Assembly: GCA_947259735.1 (NCBI GenBank)
Contig: CAMYNN010000001.1
Location: forward strand, 114,515 to 178,514
Source: Thermodesulfovibrionia bacterium
GTDB taxonomy: Bacteria; Nitrospirota; Thermodesulfovibrionia; UBA6902
Length of the DNA stretch: 64,000 bases
Direction of reading: 5' to 3'
Below are positions 1 through 64,000 of the stretch, piece after piece. The translations under genes were made by a program, and so were the position numbers. Under the pieces are notes generated by a model, which worked only from the letters and a program-made list of their open reading frames with translations, was not told the DNA's origin and searched no databases. Numbering within the stretch: position 1 is the stretch's first letter; every line of letters starts with the position of its first letter.

Positions 1-169
1 ATGACTCTGTCCATAAAGCGGTACGGCAGCAAAGGGCCCTAGTCGATCTTTACCCCGAGTGCAAAGCATCGAAAAGTCTTTTAACTATATCAAAAAAAAT
101 CATCAATGATAACCCTAACCATATAAAGGGGACTCTCCAGTTTTTCCTTGGAGGTCTGTTGAAGGTGCA

Positions 170-901
170 ATGTTAAAGTACAAGAAAAAAATAAAAGAGG
201 AAGAAAGAGAAGAGATAATTAAAGAGTTTCTGCCCTATATCAAATATACGGCGTACAGACTCTCCTGGAAACTTCCCCATCATGTCACCATTGACGATCT
301 TATCAGTATGGGGCTCATGGGATTAATGGATGCACTTGATCGGTTTGAACCGGGGAAAGTCAAGCTCAAGACATATGCGGAGCTGCGGATCAAGGGTTCC
401 ATGATCGATGAATTGCGGGCCACGGCATGGATCCCAAGATCGATGAGAAAGAAAATAGAGACAATAAACAAGGCGCGCCTGAAGCTCGAGAAGAGAGACG
501 GCAGGATGCCCGATGATGCAGAAGTCGCCAAATCGATGAACATGCCTCTTGAAGAATATTTCAAGATTCTACAGTATGCGACGTCTTCAAACCCCGTGCG
601 ACTCGAGGATTTTCGAAACAGTAAATACGCTGATAGCAATCTGAATATAACGGAGTGTATTGCCGATCCGAAGGCCAAGAGTCCGCTCTCCATTCTGGAA
701 GAGAAGGATACGAAGGAGAAACTTGCAGACCTGATAGACACACTTCCCAAAAAAGAGAAGACAGTCCTTGCTCTGTACTATTATGAGGAACTGACAATGC
801 AGGAAATAGGGAAAGTGCTGAGTATTACGGAGTCACGGGTCTGCCAGATACACAGTCAGGCACTTGGAAAACTGAAAACGAAAATCCAACAGGTGGGATG
901 A
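170..901 (+). CDS. fliA: Flagellar sigma factor sigma-28 (FliA/WhiG family)
   Basis: 243-aa ORF with sigma-70-family region 2 (DDLISMGLMGLMDALDRFEP), region 3 and a C-terminal region 4.2 HTH (LTMQEIGKVLSITESRVCQIHSQAL). It heads a flagellar cluster, and two consensus sigma-28 promoters lie downstream. Confidence 0.9.
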   Translation: MLKYKKKIKEEEREEIIKEFLPYIKYTAYRLSWKLPHHVTIDDLISMGLMGLMDALDRFEPGKVKLKTYAELRIKGSMIDELRATAWIPRSMRKKIETINKARLKLEKRDGRMPDDAEVAKSMNMPLEEYFKILQYATSSNPVRLEDFRNSKYADSNLNITECIADPKAKSPLSILEEKDTKEKLADLIDTLPKKEKTVLALYYYEELTMQEIGKVLSITESRVCQIHSQALGKLKTKIQQVG

Positions 902-902
902 G

Positions 903-1157
903 GTGAAAATGAAAATTACATTTAAAAGTTTACCCCTCTGCAGGGAAAATGTCAGAGAGACTGTGTCAAAGGAAAATGTAGCGGAGCTGATAGACAGTCT
1001 CCCTCTGGAGGAAAAAACAGTACTTGCCCTTTATTATGCGGAAGAGTTGACGGTACGAGAAATAGGCGCAGTACTTGACATACCGGAGTCCCTGGTCTGT
1101 CAGATCGGGAATCAGGCCCTTGGAAGACTGAGAACTGACGTCGGTCAATATGGCTGA
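903..1157 (+). CDS. Stand-alone sigma-factor region-4 domain protein (truncated FliA paralog, 84 aa)
   Basis: Starts 2 nt after the fliA stop (GTG 903 / ATG 909). The C-terminal ~60 aa align colinearly with the FliA C-terminus (AELIDSLPLEEKTVLALYYAEELTVREIGAVLDIPESLVCQIGNQALGRL vs ADLIDTLPKKEKTVLALYYYEELTMQEIGKVLSITESRVCQIHSQALGKL). The DNA is diverged largely at synonymous positions. No region 2 or 3 is present. Confidence 0.6.
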   Translation: MKMKITFKSLPLCRENVRETVSKENVAELIDSLPLEEKTVLALYYAEELTVREIGAVLDIPESLVCQIGNQALGRLRTDVGQYG

Positions 1158-1187
1158 TGGCTTTATTCGGGAGAAGAGGATAAATAG

Positions 1188-1355
1188 ATGGGAATCGACG
1201 GTCTTGGCAAAACATATGACATTCCTCCCATAAAAAAGGAGCAGGAACCCGGAATGAACAAAGAGCGGAGAGAACGGAAAAAAAAGGAAAGAAAAAAAAT
1301 CAAAAATGAAGAAGACCATATTATTCAAAAGGGAAGAGTGGACATACGAATATAG
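1188..1355 (+). CDS. Possible small (55 aa) highly basic Lys/Arg/Glu-rich protein
   Basis: ATG 1188 is preceded by GAAGAGGA. Translation is MGIDGLGKTYDIPPIKKEQEPGMNKERRERKKKERKKIKNEEDHIIQKGRVDIRI, below the ORF-track length cut-off. No family was recognised, and the purine-rich low-complexity DNA may be non-coding. Confidence 0.25.
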   Translation: MGIDGLGKTYDIPPIKKEQEPGMNKERRERKKKERKKIKNEEDHIIQKGRVDIRI

Positions 1356-1492
1356 GGTAATTTTTTCCATTGGGAAAAATGTTCCCGCAAAAAACTGGAA
1401 CCAGATATGAAAAAGCCAAGAAGGAGAGACGTAAGTGCTGAAAAGTCGGGAGCAAAATTGCATTCCGAGAGAATGATTTGTTTTGACTTTCC

Positions 1493-1508
1493 TGGCATTG
1501 ATTTTGCG
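1493..1508 (+). promoter_or_regulatory. sigma-54 (-24/-12) type promoter immediately upstream of flgF
   Basis: TGGCATTGATTTTGCG has GG at 1494-1495 and GC at 1506-1507, the canonical TGGCA-N6-TTGC spacing. It lies only ~12 nt before the flgF ATG at 1520. Confidence 0.4.
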
Positions 1509-1519
1509 TTATACAAATC

Positions 1520-2230
1520 ATGAATAAAGGTATCTACATAGCGCTCTCAGGAGCAGTCCTTAAAAAAAGAAATCTGGATATATTTGCCCAGAACATTGCG
1601 AACACCAATACCTCAGGTTATAAGAAGGAACGGCTGTCATTTAAAGAATTCATAATTCCAGTGGATAATAACCATACTATGGTCCCTGACGAGCGGGTAA
1701 TGGGTGAACTCTCAAAAAGCATGATTGATTTCTCAAACGGACCTGTCAAAAGGACCGGGAATCCACTCGATGTTGCCATAAATGGCGAAGGTTTTTTTGC
1801 ACTTGAAGGGGGCAGGTACACAAGAAATGGAAGTTTTACAGTGAACAATGAAGGGTTCATTACGACTGAAGACGGGATACCTGTGCTGGCAGACGGAGGG
1901 CCTGTTTCGGTGGAGGGGAATGATATTGTAATAAGTTCTTCAGGTGAAATTAATGTGGATGGAGTATCAATCGGGAAGCTTCAGATTGTTGATTTTCCTG
2001 ATAAAGAAGTGCTCACAAAAGTAAATGGTACTATGTTTACCGCCGAGGGGGAAGGCACGGAAGTCGAATCATCACAGGTGAGTCAGGGTTTTCTGGAACA
2101 GTCTAATGTAAATGCTATTCAGGAAATGGTTCAGATGCTTGCATCTCAGAGGGAATTTGAAAGTTATCAGAAAATGATTCATGCCTTTGATGAGGCTGCG
2201 GGGAAGACGATAAATGAGATGGGAAAATAA
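1520..2230 (+). CDS. flgF: Flagellar basal-body rod protein FlgF
   Basis: 236 aa. N-terminal rod/hook signature (IYIALSGAVLKKRNLDIFAQNIANTNTSGYKK) and C-terminal signature (GFLEQSNVNAIQEMVQMLASQREFE). Located directly upstream of flgG. Confidence 0.85.
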   Translation: MNKGIYIALSGAVLKKRNLDIFAQNIANTNTSGYKKERLSFKEFIIPVDNNHTMVPDERVMGELSKSMIDFSNGPVKRTGNPLDVAINGEGFFALEGGRYTRNGSFTVNNEGFITTEDGIPVLADGGPVSVEGNDIVISSSGEINVDGVSIGKLQIVDFPDKEVLTKVNGTMFTAEGEGTEVESSQVSQGFLEQSNVNAIQEMVQMLASQREFESYQKMIHAFDEAAGKTINEMGK

Positions 2231-2292
2231 TTGATGATTGAAAAATTACATTACTATACAGGATTGAGAAAATAGTTTAACAGGAGGTAAGA

Positions 2293-3081
2293 ATGGACAG
2301 ATCACTGTTTATAGCAGCAACGGGCATGGAAGCACAACGGTTAAATATTGATGTCATATCAAACAACCTTGCCAATGTGAACACCACAGGGTATAAAAAG
2401 AGCAGGGCCGATTTCCAGGAACTTCTCTATCAGGGACTGAAAACCGCCGGAGCTGAGTCGGCTGACGGAATAGAAATTCCCACGGGCATACAGGTAGGTC
2501 TCGGAGTGAAACCTGCTGCGGTTCAGAAAATATTCAAGCAGGGCGATTTTGTCTCTACAGGGAATGAACTTGATATGGTAATCGAGGGGAAGGGTTTCTT
2601 TCAGGTATCACTCCCCGATGGAGAAATCGCATATACCCGTTCAGGATCATTCAAGATCAACAGTGAAGGGACCATTGTAACCTCTGACGGGTATCCTATG
2701 GAACCTGCCATCAGCATTCCCGGTGACGCACTGGAGACGACGATTACTTCTGACGGTGCCGTGTCTGTATTGCAGGCCGGGAGCTCAACGCCTTCAGGGG
2801 CCGGTCAGATTGAGCTTGCACAGTTTGTGAATCCCGCCGGTCTTAAAGCAATAGGGAAAAATCTCTTCCTTGCAACAGGTTCATCAGGTGATGCATCGGC
2901 AGGGAGCCCTTCTTCAGACGGACTTGGCGGAATCAACCAGGGTTTTGTGGAGCTCAGCAACGTTAATATTGTTGAAGAGATGGTGAACATGATCGTAAGT
3001 CAGAGGGCCTATGAACTGAACTCGAAGGTAATTCAGTCAACGGATGAAATGCTGGCAATGGTAAATAACCTTAAAAGATAA
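2293..3081 (+). CDS. flgG: Flagellar distal rod protein FlgG
   Basis: 262 aa. [36 protein letters not shown] at the N-terminus and [25 protein letters not shown] at the C-terminus. An AGGAGG RBS precedes the ATG. Confidence 0.9.
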
Positions 3082-3086
3082 TCAGT

Positions 3087-3214
3087 AAAGGATAAAGGAT
3101 GAGTCAAAGGCAGAAAGGCTGGAAGGATAAATTGATAATGAATAAAAAGAGAGTAAAGAAGATGACCTCTGTTTTATACAAATTACTTCTTTTATCCTTG
3201 GTCTTTCTGCCATT
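3087..3214. repeat. Inverted blocks of tandem degenerate heptanucleotides bracketing the flgA start
   Basis: The left block (TAAAGGA TAAAGGA ... AAAGGCAGAAAGGCTGGAAGGATAAA, 3106-3131) is the near reverse complement of 3190-3214 (TTTTATCCTTGGTCTTTCTGCCATT), about 21/26 with one gap. The ~58-nt loop holds the candidate ATGs 3138 and 3162. The right arm encodes the signal-peptide core LLLSLVFLPF. Confidence 0.6.
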
Positions 3215-3827
3215 CTCCTTTGCAGCTGAATCTGCATGGAGCCCTGAAGACGAGTTGAAACACTATTTGATGAATAATTATCCATGGGACGACATAGAGG
3301 TGACCAATGTGAAGGTCATGGGAAAATCTGGCGATAGGGCTCCGGAGAGAATCATCGTTGAAAAGGGCCCGCTCGGCAGGGCAGTTTTTGTCTTTGTCTC
3401 GGAAAACAATAAAAGAAATATCGTGAAGGCCAGTGTCAGGGCATTCGGACAGATTGTAAAGAGTAAAAGATCATTCGGAAAAAGACATGTTATTGCGGAG
3501 GAAGACATATATCTTGCAAAGATGGATGTAAGAAAAATGCCGAGAAGCACAGTGAAAGATCCCGATACTATAGTGGGTAAGTCGTTGAAAAGGTCAATAA
3601 TGGCAAACGTCCCGGTCCTGGAGGGGATGATCGAAAGTTCCCGGGTGGTTGCGCGGGGCATGAGGGTCGTCCTTTTGATTAACAGCAATGGTCTCACTAT
3701 ACGGGCCGCTGGAAAGACAAAGGAAAAGGGCTATGTAGGAAAGCCTGTAAGGGCAGTAAATTTAACATCGAAAAGAGAAGTGAGCGGTGTGCTCATCGAT
3801 GATAGAACAGTTGAGGTCGAGCTATAA
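3138..3827 (+). CDS. flgA: Flagellar P-ring assembly chaperone FlgA
   Basis: The ORF is open from 3099. ATG 3138 (MNKKRVKKMTSVLYKLLLLSLVFLPFSFA) gives a classical signal peptide and has GGAAGGA upstream; 3099 and 3162 are alternatives. A C-terminal SAF-type FlgA domain is present (RGMRVVLLINSNGLTIRAAGKTKEKGYVGKPVRAVNLTSKREVSGVL). Position is between flgG and flgH. Confidence 0.8.
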   Translation: MNKKRVKKMTSVLYKLLLLSLVFLPFSFAAESAWSPEDELKHYLMNNYPWDDIEVTNVKVMGKSGDRAPERIIVEKGPLGRAVFVFVSENNKRNIVKASVRAFGQIVKSKRSFGKRHVIAEEDIYLAKMDVRKMPRSTVKDPDTIVGKSLKRSIMANVPVLEGMIESSRVVARGMRVVLLINSNGLTIRAAGKTKEKGYVGKPVRAVNLTSKREVSGVLIDDRTVEVEL

Positions 3828-3837
3828 AATGAAGGTC

Positions 3838-4025
3838 ACAAAATACAGAATACAGAAGATTAAAAAAAGAAAAAGAGTAAAGCGAATCAATTTGAAACAT
3901 AGAAGAGAGGTGAAAGAGTAAATGCAACAGGCTACAAAGAGAGCAGGAAAGAACAGATGGTTCAGGAATGGGAAAAGCTTTTATCTACAATCTGTTTGTA
4001 TTCTCTATTCTGTATTCTGCATTTT
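3838..4025. repeat. Inverted heptanucleotide-repeat pair bracketing the flgH translation start
   Basis: AAAATACAGAATACAGAAGA (3840-3859; heptads ACAAAAT ACAGAAT ACAGAAG) matches the reverse complement of TATTCTGTATTCTGCATTTT (4006-4025; heptads GTATTCT CTATTCT GTATTCT GCATTTT) at 18/20. The arms are ~146 nt apart and enclose the flgH RBS and ATG (3922). Confidence 0.75.
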
Positions 4026-4695
4026 TCTGGCCGGTTGCGCGACTCCAAGCGCAAAGCTTCCTCCCCCGCCTCCGAAATATGTAGATAATACAGAGAAAAT
4101 TTCTTCCCACTCTACACAAAATTCGCTCTGGTCTGACAGCGGTAATTTATTTGAAGACAGAAAGGCCCGGAGGCTGAATGATCTGGTAACCATAAATATC
4201 GTCGAAAATATTTCAGGCTCGGGGGCTGCTGACACAGAAACAAGCCGGGACTCTACTATGGCATTTAAATTGGAAGAGTTTCTGGGGATGAACAAGGATT
4301 TTAACCTTCATAATGTTGTAGGCCTAAAGGATCTGTACAAAGGCGGCAATGTGTTTGTGCCCGAAGTGAAAAGCACAAGCAAATCGAACTTTAAGGGAGA
4401 AGGAGATACAAACCGCGAAGGGCAACTCATTGCAACCATCACGGCCAAGGTAGTCGAGGTACTGCCGAATAACAATCTCATGCTGGAGGCACGAAAAGAA
4501 CTGACGATAAACAATGAGAAGCAGATTCTGGTTCTTACGGGTATGGTCAGGCCTGACGACATTTCGTCAGACAATGCCATATTCAGCAACAAGATTGCTG
4601 ATGCCCAAGTGTATTATGTTGGTGACGGTGTTATTCAGGAAAAGCAGCATCCAGGCTGGATGGTCAGGGCACTTGATCATGTGTGGCCCTTTTAA
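3922..4695 (+). CDS. flgH: Flagellar L-ring lipoprotein FlgH
   Basis: 257 aa. Signal peptide with lipobox FLAGC. Conserved FlgH core (LWSDSGNLFEDRKARRLNDLVTINIVENISGSGAADTETSRDS ... ILVLTGMVRPDDIS). Confidence 0.9.
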   Translation: MQQATKRAGKNRWFRNGKSFYLQSVCILYSVFCIFLAGCATPSAKLPPPPPKYVDNTEKISSHSTQNSLWSDSGNLFEDRKARRLNDLVTINIVENISGSGAADTETSRDSTMAFKLEEFLGMNKDFNLHNVVGLKDLYKGGNVFVPEVKSTSKSNFKGEGDTNREGQLIATITAKVVEVLPNNNLMLEARKELTINNEKQILVLTGMVRPDDISSDNAIFSNKIADAQVYYVGDGVIQEKQHPGWMVRALDHVWPF

Positions 4696-4701
4696 TAAGT
4701 T

Positions 4702-4837
4702 AAGAGTTGAAAGGTTAAAGTTGAGAGTCAGGAGTTAAATGATGGACACTAAAAGGAAAGATATGAAGATGAGCATAAGAATATTATTGGCGCTTCTACT
4801 TGCACTTTTCACTTTTCACTCCTCACTTCTCACTTCT
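4702..4837. repeat. Inverted heptanucleotide-repeat blocks bracketing the flgI start
   Basis: Five tandem heptads lie upstream (AAGAGTT GAAAGGT TAAAGTT GAGAGTC AGGAGTT, 4702-4736, including the AGGAG RBS). Five more lie in the signal-peptide coding region (CACTTTT CACTTTT CACTCCT CACTTCT CACTTCT, 4803-4837). The best local complementarity is GAGAGTCAGGAGT vs the reverse complement of ACTCCTCACTTCTC (one bulge, one mismatch). Confidence 0.55.
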
Positions 4838-5875
4838 GTATACGCCGATCGTATTAAGGACATAGCAAAATTTGAAGGAGTAAGGGACAATCAGCTCATC
4901 GGATACGGCGTTGTCGTCGGGCTTGACAGTTCAGGCGACAAGGGAAAGTCGACGATAGAGAGCATTTCAAATATGCTGAAACGGATGGGAGTGACGATCG
5001 ACTCTGATGCCTTCAAATCAAAGAGCCTGGCTTCGGTTATTATAACGGCGACACTGCCGCCCTTTGCAAAGCCAGGTATGAAAATCGATGCGCTCGTCTC
5101 GACTATTGGCGATGCGAGCAGTCTACAGGGTGGAACATTACTTCTTACCCCCCTCAAAGGTCCTGACGGCGAGGTCTATGGCCTCGCCCAGGGACCTGTA
5201 TCTATCGGAGGTTTTTCGGCAGAGGGTGTCGGCGCATTGGCACAAAAGAATCACCCGACTGCAGGGAAAGTCCCCGAAGGGATTACTATAGAAAGAGAGC
5301 CTTTATTCACGCTGGGAAAGGGAGATGAAATCAGACTCTTTCTTAAAAAGGCTGATTTTGCAACAGCAGATAAAATATCGTCGCGAATCAATGAAGCGTT
5401 CAAGGGTGAATATGCCTTTGCGACTGATCCTTCATCGGTGAAAGTGGCAGTGCCATCTATGTATAGAGATAACTTTGTGGGTTTGATAGGGAGAATCGAA
5501 GAGCTGGATGTCGAGGTCGATATGGCTGCAAAGGTTGTTATAAACGAAAGAACGGGTACCATCGTTATTGGGAGTAACGTCCGGATAGCTCCTGTGGCTA
5601 TTGCCCATGGTTCACTGGCCATAGAAATCAATGAACTGCCGGAAGTTTCCCAGCCACTTCCTTTTTCTCCCAAGAATTCTGCAACGGTGGTGGTTCCCAG
5701 AACGAGCGTCTCCGTGATGGAACAGAAGGCGTCTCTTATTCCCGTTTCAGGGATTACGCTCGGACAGGTAGTCAGGGGACTGAATGCATTGGGAGTGACT
5801 CCCCGTGATTTAATATCCATCCTGCAGGCGTTAAAGTCAGCAGGTGCCTTGAGGGCGGAACTGGAGATAATATGA
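4739..5875 (+). CDS. flgI: Flagellar P-ring protein FlgI
   Basis: 378 aa. Signal peptide ends ...SVYA/DRIKDIAKFEGVRDNQLIGYGVVVGLDSSGD, the typical mature FlgI N-terminus. C-terminus is ...LISILQALKSAGALRAELEII. The start is ambiguous (4739, 4742 or 4763). Confidence 0.9.
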   Translation: MMDTKRKDMKMSIRILLALLLALFTFHSSLLTSVYADRIKDIAKFEGVRDNQLIGYGVVVGLDSSGDKGKSTIESISNMLKRMGVTIDSDAFKSKSLASVIITATLPPFAKPGMKIDALVSTIGDASSLQGGTLLLTPLKGPDGEVYGLAQGPVSIGGFSAEGVGALAQKNHPTAGKVPEGITIEREPLFTLGKGDEIRLFLKKADFATADKISSRINEAFKGEYAFATDPSSVKVAVPSMYRDNFVGLIGRIEELDVEVDMAAKVVINERTGTIVIGSNVRIAPVAIAHGSLAIEINELPEVSQPLPFSPKNSATVVVPRTSVSVMEQKASLIPVSGITLGQVVRGLNALGVTPRDLISILQALKSAGALRAELEII

Positions 5876-6210
5876 TCGATTTACCCGCACTTATCCAGCG
5901 TTATGAAGAGAAAGTGGTGAACACATCCGCAAAAGATGGAGCTCCAAAGCTCATCAATTCAAATGCTGACATAAAAAAAGTCGCGAAAGAAATGGAATCA
6001 CTCTTTGCCTACCAGTTATTAAAGACCATGAGAGAATCGGCAGAGAACATGTCAGTGGAAAAAAAAGGAAACGGGCATGGTACCTACATGAGTCTTTTCG
6101 ATATGGAAGTCTCTAAACTGTTTGCTGAAAGGGGACTTGGACTGCAAGATGCCATCATTCAGTCACTTGAAAGAGCGGCAGGCGCCAATGAACAGAATAG
6201 TAATGAATAA
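5872..6210 (+). CDS. flgJ: Rod-binding protein (FlgJ N-terminal domain only, no muramidase domain)
   Basis: 112 aa overlapping the flgI stop (ATGA). Rod_binding-type motif KKVAKEMESLFAYQLLKTMRES. Position matches flgJ in flg operons. Confidence 0.7.
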   Translation: MIDLPALIQRYEEKVVNTSAKDGAPKLINSNADIKKVAKEMESLFAYQLLKTMRESAENMSVEKKGNGHGTYMSLFDMEVSKLFAERGLGLQDAIIQSLERAAGANEQNSNE

Positions 6211-6233
6211 AAAGACATAACAAATGAGAGCAC

Positions 6234-6260
6234 TAAAGTTTTTCTTGAAAGTGCCGATAA
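6234..6260 (+). promoter_or_regulatory. sigma-28 (FliA) promoter for flgM-flgN-flgK-flgL
   Basis: TAAA (6234-6237), a 15-nt spacer, then GCCGATAA (6253-6260), an exact match to the TAAA-N15-GCCGATAA consensus. It lies ~105 nt upstream of flgM. Confidence 0.75.
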
Positions 6261-6366
6261 TAAACCCAGTAACTGTAAAGAGAATTTACAGTGGGGAGAT
6301 GCACCGAATGTATGAAGGAAAGACGGTGTTTGACATGACGCAGTTGCAAGAAAAGGGGGTAACAAG

Positions 6367-6660
6367 ATGAAGATAGATGGTAATAATCCGGTTGAAGGGA
6401 AAGAGCTTTACAATAAGGTTCAGGAACTGAATAAAAACCAGGATGCCGGGAAGATAGACAGTACGCAAAGCGAGGAGGCTGGCAGCGACAAAATAAGCCT
6501 GTCGGGAAGATCCCGTGAAATACATGAACTGAAGGGCCTGATAGAAAACTTGCCTGATATCAGAACTGATCGGGTTGAGGAAGTAAAAAAGGCCATTGAT
6601 TCCGGTAATTACAATATCGACTCACTGAAAGTTGCCGAGAAAGTCCTCGAAGAAATATGA
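6367..6660 (+). CDS. flgM: Anti-sigma-28 factor FlgM
   Basis: 97 aa. C-terminal FlgM signature (IRTDRVEEVKKAIDSGNYNIDSLKVAEKVLEE). Preceded by a sigma-28 promoter and followed by flgN. Confidence 0.8.
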   Translation: MKIDGNNPVEGKELYNKVQELNKNQDAGKIDSTQSEEAGSDKISLSGRSREIHELKGLIENLPDIRTDRVEEVKKAIDSGNYNIDSLKVAEKVLEEI

Positions 6661-7112
6661 CATCAGAGAAAGCGCTCACTGACATACTGAAGGAACAAAT
6701 CAATGCCTACAAGGTGCTCAATGAGCTCTTGAAAAAGGAACGGAAATGCCTCATTGACATTGAATCAGAGAAGGTCGAGGAAATTTCAAAGGAAAAAGAT
6801 ACTGTCATTATGAAACTCAGGCTCCTTGAAGAAGAGAGGCAGCGACTGACCATGCAGTGTGCTGACCACAACGGGCTGGGCAGTGATATCAATCTGGAAG
6901 AGCTCGGAAAAGCGACAGGCAACAAAGAGTTTCCTGATTTGCGTTCACAGTTGCTGTCACTCCTTCAGAGTATAGAGGAAATGAACAGATTTAACTCGAT
7001 TCTGATAGACCGCTCACTTAATTATTTAAGGACAAATACAAAGTTTTTCAGCATATTTAAATCTGAAAATAATTCACAGACGACCGGAATGCTGTTGTCT
7101 AAGGAGACATAG
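6657..7112 (+). CDS. flgN: Flagellar export chaperone FlgN (for FlgK/FlgL)
   Basis: 151-aa helical protein overlapping the flgM stop and abutting the flgK start. Assigned by position and FlgN-like N-terminus (LTDILKEQINAYKVLNELLKKERKCLID); sequence family support is weak. Confidence 0.6.
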   Translation: MTSEKALTDILKEQINAYKVLNELLKKERKCLIDIESEKVEEISKEKDTVIMKLRLLEEERQRLTMQCADHNGLGSDINLEELGKATGNKEFPDLRSQLLSLLQSIEEMNRFNSILIDRSLNYLRTNTKFFSIFKSENNSQTTGMLLSKET

Positions 7113-8735
7113 ATGTCTTTATTCGGACTCCTCGATATCGGTAAGTCTGCAATTTTTGCAAGCCAGACTGCGCTGAACGCAATAAGCAATAATATAGCGA
7201 ACGTCAATACTCCAGGATACAGCAGGCACGAAGCAATTCTTAAAATAGCCAACCCGGTCCAGATAGACGGAAATGAAATCGGACGGGGTATCGGTGATGT
7301 CGACTTAAGAAGGCATCATGACAAGTTTATTCATCTTCAGCTTATCGGTCAAAATCAGAGCTATGGCAGGTCATATGCACTTGATCGGGGACTGAGCCAT
7401 GTTGAACAGATATTCAATGAAGCCCTTGACCTTGGACTCGCTACACCTTTAAAGGAATATCTTGATTCATGGCAGGATGTGTCAAATAATCCTGAAGATC
7501 AGGCCCCGAGAACAGCACTCCTGGAAAAGGCGAGAGCGCTTGTACAGACAGCACGGCAGATGGAAAGCTCTATTACGGACAATCTCAAGCAGATCAATAG
7601 TGATATCAATACCGTAGTGAGTGACATAAATGCCTTGACATCAAACATTGCTTCATTAAATGATAAGATTGCAGGGCTTGAGGCAGGCCTTACAAGCGAA
7701 GACGCCAGTTATTTAAGGGATGAAAGGGACAGACAGATGATTGCCCTTGCTGAACTTATGGATTACACCTGGTATGAGGACAGAAACAATCGGGTATCTA
7801 TACTTGCCGGCGGAAAGAGTCTTGTGAATGACCAGAATGCCTATGCACTATCAACCCAGGTCGATTTGGATGGAAAGAATAACGTGTATCTGAGAGGACG
7901 AGATGTAAGCTCTGTATTTCAGAAAGGTCAGTTAGGGGGATTAATCTCGGTCAGGGAGGATATAGAAGACAATTCACTCCATGATTTAAGGAAGCTGATG
8001 GCTTCCATAACTAAAGAAACAAATATGCTGCACAGTACGGGATACGGTCTTGACAGCACGACAAATAATGATTTTTTTAGTGCCCTTCAAATATCTACAA
8101 GAGAATATTCATCTGCAGGGTTTGTGGCATCTTCGACGGTAAATGATTATTCAGCGCTTACCCTTGATGAGTATGACATCAACTTTACTAATGCAGCAAA
8201 TTACGAAATCTACAACCGCCAATCGGGGGCTCTGGTTACGTCCGGCGCGTACACCGCGGGAAATACAATAAGCTTTGACGGGATTGATGTGGTCATTGAC
8301 GGAGCGCCGGCAGCGAGTGACAGCTTTCTTGTGAGTCCACTGAGAGGGGCTATAAGGAATATGAATGTTGCTCTCACAGATACGCTGAAGGTCGCCGCCT
8401 CATCTTCCAATGCAAGCCTCCCCGGGGACAATACAAAGGCACTCGAAATAATACAGCTGCATCAGAACGGGGTCTCCGATCTGAACACTTCAACCTTTGA
8501 AGGTTACTACCAGGGAATAGTTTCCGATGTCGCCATCACAAGCAGGGCGGCTCAGGACAGTCTTACCTATGACGATAACCTGAGGTTTGAACTGGAGAAA
8601 AAAAGAGATGCTGTATCAGGAGTAAACCTTGATGAGGAGGCTGCAAAGCTTTTGCAGTTTCAGCATATGTATGAGGCAGGTGCGCGAATACTCAGAGTAA
8701 CAGATGAACTTATGGAGACAATAATAAACCTATGA
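7113..8735 (+). CDS. flgK: Hook-filament junction protein 1 FlgK
   Basis: 540 aa. N-terminus MSLFGLLDIGKSAIFASQTALNAISNNIANVNTPGY and C-terminus VNLDEEAAKLLQFQHMYEAGARILRVTDELMETIINL are typical of FlgK. Confidence 0.9.
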   Translation: MSLFGLLDIGKSAIFASQTALNAISNNIANVNTPGYSRHEAILKIANPVQIDGNEIGRGIGDVDLRRHHDKFIHLQLIGQNQSYGRSYALDRGLSHVEQIFNEALDLGLATPLKEYLDSWQDVSNNPEDQAPRTALLEKARALVQTARQMESSITDNLKQINSDINTVVSDINALTSNIASLNDKIAGLEAGLTSEDASYLRDERDRQMIALAELMDYTWYEDRNNRVSILAGGKSLVNDQNAYALSTQVDLDGKNNVYLRGRDVSSVFQKGQLGGLISVREDIEDNSLHDLRKLMASITKETNMLHSTGYGLDSTTNNDFFSALQISTREYSSAGFVASSTVNDYSALTLDEYDINFTNAANYEIYNRQSGALVTSGAYTAGNTISFDGIDVVIDGAPAASDSFLVSPLRGAIRNMNVALTDTLKVAASSSNASLPGDNTKALEIIQLHQNGVSDLNTSTFEGYYQGIVSDVAITSRAAQDSLTYDDNLRFELEKKRDAVSGVNLDEEAAKLLQFQHMYEAGARILRVTDELMETIINL

Positions 8736-9616
8736 GAATAGCGACCGCTTCAATGTTTAATCAGCTGAACAGGTCTTTTCATAACAATCTGAGGACACTG
8801 TCCCGTTGGACCAATATGCTTGCGACGGGGAAAAAGATAAACAAGCCTTCAGACGATGTTACGGGAATGATGCGTTCCATGGATTACAGAGTAAGCATTA
8901 ACGAACTTCAACAGCACAAAGAAAATATCAATGAAGCAGAATCAAACCTGAGTTTTGCCGACACAGCCATGTCTTCAATGGAAGATGTATTATCGAGAGC
9001 ACGGGAACTGGCACTTCAGGCAGCGAACGGCACCCAGACACAGCAGAGCCGCGCTTCAATAGCAAAGGAAATCGGGAGTCTGAGAGATGAGGTTTTCCGA
9101 CTGTCCGGAAGCAGTTTTAAAAACAGACATATCTTTTCCGGATTCAAAACCGATACGTCTCCATTTGGGTCGGGCCCCGGGTTTAACTATCAGGGCGATT
9201 CAGGAGAGATTAAAGTTGTTATTGACGGGAATACCACAATGGCGATAAATATCCCGGGCGATCAGGTCTTCAGTGTCGGTGGAACAACCCATATGGAAAC
9301 TCTCGATACTCTATACAATGATCTCATGGCCAATAACCAGACAGGAATCGAGAATGCGATCACCGACATAGACAGTGCCTTTGACCAGGTAGCAAATGTC
9401 CGCGCTGACATAGGTGCGCGACTGAATCGTCTTGACAATCTCAAGAGCAGTATTGAGAACAGGGATTATACCTTAAAGGGATTTCTGTCTGAAACAGTAG
9501 ATACTGATATTGCCGAGGCCGTGACGGAAATTTCAAAAACAGAAGTAGCATTGGAGTCACTGAGACAATCGGGAGCTGATATCCTGTCCCGTTCTTTACT
9601 GAATTTCTTAAGATAA
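8732..9616 (+). CDS. flgL: Hook-filament junction protein 3 FlgL
   Basis: 294 aa overlapping the flgK stop. Flagellin-like N and C termini (RIATASMFNQLNRSF... ; ...ALESLRQSGADILSRSLLNFLR). Confidence 0.85.
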   Translation: MRIATASMFNQLNRSFHNNLRTLSRWTNMLATGKKINKPSDDVTGMMRSMDYRVSINELQQHKENINEAESNLSFADTAMSSMEDVLSRARELALQAANGTQTQQSRASIAKEIGSLRDEVFRLSGSSFKNRHIFSGFKTDTSPFGSGPGFNYQGDSGEIKVVIDGNTTMAINIPGDQVFSVGGTTHMETLDTLYNDLMANNQTGIENAITDIDSAFDQVANVRADIGARLNRLDNLKSSIENRDYTLKGFLSETVDTDIAEAVTEISKTEVALESLRQSGADILSRSLLNFLR

Positions 9617-9719
9617 TAGATGCCGCAGTTATCGAATGAATCTGCTTTGACTGGACAATAAACCGGGAAACAGCGTATTATGCAATAAAAAATAAGAGAG
9701 TACATTCAGGAGAAGCAGG

Positions 9720-9953
9720 ATGCTGGTGTTGACAAGGAAGTCAGACGAATCAATAAAACTTGGTGATGATATTACGATCACCGTTATTCAGATAAAGGGA
9801 AATACGGTCAGGCTGGGTATTGACGCGCCTTCAGACCTCAGAATTTACCGCAAAGAATTATTTGAGAAGATAAAGGAAGAAAACATGAAGGCTGCAAATC
9901 TTTTTATGGACGAATTTGCAAAAATTAACAAGGCGCTGAGGTCAAAGGAATGA
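9720..9953 (+). CDS. csrA: Carbon storage regulator / translational repressor CsrA
   Basis: 77 aa. MLVLTRKSDESIKLGDDITITVIQIKGNTVRLGIDAPSDLRIYRKEL is the canonical CsrA core. Overlaps the fliW start (ATGA). Confidence 0.9.
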   Translation: MLVLTRKSDESIKLGDDITITVIQIKGNTVRLGIDAPSDLRIYRKELFEKIKEENMKAANLFMDEFAKINKALRSKE

Positions 9954-10357
9954 AACTGAACACATCCAGATTCGGTGAACTGGAAGTAAATAAGGAGAAG
10001 ATCATTCATTTCCCTTCCGGTCTTGTCGGTCTGCCCGATATGAAAGGCTTTATTCTCATAGATCATAAAGATACCACGGTAAAGTGGCTGCAGTCCGTTG
10101 ACGACCCTGATATAGCATTTATCGTCATATCTCCCGATCTTGTTGTAGCGGAATACTCTCTTGAACTGGATAGCTCTGTAAAGAAGTTCATCGAGATTGA
10201 AAATGACGAAGATCTGGCTATTCTCGTAACCATGAGAGTTGATGGAGACGATGTTATCGCTAATTTTCAGGGCCCGATAGTGATCAATTCGCGGTTACTG
10301 AAAGGTGTGCAGGTAGTACTGGAAAAAGCGGATCGATCATATGCAGAAGTAATATGA
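9950..10357 (+). CDS. fliW: Flagellar assembly factor FliW (CsrA antagonist, flagellin-binding)
   Basis: 135 aa. FliW motifs (IIHFPSGLVGLPDMKGFILID, WLQSVDDPDIAFIVISP, NFQGPIVIN). The csrA-fliW-flagellin order matches the known partner-switch module. Confidence 0.9.
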   Translation: MKLNTSRFGELEVNKEKIIHFPSGLVGLPDMKGFILIDHKDTTVKWLQSVDDPDIAFIVISPDLVVAEYSLELDSSVKKFIEIENDEDLAILVTMRVDGDDVIANFQGPIVINSRLLKGVQVVLEKADRSYAEVI

Positions 10358-10574
10358 AATTCTTCTTTCGTGCCGCTGTGGATACTGATTATTAATTCCT
10401 TTCTGACGTTATTCATAATACAATCCTTGAAAGATTTTCCTGTACGATTTTGCATATCTAAATAATATTGAGATTTTTTAATGACTGTACCCTCTCCTTA
10501 ATATTCGCAATTACTTAGATAAATAAGGGTTTTTCTCTTACATGCTTGTTGGAAAAAAACTTTACAGTTTATCC

Positions 10575-10601
10575 TAAAGTTTTGCTTCAAAATGCCGATA
10601 A
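10575..10601 (+). promoter_or_regulatory. sigma-28 (FliA) promoter of the flagellin gene
   Basis: TAAA (10575-10578), spacer GTTTTGCTTCAAAAT (15 nt), then GCCGATAA (10594-10601), an exact consensus match. It predicts a 5' UTR of ~210 nt. Confidence 0.8.
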
Positions 10602-10739
10602 GTAAACTAAGAACAGAGAACGGAGACGGTCAAGAAAGGGGTGATGGAAAAAGAAAGGTGCAGAGCAGACATTTTGCAAAGCACAATAAATTGACCTAAT
10701 CCTTAGCATGAAAGGGCAGACATAAGTTTGCCAAAAAAA

Positions 10740-10819
10740 CGGCACGGAAGCCGAAAAAAGTCAGATGTCCGGACAGGAGAACGTCGAGAGACATATTGAC
10801 GAATATCAAGGAGGAAACC
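10740..10819 (+). promoter_or_regulatory. Putative CsrA-binding sites in the flagellin 5' UTR
   Basis: Hairpin CGGC-ACGGAA-GCCG (10740-10753) presents GGA in its loop. Further GGA motifs occur at CCGGACAGGAGAAC (~10769-10782) and in the SD AAGGAGGA (10808-10815). This fits the two-site CsrA repression known for hag-type flagellin mRNAs. Confidence 0.4.
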
Positions 10820-11665
10820 ATGGGACTAGTAGTTAACACCAACCTATTCTCTCTGAATGCTCAGAGAAACGTCAAGAACACTCAGAACAGCCTGGGAAGA
10901 TCTGTAGAAAGATTATCCTCAGGTCTCAGAATCAACTCTGCAAAGGATGATGCTGCCGGAATGGCCATCTCCATGAAACTCTCCGCCCACATCAGAGGTA
11001 TTAACCAGGCTGTCAGAAACGCCCAGGACGGCATCAGTGTTGTGCAGACAGCTGAAGGCGGAATGAACGAGATCCATAATATTCTCACTCGGATGAGAGA
11101 GCTTTCAACTCAGGCAGCTACAGGCACTCTGTCAACATCTGACAGGACAGCTCTCCAGACGGAGTTTAGTGACCTCAAGACTGAAATCACGAGAATTTCC
11201 GACACGACAGAGTTTAACGGACTGAAACTTCTGGACGGAACATTGAGCGCAAATGGTGTGTCATTGCAGGTCGGAATCAACAACACTGCCAATGACAGAA
11301 TTTCTGTAAGCGGCGGTTCATTGAGAGACATCAACTCATCAGCTCTTGGACTCAGTGCTACGGTGTCAAGTATAGACACAGCATCAAATGCACAGTCGAT
11401 GCTGGCACTTGTTGACAGTGCAATCGGAACAGTGTCCACGAGGAGAGGTAATCTCGGTGCTGCTCAGAACAGGCTTGGAAGTACAATCGCCAATCTGGAA
11501 ATTACAGCTGAAAACCTTTCGGCAGCAAACTCAAGAATTAAAGATGCTGATTTCGCAACCGAAACAGCTAACCTTACGAAGAGCCAGATAATTCTTCAGG
11601 CTGGTGTTGCTGTCCTTGCACAGGCAAATGTAATGCCGCAGTATGCGTTGCAGCTCTTAGGATAG
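10820..11665 (+). CDS. fliC: Flagellin (short, D0/D1-only type, 281 aa)
   Basis: The ORF track begins at TTG 10796, but ATG 10820 follows AAGGAGGA. N-terminus MGLVVNTNLFSLNAQRNVKNTQNSLGRSVERLSSGLRINSAKDDAAG and C-terminus TKSQIILQAGVAVLAQANVMPQYALQLLG are canonical flagellin. The central region is short and Ser/Thr-rich. Confidence 0.9.
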   Translation: MGLVVNTNLFSLNAQRNVKNTQNSLGRSVERLSSGLRINSAKDDAAGMAISMKLSAHIRGINQAVRNAQDGISVVQTAEGGMNEIHNILTRMRELSTQAATGTLSTSDRTALQTEFSDLKTEITRISDTTEFNGLKLLDGTLSANGVSLQVGINNTANDRISVSGGSLRDINSSALGLSATVSSIDTASNAQSMLALVDSAIGTVSTRRGNLGAAQNRLGSTIANLEITAENLSAANSRIKDADFATETANLTKSQIILQAGVAVLAQANVMPQYALQLLG

Positions 11666-11679
11666 GATCCCTTACGTTC

Positions 11680-11725
11680 ATCAGGAAGAGGGCAGGCGTG
11701 AGCCTGTCCCTTCCTGATAATTTTA
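11680..11725 (+). terminator. Rho-independent terminator after the flagellin gene
   Basis: ATCAGGAAGAGGGCAGGC-GTGA-GCCTGTCCCTTCCTGAT stem-loop followed by AATTTT. Confidence 0.7.
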
Positions 11726-11747
11726 AACGAAAGGGGTGAGGGAAAAT

Positions 11748-12110
11748 ATGATAAACGGCATTTTCAAACAAACTGGAATAGAGAATGTGCCTGCATCTGA
11801 AGTGAGGGGACGTAAAGATGTTCAAGCTGAAAGGGCGGAAGAGAAGCAGGAGAAAGCATATAATCAAGATGAGTTACTCACAGATGAAAAGATAGATACA
11901 GAGCAGGCAGTTCAGAAAATAGTCAGTGCAGCAAAATTTTTTAATAGGGAAATTCGTATGGAACTCGAGAAAGACCTGAACATGATGATTGTGAAAGTAG
12001 TTGATGGCGAAACAGACGAAGTAATACGGCAAATACCGGCTGAGGAATTCATTGAGCTTTCAAAAAATGCGAAAAACTTAAAAGGTCTGCTGATAGACAA
12101 GGAGGGATAG
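11748..12110 (+). CDS. flaG: Flagellar protein FlaG
   Basis: The ORF is open from GTG 11736. ATG 11748 follows AAGGGGTGAGGG. FlaG-family C-terminus (FNREIRMELEKDLNMMIVKVVDGETDEVIRQIPAEEFIEL). Sits between the flagellin gene and fliD. Confidence 0.75.
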   Translation: MINGIFKQTGIENVPASEVRGRKDVQAERAEEKQEKAYNQDELLTDEKIDTEQAVQKIVSAAKFFNREIRMELEKDLNMMIVKVVDGETDEVIRQIPAEEFIELSKNAKNLKGLLIDKEG

Positions 12111-13481
12111 ATGTCGAGCTTTACCGTAGGAGGTTTGAGCACAGGGGTAGACTACAATGAATTGATTGAAAAGCTCATTGAAATTAAGCGCAGGCCGATT
12201 CAGATATTAGAGAGCAAGAAATCATCATATAATGATAAATTGTCATCCTACGGTGAACTCTCATCAAACCTTTCAGCCCTGAAGAGCTCTGCTGAAAAGC
12301 TGAAAACAACATCCAGCTTTTATGTGAAGACTGCCTCCGTCAGTGATGAAGATGTTCTTGACGCGAGCGCAACCGGTACTGCTTCGAGTGGAAATTACTC
12401 CATATCGGTGACCTCTCTCGCTTCAGAAGAAAAGCAGGTGCATAACGGGACAGGGCTGACTGCATCTTCTGATGTTGTCAATAACAGCGGCAGTGACAAG
12501 ACCTTTCAATACACCTATGCGGGCACGCAGAGGACACTCAGTGTTGCAGATGGATCAACGCTGGATGATCTCAGGAATCTTATTATCGATGATTCTGATA
12601 ATCCGGGAGTGAACGCTACTGTTGTGAATGATGGAACGAACTATCGTCTTATTATTACAGGAAATGATACGGGGGCTGAAAATACCATTAGTGTTGATGC
12701 CGGAACAACTCTGGATGGTAACGGAGGTACCGTAAACTTTACGGCCGGTGCATTCGAAGAGAAAAAGACAGCAAAGGACGCTGACTTTACTGTTGATGGT
12801 CTGCAAATCTCAAGGAGTACAAATGCTATCGGAGATGTTATAGAAGGCGTCACATTAAACCTGAAAACGGAAAATTCCTCAGCGATAGTATCAGTGTCCG
12901 CGGATAATGACGCCATAAAGGAGCAGATAGAAGGATTTGTCACCGCCTATAATGATATGATGTCATTTTTTTCAACGAACATGTCATACGACTCTGAAAC
13001 GGAGGAAAGCGGTGCCCTCTCAGGTGAATCAACGGCCCGAAATATACAAAACAGGTTGAGGAGCATCATATCAGGAAGCGTACAGGGACTGTCAGGAAGC
13101 CTGAGTGTGCTTGCCGAGATCGGTATCACAACAGACTATGAGACGGGCAACCTAAAAATAAACAGTTCAATCCTGGACACAAAACTTGGTTCCAATCTGG
13201 ATGATGTTGCAGACCTCTTTAAAGACGGCACAAATGGCATTGCAACGCAGATCCATACATATATACGTGATGCTACCAGTTCTGTAGACGGAGCCATCAC
13301 TCTCAGGAAAGACGGACTGCAGGACGTAATTGACAATATAGCAGATACGATAAAAGGCATGGAATACAGGCTGGAGAAAGCAGAGGTAGATCTGGTCCGG
13401 AAATTTACGGCACTGGAAACAACGGTAAGCAGTTTTAATACGATAGGTAACTTCTTGGGGAACTTTTCCGCAACAGCATAG
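12111..13481 (+). CDS. fliD: Flagellar filament cap protein FliD
   Basis: 456 aa. N-terminus GGLSTGVDYNELIEKLIEIKRRPIQILESKK and the C-terminal FliD region (…YRLEKAEVDLVRKFTALETTVSSFN). Confidence 0.9.
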   Translation: MSSFTVGGLSTGVDYNELIEKLIEIKRRPIQILESKKSSYNDKLSSYGELSSNLSALKSSAEKLKTTSSFYVKTASVSDEDVLDASATGTASSGNYSISVTSLASEEKQVHNGTGLTASSDVVNNSGSDKTFQYTYAGTQRTLSVADGSTLDDLRNLIIDDSDNPGVNATVVNDGTNYRLIITGNDTGAENTISVDAGTTLDGNGGTVNFTAGAFEEKKTAKDADFTVDGLQISRSTNAIGDVIEGVTLNLKTENSSAIVSVSADNDAIKEQIEGFVTAYNDMMSFFSTNMSYDSETEESGALSGESTARNIQNRLRSIISGSVQGLSGSLSVLAEIGITTDYETGNLKINSSILDTKLGSNLDDVADLFKDGTNGIATQIHTYIRDATSSVDGAITLRKDGLQDVIDNIADTIKGMEYRLEKAEVDLVRKFTALETTVSSFNTIGNFLGNFSATA

Positions 13482-13498
13482 GAGGCAAATAGATAGGT

Positions 13499-13891
13499 AT
13501 GGATATAAATGGTTACAAAAAGACGGTTCTTGCTAATACTGATGAAGTGCAGATTATTTTTATGCTCTATGAAGGAGCATTGAACCATTTAAAGATTGCC
13601 AGGAAGAAAATAGAAAACGGTGATGTTCTAACAAAGGGACATCATTTCTCAAAAGTAACTGCCATTATCAGTGAACTCTCTAATGTATTGGATATGGAAA
13701 AAGGGGGGGACATTTCAAAAAATCTTAGAAGCCTCTACGAGTACGTTCTGCAGCGACTCCTTTATGCAAATCTCAACAATGATATTCAGGCCCTTGAAGA
13801 TGCTCAAAAGGTTGTTCAGACAATCAGGGACGGGTGGCAGGAGATGATGCAGAAGATGAAAAATTCTGTAGAGGTCCATGCAGCAGTATAA
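13499..13891 (+). CDS. fliS: Flagellin export chaperone FliS (copy 1)
   Basis: 130 aa. The FliS four-helix signature (VQIIFMLYEGALNHLKIARKKIENGD ... NLRSLYEYVLQRLLYANLNND ... TIRDGWQEM). Confidence 0.9.
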   Translation: MDINGYKKTVLANTDEVQIIFMLYEGALNHLKIARKKIENGDVLTKGHHFSKVTAIISELSNVLDMEKGGDISKNLRSLYEYVLQRLLYANLNNDIQALEDAQKVVQTIRDGWQEMMQKMKNSVEVHAAV

Positions 13892-13964
13892 TGTCGTTTG
13901 TTAAGATGTTCCTTCCTAAGGATCAAAACCCCTCAAGCGTCATAATGTTGACGTACATCGAAAT

Positions 13965-13981
13965 AAATCTTCAGAAGATTT
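13965..13981. promoter_or_regulatory. Perfect palindrome AAATCTTC-A-GAAGATTT upstream of the island sigma-54 promoter
   Basis: 8+8 bp inverted repeat with a 1-nt centre, ~115 nt upstream of the -24 element at 14095. It is too tight for an RNA hairpin, so it is more likely a protein-binding site. No function demonstrated. Confidence 0.3.
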
Positions 13982-14093
13982 AAGAGAATCAATCTCCTCT
14001 CTTTAGATCCAGTCGCAAAAAAACGTTGTGAAGTTAATAGGTTCCAATGTTTCTCTGATATCCCGAGATTAGTCTTTGCATCGTAACCGTATC

Positions 14094-14109
14094 TGGCAAA
14101 GTAATTGCA
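14094..14109 (+). promoter_or_regulatory. sigma-54 (-24/-12) promoter upstream of the 1798-aa gene
   Basis: TGGCAAAGTAATTGCA has GG 14095-14096 and GC 14107-14108 (TGGCA-N6-TTGCA). It lies ~190 nt upstream of ATG 14301. Confidence 0.6.
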
Positions 14110-14300
14110 TTTTGATGTCAGGAATAACTTTGGAATATGAACGGGTCGGTAAGAAGGACATGCACGAGAGCATTTATAAATATAACGTGTCTTTTGCCAC
14201 AGGACATGCAGCTGGAAGGCGTACCACTCCAGCCCAGCAGGTGAGGGAATATTATTGCAAGACAGAATTGTGGCAAGAGAACGTATAAAGGGAGTAACGA

Positions 14301-17300
14301 ATGCTGACCATCATTGATCCGGAATTTATTTCAAAAGAAGAGGAGATTCTAGATGAACTGAAAAGGAATGGACTTAACCATCTCACCGGCAGTCCTGCAC
14401 TTGGCTGGAATTATGTAATAGACCATGTGTGGATCACCATGGAGATGCAGAAATTTCTTGCCGATAAGCGGGGCAGGGAGTTAGTGATCCTGGATGTGGG
14501 CTGCGGCAGATCAAAATTGCATAATTTCCTGGAAAAGAAATTCAACATCAGCATACTGGGCATTGACCGGCCTTATGGCTATTGTCATCAGAATAAAACG
14601 GACAATGTCGACTATTATGAAGACTTTCTGGAGATGAACAGTTTTGATGAAAATTCTGTTGATGCCATTTTCTGGCTTTCGGCTATTGAGCATAATGAAC
14701 CGGAAAAAATTCGTGAGCTCTATAAAAAAAGTATGGCATTACTGAAAGATGGCGGTCTGTTTCTGGCTACGTTCGCGTTGTCTGACAAGACAAGCTGGCT
14801 TGAAGCATCTCAGCAGACAAACTTAAGTATTCCTGACAGTATGGACATTTTTGATGAGAAAAGCGTTCAGCATACACTCGATGAAATAAGAGAAAAATAC
14901 AGGGCAAATGTTCTTTATTTACGTGATAAATATCAGAAAAGATATCAGAAATTCAATTGCAATGATCCTGAATTTGTTGTAGGCGGTATAAAGAAAATTA
15001 AAACTGCAACTTCTGCCGATGAAGTCCCGTGTCATGATGCACAGGAAAAGAGCCGGGACTATCTGTATTTATTTGTTCCATCAAATGATACGCACGTTCA
15101 TTTAATGAATCCAGTGGCACAAAAACTGGAGAGTGCAAAATTCATGATATTCGAGACAAGGCAGGAGAATGCAGAGTATTATCTGAATAAACTGGGACAT
15201 GAATATTTCAAGTATCAGAACGGAATCCTTCGCTCCATAAATCCTTCTGTTGTAATTTTTGCCAATGATTGGGGCCCGGAGGAAAGACAGTTAGTGAAGG
15301 AAGTGAAATCCCTTGGCATACCTACTGTATGCCTGCAGGAGGGCTGCCTGGACTTTATCGATACCAGTATTAACAGGATGATGCATGCAGATTACGCATT
15401 TATGCAGGGTCCGCTAATGAAGAAGTATATCAGACGGAGCGATAATGTCATTATTACCGGCAATCCCAAGTATGATTCAATGAACGATCTTCCTCTCCCG
15501 GATAAACCTGTGGTACTGATTAATGCGAACTTTACATACGGCATTTATGAGGATATTCGCGATCAATGGGTCGCAGATGCCGTGAGCGCATGCAGAGGAT
15601 TAAACCTTGACTTCTTTATCTCACAGCACCCGAGAGACAGGGGGGAATTCCCGGTTGATTATCATGCAGTGAGATCCGACGCCTTTAAGCTTAAGCCGCA
15701 GATTGAAAAATCATCACTCATTTTAACAAGATTCAGCACAATAATTTATGAAGCGGTAATACAGGGAAGGGGGGTTGTCTATTACAATCCTCACAAAGAG
15801 CCCTTCAGGATATTTACAGAGGATGATACGGGGGCAATAGAAATCGCCAGTTCCAGAACTGACCTCGCAGAGGCAATAAAAAAAGCACTGGAAGGCCTGG
15901 ATCATAAGAAAGAAGAGAGAGATTCTTTTATTCTCAAGCACTGCAATACAGTGGACCATGATGCATCTGAAAAGTGTGCTGAACAGTTGAGGTTAATAGC
16001 TGAAACCGACGGAAGGAGCACTGGAGATGCGAAGCAGCAGAACCTGAGAGATGACGAGGACCACGAAGTTATGGTGTCAGTAATTGTTCCAACACATAAC
16101 AGACCGGAAATGGTGGCGGATGCTGTCAAGAGTGTACTTGATCAGAAGTATAAAAATTTCGAGCTTCTTGTTGTAAATGATGCAGGGCCAGACATTGAAC
16201 CCATTATTACTTCAATGAACGGGAAAAGCAATATAACTTACGTCAGACATTCTGTAAACAGGGGGCTTGCGGCGGCCAGGAATACAGGGATTAAGCTGTC
16301 GAGAGGGAAATATATCGCTTATCTTGATGATGATGATATTTTCTATCCTGACCATCTTGAAACACTCGTACACTACCTTGAAAACAGCGATCATAAAATT
16401 GTTTATACCGATGCTCACAGAGCCCATCAGGTCAAGGAAAACGGACAGTATGTTACCCAAAAAATAGACCTTCCCTATTCACAGGATTTTGACTATGACC
16501 AGATTCTGGTATCGAACTTTGTGCCTGTCCTCTGCTTCATGCACGAAAAATCATGTCTCGATAAGACAGGATTATTTGATGAATCTCTCCCCGTTGTGGA
16601 AGACTGGGACCTTTGGATTCGTATGTCCAGGTTTTATGAAATGCCTCATATCAAAAAGGTCACTGCGGAGTTCAGGTCACGGGATGACGGTACGTCAATG
16701 ACGAGTAAAGGTATGGAAGCTTTCTATAGAACCGGTATTGCTGTACATAAAAAATATCGAGATTACGCAAAAGACAAACCCCATGTGCTGGATGCTCAGA
16801 AGCGTGCATATATGATGTATAACCTGGAAATGATATCTCATAATTCTCCCGACAAGGGAAATGATTTGAATAACAGAATCAAACTGGCAGCTACATTCAT
16901 ATCAGAATCTAAATTCTTACAGGCAATAGATGAGTATGCTGAGCTTGCAAAACAATACCCGGATATTGAAGTGTTCTACGCAGTATTATGTGACCTTTAT
17001 TCCCTGGAGGGCAGGAGTGATATCCCGGGAGAGTGGGTAACGCGTACCATCATGTTTGATCCCAGTTACTCTGACAGTTTTATTGATATGACCGCCAGGC
17101 TGATTGAAGATAAACAATATGCAGATGCGGAAAAGATTCTGACGGCTGTTGAAAAGGCCAGCACTGATAACTGTGAAGTGCTGGACACACTCAATTCACT
17201 CCGCTCAGAAATGATTGTACAGAGCGATACAAAGAATAATAAAAGAGCAACGATGAATGAAAAGTCAGCAGGACACGACATTAAGGGTATGGCATCAATC

Positions 17301-19697
17301 ATCATTCCTGTCATGAATAACCTTGAATATACGAAACAGTGTCTCGAAGCTCTCTCATTGAATACAGCATATGAACCCTACGAAGTGATTATTATTGATA
17401 ATGCCTCAACGGACGGAACAGGTGAGTTTCTGAAATGCCTTGAAGGAAATGTAAAGATTATCACGAACGGAGAGAACCTTGGCTTTGCCCGGTCCTGCAA
17501 TCAGGGGGCTATGGCTGCAGAGGGTGAATTTCTGGTCTTTCTGAATAATGACACCGTTCCTGAACCGGGCTGGCTGGATAGCATGGTGAGCGTTGCCGAC
17601 GGGAATCCGGACGTAGCAGTTGTGGGAAGTAAACTGCTCTACCCGGATGATAGGGTGCAGCACGCTGGTGTAGTATTCGGTTGTCGTGAATCAGGATTGA
17701 GCATATCCCATATATACAAGGGTATTGAAAGGGAGCATCCTGCAGTCAACTACCTCAGGGAGTTCAATGCAGTAACTGCGGCCTGCATGCTTGTAAAAAG
17801 AAATGTTTTCCTGGCACTGGACATGTTTGATGAGGGATTTTTGAACGGATATGAAGATGTTGACTTTTGTCTGAGAGTCAGAGAAAAAGGACTGAAGATT
17901 ATGTATAACCCCGAAAGCACTCTTCTCCATTATGAAGAAAGTACCGAGGGAAGGCTTGATCACGGTGAACGAAATACACTTCACTTTTTAAGTAAGTGGA
18001 AGGGGAAAATTGAACCTGATGAGGAAACGAAAGTGCATGAGGACGGATTCAGAATAGAGTACCTTCCTGATAATCGTGCCCTGATTAATTGTTCAGAGCA
18101 GCAGGATAAATGCATCAGTGAAGAGGGGAAGAAGTATGAGTACAAGAGAAGACCTGAAAATGAAGAAATATTGCCTGAAATGAAATCAGGAGAGATGAAT
18201 AAGAAGAAACTCGCTATCGTAAGAGGAGCAAATATCAATAAATGGGAAATGCAGAACTATGAACCTCTTCGTGACATGTATTCTATCACTGCCTATACAA
18301 CAGAACCGCATGTTTTCGATCTAAGCCACATTCAGTTTCCTGTGGTGAAACTCCCCTGTGAATCACAGGGTCTGCTTCTGGATATGAAAGGACTTGAAGA
18401 TCATCTTTCCGACAAGGATCTAATATATTCTGCTGATATTACATACAGGTTTTCGGAACAGGCCGTTCAGGCAAAACAGAAATACGGATGCAAGGTTGTA
18501 TGTCTTGAATGGGAAAATATTCCATTTAACTATGATCAGTATGAAGAGGTTCACCGTATAAAGAAAACGGTCCGACATGGAGCTGACCATTTCATTGCTG
18601 TTACTCAGCGTGCAAAAGAGGCACTCATGCTTGAGGGTGTTTCTGAAGCACGGATTGATGTAGTTCCAATGGGTGTGGATCTGAATGTCTTTAAGCCTGA
18701 TAAGAAGAATATTGAAAGAGACAGAGAAAAAATCGGAATTGGTAATGACGAAATAGTGGTGCTCTTTATCGGAAGGATGGTGTGGGAGAAGGGGATTTAT
18801 GACCTGATACACGCGGCGACAGGAGTTATTCGGGATGACTCTATAAAAGAACGTTTTGTACGATTTCTCATTATTGGGAAAGGCCCCGAATTAGACGGTG
18901 TTCATAAAAGGATAACAGATCTGGGGATTGGCAGCCATGTTACTTTACTGGAGGAATATCCTTATCATTATATGCACAGATTGCATAATCTTTCCGACAT
19001 ATTTGTCCTCCCAAGTATATCTACCAGAGATTGGCAGGAGCAGTTCGGAATGGTGCTCATAGAAAGCATGGCCTGCGGGAAACCTGTTATTTCAACTCGT
19101 TCAGGGTCCATCCCTGAAGTAGTGGGAGATGATGGGATATTAATTCAACCGAATGATCATCTGTCTCTGTATGGGGCCATAAAGAAACTGATTCTGGATC
19201 ATGCACTCAGAGCAGAACTCGGGGCCAGGGCATTGTCAAGAGCAAAGAAGATGTTTGATTCTCAAAGGACGGCAGAAAGAATCAGATTAATATTCGAAAA
19301 GGTTCTGAATAAGAAAACTGAGGAAGAGAGATTGAATGAAGATTTTATGAAGGGAATGCAGTTATGGAAAGAGGGGAGCAGAGTAGATGGTTTTGAGGTT
19401 CTCTGCAGGACCTTTGAAGAAGACCCTGATAGGAAGAATGTACTTGACTCAATTGTCCAGACCGGAAGGGAACTGAAACGACATGATGCTGTAGAGAACT
19501 ATATAAGAGAATACCTGCTCTATCATCCGGCTAACCTTGATGCGCTTGCGTCACTGGCGCAGACACTTATAGATACGGGAAAGATTGATCGGGCGGAAGA
19601 TGAATTGGCGAAGATTTTTATTTTTGACCGAGAACACAGACGGGCAGTTTCTCTAGTGAAGGAGATAGAGGCAGCAAGAAAGCAAGTAAAAGTCTGA
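14301..19697 (+). CDS. Giant multidomain modification enzyme: SAM-methyltransferase + TagF/KpsC-like GT-B + GT2 + TPR + GT2 + GT4 + TPR (1798 aa)
   Basis: Motifs seen are: class-I MTase motif I (VILDVGCGRSK, ~14.48-14.78 kb); a GT-B-like region (VVLINANFTYG ... FISQHPRD ... LILTRFSTIIYEAV); GT2 no. 1 (VSVIVPTHNRPEMV...YLDDDD...EDWDLWIRM, ~16.07-16.72 kb); GT2 no. 2 (ASIIIPVMNNLEYT...IIIDNASTDGT...FLNNDT...GYEDVDFCLR, ~17.29-17.95 kb); GT4 (FIGRMVWEKG...EQFGMVLIESMACGKPVISTRSGSIPEVV, ~18.2-19.2 kb); TPR-like helices in the middle and at the C-terminus. An AGGGAG RBS is present. Confidence 0.85.
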   Translation: MLTIIDPEFISKEEEILDELKRNGLNHLTGSPALGWNYVIDHVWITMEMQKFLADKRGRELVILDVGCGRSKLHNFLEKKFNISILGIDRPYGYCHQNKTDNVDYYEDFLEMNSFDENSVDAIFWLSAIEHNEPEKIRELYKKSMALLKDGGLFLATFALSDKTSWLEASQQTNLSIPDSMDIFDEKSVQHTLDEIREKYRANVLYLRDKYQKRYQKFNCNDPEFVVGGIKKIKTATSADEVPCHDAQEKSRDYLYLFVPSNDTHVHLMNPVAQKLESAKFMIFETRQENAEYYLNKLGHEYFKYQNGILRSINPSVVIFANDWGPEERQLVKEVKSLGIPTVCLQEGCLDFIDTSINRMMHADYAFMQGPLMKKYIRRSDNVIITGNPKYDSMNDLPLPDKPVVLINANFTYGIYEDIRDQWVADAVSACRGLNLDFFISQHPRDRGEFPVDYHAVRSDAFKLKPQIEKSSLILTRFSTIIYEAVIQGRGVVYYNPHKEPFRIFTEDDTGAIEIASSRTDLAEAIKKALEGLDHKKEERDSFILKHCNTVDHDASEKCAEQLRLIAETDGRSTGDAKQQNLRDDEDHEVMVSVIVPTHNRPEMVADAVKSVLDQKYKNFELLVVNDAGPDIEPIITSMNGKSNITYVRHSVNRGLAAARNTGIKLSRGKYIAYLDDDDIFYPDHLETLVHYLENSDHKIVYTDAHRAHQVKENGQYVTQKIDLPYSQDFDYDQILVSNFVPVLCFMHEKSCLDKTGLFDESLPVVEDWDLWIRMSRFYEMPHIKKVTAEFRSRDDGTSMTSKGMEAFYRTGIAVHKKYRDYAKDKPHVLDAQKRAYMMYNLEMISHNSPDKGNDLNNRIKLAATFISESKFLQAIDEYAELAKQYPDIEVFYAVLCDLYSLEGRSDIPGEWVTRTIMFDPSYSDSFIDMTARLIEDKQYADAEKILTAVEKASTDNCEVLDTLNSLRSEMIVQSDTKNNKRATMNEKSAGHDIKGMASIIIPVMNNLEYTKQCLEALSLNTAYEPYEVIIIDNASTDGTGEFLKCLEGNVKIITNGENLGFARSCNQGAMAAEGEFLVFLNNDTVPEPGWLDSMVSVADGNPDVAVVGSKLLYPDDRVQHAGVVFGCRESGLSISHIYKGIEREHPAVNYLREFNAVTAACMLVKRNVFLALDMFDEGFLNGYEDVDFCLRVREKGLKIMYNPESTLLHYEESTEGRLDHGERNTLHFLSKWKGKIEPDEETKVHEDGFRIEYLPDNRALINCSEQQDKCISEEGKKYEYKRRPENEEILPEMKSGEMNKKKLAIVRGANINKWEMQNYEPLRDMYSITAYTTEPHVFDLSHIQFPVVKLPCESQGLLLDMKGLEDHLSDKDLIYSADITYRFSEQAVQAKQKYGCKVVCLEWENIPFNYDQYEEVHRIKKTVRHGADHFIAVTQRAKEALMLEGVSEARIDVVPMGVDLNVFKPDKKNIERDREKIGIGNDEIVVLFIGRMVWEKGIYDLIHAATGVIRDDSIKERFVRFLIIGKGPELDGVHKRITDLGIGSHVTLLEEYPYHYMHRLHNLSDIFVLPSISTRDWQEQFGMVLIESMACGKPVISTRSGSIPEVVGDDGILIQPNDHLSLYGAIKKLILDHALRAELGARALSRAKKMFDSQRTAERIRLIFEKVLNKKTEEERLNEDFMKGMQLWKEGSRVDGFEVLCRTFEEDPDRKNVLDSIVQTGRELKRHDAVENYIREYLLYHPANLDALASLAQTLIDTGKIDRAEDELAKIFIFDREHRRAVSLVKEIEAARKQVKV

Positions 19698-19894
19698 ACC
19701 TTTACAGGTTTATCCTGCCTCAATATACGAAAGAAGACAGGAAAATATTTCCGCAGCAGGAAGACCTTTCCGGGAATATATGAAATTCAGGAAAAGCCGC
19801 AGACGGGTCATCTTCCGTTCGAAATAAAGGAGAACCCCTTCAATTATGGCCACTTCAGGAGTGGGCCTGCTTAAAGCACATGTGCATGCAAATC

Positions 19895-19910
19895 GGGCAC
19901 AAATATTGCT
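19895..19910 (+). promoter_or_regulatory. sigma-54 type promoter upstream of the second fliS
   Basis: GGGCACAAATATTGCT has GG 19896-19897 and GC 19908-19909 at canonical spacing. It lies ~60 nt upstream of ATG 19970. A 10-bp palindrome GCACATGTGC lies just upstream (19875-19884). Confidence 0.55.
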
Positions 19911-19969
19911 TTTTAAAAAATAGAAAAAACATTTCGTCAATCTATGAAAGAAAAGAGAAGGAGGGAACC

Positions 19970-20338
19970 ATGGGAGGAACAGCACTGAAACCACAGGCGG
20001 AGCAGAGGGGAACCGATGGAGTGCAGATCGTTTCAATGCTCTATGACGGTGCAATCAACTTTATCGGTAAAGCAAAAGAAAAGCTGGACATAGGCGATTC
20101 TTCCGGCAGGTCTTTATATATCAAAAAGGCAACGGATATTGTAAAAGAACTGTCGGGCTCTCTCAATATGGACACCGGAGAAATTGCCGTAAATCTCAGG
20201 AGCCTTTACGATTTTGTTCTTGACAGTCTTGCAAAGGCAGACCTGCAGAACAATCGTGACGCACTCAGTGATGCAGAGAAGGTCATTGATATCATCCGCA
20301 GTTCCTGGCAGGAGATGCAGGAAGCAGGAAAAGTATAG
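19970..20338 (+). CDS. fliS: FliS-family flagellin chaperone paralog (copy 2, 122 aa)
   Basis: The ORF track starts at 19880 but that extension covers the promoter. ATG 19970 follows GAAGGAGGGA. It aligns along its length with copy 1 (VQIVSMLYDGAINFIGKAKEKLDIGD ... NLRSLYDFVLDSLAKADLQNN ... IIRSSWQEM), at roughly 40-45% identity by eye. Confidence 0.8.
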   Translation: MGGTALKPQAEQRGTDGVQIVSMLYDGAINFIGKAKEKLDIGDSSGRSLYIKKATDIVKELSGSLNMDTGEIAVNLRSLYDFVLDSLAKADLQNNRDALSDAEKVIDIIRSSWQEMQEAGKV

Positions 20339-20374
20339 ATTAGAGTGAATGGAGACTTCGTTCTCCATCAAAAT

Positions 20375-20407
20375 ATTGACGATCACCATCCCATTGACGA
20401 TTTCATG
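20375..20407 (+). promoter_or_regulatory. Direct repeats of ATTGACGAT (putative regulator/enhancer-binding sites)
   Basis: ATTGACGAT occurs at 20375-20383 and 20393-20401, the latter followed by TTCATG. The same ATTGACGA(A/T) and TTTCATG words recur at 34733-34802, upstream of another sigma-54 promoter. Confidence 0.4.
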
Positions 20408-20664
20408 CGGGGGAGAGTCCAACAGGTGGGGCCTCCCCCCGTTCTGATCATTCCAGTCATTTCCGTCTCAGGAATACTATTCATCATTGTTGAGGGCTGA
20501 TGTAAATTATGAATTAAACTCTGTAAGTAACTATATAAGCGTGATAAATAAGACATGATAATGTCCATACTGCTCAAGGCAGAGCGAATTAGATAGTGCC
20601 GTTACGTCTGTGTTCATAGATCATCTATCTCTGATGCAGAAAAGGCCCGTACAAGAAATTTATA

Positions 20665-20680
20665 TGGCACAGATATTGCT
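20665..20680 (+). promoter_or_regulatory. sigma-54 promoter upstream of the MerR-GT2-CMP-sugar operon
   Basis: TGGCACAGATATTGCT is an exact TGGCAC-N5-TTGC consensus. It lies ~70 nt upstream of ATG 20752. Confidence 0.65.
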
Positions 20681-20751
20681 TTGAAACCTAAAGTAAACTT
20701 TAAATTTTTTTAAACTCTTTGCAAAGGCAAGAGAAAGTACTAACCATTTCG

Positions 20752-21021
20752 ATGAAATTAGTATTTACGATAAACGATGTAAGTAAAGTAACCGGTGTTC
20801 CGGTCCATACGATAAGGTTCTGGGAAAAAGACTTTAAGAATTATCTCAAACCCGGCAAGACACCGGGAGGTCAGAGACGATACTGCCTCAGGGATATCAG
20901 AATCATAGAGAAAATAAAATATCTGCGCTATCAGGAGAAGTATACGATAGCAGGTGCATTGAAGGAAATAAGGAAGCATGAAGGGTATGAACTTGGTGCA
21001 GGAGCACAGGCACATGTCTAA
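20752..21021 (+). CDS. Small MerR-family HTH protein (89 aa, DNA-binding domain only)
   Basis: The ORF track starts at TTG 20719; ATG 20752 gives MKLVFTINDVSKVTGVPVHTIRFWEKDF...GGQRRYCLRDIRIIEKIKYLR, a typical MerR N-terminal HTH with no effector domain. Its stop overlaps the next gene's ATG (ATGTCTAA). Confidence 0.7.
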   Translation: MKLVFTINDVSKVTGVPVHTIRFWEKDFKNYLKPGKTPGGQRRYCLRDIRIIEKIKYLRYQEKYTIAGALKEIRKHEGYELGAGAQAHV

Positions 21022-22003
21022 ACCGTCTGTATCAGTCATTATTCGCTGCTGCAATGAGCAGGAGCACATAGGACGTCTGCTTACAGGTATTTATGAACAG
21101 ACCCTGAACGACATTGAAGTGATAATCGTTGATTCCGGTTCCACAGACAGGACTCTGTCAATAGCTTCCTGCTTTCCCGTTATCATCAGGACAATAAGTG
21201 CGCAGGAATTTTCATTCGGTCACGCACTGAATGTGGGATGTAAAGCGGCCAATGGGAACATCATAGTATTTGCCAGCGCCCATGTATATCCGACTCACCG
21301 CCGCTGGCTGGAGACACTGATTGCGCCGTTCAATGATCCTAAAGTCGCTCTCACATATGGAAAACAGCGTGGAAATGAAATGAATAAATTTTCTGAGCAT
21401 CAAATATTTTCAAAGTGGTTCCCCGAGCATTCATTGTCCGTTCAGCGGACACCCTTTTGCAATAACGCCAATGCGGCGATTCCAAGAGATTTGTGGAAGA
21501 TTGTTCCCTATGATGAGGGATTAACGGGACTTGAAGATATCGACTGGGCAAAGCGTCTGATTGGCAAGGGATACTATTTAGCATATGCGGCAGAAGCAGA
21601 AGTAATTCATGTCCATAACGAAAGATATATGGGAACGCTTAATCGCTACTACCGTGAGTCAATTGTATTCTGTCAGCTTTTCCCCGAACAGAAATTTCGG
21701 ATGAAGGATTTTTTGTGGCTCTGGTTTATCAATACATTGAACGACTATGCACATGCATTCCGTAAGGGGAAACTGTTCGGCAATCTATTGAGCATTCCCC
21801 TGTTCAGATTAATGCAGTTCTGGGGAACATACAGAGGGTATGCGCAGAGGGACCCTGTCAGCTCCGCGCTCAGGCAAAGGTTCTATTATCCCAACGGACT
21901 GTCCAGGCCAGCGGACAATGGCAATAAACCGGATACGTCTGATAATGACTATATTGATTACATGAAAATAGAGAAAAATGAAAAAATCGAACAACCTCAT
22001 TGA
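21014..22003 (+). CDS. Glycosyltransferase family 2
   Basis: MSKPSVSVIIRCCNEQEHIGRLL...EVIIVDSGSTDRT...GLEDIDWAKR has GT-A/GT2 hallmarks. The start is taken at ATG 21014 (track 20978) to avoid a long overlap with the MerR gene. Confidence 0.8.
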   Translation: MSKPSVSVIIRCCNEQEHIGRLLTGIYEQTLNDIEVIIVDSGSTDRTLSIASCFPVIIRTISAQEFSFGHALNVGCKAANGNIIVFASAHVYPTHRRWLETLIAPFNDPKVALTYGKQRGNEMNKFSEHQIFSKWFPEHSLSVQRTPFCNNANAAIPRDLWKIVPYDEGLTGLEDIDWAKRLIGKGYYLAYAAEAEVIHVHNERYMGTLNRYYRESIVFCQLFPEQKFRMKDFLWLWFINTLNDYAHAFRKGKLFGNLLSIPLFRLMQFWGTYRGYAQRDPVSSALRQRFYYPNGLSRPADNGNKPDTSDNDYIDYMKIEKNEKIEQPH

Positions 22004-22646
22004 TATATCGGTACCTCTGGATTCAGCACTGCCTACCTGGCCGGGAAGTGAAGGGATGAAGGTGGAACGGCTTTCCTGTTTTGAAAACGGAAATGACGTG
22101 AATGTATCCAGGCTCACATGCGATGTGCATACAGGTACTCATATCGAGACGTCTCTTCATTTTCTGCCCGACGGAGAGAGTGTAAGTCAGATTCCTCTGG
22201 ATATATTGGTAGGGAATGCGTATGTCGCGTATTTGCCGGAGGCCGACATCATTACACCCGATGATCTTGAGATCCTCGAAATACCCGATGAAACAGAAAG
22301 ACTTCTGATGAAGACAGGGAACTCAAGGTTGTGGGAAGAATGGGGAGACATGTTCAGACAGGATTTTGCGGCCCTTAATTCGGATGCTGCTGAATGGATC
22401 GTTGAGAGAGGTATCAAGCTATTCGGTGTTGACTACCTTTCAGTTGAATTATACAGGGAACCGGCCTCGCGCAATCACATTACGCTTTTAAGGGGAGGGG
22501 TTGTCATACTTGAAGGGCTTAATCTATCGATGGTTAATGCGGGTATGTATGAATTAATCTGCCTTCCCATAAAACTTGTCGGTGCTGAAGGTGCGCCTGC
22601 GAGAGCGGTTTTGAGAACGAAGAGCGCGTGCTGCTGCGGTGATTAA
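21978..22646 (+). CDS. Putative cyclase / kynurenine-formamidase-like metal hydrolase
   Basis: 222 aa. Cyclase-family motif HTGTHIETSLHF (compare HxGTHxDxPxH) near the N-terminus. Overlaps the upstream GT2 by 26 nt. Confidence 0.65.
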   Translation: MKKSNNLIDISVPLDSALPTWPGSEGMKVERLSCFENGNDVNVSRLTCDVHTGTHIETSLHFLPDGESVSQIPLDILVGNAYVAYLPEADIITPDDLEILEIPDETERLLMKTGNSRLWEEWGDMFRQDFAALNSDAAEWIVERGIKLFGVDYLSVELYREPASRNHITLLRGGVVILEGLNLSMVNAGMYELICLPIKLVGAEGAPARAVLRTKSACCCGD

Positions 22647-23351
22647 ATGATGAAAAATGTGAAAAAACCAAGAATTGCTGCACTGGTTCCCATGAGACAT
22701 AACAGTGAACGGGTGCCGGGGAAGAATTATCGTCTTCTTGGGGACAGGCCTTTGTATCATCACATAATCGGAAGCCTTCTTGAATGTCCGCATATTGATG
22801 AAGTATGTATTGACACGGACAGTCCTTTTATCCTTGATGACGCGCCAAGAAATTTCCCTGTCAGGCTGATTGAACGACCTGCCCATCTGCGTTCGGGATT
22901 TGAACCCATGAACAATATTCTGCTTTACGATGTAACTGAAATAGAAGCTGACTTCTACCTGCAGACACACAGCACTAATCCGCTTCTTACAACAGAGTCC
23001 ATATCAAAGGCGATCGAGACCTTTCTGAGGCCCGGTGATCATGATTCACTCTTCGGGGTTACCCGTTTGCAGACACGCCTTTATGACAAACAGGGAAATC
23101 CCATCAATCATGATCCTGATGAATTGTTAAGAACACAGGATTTGCCCCCTGTTTTTGAGGAGAACTCAACGATATATATTTTTTCAAAAGAGATTCTCAA
23201 AGAGCGTGGAAACCGCATAGGTCAAAAACCCATAATGTTTGAAATTGACCGTGAGGAAGCGGCAGATATTGATGAAGAAATGGACTTTCTATTAGCGGAA
23301 TTTCTTTATAAAAAAACGAGAAAGGCGAAGGTGTTCAGTAATGAAATTTAA
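22647..23351 (+). CDS. Acylneuraminate-type cytidylyltransferase (CMP-sugar-acid synthetase; NeuA/PseF/PtmB-like)
   Basis: 234 aa. N-terminal ALVPMRHNSERVPGKNYRLLGDRPLYHHIIGSLL resembles the CTP_transf_3 nucleotide-binding motif. Size is typical of the family. Confidence 0.8.
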   Translation: MMKNVKKPRIAALVPMRHNSERVPGKNYRLLGDRPLYHHIIGSLLECPHIDEVCIDTDSPFILDDAPRNFPVRLIERPAHLRSGFEPMNNILLYDVTEIEADFYLQTHSTNPLLTTESISKAIETFLRPGDHDSLFGVTRLQTRLYDKQGNPINHDPDELLRTQDLPPVFEENSTIYIFSKEILKERGNRIGQKPIMFEIDREEAADIDEEMDFLLAEFLYKKTRKAKVFSNEI

Positions 23352-24297
23352 GGTACTTATAACTGCCCCGTACATGCAGCCCGTAATAAAGGAGTACATG
23401 CATTTTTTTAATGATAACGATATTGAGGTCATAGTGCCCCCGGTCAAAGAGCGTCTTTCCGAACAGGAGCTACTGGAAGTTATCGGCGATATTGACGGAG
23501 TAATTGCCGGCGACGACCAGTTTACATCAAAGGTCTTAAGGTCAGCTCCCAGACTGAAAGTGCTTTCGAAGTGGGGCACGGGCATAGACTCATTCGATCA
23601 GATAACAGCGAGAGAACTCGGCATTGCCATCCGCAATACACCGGGGGCCTTTAATGAGCCGGTGGCGGACCAGGTACTCGGATATATGCTTGCATTTGCC
23701 AGGCGCATCCCGTGGATAGATGAAAGAATGAAGGACGGTGAGTGGGAAAAGCTGAACTGTTTTTCACTTTCTAATCGTACACTGGGAGTCATCGGTACAG
23801 GGAATACAGGGAAAGCGGTTATAGAGCGTGCAAAGGCATTTCAAATGCGATTACTCGGGAATGACATTGAGGAAATGCCTTCTGAGTTTATTGATGAGTC
23901 AGGTATCCAAATGGTGGACAAAGAGGACCTGCTGCGCGCGAGTGATTTTGTCAGCCTGAACTGTGACCTTAATCCCTCAAGCTATCACATCATGGGAAGA
24001 TCTGAATTTTCACTCATGAAACGGACGGCTTACTTTATAAATGCTGCGAGAGGGCCGCTTGTCGATGAACCTGCTGTTATTAAGGCCCTGCAAAATAAAT
24101 TAATAGCCGGTGCGGCCCTTGATGTCTTTGAAGATGAGCCGCTCCCCCTTGACAGCCCATTGCGCTCAATGTCCAATGTACTCCTCTCTCCTCATAACGC
24201 GAACAGCAGTGAGGAGCACTGGATGAGAATTCATGAGTCAACAATATCGAACTTACTGGCAGAGCTGAATAAAGAACCGGTTTCAGTAGCAGGTTAA
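23341..24297 (+). CDS. D-isomer-specific 2-hydroxyacid dehydrogenase (NAD-binding)
   Basis: 318 aa. GVIGTGNTGKAV Rossmann motif and the catalytic region NAARGPLVDEPAVIKALQNKLIAGAALDVFEDEP. Confidence 0.85.
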   Translation: MKFKVLITAPYMQPVIKEYMHFFNDNDIEVIVPPVKERLSEQELLEVIGDIDGVIAGDDQFTSKVLRSAPRLKVLSKWGTGIDSFDQITARELGIAIRNTPGAFNEPVADQVLGYMLAFARRIPWIDERMKDGEWEKLNCFSLSNRTLGVIGTGNTGKAVIERAKAFQMRLLGNDIEEMPSEFIDESGIQMVDKEDLLRASDFVSLNCDLNPSSYHIMGRSEFSLMKRTAYFINAARGPLVDEPAVIKALQNKLIAGAALDVFEDEPLPLDSPLRSMSNVLLSPHNANSSEEHWMRIHESTISNLLAELNKEPVSVAG

Positions 24298-24309
24298 GAG
24301 GAAGATAAT

Positions 24310-25047
24310 ATGAAATCAGCACTCGTAACAGGAGCTGCAGGAGGAATTGGCAAGGCGGTCTGCGAGCTTTTAGAGAGGAAAGGGTACAAGGTTATCGGTG
24401 TAGACAGCAGGGCAGCCTCTGGTCTTGATTATGAAGTAATTCAGTTTGATGTAAGCAGACTGCGGAACGGGGATTCAGAATGCAAAGAATTCTATGAAAA
24501 AGCGAAAAGTTTTGCTGATGGAAGGCTGGATGTCCTCGTAAATAATGCAGCTGTCCAGATTGTTAAATCGGTCGAGAATCTTACAACGGCAGACTGGGAC
24601 GTGACGCTTGACACGAACCTGCTTGCTCCATTCTGGCTGACACAGATGTTTTTGCCTATGCTGCGTGCGGCAAGAGGAAGTGTTGTGAATGTTTCGAGTA
24701 TCCACGCGGAGCTTACAAAAAGGGAATTTACCGCTTATTCCACAAGCAAGGGAGCTCTCCTTTCGCTGACTCGAGCGCTCGCGCTGGAACTTGCGCCCGA
24801 TGTTCGGGTGAATGCAGTACTCCCGGCAGCCACGGATACACCGATGCTGCTCGATGGATTTAAAGATAATCCAGACGGACTGAAGGAATTGGGGTCCTAT
24901 CATCCATTGGAACGAATTGCCAGTCAGGATGAGGTAGCCCGGGCTGTTTTCTTCCTGGCCAGTCCGGAAGCCAGTTTTATGACAGGGGCTTCAGTAAATG
25001 TTGATGGAGGTATAGGAGCGTGTCTGCACGACCCGGTTAAAAGGTAA
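24310..25047 (+). CDS. Short-chain dehydrogenase/reductase (PtmA-like)
   Basis: 245 aa. TGAAGGIGKA cofactor motif, NNAA, and catalytic YSTSK. Confidence 0.85.
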   Translation: MKSALVTGAAGGIGKAVCELLERKGYKVIGVDSRAASGLDYEVIQFDVSRLRNGDSECKEFYEKAKSFADGRLDVLVNNAAVQIVKSVENLTTADWDVTLDTNLLAPFWLTQMFLPMLRAARGSVVNVSSIHAELTKREFTAYSTSKGALLSLTRALALELAPDVRVNAVLPAATDTPMLLDGFKDNPDGLKELGSYHPLERIASQDEVARAVFFLASPEASFMTGASVNVDGGIGACLHDPVKR

Positions 25048-25050
25048 TAC

Positions 25051-27834
25051 ATGAGCTTTCAGTTAAAATTAGATCAATGTAGTTCAAGGCTATCTCCTTC
25101 TTCTGGAATCAGGCCCAATTTTCTCGGAATAGGGGCAGCTAAGGCGGGTACGACAACTGTCGCAAGATTGCTGGCCGGTCATCCGGAAATCAGCTTCCCG
25201 GTCAATGGGACCAAGGAGCTGCATTATTTTGATGAGAAATATGCAAAAGATGATGACGCGTGGTATTTCAGTCAGTTTGAGAATAATATTGCAATTGGAG
25301 AATACACTCCCAGCTATATCTTTGATCCCGAATGCCGCGACAGAATTTATAAAACACTGGGCGGGGACATCAAGTTTATTGTAGCGCTCAGAAATCCTGT
25401 GGACAGGGCCTTTTCACACTATTGTCATGCCGTGAATAACTGGTGGCAGGACAAATACAGAGCACTGAACTATCCTGTTGAAGGTCTGAGCTTCGAAGAT
25501 GCCATAGATAAGGAAAGTGAACGGCTTGGAGCCGGTAACTATCACATTCGGCATCTCAGTTATTTCAGCAAGGGGTTATACGCTGAGCAGCTGAAAAGGT
25601 TCTTTGAAGTATTTCCCAAAGATAATTTTTATATCTATCTATATGAAGACTACATTGCCTCACCTGCGCACATACTGAAAAATATATGCACATTTCTGGG
25701 AGTTGATGAGCATTTTGAATTTCAGGGTACTGATAAGGTTTATAACACCCAGACAAACAGGATAATGGCCCATTCAACCCGGAGGAAATTGAATGAGAGA
25801 TACGGGAATTCAATAAAGGAGCTTGAAGACCTGCTTGGCAGAGACCTCTCGGTCTGGACTGGAAAAGGGAAACGACATAGCATCGGGGCGGCTGCATACA
25901 CTCATGAAAAGGTGAATTTTTATGGCATGAGAAAAACAATGAAAGATCCCATATTTGTCGTTGGCAGTCCACGCTCAGGCACTACGCTGCTGCAATGTAT
26001 GTTAAGCGTGAGTGAAAACGCATTTTCATTGCCTGAGACCCATTATTTCTGTTCAATACTTCCCCGCCTTGGAATTCGACCGACTGACAAAATTAATCAG
26101 GATAATGTAAAAGACATAATAGATCTTTTTTATGAGAAGATGGTCCTCGATATACCTGAATATTTAATGTCTGAGTTTTTTAAAAAGGCGGAAAGCGGGC
26201 AATTAACAGCAGTTGATATTTTGATAGATATATTCGATCTTTTCCGGCCCGCTGATGATAGTGCAAGAATCCGACGGGTGATTGAAAAGACCCCTTTTCA
26301 TGTACAGTACCTCAGGGATATTGTGGAAAGTTTTCCTGATGCCAAGTTTCTAAATATAATCCGTGATCCCCGTGACGTAGTCAGTTCAAGAATGATGATG
26401 CCCATGGCGCATACAAAATCCTTCAGATTATACGCGCTGGAATGGAACAGGTCGATAGGGCAGGCCCAGCGGTTCCTTGGAGAATTCCCAGGCAGTCTTT
26501 TATCCATTCGATATGAAGACCTTGTAGAAAAGACCGGGTGCACTTTAAATGAAGTATGTCAATTCCTGAACCTGCCCTTTCGTGATGAGATGGTATCGAA
26601 ATTTGCCATGAAGTATGAATCCTGCACACTTCACAAAACAGAGAGCTGGAAGGAGGAAGTTAAAACAGGGCGGATCCGCAATAAGAGAGGGATCTGGCAG
26701 AACAGAATTACTCCTGCTACTGCATGGTTAATTGAGCAGGAAACAACAGAGCTAATGAAATTATATGAATATGCACCATCTGTCCGGCCTTCGCAATCAG
26801 AGATCAACAATGCATTGGAGAATGAGGATTTAGTATTAAAACAGGAAAGCGGCATAGACACAATTATTCAAATAGGGACGTATTATTCGGAAGAGAGGAA
26901 ACATGCATCAGCTCGTGAGATCTATGAAAATGCTATTCTTTTTGAGAATATTACTCGTCAGGACCGAAACAAGTTACTGCTCAGGATTGGAAACATTCTA
27001 TTGGACGAGGGTAGATATCATGATGCCGAAGGGAAATTTGCGAAGGCCCTGGCAATCAATGGCCTCCCGGAAATTGAGCGTTTTCACGTATTGCTTGGTT
27101 TTGGCAGAAGCTGTTTTGCCGAGAAGAAATATCATGAGGCTGAACAAAAATTTGCAGATGCCCTTTTACTTGGAGAAGTCCCTCAAAAGGAAAGGTTTAA
27201 CGCTCATCTTTTTCTTGGGAGATGTTATGCCGCTCTGAAGAGATATGTTGATGCCGAGGATCAGTACAGGGAAGCATTGTCTATGGATGTACCGAACGAG
27301 ACGAAGATAAGCACCGTACTTCACCTGGGGAAATGTTTGTCGGAGCAGGGGAAGAGTGAAGAAGAAAAACAGGAGTACTTAAGTGCCCTGTCAGAGGGCG
27401 GCATTGCAGCCATATGGAAGTACAGGTTATTGAACAGGCTCGGGATACTGGCTTTTCAATGCGGCACATATGAGAGTGCAGAAAAAAGGTATACAGAAGC
27501 ATTGTCCATAGAAGGTGTGCCCGGAACAGACAGGTATCATGCGCTTACTGGTCTTGGCAAGTGCTGCATTGCCCAAAAAAAATATGATGAGGCGGAGAAA
27601 CAGTTTGAAGAAGCCTTGTCCTGTGACACCATTTCAGCCACATCAAGAATTGCCGCGGCAGAAATGCTTGTGGACTGCTGTTTATTGCGCGGCAAGTTAA
27701 AGAAGGTAGAGCAGGTCTGCGAAATGGTAATGCTACTGGAAGGAATTGATGAGCAGCTCATGAGGAAATTTATCATACAGGTGAAGGAAAAAATTAAGAT
27801 GGTGTCCCTTCGCAGGGGAGGCTCAAATGCATGA
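25051..27834 (+). CDS. Tandem double sulfotransferase fused to a long TPR array (927 aa)
   Basis: Domain 1 has a 5'-PSB loop GAAKAGTTT and 3'-PB motif ALRNPVDRAFSHY (~25.1-25.9 kb). Domain 2 has a 5'-PSB loop GSPRSGTTLL and IIRDPRDVVSS (~25.95-26.7 kb). The C-terminal ~330 aa are repeated ~40-aa TPR-like units (…YHDAEGKFAKALAI…YHEAEQKFADALLL…YVDAEDQYREALSM…). Confidence 0.8.
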   Translation: MSFQLKLDQCSSRLSPSSGIRPNFLGIGAAKAGTTTVARLLAGHPEISFPVNGTKELHYFDEKYAKDDDAWYFSQFENNIAIGEYTPSYIFDPECRDRIYKTLGGDIKFIVALRNPVDRAFSHYCHAVNNWWQDKYRALNYPVEGLSFEDAIDKESERLGAGNYHIRHLSYFSKGLYAEQLKRFFEVFPKDNFYIYLYEDYIASPAHILKNICTFLGVDEHFEFQGTDKVYNTQTNRIMAHSTRRKLNERYGNSIKELEDLLGRDLSVWTGKGKRHSIGAAAYTHEKVNFYGMRKTMKDPIFVVGSPRSGTTLLQCMLSVSENAFSLPETHYFCSILPRLGIRPTDKINQDNVKDIIDLFYEKMVLDIPEYLMSEFFKKAESGQLTAVDILIDIFDLFRPADDSARIRRVIEKTPFHVQYLRDIVESFPDAKFLNIIRDPRDVVSSRMMMPMAHTKSFRLYALEWNRSIGQAQRFLGEFPGSLLSIRYEDLVEKTGCTLNEVCQFLNLPFRDEMVSKFAMKYESCTLHKTESWKEEVKTGRIRNKRGIWQNRITPATAWLIEQETTELMKLYEYAPSVRPSQSEINNALENEDLVLKQESGIDTIIQIGTYYSEERKHASAREIYENAILFENITRQDRNKLLLRIGNILLDEGRYHDAEGKFAKALAINGLPEIERFHVLLGFGRSCFAEKKYHEAEQKFADALLLGEVPQKERFNAHLFLGRCYAALKRYVDAEDQYREALSMDVPNETKISTVLHLGKCLSEQGKSEEEKQEYLSALSEGGIAAIWKYRLLNRLGILAFQCGTYESAEKRYTEALSIEGVPGTDRYHALTGLGKCCIAQKKYDEAEKQFEEALSCDTISATSRIAAAEMLVDCCLLRGKLKKVEQVCEMVMLLEGIDEQLMRKFIIQVKEKIKMVSLRRGGSNA

Positions 27835-28951
27835 ACCCCTTGTTTCCATAGTGGTCCCCTGCTATAACGGTGCTGCGACGTTAAAAAGGACACTGTTCTC
27901 TATTAAAAATGAGCAGTACTCGAACTTTGAAATTATTATAGTAGATGACGGCAGCACTGATAGTTCCCCGGACCTCATCCGGCAGTTTGAAGAGTGGGAC
28001 TCAAGATTTAAGAGCGTGACGCAGGAAAACAGTGGAGTCTCAGCCGCGAGAAACAGGGGGGTAACGGTTGCCTCCGGTGAATATATAGGTTTTCTTGATG
28101 CCGACGACCTGTTACTTGAGAATAGTCTGGACCGGAGGATGAAGGTGCTGATTGAAGAGAGCGATCCTGAGATGCTCGGCGTTTTCTGCCCGGCTGTCGT
28201 TGTTGATGACAAAAACAATGTGTTGCGTTCCACCGCCTTGTTTAACTCGCCCCTGCCAAATGAGAGGGTATACTTTTCTACGGTAACAAACAATCCATTC
28301 GGTACCTGCTGCGTGATTGCTAAAAAGAAAGAGATAGTAAGTGCTGGCGGATTTGACGAGTCCCTGACAAACGGTGAAGACTATGATCTGTGGTTCAGGA
28401 TGATGAGGAAAGGAGGTTACTTTAAGAAAGTCAACTCCTGCAAGGTGGCAATAACGTATCATCCGGAAAGTGTGACCCAGGCAAAAATACTTAAGCATCA
28501 TAGACAGTGCAAGCAGGTAATGGAAAAAATATTTTCGACCAGCATGGACACGGCCATTGAGGAATTCATGAATGGTTACGGCAGTGCCGTATACTTCTTG
28601 GCACTGACGAAAAGGGCATTCAGCGCTTCCATTAAGTGTGTTATTAACGGTCAGCATGAAGCAGCCAAAGAGATTTCTGAAGATATAAGCTGGCGCATGA
28701 TTGAGCAGATATCTCATGAAGAGCTGGATCACATTGTGAAATATGAAACATTAAAGGCAACGTGTAAACCTGAGAATGAATGGCTTAGTGTATGGGAAGA
28801 TGTCAAAGAAAGGGTGATAAATTATATTGAAGAGTTAAAGGCTGGTTTTGGCGGGGAATGCAGTAGTCTTGCCGTGTTGCTGCAAAGATACAGGGAGCAT
28901 AATCGCAGCCCTTACGGTGTCGAGAGGAGGCGTGATGGTCAAAAGGTCTGA
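27827..28951 (+). CDS. Glycosyltransferase family 2
   Basis: VSIVVPCYNGAATLKRTLFSI...FEIIIVDDGSTDSS...FLDADD...GEDYDLWFRM. Overlaps the sulfotransferase stop by 8 nt. Confidence 0.85.
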   Translation: MHEPLVSIVVPCYNGAATLKRTLFSIKNEQYSNFEIIIVDDGSTDSSPDLIRQFEEWDSRFKSVTQENSGVSAARNRGVTVASGEYIGFLDADDLLLENSLDRRMKVLIEESDPEMLGVFCPAVVVDDKNNVLRSTALFNSPLPNERVYFSTVTNNPFGTCCVIAKKKEIVSAGGFDESLTNGEDYDLWFRMMRKGGYFKKVNSCKVAITYHPESVTQAKILKHHRQCKQVMEKIFSTSMDTAIEEFMNGYGSAVYFLALTKRAFSASIKCVINGQHEAAKEISEDISWRMIEQISHEELDHIVKYETLKATCKPENEWLSVWEDVKERVINYIEELKAGFGGECSSLAVLLQRYREHNRSPYGVERRRDGQKV

Positions 28952-30956
28952 AAATATTAACATCGTCCTGAATTTTCATAAGGGTGACCAGGTTTCCGCA
29001 GAAAAAATGCTTGAACTCCTCATGTCAGTTGATGAGGGGCTTGAATGCACATATTATCTGCAGTATGGAGACAGTATCGGGAGTATATGTATATCAGATA
29101 CGCTTCTGCAGTTTATGAACCGGAAAAAAGCACTTTTTTCAAATGAACTCCCGGACATCAAAGTCCCTCAGGAAATGATTGACAATGACCCGAACCTGCT
29201 TCGTTATGGAGGGAATCAGGCGATACGAACCAGATCACAAAAAAAGAGCATCTTCGAATGGAACCTCTGTGTTTATAAATACATTCAGCTGCTTGATTCC
29301 TTTCTGATGATAGAACCTGACTGCGTTATTTTAAAAGAGGGCTGGCTTCGTGACATATTCGAAGCATGGAGAAATTATGATGGCCCGATATTCGGGCACC
29401 TGAAGCATGGGCTGATCGGACATACATTAATTCCTACACACTGGGCGGGGTGTTCCCTCTATGACTGCAGAAAGCTCAGAAACTTGCCCCTTGAACACTA
29501 TTTTTATAACAGATATGAGAATCCGTGGTGGCAATACAGGGATGGAGAGGGCACAGAGACTGCCGGTAACTGTTTCTATGGTCCTGTTATAAGCGGGTAT
29601 GACGTGGCTTATGATTATTTTCTTTTTGCCCTGTATTGGAAGGAAAAGACCGGCTTGAACGATCCCTTTCAGTGGCCTCTGGATACATATGAAGCAAGAA
29701 AGGATATTATCTTTTGCGACTTCAAAACGAGGATGAGCGGGGAGGATATATTCCGGGGATTTGCGAACAGGCTCCCGCTCATGCATGGTGTCAAGGACGA
29801 CGAAGTCAGGGAACTGATGATTAAATATTTTTACAGCAAAGCTGAGAATAAACTTCCGGGCATGTCATATGAATTAAGCGGTCCGCCGGACAGTCCGGTC
29901 AATAATAATAAGAAGAATCTGAGCATGAAAGACATGAAGAATATATTTGAAGGTCAGCGCTGCTTTATTATCGGGAACGGACCAAGCCTGAAAAAAACCG
30001 ATATGCGGATTTTGAAGCATGAATACACTATTGGAACGAACAGGATTTATCTGAACTATGAGAATATGGGGTTCGAACCCACCTTTTATTGTTCAGTGAA
30101 TCCGCATGTGATCGAACAGTTTTCTGAAGAGATTAACTCAATAAAATCAGTCAAGTTCATCAGGAGTGAATCTCAGAGATATGTAAGGAACAGGTGGAAT
30201 ACGTTTTTTATGGAAAGCTCAGGCGCCCACGATTTCATCGAAGACCTTGAAACAATGCAGTGGTGTGAGGGGTGGACCGTCACGTACTGTGCCATGCAGG
30301 TGGCTTTTTATCTCGGATTTCATACTGTAATCCTGATTGGTGTTGACCACAATTTTCCTGCGTCGGGGGATCCCAATAAACTCGTAACGGCGGACAGCAG
30401 CGACGAGAATCACTTTCACCCTGAATACTTTGGAAAGGGAATACAGTGGCAATATCCGGATCTTGAGCGTTCTGAAAAATCATACGCCATAGCTAAAGAA
30501 ATATATGAAAAGAATGGAAAAATAATTCTGGATGCCACCATAGGAGGAAAGCTGAAAATATTCCCGAAGGCAGACTATAACGAACTCATAACTGTGCCAG
30601 GCAATGGTAATTCACCATGTGCATTCAATAAGATGGGAGAAGAGTTGTTTAATAACGGCGACATTGACGGAGCCATGAACTTATTTTTGAAGGCCGCTGA
30701 AATGGCTTCAGGATATGCAACGGCTTATAATAACCTCGGTGTTGTCTGTCTCCAAAAAGGTGATGCTCGCAATGCATCTGAGTTTTTTGCAAAGGCGTTG
30801 AACATTGATCCGAACGATCGCAGTGTTATTGTCAATTGCGGCAGGTTGCTCGAAAATTTTGAGAATACAGAGGATGCCAGGAAATTGTATTTGTCCTACC
30901 TTGAGAATCATCCGGAAGACGAAGAGATCACGGAATTATTATCGGTCCTGAGATAA
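28935..30956 (+). CDS. Maf/DUF115- or GT42-like CMP-ulosonate transferase with a novel N-terminal domain and C-terminal TPR (673 aa)
   Basis: The track starts at 28848; ATG 28935 follows GAGAGGAGG. The central motif CFIIGNGPSLKKTDMRILKHEYTIGTNRIYL ... VILIGVDHNF matches the GNGPSL signature shared by motility-accessory-factor (MptE-like/DUF115) proteins and Cst-type sialyltransferases. The N-terminal ~330 aa are unrecognised. The C-terminus is TPR (AYNNLGVVCLQKGDARNASEFFAKALNIDPND). Confidence 0.7.
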   Translation: MVKRSENINIVLNFHKGDQVSAEKMLELLMSVDEGLECTYYLQYGDSIGSICISDTLLQFMNRKKALFSNELPDIKVPQEMIDNDPNLLRYGGNQAIRTRSQKKSIFEWNLCVYKYIQLLDSFLMIEPDCVILKEGWLRDIFEAWRNYDGPIFGHLKHGLIGHTLIPTHWAGCSLYDCRKLRNLPLEHYFYNRYENPWWQYRDGEGTETAGNCFYGPVISGYDVAYDYFLFALYWKEKTGLNDPFQWPLDTYEARKDIIFCDFKTRMSGEDIFRGFANRLPLMHGVKDDEVRELMIKYFYSKAENKLPGMSYELSGPPDSPVNNNKKNLSMKDMKNIFEGQRCFIIGNGPSLKKTDMRILKHEYTIGTNRIYLNYENMGFEPTFYCSVNPHVIEQFSEEINSIKSVKFIRSESQRYVRNRWNTFFMESSGAHDFIEDLETMQWCEGWTVTYCAMQVAFYLGFHTVILIGVDHNFPASGDPNKLVTADSSDENHFHPEYFGKGIQWQYPDLERSEKSYAIAKEIYEKNGKIILDATIGGKLKIFPKADYNELITVPGNGNSPCAFNKMGEELFNNGDIDGAMNLFLKAAEMASGYATAYNNLGVVCLQKGDARNASEFFAKALNIDPNDRSVIVNCGRLLENFENTEDARKLYLSYLENHPEDEEITELLSVLR

Positions 30957-30996
30957 TTGCAATTACTATAATTAAAAATTTCGCACTTACGATTCA

Positions 30997-33900
30997 ATGG
31001 AAGAAATCAGAGTATCAGCAATAGTCTCAGCGTACAACAGCGAACGGTTCATGAGGGGCAGACTTCAGGACCTGGTCGGTCAGTCGCTGTTCCGAAAAAA
31101 GCAGCTTGAGATAATCGTTATAGACTCGAACTCTCCTCAAAAAGAAAAAGTAATTGTAGATGAATTCATGAAGCACCATAAAAATATCCGTTATGTACGG
31201 ACCGACGTCAGGGAGACTGTTTATGGTGCATGGAATCGCGGGATCACATTATCCAGAGGGAACTATGTTATTAATGCAAATTCGGATGACAGGTTTACAG
31301 CGGATGCTCTGGAAATAATGGCAGATGAATTTCAAAAGGACACCGATATTCATGCGGTATACGGAAACTGGCTTGTCACAAAAGTTGAGAACGATTCGAT
31401 CGAATCAGGAACTGAAAAGTTCCTGTTTGAATACCCGGAATTTTTCCCGCCTCTATTTTTTTACTATCAGATAACCTCTCATGCCGCAATGTTTATGAAA
31501 GATACATTTGACCTGATCGGCTGTTATGACGAAGAACTCAAAGTATTCGGTGACAGGGAGTTTATGTTCAGATTTATAACATCCGGACTCAACGCAAGAA
31601 AAATTGATTTGACGGTCGGATTGTATCTGGAAGGGAGGAACGGCGTAGAACGCTCTGAGGCTTCAGCTGAGAGGGAGTTTGCATCAATTCGTGATAAATA
31701 TCTGATACCGGAATATTTTGTCAGATTTTTCGGTTACGAGCATGTTCCACAGAAAAGAGACCTGGCTCAGCTCTATGCATATGTAGGTTCACGTGGATTC
31801 AGATTTCTCGCATGGAATGATACACCGGCAAGTGACATGCCCTTTGCGGCACAATTATTCATGTTAGCATTAAAACTTGATCCCCTTAATGTCGTTGCCT
31901 TGAATAATCTTGGCATTCTTCGGTGCCTGAATGAACAGCATGAGCTGGGAGTTGATCTGTTAAGCAAGGCATTCATGTGTGACCCCGCAGACACTATTCG
32001 CTCGAATGTTGATCTTGCAAAGCACCGTTCTGTTGAAGTTGAAGATTATCTCTGGATGCAGAAAGAACTGAAGAGCAGCAGGAGTTCATATCTATCCTCG
32101 GTGAATGTCCCGGAAACTGAGGTATCTGGACAAGCAAATACATGCACTCCGTCGGTCAGCATTATTATTCCGACCCGTAACCGAACTCATCTGCTTGCTG
32201 AAGCCATCGAAAGTGTGACGGGACAGACATACCGGGATTATGAAATAATCGTTGTGAATGATGGCGGTGATGATATCGCCGGTGTTACGAATACGTACGA
32301 AAAGGACTGCAGCATTACCGTACTGAATCTCGGAGAGAGGCAGGGCCCTGCAAAAGCGAGGAACAGCGGACTGGAAATAGCCAGGGGAAAGTATATAGCC
32401 TATCTTGATGATGATGACATTTATTATCCGGAACACCTGGAAAAACTGGTAGGGTATCTTGAACGGAATGACTGTAAGGTAGCATACACCGATTCTTATC
32501 AGGCATTCCAGAAATGGGAAAAAGATGAATATGTAACTACTGATAGAAGACTCGTTTACAGTGAGGACTTTGACAAACAAAGAATTCTTGTCATGAACTT
32601 TATCCCTACTCTGACTATTGCTCACAGGAAGGATTGCATTGAGGAGGTTGGTTGCTTTGATGAAGGTCTCGAGACACATGAGGATTGGGACCTCTGGATA
32701 AGGATGTCTCAGCAATACAATTTTCACCATGTAAAAGGTGTGACGGCAGAGTTCAGAACCCGTTCGAACGGATCGAGCAGCACGTCCTCAAAACGGTCTG
32801 ACTTTTTAGAAACCATGAAGATTATTCATGCCAGATATGCACATCTTGCTGAAGACGATCAGGTCCCCAGACAGCAAGAGCATATTGAAAATGAGCTGCA
32901 TAAAGAGTTATCAGTAATGGAGAACGCTGATTATACGAACACAGATCTGTCCATAGTAACGGCAAAAAATGGCACCAAATCTGTGAGAGTGAAATGCCGG
33001 AACGGGTCTCTTAAAACTCTTCACAGTCTTTACGATCCGGCGGCGGAGGCGCGAGTAATTGTCGATAAGTTTCATTTCGATGAGGGCGGCATTATCATCG
33101 TTTTAGGGATTGGACTTGGATATCATGTGGCTGAATTGAGTAAAAGATTTCCTGATGCGCAAATTGTGGTGATAGAAGCCATTCATGAAATCAGTAATCT
33201 GGCTTCCAAACACGGACCCTCCATTGATGACAGGGTAAAGATCTACACAGGACTTTCAACCGGCGATGCAGTGAGAAAGGTCACGGAACATCAAATGGAA
33301 GGTGGATTGAAGTCTCTGTCTGTGTTTCCGTTGGCAGCGGCAGTCTCTGCGTATTCAGTTTATTACAGGCCGATACTGGAGGCGCTGAATAAATCACTCT
33401 CAATAAAACTCTGGGAAAGGCTCAGGTACACGAAATTCAAAAAAGAAAGACTGAAGATCCTGCTGCTTGATACGGGATATTTTCTTGTCAGAGAAATTGA
33501 AAAAGGCCTCCAGTCCCTTGATCAGGATGTGTATCGTATGCCTGTAGGGACCGGTGAGAGGGGTGACGTTATCGTTTCAAGATTTATGGAAGCAGTGCTG
33601 AATTTCAGGCCCGATTTTCTGCTTACCATAAACCATCTTGGCTTCGATGAAGGGGGCGCCCTTACGGAACTTGTTGAGTCTCTTGAGATGCCTGTTGCTT
33701 CCTGGTATGTAGACAGTCCCACACTGATAGTCAATGCCTTTCAGAAGAACGTGTCTCCCTGGATGTCACTCTTCCTCTGGGATAAGTCCTATGTAAAAGA
33801 CATGAAAGACCTGGGTTTTGAATCAGTAGATCATTTACCGCTTGGGACAGATGAAAAGATCTTCAGACCCCTTACGGCAAGAAAGCACAGACATAAAATT

Positions 33901-34614
33901 CAGAAGTACCAGTGCGATACAGGGTTTGTAGGGAATTCCATGGTCGATGCGGTGAATAAATACACAGGAAGAGTTGATGAACGGCTGAGACCGCTCGTGC
34001 ATAAAATTGCCGATAAGTTCCTGCATTCTCATAATCGGTTTCCTTCAATCGGCGACTATCTCGGGGGGAGCGATCATGTTCTCTTTGATGATCTCGATGA
34101 AAAAGAAAAAATGGATTTCGAAGCGGCTGTTCTCTGGCAGGCAACCTTGAAATACCGTAATTCTCTCATTACTGAGCTTGCACGGTTTGACGCTGTAATT
34201 CATGGCGATCCTTCATGGGACCAGCTGTTAAAAGACAATGCTATCCGGTTGAAGCAGCCCCTTCATTACTATAAAGAGCTTCCTTTTTTTTACAATGCCT
34301 GCAAGGTCAATTTTAATGCTACCAGCCGGCAGATGAGGGAAGCGGTCAATCAAAGAGTATTCGATGTGCCTGCCTGCGGTGCCTTTCTGCTTACAGACTA
34401 TCAGGATTCGATGAATAATTTATTTGAAGTCAATAAGGAAATAATTGTGTACAGACACAGAGACGAAGTTCCGGAAATTATAAAGTTTTACCTGAAATAC
34501 CCCTGGGAGAGGGAGCGTGTTGCTTTGCTTGGGAGGGAAAGAGTTCTGAAAGATCATACCTATAAACACCGGCTTCGCGTATTAATTCAGAGTATGGAAC
34601 AAAAATATAAATGA
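30997..34614 (+). CDS. Multidomain GT2 + TPR + GT2 + Maf-N-like module + CgeB-like glycosyltransferase (1205 aa)
   Basis: GT2 no. 1 (VSAIVSAYNSERF...IIVIDSNSPQ...NANSDD). TPR (ALKLDPLNVVALNNLG). GT2 no. 2 (VSIIIPTRNRTHLL...YLDDDD...EDWDLWIRM). Then LHSLYDPAAEA...VLGIGLGYHVAELSK. The C-terminal domain FDVPACGAFLLTDY...LGRERVLKDHTYKHRL is typical of CgeB/DUF3880-type GT1-like proteins. Confidence 0.8.
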   Translation: MEEIRVSAIVSAYNSERFMRGRLQDLVGQSLFRKKQLEIIVIDSNSPQKEKVIVDEFMKHHKNIRYVRTDVRETVYGAWNRGITLSRGNYVINANSDDRFTADALEIMADEFQKDTDIHAVYGNWLVTKVENDSIESGTEKFLFEYPEFFPPLFFYYQITSHAAMFMKDTFDLIGCYDEELKVFGDREFMFRFITSGLNARKIDLTVGLYLEGRNGVERSEASAEREFASIRDKYLIPEYFVRFFGYEHVPQKRDLAQLYAYVGSRGFRFLAWNDTPASDMPFAAQLFMLALKLDPLNVVALNNLGILRCLNEQHELGVDLLSKAFMCDPADTIRSNVDLAKHRSVEVEDYLWMQKELKSSRSSYLSSVNVPETEVSGQANTCTPSVSIIIPTRNRTHLLAEAIESVTGQTYRDYEIIVVNDGGDDIAGVTNTYEKDCSITVLNLGERQGPAKARNSGLEIARGKYIAYLDDDDIYYPEHLEKLVGYLERNDCKVAYTDSYQAFQKWEKDEYVTTDRRLVYSEDFDKQRILVMNFIPTLTIAHRKDCIEEVGCFDEGLETHEDWDLWIRMSQQYNFHHVKGVTAEFRTRSNGSSSTSSKRSDFLETMKIIHARYAHLAEDDQVPRQQEHIENELHKELSVMENADYTNTDLSIVTAKNGTKSVRVKCRNGSLKTLHSLYDPAAEARVIVDKFHFDEGGIIIVLGIGLGYHVAELSKRFPDAQIVVIEAIHEISNLASKHGPSIDDRVKIYTGLSTGDAVRKVTEHQMEGGLKSLSVFPLAAAVSAYSVYYRPILEALNKSLSIKLWERLRYTKFKKERLKILLLDTGYFLVREIEKGLQSLDQDVYRMPVGTGERGDVIVSRFMEAVLNFRPDFLLTINHLGFDEGGALTELVESLEMPVASWYVDSPTLIVNAFQKNVSPWMSLFLWDKSYVKDMKDLGFESVDHLPLGTDEKIFRPLTARKHRHKIQKYQCDTGFVGNSMVDAVNKYTGRVDERLRPLVHKIADKFLHSHNRFPSIGDYLGGSDHVLFDDLDEKEKMDFEAAVLWQATLKYRNSLITELARFDAVIHGDPSWDQLLKDNAIRLKQPLHYYKELPFFYNACKVNFNATSRQMREAVNQRVFDVPACGAFLLTDYQDSMNNLFEVNKEIIVYRHRDEVPEIIKFYLKYPWERERVALLGRERVLKDHTYKHRLRVLIQSMEQKYK

Positions 34615-34626
34615 GGAAAAAATAGA

Positions 34627-34707
34627 GGCGAGAGGTCAGGGGCTAGGGGCAAGGGGTAAGTTCAAGATCATTCTTATCCTCCTGCCCAGTGCCCATAGCC
34701 TCTTGCC
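34627..34707. repeat. Heptanucleotide-repeat hairpin downstream of the 1205-aa gene
   Basis: The left arm GGCGAGAGG-TCAGGGG-CTAGGGG-CAAGGGG-TAAG (34627-34660) is an imperfect reverse complement of CTTAT-CCTCCTG-CCCAGTG-CCCATAG-CCTCTTG-CC (34673-34707). The loop is ~12 nt. It begins 13 nt after the stop codon. Confidence 0.5.
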
Positions 34708-34732
34708 GGGATTATTAAAAAAAACATCCTGC

Positions 34733-34802
34733 TTTCATGTCAACATATTGACGAAGCAATGAAATTCGCTCTTTCATGGTCAATAGAGACTGTATTGACG
34801 AT
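34733..34802 (+). promoter_or_regulatory. Two TTTCATG...ATTGACGA(A/T) units upstream of a sigma-54 promoter (putative enhancer/UAS)
   Basis: TTTCATGTCAACATATTGACGAA (34733-34755, containing the inverted repeat GTCAA-N4-TTGAC) and TTTCATGGTCAA-N10-ATTGACGAT (34772-34802). They lie ~95-160 nt upstream of the -24 element at 34896. Confidence 0.4.
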
Positions 34803-34894
34803 ATATGCAAATATCTCTTTAATTTACATAAATACAGACAGTTACAGTATAAGACCCCAAGTAAACTCTCTCCCTTTGCAATCCTATTAGATTT

Positions 34895-34910
34895 TGGCAA
34901 GATAATTGCT
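34895..34910 (+). promoter_or_regulatory. sigma-54 promoter upstream of the 591-aa Maf-N/CgeB gene
   Basis: TGGCAAGATAATTGCT has GG 34896-34897 and GC 34908-34909. It lies ~55 nt upstream of ATG 34966. Confidence 0.6.
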
Positions 34911-34965
34911 TTATACCATGCGTGGATAATTTTATGACGGGATTGCTGTTTCCTTGAAAGATACA

Positions 34966-36729
34966 ATGACATTTAAAAAAAACATGGCAGTACTCAAAAA
35001 GTACGATAGACACCTGGCTCAAGCTGTCTTAAGCACACAATGCGGCTCGGATATTGAGCTTGTCAAATCAAAAAAAGGTATTCCCTCGCTCCGGGTCAGC
35101 AATATAAGTCTTCACAGTCTTTATGACCCTGTGAAAGAGGCAATAACATGGGTCGAACACCATGCAAAAGAGCTTGGAAATGCGGGAGAGATACATGTCC
35201 TCGGCTTCGGTCTGGGGTATCACCTGCTGGAACTCAGCAAAGCTTCGGACAGGAGCATAATTGTTTATGAACCGAGGCTGGATATCATAAAAAAAGCAAT
35301 GGAATGTGTGGATCTGACATCTCTCATTTACCGGGTCAAAATTGTAACAAAAAATGAGGTGGCTTCTGTAAAGGACTCATTCGCCATTTTGCCGTACAAA
35401 CCCTCAGTAAACCTGAACATGGCATATTTCGAAAATATTCAGGATAAATTGAGATCTCTTCAGTCAATAAGCAGGGGCCTGAGGATCGTTGTGGTAGGAC
35501 CGATATATGGAGGTTCTCTTCAGATTGCCGGTTATTGCTCACGGGCACTTATCAAGATGGGCCATACCGTGGAATTTATAGACAACAGCCGATTTTCCGA
35601 TGATCTTTTTCTGGCAAGGGACATATCGGGAGACAGTGAGAAGTACAACAAACTGTCAGAGATTCTTACCACCTTTATATCGGAGATAATCATGGCGCGG
35701 TGTGAGGAGTTCAGGCCGGACATCGTATTGTCCCTTGCGCAGTCTCCCTTGTCTCCGGAATGTCTCAAACGTCTGCAGCAGAAAAAAACCAGATCAGCAT
35801 ACTGGTTTGTCGAAGATTTCAGACTCATGGATTACTGGAAAAAGATTGCACCTCACTATGATTTCTTTTTTACAATCCAGAGGGAACCTTTCTTTGCAGA
35901 ACTCGAAAAGGAAGGCATCAGGAATTACTCATACCTTCCCATGGCTGCCAGTCCGGAAATTCACCGGCCCCTGGAGCTGGCTGAAAGTGAACGGCAGAGT
36001 TACGGGAGCGACCTCTCTTTCGTGGGTGCCGGATACTATAACAGGAGACATTTCCTGAAAGGATTGCTCGATTTCGATTTCAGGATATGGGGCTCAGACT
36101 GGGACATGAATTCTGCGCTGGCGCCATGCATTCAAAGATCAGGGCAGCGAATGGAGACGGACGAAATAGTGAAAATATTCAATGCAACGAAGATTAATAT
36201 CAATCTTCATTCATCAACCTATCACAGGGGAATACATCCATTCGGGGATTTTGTGAATCCGCGGACATTCGAGATAGCAAGCTGCGGCGGATTTCAGCTC
36301 GCAGACCGGCGATCAGAGATGGATGATCTCTTTGAAGAAGGCGAAGAGATTATTCTCTATGACGATTTGAACGACCTAAGAAACAAGGCGGCTTATTATC
36401 TTGCCCGCTCCGGGGAAAGAGAAAGGATAACCCGAAATGCCAGAAAGAGAATTCTGCAGGATCATACCTATGAACAAAGGATGAAGGAGATGTTAAAGAT
36501 TGTCGCAGAAAGAACTCTTGAGCCAACCCTCTGGTCTAATGAAGGTGAGAACGTGCAGTCCCTTCTTGATGAGGCGGAAGATGATGCAGAACTTTCGAAA
36601 TATTTGTCCCGGTTTTCAGAAAGGAAGAGGGTGTCCCTCTCCGGGATTGTTGAGAATATCACGACAGGAGAAGGCGACTTAAACAGAATGGAAACCCTCT
36701 TTCTCATGATGAATGAGTTTGTTCGGTAA
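34966..36729 (+). CDS. Maf-N-like module fused to a CgeB-like glycosyltransferase (paralog of the C-terminal half of the 1205-aa protein)
   Basis: The track starts at TTG 34954; ATG 34966 gives MTFKKNMAVLKKYDRHLAQAV. It shares LHSLYDPVKEA, VLGFGLGYHLLELSK and the C-terminal FEIASCGGFQLADR...ARKRILQDHTYEQRM with 30997-34614. Confidence 0.75.
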   Translation: MTFKKNMAVLKKYDRHLAQAVLSTQCGSDIELVKSKKGIPSLRVSNISLHSLYDPVKEAITWVEHHAKELGNAGEIHVLGFGLGYHLLELSKASDRSIIVYEPRLDIIKKAMECVDLTSLIYRVKIVTKNEVASVKDSFAILPYKPSVNLNMAYFENIQDKLRSLQSISRGLRIVVVGPIYGGSLQIAGYCSRALIKMGHTVEFIDNSRFSDDLFLARDISGDSEKYNKLSEILTTFISEIIMARCEEFRPDIVLSLAQSPLSPECLKRLQQKKTRSAYWFVEDFRLMDYWKKIAPHYDFFFTIQREPFFAELEKEGIRNYSYLPMAASPEIHRPLELAESERQSYGSDLSFVGAGYYNRRHFLKGLLDFDFRIWGSDWDMNSALAPCIQRSGQRMETDEIVKIFNATKININLHSSTYHRGIHPFGDFVNPRTFEIASCGGFQLADRRSEMDDLFEEGEEIILYDDLNDLRNKAAYYLARSGERERITRNARKRILQDHTYEQRMKEMLKIVAERTLEPTLWSNEGENVQSLLDEAEDDAELSKYLSRFSERKRVSLSGIVENITTGEGDLNRMETLFLMMNEFVR

Positions 36730-36735
36730 TAATAT

Positions 36736-38478
36736 ATGCAAGAAATACTGATTATAAACCTGACGCGTATGGGCGACCTCCTGCAGACGACCCCTTTAAT
36801 GGCCGGGCTGAAGGAGCACTATCCTGGATCCAGAATTACGCTGCTGGTGAACACGGCATTTTTCGAAATATGTAACGGAATCCCCTATATAGATGAACTT
36901 ATTGACTTTGATATGAATGACTATCGAAACAGGCTCACAGAAAAAAAACATTCTCTTGTTGAGAACTATAAATATCTGGAAGATTTCATAAGCCTGCTCG
37001 GAGGCAGGGAATATGACCTTGCAATCAATATTACTCATTCGCCGATCAGCGCACTGTTAACGTCTTTCCTGAATGCCGCAGAAGTAAGGGGATTCACTAT
37101 TGACTCGGAAGGCCACAGGGTCATAAAGCATCCGTGGATGAGATATTTCTTTAATGTAATCCCGAACAGAATCTATAATCCTTTTCATCTGGTGGATATG
37201 TATCTGAAAATAGGGGGGGTAAAATCTGAAATAAAAGAGCTGACATACAGTGTATCGGAAAGGGACGATGCAAGAGCTTCAGCACTGTTAACGAATGCGG
37301 GGATTTCAAAGGGCGATGTGCTTATCGGGTTTCATCTTGGCGCAAGCAACAGTGAAAAGACGTGGCCCGTTTCATCCTATGCCCGGCTCGCAGAGATGAT
37401 CGTCGAAACGCTGGGAGCAAAAATAGTATTGTTTGGCACTGAGGGAGAGAGAACCCTTTCTGAGCAATTTGAAGAGATTGCAAGCGTTACCCCATTGAAC
37501 CTGGTCGGGCGAACGAGTCTGGGAGAACTCGCAGCATTGCTGGGGAGATGCGGCCTCTTTATCAGCAACGATACTGGGCCGCTGCATATTGCTACATCGG
37601 TCGGTACGCGAGTTCTTGATATTTCAACTGCAAATGTCCATTTCATGGAGACCGGTCCTTACGGAGAAGGTCATTATGTGATACAGGCAGACCTCGCCTG
37701 TTCACCCTGCGGATTTGATGTTCGCTGTAATGATATGGTGTGCAAATCCCATATTCAACCGTCTGCTGTTCTTGAAGTTGCCCGGATTGCTTTGAATCAG
37801 GACAGTGAACCTTCTGGGTCAGACGCTGCCCGTTGGGAGAATGTGCAGGTATACCGGTCACGAATTAAAGAAGATGGATATCTTGATTATGCTCCGCTCG
37901 TTAGACGTCCGTTGGACAACAAGACATTCTATCGCATTCTCTATAGACATGTCTGGAATATGGAAACTGATGGGCAGGAGCGGATGGGCGAAGAAATATA
38001 TGAAAATATTATGGATGAAATGAATGCTTATGATAGCTTCTGTGACTTTCATGAAACAGCCCTCTCAATCGAAGCTGATGTTGACAGTCTCAAAAAGCTG
38101 GTAAATTTGTCAGGTCAGGGCATGGAACAGACGGGACGCATTTTCAGGGAAAGTGAAAAAAAAGACATAAACATTGAAGCGTTAAAGGTGCTTCTGGGAA
38201 AAGTCGAATCCATAGATGCTGCAATCGAGCTCGCAGGACACACGAATCCATGTCTCAGGCCGTTCGTCGTGATTTTCAAATACTCAAAGGAGGCATTGGA
38301 GGGAAATGATTTAAGTGAAGTATCTGAAGCTTCCCATGCAATGTATCGAGAATTAAATCTCCGGGCTGACATGATGCATCAATTAACAGACAGGATCATA
38401 GCTCTGATGAAATCTACATCAGAGGGAGGGGCGGGTGAATGTGCAGGGGGGCAAGCAGGGATCCTGAATGTGTGTTAA
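36736..38478 (+). CDS. GT9 (heptosyltransferase-family) glycosyltransferase with a ~200-aa helical C-terminal extension
   Basis: N-terminus ILIINLTRMGDLLQTTPLMAGLKEHYPGSRITLLV and the later GTEGER...LVGRTSLGELAALLGRCGLFISNDTGPLHIA are classical ADP-heptose:LPS heptosyltransferase-family motifs. Residues ~380-580 have no recognised family. Confidence 0.75.
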   Translation: MQEILIINLTRMGDLLQTTPLMAGLKEHYPGSRITLLVNTAFFEICNGIPYIDELIDFDMNDYRNRLTEKKHSLVENYKYLEDFISLLGGREYDLAINITHSPISALLTSFLNAAEVRGFTIDSEGHRVIKHPWMRYFFNVIPNRIYNPFHLVDMYLKIGGVKSEIKELTYSVSERDDARASALLTNAGISKGDVLIGFHLGASNSEKTWPVSSYARLAEMIVETLGAKIVLFGTEGERTLSEQFEEIASVTPLNLVGRTSLGELAALLGRCGLFISNDTGPLHIATSVGTRVLDISTANVHFMETGPYGEGHYVIQADLACSPCGFDVRCNDMVCKSHIQPSAVLEVARIALNQDSEPSGSDAARWENVQVYRSRIKEDGYLDYAPLVRRPLDNKTFYRILYRHVWNMETDGQERMGEEIYENIMDEMNAYDSFCDFHETALSIEADVDSLKKLVNLSGQGMEQTGRIFRESEKKDINIEALKVLLGKVESIDAAIELAGHTNPCLRPFVVIFKYSKEALEGNDLSEVSEASHAMYRELNLRADMMHQLTDRIIALMKSTSEGGAGECAGGQAGILNVC

Positions 38479-38513
38479 ACATTGAGAGTAATATTCAACA
38501 AGAGGAGGAGGAC

Positions 38514-38948
38514 ATGAATGAAGTAAAGAAAGTAATTGAAAGGCCGGAACTTATCAACGCTATACGGGAAAGTATCAGCGATGCACGATATTCAGCAACA
38601 AAACTTGCAGAAACATTTACCGGCAATATCCAGCACCTGAGGCTTGAAGAAAGCGAAAAGGTGTTTACGAATCTGACGCAAAATATTCAGGACCTCGCGT
38701 GTTTTGTAGAATTTGTGGATCAGCTCAGAGAAGGAGTTGATTACTATAATGGATTTGGCCTGCCGCCGGACCCTATTTCGGCCGATAATTCGGGTTTGGA
38801 CCTGTTTCAGGAGATGCATACTGCCATGGCGTCAAAGGACTGGGTCATGTTGTCTGACCTCATAGAGTATGAACTCTCACCTTTACTGCAAAAAGAGGAT
38901 GAGTGGCTTGGGGCCCTTGGTGAGAAAGTACATGAGTACAGAGATTAA
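38514..38948 (+). CDS. Hypothetical helical protein (144 aa)
   Basis: ATG 38514 follows AGAGGAGGAGGAC (the track starts at 38439, overlapping the GT9 gene). No family recognised. It is the last gene of the island before the stator operon. Confidence 0.5.
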   Translation: MNEVKKVIERPELINAIRESISDARYSATKLAETFTGNIQHLRLEESEKVFTNLTQNIQDLACFVEFVDQLREGVDYYNGFGLPPDPISADNSGLDLFQEMHTAMASKDWVMLSDLIEYELSPLLQKEDEWLGALGEKVHEYRD

Positions 38949-39039
38949 TGTGAAGATAAATAAGGAACAGGTCAATTCCCCTCACTCCAGACGCCTCTTC
39001 ATCGGTTCTGGGAGGGAGAGAAAGGAGAAATAAAATAGA

Positions 39040-39675
39040 GTGGATAAGAGTGAATTCAAAGTTCTTATTGCAGAAGATGACCAGATAGTACAGGACGTTA
39101 TTGTGAACTTTCTCTCTGAAGAAGGCTATCCCGTTATTGTTGCCAATGACGGTCTTGCTGCGCTTGAGATCCTCAGGATGGAAGACATAAAACTGGTATT
39201 GACCGATCTGAGAATGCCGGGCGCTGACGGCATGGAAGTGCTCAGAACATCGGTACAGATGAACCCGAGAATTGCAGTCGTGCTTCTGACCGCCTACGGA
39301 ACACTTGACACGGCGCTCGAGGCAATGAAAGAGGGCGCATATGACTATATTGTCAAGCCCTTTGTGATGCAGCAGCTGCTGCTGGTTGTAAGGAATGCCT
39401 ATAAACTGGCGTCTCTTATCAATGAGAACGAGACGCTTTCACATCAGTTGAAAGAGACGTACCGGTGTCTGGAAGCGTGCAGGGCCTCGCAAAAAAGTGG
39501 GGATGACAGCAACGCACCTGACTACGCAGAAGGCGCTGAGAAACAGGAGGTACACAACGCAATGAATACCAGAGAGGCCGATTCACTGAAAAGGGGAGCC
39601 TTCTCTGATAATGAAGACAACAGCTTGAAAAAATACAGCGACCTTGTAAATGATTTAAAAAATGATGACCAGTAA
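39040..39675 (+). CDS. CheY-like response regulator (receiver domain + acidic/low-complexity tail, no output domain)
   Basis: GTG start after GGAGGGAGAGAAAGGAG. KVLIAEDDQIVQDVI...LVLTDLRMPGADGMEVL...AYDYIVKPF receiver signature. Confidence 0.85.
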   Translation: MDKSEFKVLIAEDDQIVQDVIVNFLSEEGYPVIVANDGLAALEILRMEDIKLVLTDLRMPGADGMEVLRTSVQMNPRIAVVLLTAYGTLDTALEAMKEGAYDYIVKPFVMQQLLLVVRNAYKLASLINENETLSHQLKETYRCLEACRASQKSGDDSNAPDYAEGAEKQEVHNAMNTREADSLKRGAFSDNEDNSLKKYSDLVNDLKNDDQ

Positions 39676-39735
39676 TTTTGGGAGAACCGGTATGATTGCA
39701 ATGGGATTGAAAATGAGACAACGTGGGAGGCAATA

Positions 39736-40341
39736 ATGTCTGATGAAAAAAAGGAAAAGACGGCAGAGCAGGAGAAGAGAAACTTCTTCAGGGTAGACGA
39801 TATTATTTCTGTAGTAGCAAGCCCTGTGCAAATTGACGAGAAAAGCTTTCAGGGTTTTGCTGAAACAGCTATGAGCTCAAAGGCATTTTCTCTTATGGAT
39901 GTTACAGGTATATCGGAGCCGGTTCCTGATGAGATTGTTTCGGAACCTCAGGACAATTCAAGACTCTACAGAATGATGACGGAAATAAAAACCAAACTCG
40001 ACTTTATCATTAATCATATAATGCTCGAAAAAGAAGGGCTGCTGGAGCCCGAAAAGAAATTTGTCAATATCAGCGCTTCAGGAATCCGATTTACTGTGGA
40101 CCACCCCGTCAAAGAGGGCGATATTATGGAGATCAAACTCCTCCTGCCTACCTATCCGCCTGTGGCTGTTTTTGCATACGGCGAAGTAAAGAGGGTAATT
40201 GATCTGCCGGATAATCAATATGATGTTGCCATTGAATACATTAACATGGAGGATTCCGTGAGAAATGAGATTGTGAAGTACACCATGTCTCATCAAAGGG
40301 AAACAATCAGAAAGCGGAAAGAAGCGGGATCGAATGAATAA
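39736..40341 (+). CDS. PilZ-domain (c-di-GMP receptor) protein with a long insertion between the two binding motifs
   Basis: RNFFR (RxxxR) occurs near residue 15 and NISASG (D/NxSxxG) near residue 121, which is ~100 aa apart rather than the usual 20-30. The stop overlaps the motA ATG (ATGAATAA). Confidence 0.7.
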   Translation: MSDEKKEKTAEQEKRNFFRVDDIISVVASPVQIDEKSFQGFAETAMSSKAFSLMDVTGISEPVPDEIVSEPQDNSRLYRMMTEIKTKLDFIINHIMLEKEGLLEPEKKFVNISASGIRFTVDHPVKEGDIMEIKLLLPTYPPVAVFAYGEVKRVIDLPDNQYDVAIEYINMEDSVRNEIVKYTMSHQRETIRKRKEAGSNE

Positions 40342-41095
40342 AGCGAGTGTCATCGGCCTCTTTCTCGGTATTGCCGCAGTTATTGGAGGAAACACCCTCG
40401 AGGGAGGAAGTATCGGTTCCATTATGCAGGGTTCCGCTGCTTTAATTGTTTTTGGAGGTACGATTGGTGCAACATTCCTTAGCTTTTCCTTGAAGGATAT
40501 AGTACTTTCAGTCCGGATGCTGAAAAATGTATTTATGGGCGAGAAACATTTACCCGAGGACCGCCTTATAATCCAGGAAATGGTTGCCTATGCGAATAAG
40601 GCAAGGCAAAAGGGAATAATATCTCTGGACGGCGACATTGACAATATCAGGTACAGCTTTTTCAAGCGTGCCCTCAGACTTATGATAGACGGTATAGACC
40701 AGAACATGCTGTACAACTCACTTGAACAGGACAACAGGACCTTCGAGCAGGACAGGGGGAGGGCAGCAAGGGTTTTTGAAGCCGCCGGCGGGTATGCCCC
40801 GACAGTAGGGATAATCGGTGCCGTTCTCGGCCTTATTCACGTTATGGAAAACCTGAGCGATCCGACCAAACTCGGTTCAGGGATAGCAGTTGCGTTTGTT
40901 GCCACTGTGTACGGGGTGGCTTCCGCAAATTTAATATTTCTCCCGATTGCAAAAAAAATGATCAATAACATGAAACAGGAAATCATGCTTCGGGAGATGA
41001 TCATCGAAGGAGTGATCGGGATACAGGCTGGAAAAAGTCCTTATTACCTCAAGGAACAACTGAGTTCCTTTCTGTCCAATGACCATCGGGCATGA
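40334..41095 (+). CDS. motA: Flagellar stator protein MotA/PomA (253 aa; stator set 1)
   Basis: Four predicted TM segments. C-terminal signature GGYAPTVGIIGAVLGLIHVM...GIAVAFVATVYGVASANLIFLPIAKK. Confidence 0.85.
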   Translation: MNKASVIGLFLGIAAVIGGNTLEGGSIGSIMQGSAALIVFGGTIGATFLSFSLKDIVLSVRMLKNVFMGEKHLPEDRLIIQEMVAYANKARQKGIISLDGDIDNIRYSFFKRALRLMIDGIDQNMLYNSLEQDNRTFEQDRGRAARVFEAAGGYAPTVGIIGAVLGLIHVMENLSDPTKLGSGIAVAFVATVYGVASANLIFLPIAKKMINNMKQEIMLREMIIEGVIGIQAGKSPYYLKEQLSSFLSNDHRA

Positions 41096-41211
41096 AATGA
41101 ATAATATGATGTCCGTTGAAAAACATTGTCTCTGCTGTTTTGATGTAATGCATGAAATCGTGAAACCGGGTGAGAGAGAACTGCTCCCCTGCTTCCCGTA
41201 CTGACAGAATA

Positions 41212-41922
41212 ATGAGAAGAAGGCGAAAGAAAGAGGAAGAACATGAGAATGTTGAACGCTGGATGGTTTCCTACGCAGACTTTGTTACACTTCTGTTCTG
41301 TTTTTTTACTGCAATGTATGCGATAAGTAATATCGATTCTGACAAACTTGGAAAGTTTGTCGATTCCATGAGGTCTGCCTTTCATGTGGAAGGGGCGCGT
41401 GGAAATGCGCTCTCAGTTATTGAAGGAGTTCAGATATTTGTTCCTGCCAATGTCGAGGTAGAATCTGACGTAAAAGACATTCTCGGAACATTTATAAAGG
41501 AATCGAAGGGTTCTATTGATGTCACAAGGGATACCCGGGGTGTCGTCATGTCCGTTGCGGATAAATATTTTTTCCCTTCGGGAAATGCCGGACTGAAAGA
41601 TGATTCCAGGGATATAATGGACGAAATAGCATCCATTCTTCATAAGTATCCCAATATGATCAGAATAGAGGGTCACACGGACAATGTTCCAATACATAAT
41701 GAAAAATTTCCTTCAAACTGGGAACTGTCTGCCGCAAGAGCGATCAGTGTTGCAAAATATTTTGTCGAGAACCATAATATTCCACCGGGCAAGTTATCAA
41801 CAATAGGCTATTCAGAGTACAAACCGGTCGCGTCAAACGATACTCCGTCGGGAAGGGCGAAAAACAGGAGGGTCAACATAGTCATTCTCAGTGAAGCTGA
41901 AAGCATAAAAGAACCCAGATGA
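41212..41922 (+). CDS. motB: Flagellar stator protein MotB/PomB (stator set 1)
   Basis: The track starts at GTG 41170; ATG 41212 gives MRRRRKKEEEHENVERWMVSYADFVTLLFCFF (conserved channel Asp in YADF). C-terminal OmpA-like peptidoglycan-binding domain (IRIEGHTDNVPI...NWELSAARA...NRRVNIVI). Confidence 0.85.
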   Translation: MRRRRKKEEEHENVERWMVSYADFVTLLFCFFTAMYAISNIDSDKLGKFVDSMRSAFHVEGARGNALSVIEGVQIFVPANVEVESDVKDILGTFIKESKGSIDVTRDTRGVVMSVADKYFFPSGNAGLKDDSRDIMDEIASILHKYPNMIRIEGHTDNVPIHNEKFPSNWELSAARAISVAKYFVENHNIPPGKLSTIGYSEYKPVASNDTPSGRAKNRRVNIVILSEAESIKEPR

Positions 41923-43028
41923 GAAAAGAAACAGACATGAAAGAGGAAGAGCATGAACTGGGGCAGCAGTCACCCTTATTCAGGCAGATACACACGAGTC
42001 AGAAGTGGTGGCAGAACATCATTGATGCCATAACGGATTACCTGTTCGTGATTGACCAGAATTATAAAATATTACGCACGAACAAGGCATTTGCCAATCT
42101 CTTCGACAGGGAGCCGGCAGACATCATCATGAAACCCTACTACGAGCTTTTTGAATTGAGCGAGCCCCACGAGTGGTGCCTGCTGCCTGATGCAAAGGAG
42201 GGTTTCTCGTCCCGTTCTGTGGAGAGGACCCTGAATAATACGGACTACCTGATCAGTTGTTATCCGATAAATTATGATGACCATGAAGCCGCAGTATATA
42301 TTATGAGAGACATTACGGAAACCAGGCGGCTGAAAGACCAGGTTTATCATCTTGACAAGCTGTCATCTCTTGGAACACTGACGTCAGGGGTAGCCCATGA
42401 GATCAATAACCCCCTTACGGGAATTATCGGTTACACAGAAATGCTTCTCATGAAAAATCAAAATGATAAGAACGAAAAGTACCTCAGGAATGTCTATGAT
42501 TCTGCAATAAGGTGCAAGCGAATTGTTGAGAATATGCTTACATTTTCGAGACAGACACCTGCCCAGAAGAGTGTAGTAAAAATAAATGACATTATCGACA
42601 AAACTATTGAACTCCACGAGTACTGGCTGAAATCTACGAATATTGAATTAATCAGAAATTATGGCGACGTGCCTTCCCTCTCTGTCGACCACCAGCAGAT
42701 ACAGCAGGTGATACTGAACCTTATCATAAATGCCGAACATGCCATTTCAGAAGCTGGAGGGAAGGGGCGCATTGAGTTTAAATCATATTTTGATGCAGAA
42801 TCGAAGACCACATTCATAGAGGTGGCGGATAACGGCAGGGGAATCCCGCCTGACGTGCTCCCAAAAATATTTGACCCCTTCTTCACGACAAAACCGGTGA
42901 ACAAGGGTACAGGTCTCGGGCTTTCAATCGCTCATGGCATCATAGCAGAACAGGGTGGGACGATAGAGGTGAAGAGTACATCCGGCGAAGGGACTTTATT
43001 CACCATCAAGTTGCCTCAATTAAACTAA
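41919..43028 (+). CDS. Cytoplasmic PAS-domain sensor histidine kinase
   Basis: Overlaps the motB stop (ATGA). PAS-like N-terminus ([29 protein letters not shown]), H-box [20 protein letters not shown], and N/G boxes ([22 protein letters not shown]). No TM segment. Confidence 0.85.
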
Positions 43029-44153
43029 CTATTTTCCACCCGGTGTGTCGGTGAACAGATCATCGGACAGAACAGGACTTAAAAGTTCTTTGATTACCGG
43101 TACTCTCGGTCCACCCCGCACATTATTAAGTTCTTGCCCGGCAGGACTGTGATTCTTTGTATTTGAAGAATAATTTCCGTTTTTCATCTTGACGTTGCCT
43201 TGCCGAATGATAGAGTCGTAGTCCCGTGTCGATGTACCTGCTGCCGCTTTTTCTTTCATTATTGCTTCAGGGTGCGGAATTGATTTACTATCTATTGTGG
43301 ATATAAGTTCTTTCGGCACATCCTTTAACTGTTGGCCATCACTTTTTATTACGACAATATCTTCCTTTTTTCTCTCTGGTGCCTTAAGGGTAATACTGAT
43401 GCGGCGGTTACGAGGATCTCTCGGGTCATCTTTGATAAGCGGGTCTGAGTCGGCATACCCGGCGACGCGGGAAATCCTTTTCGGATCCAGCCCCTCTGAT
43501 TCGAGGGCCCTTCTCGCTGATGACGCCCTTTCCGTGGACAGTTCCCAGTTGCTGTACTCTTTTCCGGCATAGGGCAGTGAGTCTGTATGTCCTTCAATGA
43601 TAATCTTGTTATCAACACTGTTGATATCTTTACTTAATATTTTAAGGACTTCTCTGGCCTTTGTTGTTAATGTGTTTTTTCCGCGTTCGAACATTAAACT
43701 GCCTTCTTTGTCGATCATCTGAATCCGGATACCTTCATCAACAATATCAATAAGGACCTGGTCTTCCATATCACCCATTTTTTTTGAAATGCCCTCTTTT
43801 ATTGCATCACCAACTTCCAGCATTTTCTTCTGAAGTACTTCTGAATTTTCAACAGTATCACCATGTCTGTCAGCGAATACTTTCATCTTATTTTCTCCGG
43901 ACTCAGCAAAAATGTCACTTGATTTGCCCATCCATGATGTGCCGCCGCTGTCATATAAACTGAAATACTTGAAATAGGCTGACAGCCGGGCCCTTTTTTC
44001 ATCTGACACCATTGAGAGAAGCCAGAGGAGTAAAAAAAAGGCCATCATGGCTGTCACAAAATCTGCATATGCAACTTTCCATCCACCACCGTGGTGACCG
44101 CCTCCGCTGACTTTTTTTACTTTCTTGACTATTATTGAATTATTGTTGCTCAT
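43029..44153 (-). CDS. motB: Flagellar stator protein MotB with a ~120-aa C-terminal extension (stator set 2)
   Basis: 374 aa. GGWKVAYADFVTAMMAFFLLLWLL TM/plug region and an OmpA-like domain (IIIEGHTDSLPY...NWELSTERA...NRRISITL), followed by an unrecognised tail. Confidence 0.85.
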   Translation of the reverse strand: MSNNNSIIVKKVKKVSGGGHHGGGWKVAYADFVTAMMAFFLLLWLLSMVSDEKRARLSAYFKYFSLYDSGGTSWMGKSSDIFAESGENKMKVFADRHGDTVENSEVLQKKMLEVGDAIKEGISKKMGDMEDQVLIDIVDEGIRIQMIDKEGSLMFERGKNTLTTKAREVLKILSKDINSVDNKIIIEGHTDSLPYAGKEYSNWELSTERASSARRALESEGLDPKRISRVAGYADSDPLIKDDPRDPRNRRISITLKAPERKKEDIVVIKSDGQQLKDVPKELISTIDSKSIPHPEAIMKEKAAAGTSTRDYDSIIRQGNVKMKNGNYSSNTKNHSPAGQELNNVRGGPRVPVIKELLSPVLSDDLFTDTPGGK

Positions 44154-44998
44154 GCTCTCAATGACTCCTCAAGCTCCGTAAAACTCGGTTTTGCACCTGA
44201 CGGGATCACGCGACGCGCATATTCGACGGCTATCTGCGGCGCTGAACCTCCTACAAAGGAGACGAGGGCTATTTTGACTACCTGAAAGGCAAGAAGGTCA
44301 TCCTCAGCTATATGCTCAAGGTGTGTTCCCACGGGTCCAACAAATCCATAACTGAGCAATACGCCGAGGAATGTTCCCACAAGAGCTGCTCCAATGCTTG
44401 CACCAAGTACTTCCGGAGGCTCACTGACCTTCCCCATGGTAATGACAACGCCCAGTACAGCGGCTACGATACCGAGGGCCGGAAGTCCATCGGCAATTTT
44501 ATTTATACTGTGAGACGGAATCATCGCCTCATGGTGATGGGACTCCATCTCAAGGTCCATTACATTCTCAAGTTCGAAGGGAGTTACGTTTGCCGATATA
44601 ATTACCTTCAGGTTGTCACAGATAAAGTCCAGAGCATGGTGGTTTTTGAGAATGCTGGGGTATTTGGTGAATATGGGACTTTCTTGCGGATTTTCAATAT
44701 CACCTTCAATGGCGATAAGTCCTTCCTTCCTCATCTTTGTAAATATTGCATTCAGGCATCCCAGTACCTCAAGGAACTGACTTTTATTGGGCCCCTTTGC
44801 AGACAATACTCTCATGCTATTTTTTACAACTATTCCCAGGACGTTAGCAGGGGACTGAATTATAAAAGCACCGACGGCAGCCCCGCCAATAATGAGCAAT
44901 TCTGTGGGCTGAAAGAGGACATGGAGATTCCCGTGATGGAGAACATACCCGCCGATTACAGATGCGAAAACGACAATGATACCAATTATCACAAACAT
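44150..44998 (-). CDS. motA: Flagellar stator protein MotA (282 aa; stator set 2)
   Basis: MFVIIGIIVVFASVIGGYVLHHGNL... with an E. coli-type MotA length. Conserved LPALGIVAAVLGVVITMG and GAALVGTFLGVLLSYGFVGP. Overlaps motB by 4 nt. Confidence 0.9.
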   Translation of the reverse strand: MFVIIGIIVVFASVIGGYVLHHGNLHVLFQPTELLIIGGAAVGAFIIQSPANVLGIVVKNSMRVLSAKGPNKSQFLEVLGCLNAIFTKMRKEGLIAIEGDIENPQESPIFTKYPSILKNHHALDFICDNLKVIISANVTPFELENVMDLEMESHHHEAMIPSHSINKIADGLPALGIVAAVLGVVITMGKVSEPPEVLGASIGAALVGTFLGVLLSYGFVGPVGTHLEHIAEDDLLAFQVVKIALVSFVGGSAPQIAVEYARRVIPSGAKPSFTELEESLRA

Positions 44999-45265
44999 TA
45001 ATATGTTCCTTTACATCAGTTCAGTATGTACGCCTCGATGAGAGGAGTATGTAGACGCCTTGTAATAATATGGTCATAATGATCACACAATCAAGTGACT
45101 GATTAATAAGTTTTATATCATGCTTAACAGCATTTCCATTAAGAAATATTTACTATACTATTCGGTATCAAGGGGATAAAACTTTAATGGATAAATTAAA
45201 GTTGACCACACTGATATCTACCAAAATACATATCTCTTTGATTATTAACGAATGGTCTGTTTATC

Positions 45266-45472
45266 TTAATAATACGAGTGACTCCGGGGTGATGGAAAGG
45301 CATGGGCACTCACAAGAGGAGCCCCTACAATGAATGTGATGCCATGTACATTATTGGGCATTACAATATATTCATCAATTGCCATCCCAGGACATTTTAT
45401 TGGTAATTCATTCCATGCGTTCTGTACCATTTCCCCTGCGTCATTCAGCACCATTTCTACATCTCGAATTAT
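45266..45472 (-). pseudogene. Remnant of a REP-associated tyrosine transposase (RAYT, IS200/IS605-like)
   Basis: The translation ..IIRDVEMVLNDAGEMVQNAWNELPIKCPGMAIDEYIVMPNNVHGITFIVG.. matches the central block of RAYT-type proteins (…GEMxLNxxGxxVxxxWxxLPxxFPxxxxDxxVVMPNHxHGII…). The N-terminus is cut off by an in-frame stop, the HUH motif is degenerate (NVH), and the C-terminal catalytic-Tyr region is absent. Confidence 0.6.
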
Positions 45473-45653
45473 TTATACTTAGACAGAGGCTGCATTTATC
45501 ATAGGAACACAAAAATTATTGAATAAAATTTCATTTCATTCTATTTCTATTTCCCATTCTGTAATGTATTTTCTGTATAGTGCCCTCTTTTCTACTACTA
45601 TTGTTGTATAATAGTTTGCGTAAAGGTTGATAAAACCCTTTAAAATCAAGGGA

Positions 45654-45739
45654 GCCGGAGTGGTGGAATGGCAGACGCGGTGGACTCAAAATCCATTGTC
45701 CGCAAGGACGTGCGGGTTCAACTCCCGCCTCCGGCACCA
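45654..45739 (+). tRNA. tRNA-Leu (anticodon CAA)
   Basis: GCCGGAG acceptor stem pairs with CTCCGGC. Anticodon stem GTGGA/TCCAT with loop CTCAAAA (anticodon CAA). Long variable arm GTCC-GCAA-GGAC. T-arm GCGGG-TTCAACT-CCCGC. Discriminator A and encoded CCA. Confidence 0.9.
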
Positions 45740-45783
45740 TTAAAACATGATAAGGTTACTCTATATAAAGGAAAGAAAGAAAT

Positions 45784-46323
45784 ATGAAACGATATAGTTT
45801 ACTGTGTGTCCTGGCTTTTATTGCCGGATTGTACCTTTTTGTTTCCCAGGTGACTATTGACAGTGCCGAGGGATTTAATCCGATGCTTGTCGACAGCAGG
45901 ATCGGTGCGAGCGCTCCTGACTTTGTGTTGAAGGATCTGACAGGGAAGGAAGTATCCCTTTCATCATTAAAAGGGAAGAATGTTCTTTTAAACTTCTGGG
46001 CAACATGGTGCCCATACTGCAGAAAAGAAAGGAACCACCTGAACATGATTCATGCCGAATACGGCGAGAGGGGACTCGCCATCATTTCTGTCTCCATTGA
46101 CCGTTCAATCGAAACAGTCAAAAATTATATGAAAAAAAACCCGTCTGAATTTCCGGTCCTTTCCGACAGCGACGGCACAGTGGCTGCACTTTACAATATT
46201 GCTGGACTTCCCACATCATACTTTATAGATGAAGAGGGTATCGTTAAGAAAAAATTCACAGGCTTCAGGGATTGGACCGGCAAAGGGTCGAAACAGTATA
46301 TCGATAAATTCCTTGCTGAATAA
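45784..46323 (+). CDS. TlpA/ResA-like periplasmic thiol:disulfide oxidoreductase
   Basis: 179 aa. N-terminal signal/anchor and thioredoxin fold with active site WATWCPYCRKE. Confidence 0.8.
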   Translation: MKRYSLLCVLAFIAGLYLFVSQVTIDSAEGFNPMLVDSRIGASAPDFVLKDLTGKEVSLSSLKGKNVLLNFWATWCPYCRKERNHLNMIHAEYGERGLAIISVSIDRSIETVKNYMKKNPSEFPVLSDSDGTVAALYNIAGLPTSYFIDEEGIVKKKFTGFRDWTGKGSKQYIDKFLAE

Positions 46324-46332
46324 GCTGTTTTC

Positions 46333-46361
46333 TTGACAAATTGTATTTCTATGATTAGAAT
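46333..46361 (+). promoter_or_regulatory. sigma-70 type promoter for gcvH-lpdA
   Basis: TTGACA (46333-46338), a 17-nt spacer, then TAGAAT (46356-46361). It lies ~60 nt upstream of the gcvH ATG. Confidence 0.55.
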
Positions 46362-46423
46362 TTCACACACCTTTTTATTCAAGAAAGAACACAGAACCAG
46401 TAATTTAATCAAGGAGGGTAAAC

Positions 46424-46816
46424 ATGTATCCTGATGATGTCAAATATCATAAAGAGCATGCGTGGGTTAAAGTGTCAGGGAACAAGGCAACCATAGGGAT
46501 TTCATTTTATGCACAGGAGTCACTTGGTGACATTGTGTATGTGGATGCCCCTGAACTTGAGTCCACGATAGAGGCAGGCACTGAACTTACCCAGATAGAA
46601 TCGACGAAAGCCACTTCGTCTGTTATCAGTCCCGTGAGCGGAACCGTAGTTGAATTTAATGAAGACTTGGGAGATTCTCCTGAAATAATCAATGAAGACC
46701 CCTATGGCAAGGGATGGGTTGCGGTTATTGAAATGGAGAGTGATTCAGAACTGGGTGATCTCATGGATTCAGCTGATTATGAAAAATATCTCGAAGATGA
46801 GGTGAAACTGAAATAA
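46424..46816 (+). CDS. gcvH: Glycine cleavage system H protein (lipoyl carrier)
   Basis: 130 aa. YHKEHAWVK...GISFYAQESLGDIVYVD...ESTKATSSVISPVSGTVVEFN with the lipoyl-lysine motif. Confidence 0.9.
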   Translation: MYPDDVKYHKEHAWVKVSGNKATIGISFYAQESLGDIVYVDAPELESTIEAGTELTQIESTKATSSVISPVSGTVVEFNEDLGDSPEIINEDPYGKGWVAVIEMESDSELGDLMDSADYEKYLEDEVKLK

Positions 46817-48201
46817 TGAAGATAACAATACTGGGTGCCGGACCGGGTGGTTATGTTGCAGCTATAAGGGCTGCCCAGCTTGGTGCTGAAGTCATGGTTA
46901 TAGAGGAAGGTGAAGTTGGAGGTACATGCCTTAACTGGGGATGCATACCCACAAAGACATTAATAGCTTCAGCAGAAGTCCTGCACAAGGCAAAAAATGC
47001 CAAAAATTACGGACTGGACCTCGAGGGGACGATAACCCCGAATATAGAGAGAATAGTCGAGAGAAAAAACAAGGTTGTTGCAACACAGGTAAAAGGAATT
47101 CGTGGTCTTTTCAAATCCTGGGGCGTACGGCTTATTGAAGGAAGGGGAGTCATAGTAAATCCTGGGTTAATCAGTGTGTCTTTCCCGGACGGTTCAACTT
47201 CTGAAGTGGAGACGGATAAAATCATTATCGCGACGGGATCAAAGCCCGCGCAGATACCTGTGTTTCCTTATGACGGTACCCGGATTCTGTCCAGTGATCA
47301 TGCCATTAATCCCGATTCAGTACCTGAAAGCCTTCTCGTTATCGGAGCAGGCGTTATCGGGTGTGAATTTGCATTTATCTATAAAGAATTCGGCTCCGAT
47401 GTGACAATGGTTGAGATGATGCCAAACGCGGTTTCGACTGAGGATGAAGAAATTTCTCAATTACTCGAAAGAGAACTGAAGAAAAAGAAAATTAAATTAT
47501 TAACAAACACAAGCGTTGATAAGGTTGATGTCCGGGACAAAGGAGTATCGGTTGCACTGTCGAACGGAAAGACCATCGAAGCGGAAAAAGTGCTTGTTTC
47601 CATCGGCAGGTCTGTGAATAGCAGGGAAATAGGGCTTGAAGCGGTTGGCGTAAAAACAGGGCAGAGAGGGGAGATTTTAGTTGACAGCAGCCTTCAGACG
47701 AATGTAGGGGGAATTTTCGCGATAGGCGATGTTGTTGGAGGTATTATGCTTGCCCACCTTGCTTCAAAGGAAGGTATGGTTGCTGCAGAAAACGCTATGG
47801 GAGCAAAATCCAGTGTCAACTACGATGTTATACCTGCTGCAATTTTTACCAGCCCTGAAATTGGGTCTGTTGGTCTAAGGGAAAAGGATGTTGTGGACAA
47901 GGGAATTCAATACAAGGTCGGGCGGTTTCAGTTCAGGGCCCTAGGAAAGGCTCATGCCATGGGTGAAATAGCGGGGCTCTTCAAAATCATATCAGAGGCG
48001 AGCACCGACAAAATACTCGGTGCGCACATTATCGGACCGCATGCCTCTGATTTAGTCCATGAAATTGCAGTAGCTATGGAAAAAGGACTGACAGTGAAAG
48101 ATATTGCTCACACAATTCATGCACACCCCACACTTGCCGAAGGCATTATGGAAGCTGCCGAGGATGTCCATGACATGGCTGTGCACTGTCCCAAGAAGTG
48201 A
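46816..48201 (+). CDS. lpdA: Dihydrolipoyl dehydrogenase (E3 / L-protein)
   Basis: 461 aa. GAGPGGYVAAIRAAQLG FAD motif, redox-active GGTCLNWGCIPTK, and C-terminal HAHPTLAE. Confidence 0.9.
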   Translation: MKITILGAGPGGYVAAIRAAQLGAEVMVIEEGEVGGTCLNWGCIPTKTLIASAEVLHKAKNAKNYGLDLEGTITPNIERIVERKNKVVATQVKGIRGLFKSWGVRLIEGRGVIVNPGLISVSFPDGSTSEVETDKIIIATGSKPAQIPVFPYDGTRILSSDHAINPDSVPESLLVIGAGVIGCEFAFIYKEFGSDVTMVEMMPNAVSTEDEEISQLLERELKKKKIKLLTNTSVDKVDVRDKGVSVALSNGKTIEAEKVLVSIGRSVNSREIGLEAVGVKTGQRGEILVDSSLQTNVGGIFAIGDVVGGIMLAHLASKEGMVAAENAMGAKSSVNYDVIPAAIFTSPEIGSVGLREKDVVDKGIQYKVGRFQFRALGKAHAMGEIAGLFKIISEASTDKILGAHIIGPHASDLVHEIAVAMEKGLTVKDIAHTIHAHPTLAEGIMEAAEDVHDMAVHCPKK

Positions 48202-48340
48202 GTTTAATGTAAGTTGTAAGACTAGTGATGTTAACATATTGAATAACCATAAAATTAAGTTCATTGTTGGTTGTTAAATAAATCCCCCGTACTGCCGCGC
48301 ATTGGTGGTAGGGGGTTTTTCACAGAAAGATGCTTCGGAG

Positions 48341-49180
48341 ATGAAAACAAGGGAAGTAAAAGCAGGAAGCGTTAAAATTGGGGCTGGAAACCCGCTTGTC
48401 TTTATTGCCGGTCCCTGTGTTATTGAGGATGCGGTTTCCACTCTCAGGCATGCTGAAAGACTGAAGCAATTCGGGGAAACTCTTGGAATCCCAATAATAT
48501 TTAAAAGCTCCTTTGATAAAGCAAACAGGACTTCTCTGAATTCCTTCAGGGGGCCCGGAATCAAAAAAGGCCTCTCTATTCTGAAAAAAGTCAGAGATGA
48601 AACTGAGCTTCCCGTTATATCTGATGTTCATTCTGTTGAGGAAGTTGCCGATGCTGCGGAAGTGCTGGACATTATCCAGATACCGGCTTTTCTCTGCAGA
48701 CAGACAGATTTACTTGTGGCTGCAGCGCAAACCGGAAAACCGGTCAATGTAAAGAAGGGACAGTTTTTAGCACCCGGTGACGCAGAGAATATTATAGGTA
48801 AAGTGACTTCCGTCGGTAATAAGAACGTTATGCTGACTGAAAGAGGCGTTACATTCGGATATAATAATCTTGTGGTTGACATGCGGTCCATACCGATAAT
48901 GCAAAGCTTCGGATACCCTGTTGTGTATGATGCAACGCACAGTGTTCAACTTCCCGGAGGAAAGGGGTCCTGTTCCGGAGGGCAGAGAGAGTTTATTGGC
49001 ACTCTTTCAAAATCAGCGGTTTCGGCAGGCTGCGATGCCGTTTTTATGGAAGTTCATGACGACCCTGACAAGGCCCCCTGCGATGGACCGAATATGCTGT
49101 CCCTCGACATGTTTGCCCTGTTGGCAGAACAGCTCATGGCACTGAACCTTCTTGTGAGGAAGTGGGAAGACCAGAGTTGA
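48341..49180 (+). CDS. kdsA: 3-deoxy-D-manno-octulosonate-8-phosphate synthase
   Basis: The track starts at TTG 48302; ATG 48341 gives MKTREVKAGSVKIGAGNPLVFIAGPCVIE. Also KSSFDKANRTS, IPAFLCRQTDL and YDATHSVQLPGG. Confidence 0.9.
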   Translation: MKTREVKAGSVKIGAGNPLVFIAGPCVIEDAVSTLRHAERLKQFGETLGIPIIFKSSFDKANRTSLNSFRGPGIKKGLSILKKVRDETELPVISDVHSVEEVADAAEVLDIIQIPAFLCRQTDLLVAAAQTGKPVNVKKGQFLAPGDAENIIGKVTSVGNKNVMLTERGVTFGYNNLVVDMRSIPIMQSFGYPVVYDATHSVQLPGGKGSCSGGQREFIGTLSKSAVSAGCDAVFMEVHDDPDKAPCDGPNMLSLDMFALLAEQLMALNLLVRKWEDQS

Positions 49181-49226
49181 TAAATGCCTGTCGTTCGTTT
49201 GAAGGAAAAGGAACATAAATTTTGTT

Positions 49227-50195
49227 ATGAATAAGATTATTGAAGACGCAAAAAATATATTAAAAATAGAAGCGGATGCAGTAAGGAAACTTATTGACCG
49301 TGTCGATGAATCTTTTGTTCAGGCAGTACATGTAATGTATGAATGCAGAGGAAAGGTGGTTGTCACCGGCATGGGGAAGTCCGGAATCATCGGTAAAAAA
49401 ATAGCAGCCACTCTTGCTTCTACCGGCACGCCTGCCCTGTTTCTGAATCCTGCTGAAGGGAGTCATGGCGACATAGGAATGGTATCAAAGGACGATGTAA
49501 TCCTTGCGATTTCCAACAGTGGAGAAACTGAAGAGGTTGTGCGCATTCTTCCCACCCTCAAGAGACTGGACATGAAAATTATTGCCATGACAGGCAACTT
49601 CCAGTCTGTTCTCTCAAAAAGGTCCGATGTTTCACTCGATATTTCAGTAGCAGAAGAGGCATGCCCAATGGGACTGGCACCCACAGCGTCTACAACTGCG
49701 GCCCTTGCAATGGGAGATGCCCTTGCCATATCACTGCTCAGCAAAAAAGGATTTACCGAGGAGGACTTCGCATTCTTCCATCCCGGTGGAAGCCTTGGAC
49801 GAAAACTGCTCCTGACGGTTGAAGACCTTATGCATAGTGGAGATGTTGTCCCGTCTGTAGATTCAGATACACTTGTGAAAGACGCTATTATAGAAATCTC
49901 TTCAAAAAGACTGGGACTCACAACTGTTCTTGATACGGACAATAAACTCCTGGGGGTAATCACCGACGGTGACCTGCGGAGGGGGCTTGAAAAGTGGGGT
50001 GAAGATTTTTTCTCTCTACGGGCGGGTGAAGTCATGACCCACAGGCCTAAAACGATCAGGAAAAATATGCTGGCTGCCAAAGCGGTAGCTTTAATGGAAA
50101 AATATACTATAACTGTCCTTGTTGTTGCTGAAGAGGATCACACTGTAGACGGTGTAATTCATCTTCATGATTTATTGAAGGCAGGGATTGTATAA
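49227..50195 (+). CDS. kdsD: Arabinose-5-phosphate isomerase (SIS + tandem CBS)
   Basis: 322 aa. SIS domain VVVTGMGKSGIIGKKIAATLASTGTPA...ISNSGETEE and two C-terminal CBS repeats. Confidence 0.9.
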   Translation: MNKIIEDAKNILKIEADAVRKLIDRVDESFVQAVHVMYECRGKVVVTGMGKSGIIGKKIAATLASTGTPALFLNPAEGSHGDIGMVSKDDVILAISNSGETEEVVRILPTLKRLDMKIIAMTGNFQSVLSKRSDVSLDISVAEEACPMGLAPTASTTAALAMGDALAISLLSKKGFTEEDFAFFHPGGSLGRKLLLTVEDLMHSGDVVPSVDSDTLVKDAIIEISSKRLGLTTVLDTDNKLLGVITDGDLRRGLEKWGEDFFSLRAGEVMTHRPKTIRKNMLAAKAVALMEKYTITVLVVAEEDHTVDGVIHLHDLLKAGIV

Positions 50196-50290
50196 CTGTT
50201 CAGGTCTGAGTTCGCTTATATTGATTTAACAGGAAAAAGCCGAAGCTGATTTATTTGTATATTGAACAACTGAACGCGTGGGGGTATGGG

Positions 50291-50818
50291 ATGAAAAAAG
50301 GGATAAATGAAAAGGCAAAAAAAATAAAACTCCTGCTTCTCGACGTCGACGGTGTCCTGACCGATGGAAGTATTGTTCTTGACAATGATGGAAATGAGTA
50401 CAAAAGGTTTCATGTCAGGGACGGTCACGGGATTAAGATGCTGCAAAAAGCGGGCATACCGGTTGGAATAATTACAGGAAGAAAATCCAGGGTCGTTGAA
50501 ATACGGGCAAAGGAACTGGGAATTCAGGATGTTCATCAGAAAATATTCAAAAAATCACTTGTATTTGAAAAGATGATGGAGAAGTATAAGTGCAGTGAAG
50601 AAAATGTCGCTTTTATGGGCGATGATGTGGTCGATCAGGAACTTATAAAAAGGGCGGGTCTTACTGCCGCACCTGCCGACGCAGAAGAGGAAATTAAAAA
50701 ACATGCGGACATCATTACAGTGAGACGAGGCGGCAGGGGGGCCGTGAGGGAGTTCACGGACCTCATTCTTAAATTCTCAGGGCTCTGGGAAAAAGTCTCA
50801 GGGGAGTCTCTTGGTTAA
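50291..50818 (+). CDS. kdsC: KDO-8-phosphate phosphatase (HAD family)
   Basis: ATG 50291 (track 50255) gives MKKGINEKAKKIKLLLLDVDGVLTDG (HAD motif I). Also GIITGRKS and MGDDVVD. Confidence 0.85.
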   Translation: MKKGINEKAKKIKLLLLDVDGVLTDGSIVLDNDGNEYKRFHVRDGHGIKMLQKAGIPVGIITGRKSRVVEIRAKELGIQDVHQKIFKKSLVFEKMMEKYKCSEENVAFMGDDVVDQELIKRAGLTAAPADAEEEIKKHADIITVRRGGRGAVREFTDLILKFSGLWEKVSGESLG

Positions 50819-51350
50819 CGTTCCCACAATTATTACATTCAGCAGAATACTCATAATTCTTCCCTTTATTCTGGTAGCTCCGGAACATCCTTTCCTTGGT
50901 GCACTGCTCTTTGCGATTGCTTCCCTGACCGATCTGCTCGACGGCTATCTGGCCCGAAAGTCAAAGCAGGTCACAAAGATGGGGATACTCCTTGACCCTA
51001 TTGCTGACAAACTCCTGGTAATATCAGCCCTTATTCTTTTCGTGGACATGGAGCTTATTCCTGCCTGGATTGCCATTGTAATCATCGCCAGGGAGTTTAT
51101 CGTGACCGGATTGAGGATTGTCGCTCTTACAAAAGACATTGTCATCCCCGCTGAAATGGGCGGAAAGATAAAAGTTACAGCGCAGATTTCGGCAATACTT
51201 GTTCTCCTCCTGGACAAGACTTTCCTATTGACAGAGATATTCAAGGACATTGATTTATACCATCTCGGAATAGTCCTTCTCTGGATTGCAATGATCCTGG
51301 GAATTATATCGGGAGTACAGTATTTTATACTCTTTTGGAAACGGATATGA
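50811..51350 (+). CDS. pgsA: CDP-alcohol phosphatidyltransferase (phosphatidylglycerophosphate synthase-like)
   Basis: 179 aa, multi-TM. The motif DLLDGYLARKSKQVTKMGILLDPIADKL fits D(x)2DG(x)2AR...G(x)3D(x)3D. Confidence 0.8.
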   Translation: MVNVPTIITFSRILIILPFILVAPEHPFLGALLFAIASLTDLLDGYLARKSKQVTKMGILLDPIADKLLVISALILFVDMELIPAWIAIVIIAREFIVTGLRIVALTKDIVIPAEMGGKIKVTAQISAILVLLLDKTFLLTEIFKDIDLYHLGIVLLWIAMILGIISGVQYFILFWKRI

Positions 51351-52009
51351 TAGCTGATGCTTTAACGTTCTATCCGGCCTTATATATTATTATTCCTGTG
51401 GCCTTTGTATCAGGCTCTATCCCCTTTGGCATTATCTTTACAAAAAAAATGGGGCTTGACATAACAAGCATGGGAAGTAAAAACATCGGGGCCACGAATG
51501 TACTGAGATCGGCAGGTAAAAAAGCTGCCATCTTTACCCTGCTCGGCGATCTGTTGAAAGGGGCGGTTCCTGTTCTGATCTGTCAGTATGTGATCAAGAA
51601 CATCGACTACTCCGGAGAAAGACCGGAGTTTGCGGGTCTTATGGCGGACCTCTGGCCGGGTGTAGCAGGGATATCTGCCGTACTTGGACATATGTTCTCT
51701 GTATTTCTCTCATTCAGAGGCGGGAAGGGGGTTGCAACGGGATTTGGAGTCATCCTTGCCTACAGTCCTGCTGTTGCCGCAATTGTACTGTTTATCTGGA
51801 TTGCAGTTGCGGTTGCTTTTAAATATTCTGCACTGGCAGCTATTGTATCAGTGTCTGCAATGCCGATTGTGTATATGATTTCCGGTTCATCATACGTAAA
51901 ATCAATTGTTGGTCTTGTACTTGCGGCATGCATAATTTATAAACATAAATCAAATATCAGCAATCTGTTGGCAGGTACTGAAGACCGGATAGGGGATAAG
52001 GCGGTTTAG
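51347..52009 (+). CDS. plsY: Acyl-phosphate:glycerol-3-phosphate acyltransferase PlsY
   Basis: ATG 51347 overlaps the pgsA stop (ATGA). GSIPFGIIF...[12 protein letters not shown]...[10 protein letters not shown]. Confidence 0.9.
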
Positions 52010-52037
52010 CCTGCTGTCGACAGCAAAGATCTTAAGA

Positions 52038-52823
52038 ATGAAACGTGCGGTTGTTCTTTTTAGTGGCGGGCTGGATTCATCGACAACTCTTGCGATTGCA
52101 AAATCACAGGGGTATGAGATTTATGCCTTAAGCTTTGATTATGGACAGCGGCATATCATCGAACTTGAATCAGCGTGCAGGAGTGCAGAAAAATATGGTG
52201 TCAAAAAACACCTGACAGTGAATTTCAACCTGCGTGACATAGGCGGTTCAGCGCTCACCGGGGACATTGAAGTTCCCAAGAGCAGTGCAAAAGTGCAACC
52301 GTGCAACAGTGCAGAAGACAAAAACTCCGTCGACGGTCTTCATGAACCAGATGTAATCCCTGTAACGTATGTCCCGGCGAGAAATACTGTTTTTCTGTCC
52401 TTTGCCCTTGCGTGGGCAGAGACACTTGAGGCTGAGGATATTTTTATTGGAGTCAATGCTGTCGATTACAGCGGATATCCGGACTGCCGGCCGGAGTTCA
52501 TACATGCCTTTGAGAATATGGCTAACCTGGCTACAAAAGTTTCTGTTGAAGGGAAGATCAGATTCAGGGTCCGTGCTCCTCTTTTAAGGCTTACCAAAGC
52601 GGAGATAGTAAAGAAAGGATCAGATCTTGGTGTTGACTTTGCGATGACCTGGAGCTGCTATGATCCGGTGAAAGAGGGCAGGGGAGAGAATGATGAGGAA
52701 GGGTCCCGTGCCGGCGATCGTACCGGGTATAAACCATGCACGAGGTGCGACAGCTGCAGGTTACGGGCGAAGGGGTTTGAAGAGGCTGGAGTGAGGGATC
52801 CTTTACTATGTCTTCGGGATTAA
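52038..52823 (+). CDS. queC: 7-cyano-7-deazaguanine synthase QueC
   Basis: [15 protein letters not shown]-loop, YGQRH, and a C-terminal Zn-Cys cluster (WSCY...[10 protein letters not shown]). It carries two short insertions relative to typical ~230-aa QueC. Confidence 0.9.
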
Positions 52824-52848
52824 TATCCTGTGGCTTGCCGCGTTTATC

Positions 52849-52945
52849 ATACTCGCGAAAGCGGGTATCCAGAATTGTATAGTGCTGCGTGGTTTCTGGA
52901 TTCCCGATCAACAGACCTGCCTACCGGCAGGCAGGCCTCGGGAAT
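52849..52945. repeat. Cluster of three REP/MITE-like hairpins downstream of queC
   Basis: (1) ATACTCGC-GAAA-GCGGGTAT (52849-52868). (2) ATCCAGAA...TTCTGGAT (52867-52901). (3) ATTCCCGA...[CCTGCC-TACC-GGCAGG]...TCGGGAAT (52900-52945). The sequence words (..CGCGAAAGCGGG.ATCCAGAA.., GGGAATGAC) resemble a palindromic element that I recall being widespread in environmental bacteria. Confidence 0.55.
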
Positions 52946-53077
52946 GACTGCAGTTGATACCTCAGTTTAGACGCAATACGAACCAGCCTGAGCGTGCATA
53001 TATTATCATTAAGATATCGAGTTAATTATTTGATTGAACAATATCTGTATTTTTCGGAGGATGATGCCGGCGGCACG

Positions 53078-53773
53078 CTAGAGCAGTGAGCCCTGCGCAG
53101 AATCTTTCCCACCAATTTTACTTTTACTTTTTCTGCTTCCTGTTCCTGCGCCGTCAACGAAAAGGGAAACTGTATGGGTTAAGGTTTTCTCCAGAGGGAA
53201 TAATTTAGGATCTGAAAGCCAGCTGATGCAGGCTGTCAGAAACTCGACTTCCAGATATTTCACCAGAAGCTCGACAGGGATGTCTTTTCTGATGTCACCT
53301 GACTGATGGCCTAACTTTATTATCATAGTAAATACATCTTCAAATCCACTCTGTAGTTTTTCGCTCAGGGAAGGATTATTCAAATTCCTTAACCAGTAGC
53401 TTAAATAAATTTTATAAATGTCCTGCTTTGAACGGAACAGTTCGTTCGCTGCTTTCGTAAATGTTTTCTGTATCCGGGATTTCGTGTCAGGCAGCAACTG
53501 AATGAGTTCGAGGATCTGGAGTTTTAAATCCTTTACGTTCTTCTGCCAGTAGTCGCTGATGATGGACTCCTTCACAGGGAAATAGTTATAGAGGGTGGCC
53601 TTGGAAATATCAACTTCATCGGCAATCTGTTCCATGGTTGTGGCATCGAACCCCTGTTTACCAAAGAGGTACATTGCAATTTTTGTAATTTTCTGGCGTG
53701 TCTCAAACTTTTTTCGCTCACGCCTGTTTGTATGAGAAAGAGGTGTCATGCTAAATAAGTAAACCGTGATCAA
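53078..53773 (-). CDS. TetR/AcrR-family transcriptional regulator
   Basis: 231 aa. N-terminal HTH RKKFETRQKITKIAMYLFGKQGFDATTMEQIADEVDISKATLYNYF. Confidence 0.85.
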   Translation of the reverse strand: MITVYLFSMTPLSHTNRRERKKFETRQKITKIAMYLFGKQGFDATTMEQIADEVDISKATLYNYFPVKESIISDYWQKNVKDLKLQILELIQLLPDTKSRIQKTFTKAANELFRSKQDIYKIYLSYWLRNLNNPSLSEKLQSGFEDVFTMIIKLGHQSGDIRKDIPVELLVKYLEVEFLTACISWLSDPKLFPLEKTLTHTVSLFVDGAGTGSRKSKSKIGGKDSAQGSLL

Positions 53774-54156
53774 AAGTTAACTGAGTCTAATAATATGTTA
53801 GGTATAATATTATACTAAATATAGTAAGGTGTCAAGGACAAGTAGGAGGTAAAGATGATAACTTACTGTATTAATGATTTAAATTAGATATATGTTTATG
53901 CAGGCTATAATGTGAGATTGAGTTTTGGTCTGGCGGTACACCAATAATGTGCTCTTCTGTTGATATTTATTATCAGTCCAAAATTCACCATGGTTGTACA
54001 ACGATACATGAGAAGATTAGGGAATTGTTCATCTCCGGGCATTCAAAAAAGGATCCATGAATGAGCCGCTCGTGTATTGATACCAGGTTAGACCCTGTAC
54101 GATGATATGTCTGGGGCAGAAGAAGGTGAGGTGCCGGGAATATCCCGAAGTTCGTT

Positions 54157-55890
54157 CTATGGACTGCTTATCATTGTATAAACCTGATGATATTTTATAA
54201 CATTCTCTTCCCAGTTAAACTGTCCTGCTTTTTTAAAACCATTGATGATCATCTGATAATATGCTTCCCGGTGATGCTGATATAAATGTATTGCCTTCCT
54301 GATAACTTCAGAAAGATTATCGGCCATACTCTGTGCCCAGGGGTTTGTTTTTCTCATTTGAATAATGTGGGATGTATCCATAAAATCCATCATGTTTTCC
54401 CTGGTGTAAAAAACAGCATCCTCTTTAAATAAAAATCCGCATTCAGCATCTATCTGATCTACCAGCCCTCCTGTTGCCCTCCCGATATTTACCGTACCGT
54501 TCGCCATGTACTCCACGGCGGCACCAAATGGCTCATATATGGATGGCATAATCCCGAATGTGGCACCTGTCTGCAGTTCATAATAGCCCTTCTTCATTCT
54601 GATTGGAAATACCGTAATATTTCCCTTGCACTTGCAGGCTATCTCGTAAAAATAATCCAGATCATCAGGATTGACAGGCATGGGTGTGAGTATTACTTTA
54701 ATTTCATCTTCTGCAAAATTTTCTATTGCCCGCAGGAATACGGAGTAGCCCTTCTGAATGGGATCGAGTCTTCCGCTCATTACCAGAATCGGAATATCAT
54801 CAGGCAGGTGTGATATGGCCCTTCCACCATAAGTCAGGTCGCCAAAACGTCCCGGAGGTTTGTAAGAAGTGAGGATTCTCAAAAGAGCCTTTCTTTTTCT
54901 GGATTTGATCTTTTCTATGTCCTGCAGGGTATGGTTTTTCCCTTTTGGGTATTCTCTTGAAATGTCGACAAACATCCCATTATTAATTCCGAATACTCCA
55001 CTCGCTTTTAAAATATGTTGAAGGTGAGGTGCGAAGTGCTTTGTCTGTATTCTGTCTGATGTCAATTCTTCGGCAAAGTGTTCGCTGACCGTAGTAACGG
55101 GAGCGTCAATCAGCTGCAGACCGATTTGATAGGCAGACAATACCTTATCGGAGAGCCCGGAGATTTTCTTTTTCCTGGATGTGTCTATCAGGCTGGACAA
55201 ATTCCCTCTCGAGATACTCGAATCATAAGAGTTATGCATTGTCTGTACAGTTCCGCAGGATTCCAGTGTACCATTCAGCATAGCTTCCTTGGCAGTGAAT
55301 GCTATCAGGGAAGTCTGCCATTCATGGAGGTGGAGAATAATATTCTTTTTTATATTCAGTTCCTGCAGAGCAAAAGGGACGGCCTTGCAGAAAAAAAGGG
55401 AGTTTACGCTTTGCATGGCCGCGTTCAGCTCATAATTATCAGAATCAAAAGTATAGGGATCATGAAGGTTATTCCGGGCATTAAAATAACCATCTGCCTT
55501 CACATAGTATTCTGTTAAAGAACCTTTAACGGGATCATCATAATCCCATTGATATTCAAATATTTCGACCTTTGTTGATTTATTGTTATACAGTACATTG
55601 AATGATTTGGACGTGGAACGCACATGTCTCTCGTTCATTGCCCCCGAGTGAAAGGGAGTCATCAAAATAACCCGGGGAATGTGATTGATCTCTTTCAGAT
55701 AGGGGAGTATATTTGTCGTTACCGCTGACAGTCCCCCGCTCCGGGCAAACCGGTTCTCATAAGAACAAAAGACTACAGTATGAATTTTCAGGTTATTCAG
55801 TTTTTTTGTAATAGCTGAAATCTCGTCCCCACTAAAAAAAACACTCATGAACCTCCAGTCTCTTTTCCAGCTGTCCAGATTATTACCCAT
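54157..55890 (-). CDS. Glycogen/starch-synthase-like glycosyltransferase (GT5/GT4-type GT-B)
   Basis: 577 aa. N-terminal VFCSYENRFARSGGLSAVTTNILPYL resembles the KTGGL motif of GlgA-type enzymes. C-terminal GT1-like region IMPSIYEPFGAAVEYMANGTVNIGRATGGLVDQI. Substrate unknown. Confidence 0.65.
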   Translation of the reverse strand: MGNNLDSWKRDWRFMSVFFSGDEISAITKKLNNLKIHTVVFCSYENRFARSGGLSAVTTNILPYLKEINHIPRVILMTPFHSGAMNERHVRSTSKSFNVLYNNKSTKVEIFEYQWDYDDPVKGSLTEYYVKADGYFNARNNLHDPYTFDSDNYELNAAMQSVNSLFFCKAVPFALQELNIKKNIILHLHEWQTSLIAFTAKEAMLNGTLESCGTVQTMHNSYDSSISRGNLSSLIDTSRKKKISGLSDKVLSAYQIGLQLIDAPVTTVSEHFAEELTSDRIQTKHFAPHLQHILKASGVFGINNGMFVDISREYPKGKNHTLQDIEKIKSRKRKALLRILTSYKPPGRFGDLTYGGRAISHLPDDIPILVMSGRLDPIQKGYSVFLRAIENFAEDEIKVILTPMPVNPDDLDYFYEIACKCKGNITVFPIRMKKGYYELQTGATFGIMPSIYEPFGAAVEYMANGTVNIGRATGGLVDQIDAECGFLFKEDAVFYTRENMMDFMDTSHIIQMRKTNPWAQSMADNLSEVIRKAIHLYQHHREAYYQMIINGFKKAGQFNWEENVIKYHQVYTMISSP

Positions 55891-56228
55891 TCTGATTCCG
55901 TTCCTGACGCCCTGACATTATTTTAAGTATTCAGCGTAACCTGGTATTCTTATGTGTCCGTTTGCTGAGTCAACATAATAGTAGCATGATTAAAACGTTT
56001 TTACATATGGCGTTAACGTGCATGGCAGCGAATTCTTATTATTTGACAGGCAGTAACGCCGTGGATCACGATAGGTCGCCGGCAAGAATGTGAATCCTTG
56101 CTTTTCTGAAGGACATGGAGCGTTACTCTGATTTATGTATAAATGAACGCTCACAATAAATTGTGAAATTATTTTTGCTGTTCAACATCAGTAAGTGAAT
56201 GGAAAAGTCCTGGCGGGAATAATCTCTA

Positions 56229-57206
56229 TTAAGCCTGAATAGAGGGATGCTTGAGATTGTCCTGTACTCTGAGGCACTCATAGAGGAAGATGTCGAGCAA
56301 ATCGGGATCAAAAATAATTCCTTTCATCTTCTGCATTATTCCGAGTGCCTTCGCGGTATCAAATCCTTCCCGATAGGGACGGTCGGTTGTTAATGCATCA
56401 TAGACATCAGCGATTGTAACTATTCTTGCCTCATGGGGAATATCTGTCCCCTCTAAACCTGAAGGGTAGCCGCTGCCGTCAAACCGTTCGTGGTGACGCA
56501 GGATGATGTTGACTATCTCTGAAGGAAGTTCAGCCTGTAGCGCCACATCAGCGCCCCATCGCGGATGATGTTTAATAGTTTCATATTCATTTTCAGAGAG
56601 CTGACCCCTTTTGTTGAGAATTTTTTCGGGGACACCAATTTTCCCGCAGTCATGAAGCCAGCTTCCGTACCTTAGCTGTTTCAATGTTTCTTCATCAAGG
56701 TTGAGGGTGGTACCGATCATCAGGGCATATCCGGCTACACTTTCACAATGGCCCTGTGTGTAGTGGTCTTTTAATTCGATTGTCTGTGCGAGAGAAAGCA
56801 GGTTTGATTCATTTTTTTCCCTCATGCCCTGAACGATCATGTAGCGATTCATTCCTTCCTGTACAATCTGCATGAGGATTTCTCCGTCCCAGGGCTTTAT
56901 GACAAAGCGGAATACTTCGTCCCGGTTGATGGCGTCAACGGCAGTCACAAGGTCATCGTGACCGGTCATTAATATTTTGATAGTATCAGGAGATATTTCC
57001 CTGACTCTGGAAAGGAGCTCAAGGCCGCTCATTCCCGGCATTTGATTGTCTGACACGATTACAGATATCTCTTCATTCCGGAAATGACTGAGTGCTTCCT
57101 CAGCATTGGCTGCATTTAATATTTTTATGTGATTGTCTATGAAAATTCTGTTTGCTGAATTCAGTACCTTTTCTTCATCATCAACAAATAAAACTGCAGC
57201 GGGCAT
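56229..57206 (-). CDS. Response regulator with HD-GYP domain (RpfG-like c-di-GMP phosphodiesterase)
   Basis: The receiver (VLFVDDEEKVL...IVSDNQMPGMSGLELL) is fused to HD-GYP (HCESVAGYA...LHDCGKIGVP...HHERFDGSGYP). Confidence 0.85.
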   Translation of the reverse strand: MPAAVLFVDDEEKVLNSANRIFIDNHIKILNAANAEEALSHFRNEEISVIVSDNQMPGMSGLELLSRVREISPDTIKILMTGHDDLVTAVDAINRDEVFRFVIKPWDGEILMQIVQEGMNRYMIVQGMREKNESNLLSLAQTIELKDHYTQGHCESVAGYALMIGTTLNLDEETLKQLRYGSWLHDCGKIGVPEKILNKRGQLSENEYETIKHHPRWGADVALQAELPSEIVNIILRHHERFDGSGYPSGLEGTDIPHEARIVTIADVYDALTTDRPYREGFDTAKALGIMQKMKGIIFDPDLLDIFLYECLRVQDNLKHPSIQA

Positions 57207-57399
57207 TATTTCTCCTTTATATACTGTTTACTTTTTCGGCAACTTGCTGAAATTTCTTGAATAAACAGGCATAAACTGCTCTTTAGAGTTGAAGGAACAG
57301 CTCTGGATTGAATTGTCTCAGGATGCTCCATACCCTGTGGACAGCCCGAAAGGAATGAGATATACTTATGCTGGCTCATCGAAATATATGGAGGATTGG

Positions 57400-58173
57400 A
57401 TGTCGATTTTCTTTTTGAAATCTCTGCTTTCAGTTGTTCTGCTTTTATCAGCGGTGATAGCTATGTACACAATGTTTGAGGTTTTCGGAAGGAAGGACAT
57501 CAAAATAAATTCGGACAAGTTGAAGAGATTACACAGACTCAATGGTATATTCTACCTCCTTGTCTTTGCGTTCATTGCGTATTTCTGTATCAATTTTATT
57601 GTTGTAACGAGAGCTGAACTATCAACAAGAAGTACTTTCCACAGTCTTTTTGCGGTGCTTGTCATCGTTCTCATGGGGATAAAAATATCCTATATCAGGG
57701 TTTACAGGCACTTTTATAATCAGGCAAAGATGTTTGGCCTGATTATGGCAATTCTCACTTTTGGGATCGTTGCGACATCAGGAGGGTATTATCTGCTTGT
57801 ATCCGACTTTGGGACAGACCCTTCTTTTGATAAACTGATGCACTATAAGAAAGAGGGTACCGTCAGGAAGGAGCAAACTATTGATGAATCCGTGAGGTTC
57901 TCTCTCAAAACTGATTCAGAAAGTGTCGGAAGAGGGAAAACCCTGTTCGGCTCCAAGTGCAGTTTTTGTCATAATGCTTACAGCACAGATAATATTGTGG
58001 GCCCGGGATTGAAGGGGATTTTGAAAAATGACAAACTCCCTGTCAGTAAACGGCCTGCGAGTCCTGTAAACATTCTGCTCCAGTTTACTGAACCTTTCAA
58101 CAGAATGCCGTCATTTGATCATCTCTCTGAAGAAGAAATGTCTGATATTTTGGCCTTTTTAAACACGCTGTGA
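57400..58173 (+). CDS. Membrane protein with a C-terminal mono-haem c-type cytochrome domain
   Basis: The ORF is open from TTG 57289; ATG 57400 follows GGAGGA. About five hydrophobic segments, then CSFCHN (CxxCH) and a distal Met (FNRMPSF). The start is uncertain. Confidence 0.55.
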   Translation: MSIFFLKSLLSVVLLLSAVIAMYTMFEVFGRKDIKINSDKLKRLHRLNGIFYLLVFAFIAYFCINFIVVTRAELSTRSTFHSLFAVLVIVLMGIKISYIRVYRHFYNQAKMFGLIMAILTFGIVATSGGYYLLVSDFGTDPSFDKLMHYKKEGTVRKEQTIDESVRFSLKTDSESVGRGKTLFGSKCSFCHNAYSTDNIVGPGLKGILKNDKLPVSKRPASPVNILLQFTEPFNRMPSFDHLSEEEMSDILAFLNTL

Positions 58174-58268
58174 TAATAAATATTTAACGCGCCTTGAGTA
58201 TTCATTATAGTTTATAAAGAATGTTCTTTTCCCGGTAGAATATGATATCCTAACCAATAGGTCGATAC

Positions 58269-58715
58269 ATGCCGCACTTTAGAAATATTGATTACGATAA
58301 TGTCAGTCCAGCGGAAGCGCTGCTCCTGCGAACACGATTTCACATTCGCGGCGGTAAGAGAAGACTGCGGAACGGACGGATATCTTTGGGGATTGTAACT
58401 CTTTATGATGCTCTGGTCTCCGCAATGCAGTGGTATGTTTCATTGCCCGATAACAAAATAAAACTACACATAAATGAAAATGATAATCTAAATGATGACA
58501 GCAAGGTGTACGAGCTTCTCAACCGTGCGGGGGTGATTGATAAGAGATTCAACTTCAATGGGTTAAATGATCTGGTGGACCTTGCTTTAAAGAAAGATAT
58601 GTCTTCCTTTGATTATGCAGATTTTGTTTTGGAAGTGGAGTATGCAATGATAAGCCTTGGAGTAATGCCTTTTGATGAGAATGAACTCCCGCCTGATGAT
58701 AATGATGCAATCTGA
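58269..58715 (+). CDS. Hypothetical protein (148 aa)
   Basis: Clean ORF with an ATG start. Helical, acidic C-terminus. No family recognised. Confidence 0.4.
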   Translation: MPHFRNIDYDNVSPAEALLLRTRFHIRGGKRRLRNGRISLGIVTLYDALVSAMQWYVSLPDNKIKLHINENDNLNDDSKVYELLNRAGVIDKRFNFNGLNDLVDLALKKDMSSFDYADFVLEVEYAMISLGVMPFDENELPPDDNDAI

Positions 58716-58793
58716 TTATCCCTGTCTATGGTATGACCCGCCCGGGGCATGAAGGCTGTATGGAAATGATACCTGTTTAAGTATTTCACTGTG

Positions 58794-59072
58794 ATGGAGC
58801 AGAATGATACAGATAGTATTCTCGGCATAACCCGATGTGCCAGATGCGGTCATCGCCTTGATGGAGAAATTGAGTGCCCTTTCTGCTCCGTGTTCCCTCT
58901 TGCACAGCAGAAAGCCCGCGTCCCCAAATGGGTTTACATTACAGCCTGTTTTCTTTTGTCCCCGCTCAGTCTCGTTGCGCTGGTGAAAACTGATCGGTTG
59001 AGCTCTACAGAAAAAATTCTATCTTTCTCGGGATGCTTCCTCTGGTTAAGTATGTATCAGGGGTGGCTTTAG
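58794..59072 (+). CDS. Hypothetical zinc-ribbon membrane protein
   Basis: CARCGHRLDGEIECPFCS (two CxxC pairs) followed by two hydrophobic segments. No family recognised. Confidence 0.4.
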   Translation: MEQNDTDSILGITRCARCGHRLDGEIECPFCSVFPLAQQKARVPKWVYITACFLLSPLSLVALVKTDRLSSTEKILSFSGCFLWLSMYQGWL

Positions 59073-59298
59073 ATTTTATTTGCCCCGAAAACCGGGGCAG
59101 CCTTCAAATCCCTTACAGCTCTTTTGTTTTCTCAGTTTGCAGTCCCTGTTAAAACATATCACAGAAGAATCTTCTTCTAACACTTTTTTTTCTGACACCT
59201 TTGTTTTGATAACCTTCTGTTTTTTCACAATAATAGATAGTAAAAATAAGAGTTCTCATTAACCTCAACATTACATTTTATTTATTTATCATGCCCGG

Positions 59299-59320
59299 CA
59301 ATATGATATATATCATATTG
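59299..59320. repeat. Perfect 22-bp palindrome CAATATGATATATATCATATTG
   Basis: Self-complementary over all 22 nt. It lies ~120 nt upstream of the TPR gene (59443), and a second short palindrome TCATATGA occurs 20 nt downstream. Confidence 0.6.
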
Positions 59321-59442
59321 AGAGGGAAAAATTAGTCATATGATGATACATGAAATACGACGGCGATAAGGTGCAGCACTTTGTGACTGTGTGATCATGA
59401 TGCACTCAGAAATACTTTCTTCGAAAGATAAGTGTTTTTTCA

Positions 59443-60045
59443 ATGACTGATTTTAAACAGGCAAACAGAAGGGGCAGTGTGATGGCAAGGGAATTGTTTG
59501 AAGCTGCCCGGAAGCTTTTTGTTGAAGGTAGACACCAGGAAAGTATTGATGTTTTTTCAGAATTTCTCACGATGAGAGGGAATACATCAGTTGTACTTCT
59601 CAGCCGTGGAGTGGCGTATCTTAAGACGGGACAGATTGATAAAGCTATAGAGGATTTTGGATCAGTGATCGGCATGGACAGTCAGCACGCACGGGCATAT
59701 TTTTATCGTGGAACTGCACGAATGTCCAGGGATGAGTTTGAAAAAGCGATCATTGATTTTGATAAAACCATAGAGATTAAGCCCGATTACGGAGCCGCCT
59801 ACTTTGCCCGGGGTTCAGCATATGCCCAGACCGGCAATGCTTATGAGGCGGCAAGGAACATTAAGACTGCTATCACCTTTTCGGAAGGAAACTCACAGGG
59901 ATTCAGTGATACCTTCGGAATGGTCAGAACCCAGTTCAATAAAGCCATGGCTTTAATGGAAGGGAAAGAAGAATCCCGGGGTATGTTACTTACGGAAGAG
60001 GAGATCAGACTGGTTAAGAAATGGCTGGAAGAGCGGGATAACTAG
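59443..60045 (+). CDS. TPR-repeat protein
   Basis: 200 aa. At least three TPR units (…RGVAYLKTGQIDKAIEDFGSVIGMDSQHARAYFYRGTARMSRDEFEKAIIDFDKTIEIKPDYGAAYFARGSAYAQTGNAYEA…). Confidence 0.7.
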   Translation: MTDFKQANRRGSVMARELFEAARKLFVEGRHQESIDVFSEFLTMRGNTSVVLLSRGVAYLKTGQIDKAIEDFGSVIGMDSQHARAYFYRGTARMSRDEFEKAIIDFDKTIEIKPDYGAAYFARGSAYAQTGNAYEAARNIKTAITFSEGNSQGFSDTFGMVRTQFNKAMALMEGKEESRGMLLTEEEIRLVKKWLEERDN

Positions 60046-60128
60046 CCCTGTTTCACCTCACTATTCATTCCTCTGATTCTCTTCTCACAATCAATTGCTG
60101 AACAAACTGTTCAGCAGGAAGAAACTCC

Positions 60129-60338
60129 TCAACCGCCACCACCTCCGAAGTTAGGCGCAGGCATTGATGAGGAAGAGCCGACATCTGAACCAGCCCCGCA
60201 TGAGAAAGAAGAGATTATTTTTTTTACTTCTCTTGACGAACACTCGGGGCACTCAGTATTTTTTTCAGCAGGGAAAAGGCTCTGCAGAAGCGAAAATTTT
60301 TTATCGCACTTAAGACATAAATATTCATAAATAGGCAT
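60129..60338 (-). CDS. FmdB-family zinc-ribbon protein
   Basis: MPIYEYLCLKCDKKF...ECPECSSREVKK is the canonical FmdB/CxxC_CxxC_SSSS signature. The start is taken at the second Met of the track ORF. Confidence 0.75.
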   Translation of the reverse strand: MPIYEYLCLKCDKKFSLLQSLFPAEKNTECPECSSREVKKIISSFSCGAGSDVGSSSSMPAPNFGGGGG

Positions 60339-60621
60339 TTTACCCTCCATATATTAAGTAACGTGTGAGCATATTGTAGCTCCTTATTTGATGGTCTGTC
60401 AATAAAAAGCCATAAGCATTGTTCCCGCAGAAATGGCAGATGTTGAATGTACGGGGCGAATAAACAGGCTGGATGAGCGGTAAGATGATGAAATCGTTAT
60501 AATGTGTTGACTCAGTGAGTTGTACAATAGGCAGCTAAATCTTTTATTTTTTTAATTCTATCTGATATACTTCGGCACATAAATAAGAATAAGTGCATAA
60601 ACTCAGAGGGGAAAAGCCAGG

Positions 60622-60948
60622 ATGGAACGAAGGAAAGCAAGAAGGCTGACAGTAAACTTAAAGGCTGAACGAATTTCATGTATCAAAGATTGCGCGGTTT
60701 TTATCGAAAACCTTTCAGAAACAGGGATCCAGATGATTACTGCCCCGGCAAAAAATTCAAAGCTGTTCGTTGCCGGATCGGATCTTGAGTTGAAGCTCAA
60801 GACGTCGGAGGGGAAAACAATAAAATTGCAGTGCAATGTTAAATGGTCCTACGATAATTCTACCGAAGATTTGACAAACAGTGTCGGACTGGAAATATTG
60901 GATCCTCCCCGGGAATACAGGGAGTTTATCAAAGACCTCCCCAAATAG
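60622..60948 (+). CDS. Single-domain PilZ protein
   Basis: 108 aa. RRKARR (RxxxR) at the N-terminus and NLSETG (D/NxSxxG) ~25 aa later. Confidence 0.7.
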   Translation: MERRKARRLTVNLKAERISCIKDCAVFIENLSETGIQMITAPAKNSKLFVAGSDLELKLKTSEGKTIKLQCNVKWSYDNSTEDLTNSVGLEILDPPREYREFIKDLPK

Positions 60949-61071
60949 CATCAATGGGGATCTGTCCCGGGTTGACAGAGATCGTAGAACAGGATAGACT
61001 CTACCTATATCGACAAAGCAGTAAGGACCGCTTTAAGCAAGCCTCTTAATTATTTAAGGAATCAATAAAAA

Positions 61072-61389
61072 GTGAATAAAAGGGACTGCGAACGAATACC
61101 GTCCAGCCTGGTAGTCAAATTTCTTCAGAATGAATCAGTCTGCTACGGCATTGTGACGAACCTTTCGGAAAAGGGGATGTGCATAAAATCCGGAATCTGC
61201 TTCCCTCTGGATTCTAAGATTAAGTTGCAGATACCCCTGAAGAAGGGTCATCTGAACATTCCTGTCAGGGTCATGCGAATAGACAAGACCGATGACTTCT
61301 ACGATACAATGGGTGTAGAGTTGATAAAAACAACGAAAAAATATCTTAATATTGTGCAGAGCATTTCCATGGCCCTCGATAGTGTCTGA
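61072..61389 (+). CDS. Single-domain PilZ-like protein
   Basis: 105 aa, GTG start. RDCER (RxxxR) and NLSEKG (D/NxSxxG) at canonical spacing. Confidence 0.6.
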   Translation: MNKRDCERIPSSLVVKFLQNESVCYGIVTNLSEKGMCIKSGICFPLDSKIKLQIPLKKGHLNIPVRVMRIDKTDDFYDTMGVELIKTTKKYLNIVQSISMALDSV

Positions 61390-61900
61390 CTCCTTGAATA
61401 GTCAATCAAAAAATCATAACTAACTCTATAAGCTCCTTTAGTGTCTTATTCGCCCTGTATTCCTGCCAATGATTCTCTGTTCTTCAGTGAAATCCATACA
61501 CTATGTGAAATTTGTTACAGTTTCTGTTTTTGAGAATTCATTTTTTATCAATGCTTGAAATTGCTTATAGTATGCATAGTTGCGCAAATATTGAGAAGGG
61601 TTTTTTCGATTGATTCGTAAAAAAATAATCAACAACTAGGTGATATACTATAAAGATAATCAAATAAATATACGATAGGAAAGGGAGGGGTTAGATTTTT
61701 TATTGCTAATAGGTAGAATCAGTATCTTTGTCATTGAATTGACTTGATAATGAAAGAGGTCATTCACTCTTGTCAGATGGAACAAATAGTTGTAATATGA
61801 ATCCAAGAGAGGTGGATTGAAAAGAATCTTATAAAATAATCATTATAAATGCGATTAATGATGTGCAGATGGACAGTTGTGGAAAATAATGGAGAGAATC

Positions 61901-62479
61901 ATGAAGGAAACAAAGATTAACTGGATATCGATCATAATCTTTTTTGCGGCAGCACTGTTTGTGCTATCCTCAGGCACTGCCTACCCGGCTTCCACATCAA
62001 GAATTGACGAGGGAGACGCATGGCATTACTTCAAAGGTGAAACTGAGCCTCCGCATAAATGGAGTCATTACGGATTTGATGATACAGGCTGGGAAAAAGG
62101 CGCTTCAGGAATAGGATATGGGAGAGTTAATATCAGAACTCACCTGAGAGATATGCGGGGCGTGTATTCAAAGATCTACGGCAGACGTGAATTTACCGTG
62201 AGAAACCCGGCATTAGTAAACAGTATAAGGATGTCTGTTTTCTGTGACGGCCCCTTTAGTGCATATCTCAATGGCATTGAGATAGTTCGATACACAATAC
62301 CTCAGGCGCCTTCCGGCCACTCCAGAAAAGCTGTTGCTCAGCCTGAACTGCTGGACCTTTCCGGAGTTATTCACGAGTTGTTACAAGGGAAGAATCTTTT
62401 AGCTATTGAGTGCAATAACGATGATATCAACAGTCATGATTTTTCATTCACTCCTTTTTTTGAAGTCATCGAAGAGTAG
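61901..62479 (+). CDS. Secreted/anchored hypothetical protein (possible galactose-binding-like beta-sandwich)
   Basis: ATG 61901 follows GGAGAG (the track starts at TTG 61877). Signal/anchor INWISIIIFFAAALFVLSSG. WHYFKG...W...FDDTGWEKGASGIGYG resembles the N-terminal lectin-like modules of some exported enzymes. This is a weak call. Confidence 0.4.
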   Translation: MKETKINWISIIIFFAAALFVLSSGTAYPASTSRIDEGDAWHYFKGETEPPHKWSHYGFDDTGWEKGASGIGYGRVNIRTHLRDMRGVYSKIYGRREFTVRNPALVNSIRMSVFCDGPFSAYLNGIEIVRYTIPQAPSGHSRKAVAQPELLDLSGVIHELLQGKNLLAIECNNDDINSHDFSFTPFFEVIEE

Positions 62480-62484
62480 GATTT

Positions 62485-64000
62485 ATGATCGCGACCGAAA
62501 ATAGAATAAATAAGAAACGAGCTCCATTCCGGTGGGCTTCTTTATTAATGATACTTATTATACCTTTCATTCTCCTGTGGGCTGTAGTCTCGCCGGTGTA
62601 TGGCGCAGATGTAAAATACATCATATTGATGGTTGCAGATGGATGGGGCGCGAAACACATCGAGGCGGCGAATGATTATACGAACAGTACTCCTTTTTAC
62701 CAGACAGATACAGTTAATTGGACATCATATTATATGTCCACCTATCCGGATGGTGGAAGTTATGATCCTACTTTCGCGTGGGGTGATTTCAACTATATGC
62801 TTACCAATCCGGTCACAGACAGTGCTGCTGCAGCAACGGCACTTTACTCAGGGGGAAAGACATCAAATTACCGCATCAGTGTTGCGCCGGACCCAGCAGT
62901 TGCCTTCCAGTCTATCGGTGAGGATGCGAAAGCCTTAAACATGTCGGTGGGAGCAGTAACAACGGTGCCGGCATCACATGCTACACCGGGTGCATGGGTT
63001 GCCCATAATATTAACCGGGGATATACCTATGCAATTGCAGATGAAGGATTTTTCGGTGATCCGAATGTGACATGTGCTACCTATCCGAATTGTAATACGT
63101 ATACGGAAGAAACTGACTGTGTTGATCTTTTGCCGCCTGGCAATCCTGATGGTATCGATGATAATAACGGGATTGACTGTAAATATTTTGGCCATCATGG
63201 TCCGACAACGCCGACCGTAGATGTACTCATTGGTGATGGAAGATCAGGGTATATAAACAGTGCGATGCGAACGAAATTAACGAATGATGGGATTTACGAA
63301 TTTGTCGATTGCCAGAGTGGATCCATATCGGATTGTGGAGATGCACTCGATACAGCTGCCGGTACTCCGGGCCAATCCGGAGTGACGAAAATGGCAGGAT
63401 TGTTTGACCTTCGATGGCGTCTTGCTGATGGCAGCGGTATGGATGGTACACCAGCAGCAGAATTAAAGACGCCTACACTTTTGGAAAGCACCCGTGCTGC
63501 ATTGACTGTGCTCAACAGGGATCCAGAAGGTTTTGTTCTCATGATCGAAGGTGGTGCAGTGGATTGGGGTTCACATGCCAATATTATGGATCAGATGGTC
63601 GGCGAAATGATCGGTTTTAATGATACTGTAAATGAAGTTATCAGCTGGGTGGAGGATACCGGTTACTGGCAGGGCAAAAATAATGGCAGCAGCTGGAGCA
63701 ATACTCTGGTTATTGTAACCGGTGACCATGAGTGCGGTTACTTGACTGCAGGACCAAATACGCTTCCTTCTCAGGCTCTTGGAGAGGTTAGTCCTACAAC
63801 CCTTACCAAGGAAAAGACATATTCCGGAACGCTTCGGGCAAGCTGGGAGGACAATAATCCCTCAAACAACGCAATAGATTCCGGAGAGACAGTTTACTGG
63901 GCATGGAACTCCGGAGGTCACTCCAATAGTCTTATCCCCATTTATACGCGAGGTGAAGGCTCTGGATTGTTTGATGCATGCATAGCTGACAATGATCCAG
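62485..64000 (+). CDS. Alkaline phosphatase (PhoA family), 3'-truncated by the window end
   Basis: Not in the ORF track because it has no stop in the window. ATG 62485 gives MIATENRINKKRAPFRWASLLMILIIPFILLWAVVSPVYGA (signal peptide). Motifs are ILMVADGWG, the active-site Ser motif DSAAAATALYSGGKT, IEGGAVDWGSHAN, VTGDHECG and NSGGHSN. Confidence 0.8.
   Translation, partial: MIATENRINKKRAPFRWASLLMILIIPFILLWAVVSPVYGADVKYIILMVADGWGAKHIEAANDYTNSTPFYQTDTVNWTSYYMSTYPDGGSYDPTFAWGDFNYMLTNPVTDSAAAATALYSGGKTSNYRISVAPDPAVAFQSIGEDAKALNMSVGAVTTVPASHATPGAWVAHNINRGYTYAIADEGFFGDPNVTCATYPNCNTYTEETDCVDLLPPGNPDGIDDNNGIDCKYFGHHGPTTPTVDVLIGDGRSGYINSAMRTKLTNDGIYEFVDCQSGSISDCGDALDTAAGTPGQSGVTKMAGLFDLRWRLADGSGMDGTPAAELKTPTLLESTRAALTVLNRDPEGFVLMIEGGAVDWGSHANIMDQMVGEMIGFNDTVNEVISWVEDTGYWQGKNNGSSWSNTLVIVTGDHECGYLTAGPNTLPSQALGEVSPTTLTKEKTYSGTLRASWEDNNPSNNAIDSGETVYWAWNSGGHSNSLIPIYTRGEGSGLFDACIADNDP

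Follow-up and report, generated by a model that had tools for sequence, protein, structure and literature searches.

A TPR-tailed double sulfotransferase in a Nitrospirota flagellar locus and its possible role in sulfating flagellin glycans

Main finding

An uncultured Nitrospirota MAG encodes, within its flagellar regulon, a 927-aa protein that joins two sulfotransferase domains (D1 and D2) to a TPR-like tail. It is probably a soluble, cytoplasmic, bifunctional PAPS-dependent sulfotransferase of the flagellin O-glycosylation pathway, docked through its TPR tail and adding two sulfates before export. The gene lies in a 64,000-nt stretch of one contig, called the window below, for which a sequence-only reading had proposed a tandem double sulfotransferase that might sulfate the flagellin glycan. 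The features discussed are given in Table 1.

Table 1 Features of the sulfotransferase gene and its surroundings in the window
Feature	Position (nt)	Strand	Basis or remark
Flagellin fliC, presumed ultimate acceptor	10796..11665	+	likely true start Met9 (nt 10820)
fliD	12111-13481	+	
fliS paralogue 1	13499-13891	+	
1798-aa methyltransferase-GT2-GT2-GT4-TPR giant	14301-19697	+	
fliS paralogue 2	19880-20338	+	
Five-gene cassette directly 5' of the sulfotransferase gene	20978..25047	+	
Cassette GT2	20978-22003	+	
Cassette kynurenine-formamidase-like 'cyclase' hydrolase	21978-22646	+	
Cassette NeuA-like CMP-transferase	22647-23351	+	
Cassette D-2-hydroxyacid dehydrogenase	23341-24297	+	
Cassette SDR	24310-25047	+	
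D1-D2-TPR sulfotransferase gene	25051..27834	+	ORF = 927 aa, exact
D1, heparan-sulfate 3-OST/NDST-like sulfotransferase domain, aa ~20-272	25108..25866	+	Pfam, PDB matches, Foldseek
Inter-domain linker, aa 273-294	25867..25932	+	predicted disordered; pLDDT <50 at residues 273-294
D2, CurM-ST/TPST-like sulfotransferase domain (Sulfotransfer_3), aa ~295-585	25933..26805	+	Pfam, PDB matches
C-terminal TPR-like solenoid, aa ~601-923, ~8 repeats of ~40 aa	26851..27819	+	Pfam, AF2, Foldseek
GT2 glycosyltransferase	27827..28951	+	start overlaps sulfotransferase stop by 8 nt
Maf-type (MptE-like, PF01973) putative flagellin glycosyltransferase	28935..30956	+	own C-terminal TPR
GT2x2/Maf_N/DUF3880/GT1-like	30997-34614	+	
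Maf_N/DUF3880/GT1-like	34954-36729	+	
GT9 heptosyltransferase-like	36736-38478	+	

Two sulfotransferase domains in one protein

Architecture. From the N-terminus the protein consists of D1, a disordered linker, D2, and the TPR-like repeats. Because hydrophobic segments are lacking (the highest 19-residue Kyte-Doolittle mean is 1.31), we predict that it is soluble and cytoplasmic. The TGA stop (27832-27834) lies beyond the ATG of the following GT2 gene at 27827, which gives the 8-nt overlap described in the sequence-only reading, and GGGAGG stands just 5' of that ATG. Both halves of the protein were matched by sulfotransferase HMMs above Pfam cut-offs and all four motifs were found, which upholds the earlier claim of two complete sulfotransferase domains. 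Scanned alone, D1 (aa 1-293) matched Sulfotransfer_3 (9.7e-15, 55.8 bits, cut-off 27) and Sulfotransfer_1 (2.3e-12, 47.3 bits, cut-off 22), while D2 matched Sulfotransfer_3 over profile positions 1-216 of 216 (5.7e-34, 118.7 bits, cut-off 27) and Sulfotransfer_1 (1.5e-14). AlphaFold2 modeled D1+D2 with a pLDDT of 85.2, D1 less confidently than D2, and with Foldseek predicted the sulfotransferase alpha/beta fold for both; the best 50 Foldseek PDB matches to this model were PAPS sulfotransferases without exception (50/50, target-normalised TM up to 0.79).

Residues K31, E56, H58, R114, S122, R308, E329, H331, R438, and S446 were invariant in 5/5 D1+D2 homologues, and the PAPS-loop and catalytic-type residues of both domains were kept, invariant, in homologues of 50-53% identity. 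Sequence and model together mark D1 and D2 as bona fide PAPS-type sulfotransferase domains, each complete, with its PAPS-binding loops intact and a catalytic pair of Glu and His. Glycan enzymes with several domains commonly include a pseudo-enzyme domain, and the D1 model is the less confident of the two, but with all of these residues retained in both domains it is very unlikely that only one is catalytic and the other a degenerate PAPS/PAP- or glycan-binding module. The two domains are present as the term "tandem double" implied, but a recent tandem duplication was rejected: only 39 residues align between D1 and D2 (blastp E = 0.002) and their closest structures differ. Among the 150 top-scoring representatives at 50% identity, from a set of 1.84 billion, only two had D1 and D2 paired in one stretch.

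Domain D1. The 5'-PSB loop GAAKAGTTT (K31), the catalytic-type motif KELHYFD (E56, H58, D61), and the 3'-PB motif RNPVDRAFS (R114, S122) align with GVKKGGT, EPHFFD, and RDPVTRAIS of 3-OST-3. PDB sequence matches were to 3rnl, a bacterial structural-genomics sulfotransferase (1e-29; Foldseek TM 0.79), and 3-OST-3 (5.6e-11, with EPHFFD against ELHYFD). D1 thus has its fold, both PAPS-binding motifs, and the E-x-H-x-x-D motif in common with heparan-sulfate 3-OSTs, the NDST sulfotransferase domain, and 3rnl. The Glu has a catalytic role in 3-OST, and 3-OST/NDST-type enzymes are PAPS-using carbohydrate sulfotransferases. However, D1 is no more than ~20-26% identical to the animal enzymes, and unlike them D1 belongs to a bacterial, predicted cytoplasmic protein with a second sulfotransferase and TPR fused to it; its acceptor is certainly not heparan sulfate.

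Domain D2. The corresponding motifs are SPRSGTTLL (5'-PSB; R308, S309), LPETHYF (E329, H331), and RDPRDVVSS (3'-PB; R438, S446), with key residues at least 90% conserved across 25 homologues. PDB sequence matches were to the CurM ST (4gbm, 2.1e-14), in which SPRSGSTLL, PPELH, and RHPYSVIES align with SPRSGTTLL, LPETH, and RDPRDVVSS, and to TPST1/2 (4.9e-8 to 6e-6; Foldseek TM 0.6-0.7). D2 has the same Sulfotransfer_3 fold as the CurM/OLS sulfotransferase domains (4gbm, 4gox) and TPST1/2, and it shares three motifs with them: an Arg-type PSB loop (SPRSGTT), P-E-x-H, and RDPxxxxxS at the 3'-PB site. CurM ST acts on a carrier-bound small-molecule intermediate. Unlike CurM/OLS, the D2 protein lies outside any PKS, and the fusion partner of D2 homologues is Maf instead of an ACP or thioesterase domain.

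The TPST1/2 matches, together with a TPR tail that suggests a protein partner, might indicate that D2 directly sulfates tyrosine, in the manner of TPST/RaxST, on a flagellar or other protein picked by the TPR. We consider this highly improbable. D2 is nearer to CurM ST than to TPST, and Sulfotransfer_3 is a very broad family (the D1-D2 profile matched 77,324 representatives at E <= 1e-3). The flagellin of the window contains 59 Ser/Thr but only one Tyr, Y283, which is buried within the C-terminal D0 helix. A related locus (L122) encodes a flagellin whose sole Tyr likewise falls in D0, there in the N-terminal segment. Flagellin here offers no exposed tyrosine. Tyrosine sulfation of flagellin was set aside on these grounds. 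The sequence-only reading had left sulfation of sugar or protein side by side; because the single flagellin Tyr is predicted to be buried, sugar is favoured as the acceptor and protein is disfavoured.

A TPR tail as a proposed docking module

TPR tail. The ~40-aa repeats recognized from the letters alone were borne out by three approaches. TPR families matched the whole protein with E-values down to 2.3e-21 (TPR_12) over aa ~640-860, the repeats fell into register when the sequence was laid out in 40-residue lines, and the AlphaFold2 model of aa 591-927 (pLDDT 85.7) contained 17 helices, equal to ~8 helix-turn-helix repeats and a capping helix. Best Foldseek matches to the tail were an 8-repeat consensus TPR, OGT/SPY TPR domains, and LGN.

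By analogy, we propose that the tail serves to dock the enzyme onto flagellin or onto the glycosylation machinery. The TPRs of FlmG in Caulobacter (PMC7591256) and Maf-1 in Shewanella (bioRxiv 10.1101/2023.12.03.569772) were shown experimentally to bind flagellin and are needed for its modification in the cytoplasm. In both, as in our protein, a catalytic domain is covalently joined to TPR, though there it is a glycosyltransferase and here a pair of sulfotransferases; the likeness drawn here is one of architecture. The window's own Maf likewise bears a C-terminal TPR. A comparison of the TPR tails of the giant glycosyltransferase, Maf, and the double sulfotransferase found no significant similarity (best E = 0.36), so a docking module shared by the three is unsupported by sequence. 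TPR combined with Sulfotransfer_1/3 is common among bacterial proteins, including P0031, P0039, P0040, and P0049 (519-543 aa), none of which has a Maf domain. Such generic proteins usually have one sulfotransferase domain and an N-terminal TPR.

A glycosylation island within the flagellar regulon

Gene neighborhood. The sulfotransferase gene belongs to a series of closely spaced glycosylation genes (-44 to +40 nt) between fliS and motAB, in a flagellar regulon of >75 kb. Upstream are flgN, flgK, flgL, csrA, fliW, fliC, flaG, fliD, fliS, the giant glycosyltransferase, and the second fliS, and motAB follows downstream. Sequence beyond the window start contained only further flagellar genes; in the same MAG, fliL-fliR, flhB, flhA, flhF, and flhG are found immediately beyond the window. 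The flagellar setting described earlier extends past the window itself. As in Maf-type islands, Maf (PF01973/MAF_flag10) clusters with flagellin, fliD, and two fliS (5-14 kb upstream). Scans for promoter and terminator consensus sequences over 19.6-39.5 kb gave counts within shuffled expectation.

Donor sugar. The NeuA-like CMP-transferase scored 68 bits against the PseF model, below the cut-off of 206, and matched NeuA structures at 4e-13. Scanned ORFs of the window contained none of the NeuB/PseI, PseB, or PseC-type Pfam families of Pse/Leg-type Maf islands, and NCBIfam gave no equivalog-level name to any cassette gene, all scores being below cut-offs. The island may use an unusual donor sugar or one whose synthesis is encoded elsewhere.

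The missing nonulosonic-acid synthase, the GT9 heptosyltransferase-like gene, and kdsA/kdsD/kdsC near the island could also suggest that these genes decorate another glycoconjugate (LPS/EPS, sheath, or other glycoprotein), with the flagellar position incidental or reflecting co-regulation only, and more distant double sulfotransferases such as that at L087 do lie in polysaccharide or lipid clusters. We regard this explanation as improbable. Genes for Wzx/Wzy, an ABC exporter, or a lipid-carrier priming transferase are absent from the island, all of its products are predicted to stay in the cytoplasm, a requirement of flagellin glycosylation, and the association with Maf or with flagellin, fliD, and fliS recurs across independent phyla, as described below.

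PAPS supply. The earlier observation that cysD/N/C are absent from the window held in tblastn searches with E. coli proteins, which found no CysC, CysN, or CysD homologue either within the window or at any of the flagellum-type loci. APS-kinase and ATP-sulfurylase Pfam families were likewise absent from scanned window ORFs. Matches to cysC/cysDNC were confined to the neighborhoods of more distant D1 relatives, which came from Paenibacillus and a small number of MAGs/metagenome contigs.

Close relatives are fused to Maf or adjoin flagellin genes

Flagellar context. Relatives of at least 40% identity were found in MAGs of Chloroflexota, Thermodesulfobacteriota, Pseudomonadota, and Opitutales, and all but one were either fused to a Maf flagellin glycosyltransferase or within 10 kb of one. 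Among loci with usable flank on both sides, Maf was present at every one of at least 40% identity; it was present at none of the loci of <=36% identity. Four of the relatives of at least 40% identity adjoin flagellin and fliD. Fusions took several forms: six proteins join D1-D2 to Maf and TPR (P0003-P0008), others join D2 to Maf (P0011-P0013), and the locus L201 encodes a 1660-aa D1-D2-Maf fusion ~3-4 kb 5' of flagellin and fliD. Two D2-Maf loci (L083, L084) have the same distance to flagellin and fliD, which are followed by flaG, fliS, and fliE-fliF. At L122 the gene order is fliC-fliD-fliS-GT-[ST-ST]-GT2-Maf, and L003 contains an orthologue, 44% identical, in which the ST-ST-TPR build recurs. 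The sequence-only reading had pointed to fliS and maf neighbors as informative, and close homologues did prove to be Maf-fused or beside flagellin/fliD/fliS. Because these arrangements recur in independent lineages, the sequence comparisons support a link to flagellin glycosylation that is much stronger than the window context alone would give.

Cassette context. A CTP_transf_3/2-hydroxyacid-dehydrogenase pair accompanied a D1-type sulfotransferase, usually with an SDR, at six loci (the window, L086, L005, L124, L127, and L128). The whole five-gene cassette was syntenic with the sulfotransferase at L086, whereas L005, L127, and L128 lacked the cyclase and L124 lacked both the cyclase and the SDR. 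At L005, L124, L127, and L128 the sulfotransferase is a bare ~256-aa D1 domain without TPR, and at L005 it is followed by a sulfatase gene. This sulfatase and the cysC/cysDNC genes near more distant D1 relatives point to sulfate chemistry among the relatives. A strict link between D1 and the cassette was rejected, as it holds in only 6 of ~10 loci, so the tie of D1 to the CMP-transferase cassette is only suggestive.

These cassette loci bear on whether one or both domains instead sulfate a soluble precursor (a CMP-activated ulosonic acid/hydroxy-acid or other nucleotide sugar) before Maf/GT transfer, with the TPR only scaffolding an enzyme complex. The recurring D1-CMP-transferase/dehydrogenase association fits such a role, the bare sulfotransferases without a docking module at four of the six loci fit it equally well, and CurM ST, to which D2 is structurally closest, itself uses a carrier-bound small-molecule intermediate. 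Even so, we think it unlikely: the TPR or Maf fusions in the window, L003, P0003-P0013, and L201 argue for action on a protein acceptor, and the cassette is absent within the flanks of the ST-ST loci L001, L122, and L201.

Proposed pathway and precedents

Proposed sulfation of flagellin O-glycans. In the pathway we favor, the TPR tail would dock the enzyme on flagellin or a Maf/flagellin complex, by analogy with the TPRs of FlmG and Maf-1, ahead of FliS hand-over and type-III export. D1, of the carbohydrate type, and D2 would each transfer one sulfate from PAPS, to different positions or sugars of the O-linked glycan, so that the exported filament would bear a strongly anionic sulfated glycan. 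Such timing would agree with a report that places Maf-dependent glycosylation in the cytoplasm, before export (PMC4065374).

More broadly, it is possible, and we suggest this tentatively, that a dedicated sulfotransferase clade recruited by its own TPR or by Maf fusion gives sulfated filaments in at least four phyla of uncultured, mostly anaerobic bacteria, placing two distinct marks on a non-Pse/Leg glycan. The phyla concerned are Nitrospirota, Thermodesulfobacteriota, Chloroflexota/Anaerolineales, Pseudomonadota, and possibly Verrucomicrobiota. More speculatively, D1 and the adjacent formamidase-like hydrolase may act in an NDST-like manner, with N-deacylation and then N-sulfation of an amino sugar.

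Precedents. Decorations of flagellin glycans include acetyl, methyl, amidino, and phospho-amino-acid groups, and the sulfonate of C. difficile. The archaeal glycan that Agl30 and Agl31 act on is expected to be assembled on a lipid carrier. In Halobacterium salinarum these two proteins (VNG1056C, VNG1057C) each sulfate a different sugar of the archaellin/S-layer glycan (PMC11980604), which makes them the closest functional analogy for two domains directed to two positions. They are likened to D1 and D2 by function only. The Halobacterium system is archaeal, its glycan is N-linked, and the work is divided between two proteins, of which one is membrane-bound, where a single protein is present here. 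Type B flagellin of Clostridioides difficile, which carries sulfonated peptidylamido-glycans (PMC5207245), gives a precedent for bacterial flagellin glycans that bear a sulfur-oxyanion, although as a sulfonate (C-S bond) rather than the sulfate ester proposed here. Beyond the archaellin N-glycans and the C. difficile glycan, the searched literature contained no sulfotransferase or sulfated glycan for bacterial flagellin, which agrees with the sequence-only reading that such glycans are essentially undescribed, and we found there no description of a sulfate ester added to bacterial flagellin by a dedicated sulfotransferase.

Implications. The recurrent ST-Maf fusions offer a ready genomic marker, and the gene set is small enough to be reconstituted in a heterologous flagellin-glycosylation host. 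If the proposal is true, delivery to flagellin by TPR or fusion would be widened beyond glycosyltransferases to another type of enzyme. The filament would carry a dense fixed negative charge, with possible effects on bundling and hydration, phage adsorption, innate-immune recognition, and mineral or metal binding in sulfidic habitats.

Domain architecture and catalytic residues

The ST-ST-TPR gene encodes a protein of exactly 927 aa, in which every binding motif for the sulfate donor PAPS quoted in the sequence-only reading was found, at K31, R114-S122, R308/S309 and R438-S446. Pfam searches of the whole protein matched Sulfotransfer_3 (2e-48), Sulfotransfer_1 (3e-26), and many TPR families (TPR_12 at 2.3e-21). 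Scanned alone with the sulfotransferase HMMs, the point on which the claim of two complete domains had been staked, both halves matched above the Pfam curated cut-offs (E = 9.7e-15 and 2.3e-12 for the N-terminal half, 5.7e-34 and 1.5e-14 for the second). The description "tandem double" sulfotransferase thus stands for two domains in one protein, D1 (aa ~20-272) and D2 (aa ~295-585), but not for tandem duplicates: their alignment spans only 39 residues (E = 0.002) and they fall in different superfamily branches.

The best PDB match of D1 was 3rnl, a bacterial sulfotransferase of unknown function (1e-29), followed by heparan-sulfate 3-O-sulfotransferases (~6e-11) and then by the sulfotransferase domain of NDST (5e-7); the D1 segment KELHYFD pairs with EPHFFD of 3-OST-3. 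D2 best matched the CurM sulfotransferase domain (2e-14), then an olefin-synthase sulfotransferase (2e-9) and TPST1/2 (5e-8 to 6e-6), with its LPETH pairing with PPELH in the alignment to PDB matches. The AlphaFold2 prediction for aa 1-600, for which 25 homologues were used, had a mean pLDDT of 85.2 with a disordered linker at 273-294. All of its top 50 Foldseek matches in the PDB were PAPS-dependent sulfotransferases (TM 0.79 for 3rnl, 0.70-0.78 for 3-OSTs, 0.68 for the CurM domain, 0.6-0.7 for TPSTs). PAPS-loop and catalytic-type residues were invariant across five D1+D2 homologues of 50-53% identity, and those of D2 were at least 90% conserved across 25 sequences. Because of this conservation, both domains look catalytically competent.

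The TPR-like units of ~40 aa described after the sulfotransferase domains were recovered in a model of the C-terminal 330 aa (pLDDT 85.7), whose 17 helices form ~8 such repeats plus a capping helix, resembling consensus 8-repeat TPR superhelices, the TPR domains of OGT and SPINDLY, and LGN. No hydrophobic segment was found in the protein (highest 19-residue hydropathy mean 1.31), and it should therefore be cytoplasmic.

Flagellar and glycosylation context

The window is the flagellar regulon of a diderm bacterium, and the placement of the gene in a flagellar locus was borne out by its neighbours. Upstream of flagellin lie fliA, flgF, flgG, flgA, flgH, flgI, flgN, flgK, flgL, csrA, and fliW; the filament genes fliC, flaG, fliD, and fliS follow csrA/fliW, and a response regulator, a PilZ protein, and motAB lie downstream of the glycosylation genes. 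In the same MAG (GCA_945786855.1), fliL-fliR, flhB, flhA, flhF, and flhG are just upstream of the window. FlgI shares 74-77% identity with Nitrospirota MAG sequences, which makes Nitrospirota the most likely phylum of the organism. The CsrA-FliW-flagellin partner-switch arrangement, known from Bacillus and Campylobacter, is here seen in a diderm that resembles Nitrospirota. A PAS histidine kinase sits between two motA/motB pairs of opposite orientation, and one flagellum may be served by both stator sets. Over positions 1-42000 the + strand is strongly and uniformly enriched in purines (GC skew +0.05 to +0.22, AT skew +0.05 to +0.21), which coincides with nearly all genes lying on that strand.

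Coordinates of features in the window and, where a locus is named, in homologue loci
Feature	Location	Position	Strand	Remarks
csrA	window	9720-9953		directly upstream of flagellin gene with fliW
fliW	window	9950-10357		directly upstream of flagellin gene with csrA
fliS paralogue 1	window	13499-13891		
Methyltransferase-GT2-GT2-GT4-TPR giant	window	14301-19697		1798 aa; between the two fliS genes
fliS paralogue 2	window	19880-20338		N-terminal extension of ~40 aa in listed ORF
MerR-like HTH small ORF	window	20719-21021		
Glycosylation island	window	20978-38478		
Kynurenine-formamidase-like metal hydrolase ("cyclase")	window	21978-22646		PDB 1e-32; TIGR03035 157 bits, below cut-off
ST-ST-TPR gene	window	25051-27834	+	
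motA/motB	window	40334-41922	+	
PAS histidine kinase	window	41919-43028		
motA/motB	window	43029-44998	-	
kdsA, kdsD, kdsC	window	48302-50818		20 kb downstream
D1-radical-SAM gene (P0009)	L085	10001-11977		
Sulfatase (PF00884, 2e-62)	L005	10787-12190		

The glycosylation run comprises GT2, the "cyclase", a NeuA-like CMP-transferase, a D-2-hydroxyacid dehydrogenase, an SDR, and ST-ST-TPR, then GT2, Maf-TPR (Maf being the flagellin glycosyltransferase family, PF01973), two Maf_N/DUF3880 glycosyltransferases, and GT9. Genes from the first GT2 through the one after Maf are tightly packed (-44 to +40 nt). The proposed coupling to the downstream GT2 was confirmed: the ST-ST-TPR stop overlaps the GT2 ATG by 8 nt, with GGGAGG just 5'. 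The MerR-like ORF (VSKVTGVPVHTIRFWEKDF...) shares 44 nt with the beginning of the first GT2 and is a candidate for a regulator specific to the operon.

Donor sugar. No NeuB/PseI, PseB or PseC-type genes were found in the window despite the Maf and NeuA-like CMP-transferase in the island. The CMP-activated sugar may be an unusual one, or its synthesis may take place elsewhere. A possible role for the "cyclase" is N-deformylation or N-deacylation of an amino sugar. A kds gene set is also present (see table), and Mafs are reported to transfer Kdo if the preferred sugar is missing (bioRxiv 10.1101/2023.12.03.569772).

PAPS supply. As the sequence-only reading had stated, no PAPS-synthesis genes (cysC, cysN, cysD) were found within the 64 kb. 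Elsewhere, cysC directly adjoins a distant D1-like sulfotransferase in two Paenibacillus loci (L008, L009) and a metagenome contig (L131), with the APS kinase at ~10.8-11.3 kb, and lies ~8 kb away in Paenibacillus locus L010 (~18.8-19.3 kb); L066 and L142 carry cysDNC within a few kb. These D1-like sulfotransferases share ~28-36% identity where stated, and their loci are not flagellar.

Homologues and their association with Maf and flagellin

A search of 5.8 billion proteins returned few close relatives. The superfamily is very large (77,324 representatives at E <= 1e-3) and TPR-sulfotransferase fusions as such are common, while D1 and D2 occurred in one stretch in only 2 of the 150 best-scoring 50%-identity representatives from 1.84 billion (P0001, P0004). 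Architectures included D1-D2 alone (P0002), D1-D2 fused to Maf and TPR (P0003-P0008), D2-Maf with or without GT2 (P0011-P0013), and D1 fused to a radical-SAM domain in a Thermodesulfobacteriota MAG (P0009). A PF10364 "NKWYS" domain lies between the sulfotransferase and Maf domains of P0006, P0008, and P0013 (loci L086, L084); it has a P-loop-like motif, YQMGKVGSS, and is a possible third sulfotransferase-like module. All carriers were MAGs or metagenome contigs, with no cultured carrier among the homologues recovered.

Fusion or adjacency to Maf or flagellin recurs in independent lineages. In Anaerolineales-type contigs (L083, L084), a D2-Maf gene downstream of che genes precedes, by ~3 kb, a set made up of flagellin, fliD, flaG, fliS, flgB, fliE, and fliF. 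In L201, a 1660-aa D1-D2-Maf fusion precedes flagellin and fliD by 3.7 kb. L001 and L004 share a che-TPR-[ST-ST]-GT2-Maf layout, and L122 reads fliC-fliD-fliS-GT-[ST-ST]-GT2-Maf. A Thermodesulfobacteriota MAG (L003/L121) encodes a 44%-identical orthologue of the same ST-ST-TPR build, followed by GT2 and Maf-TPR genes as in the window. The GT2-cyclase-CMP-transferase-dehydrogenase-SDR cassette recurs directly upstream of an ST-ST-NKWYS-Maf-TPR fusion in L086, and the order Maf-GT2-CMP-transferase-dehydrogenase-SDR-D1 occurs in L005, L127, L128, and, without an SDR match, L124. Maf was present at every locus of at least 40% identity with usable flank on both sides; the exception at that identity, L006, is flanked on one side by only ~2 kb. 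Maf was absent at all ~150 loci of <=36% identity, whose contexts were unrelated, some beside cysC or cysDNC.

Two loci had further features. In L005, from a Pseudomonadota MAG, the sulfatase is immediately downstream of the D1-type sulfotransferase and a second, weak sulfotransferase is upstream of Maf. In L085, the D1-radical-SAM gene has a Maf-methyltransferase gene on each side; flhG/fliA-like genes, an HpcH/HpaI aldolase, and a fusion of methyltransferase and protein kinase are nearby.

Proposed mechanism and acceptor

Sulfation of the flagellin glycan by the ST-ST-TPR protein is a well-founded prediction that we consider moderately probable. It draws on two intact PAPS-type domains with a TPR solenoid in a predicted cytoplasmic protein, operon-like packing with glycosyltransferases and Maf, and the linkage to Maf and flagellin, by fusion or by adjacency, across independent lineages. 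The TPR tail would bring both sulfotransferase domains to flagellin, as Maf fusion would in relatives, since Maf-dependent glycosylation is described as cytoplasmic, ahead of chaperone binding and export (PMC4065374), and the TPR domains of FlmG (PMC7591256) and Shewanella Maf-1 (bioRxiv 10.1101/2023.12.03.569772) bind flagellin and are needed for its modification. D1 and D2 would each use PAPS to place a single sulfate on the flagellin O-glycan, at different positions or on different sugars. A parallel exists in Halobacterium salinarum: there, two distinct sulfotransferases modify different sugars of an N-glycan (PMC11980604), and the glycan so sulfated decorates glycoproteins including archaellins (PMC11980604, PMC6591318). 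The bare D1 domains of L005-type cassettes are compatible with sulfation before or after transfer to flagellin.

The sequence-only reading had allowed sulfation of a sugar or of the protein. The glycan reading is supported as a prediction, but sulfation of flagellin on tyrosine is improbable: its 59 Ser/Thr compare with a single Tyr, which falls in the C-terminal D0 segment. A lone Tyr is also found in the L122 flagellin, there in the N-terminal D0 segment.

Literature searches for sulfated flagellin glycans returned archaeal work only, on Halobacterium, in line with the view of the sequence-only reading that such glycans are essentially undescribed in bacteria, and no sulfotransferase acting on a bacterial flagellin glycan was found in the library of ~8.3 million papers searched. 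One flagellin-glycosylation study mentioning sulfotransferases assigned them to islands for the LPS O-chain rather than to the flagellar one. The nearest bacterial precedent, the C. difficile type B flagellin glycan, is sulfonated, not sulfated (PMC5207245). The enzymology of the ST-ST-TPR protein is ordinary, and this is therefore not a new kind of system. The novelty is the recruitment of a heterodimeric-in-cis sulfotransferase to the machinery that glycosylates flagellin, from which a hitherto undescribed flagellar modification is predicted in several bacterial phyla.
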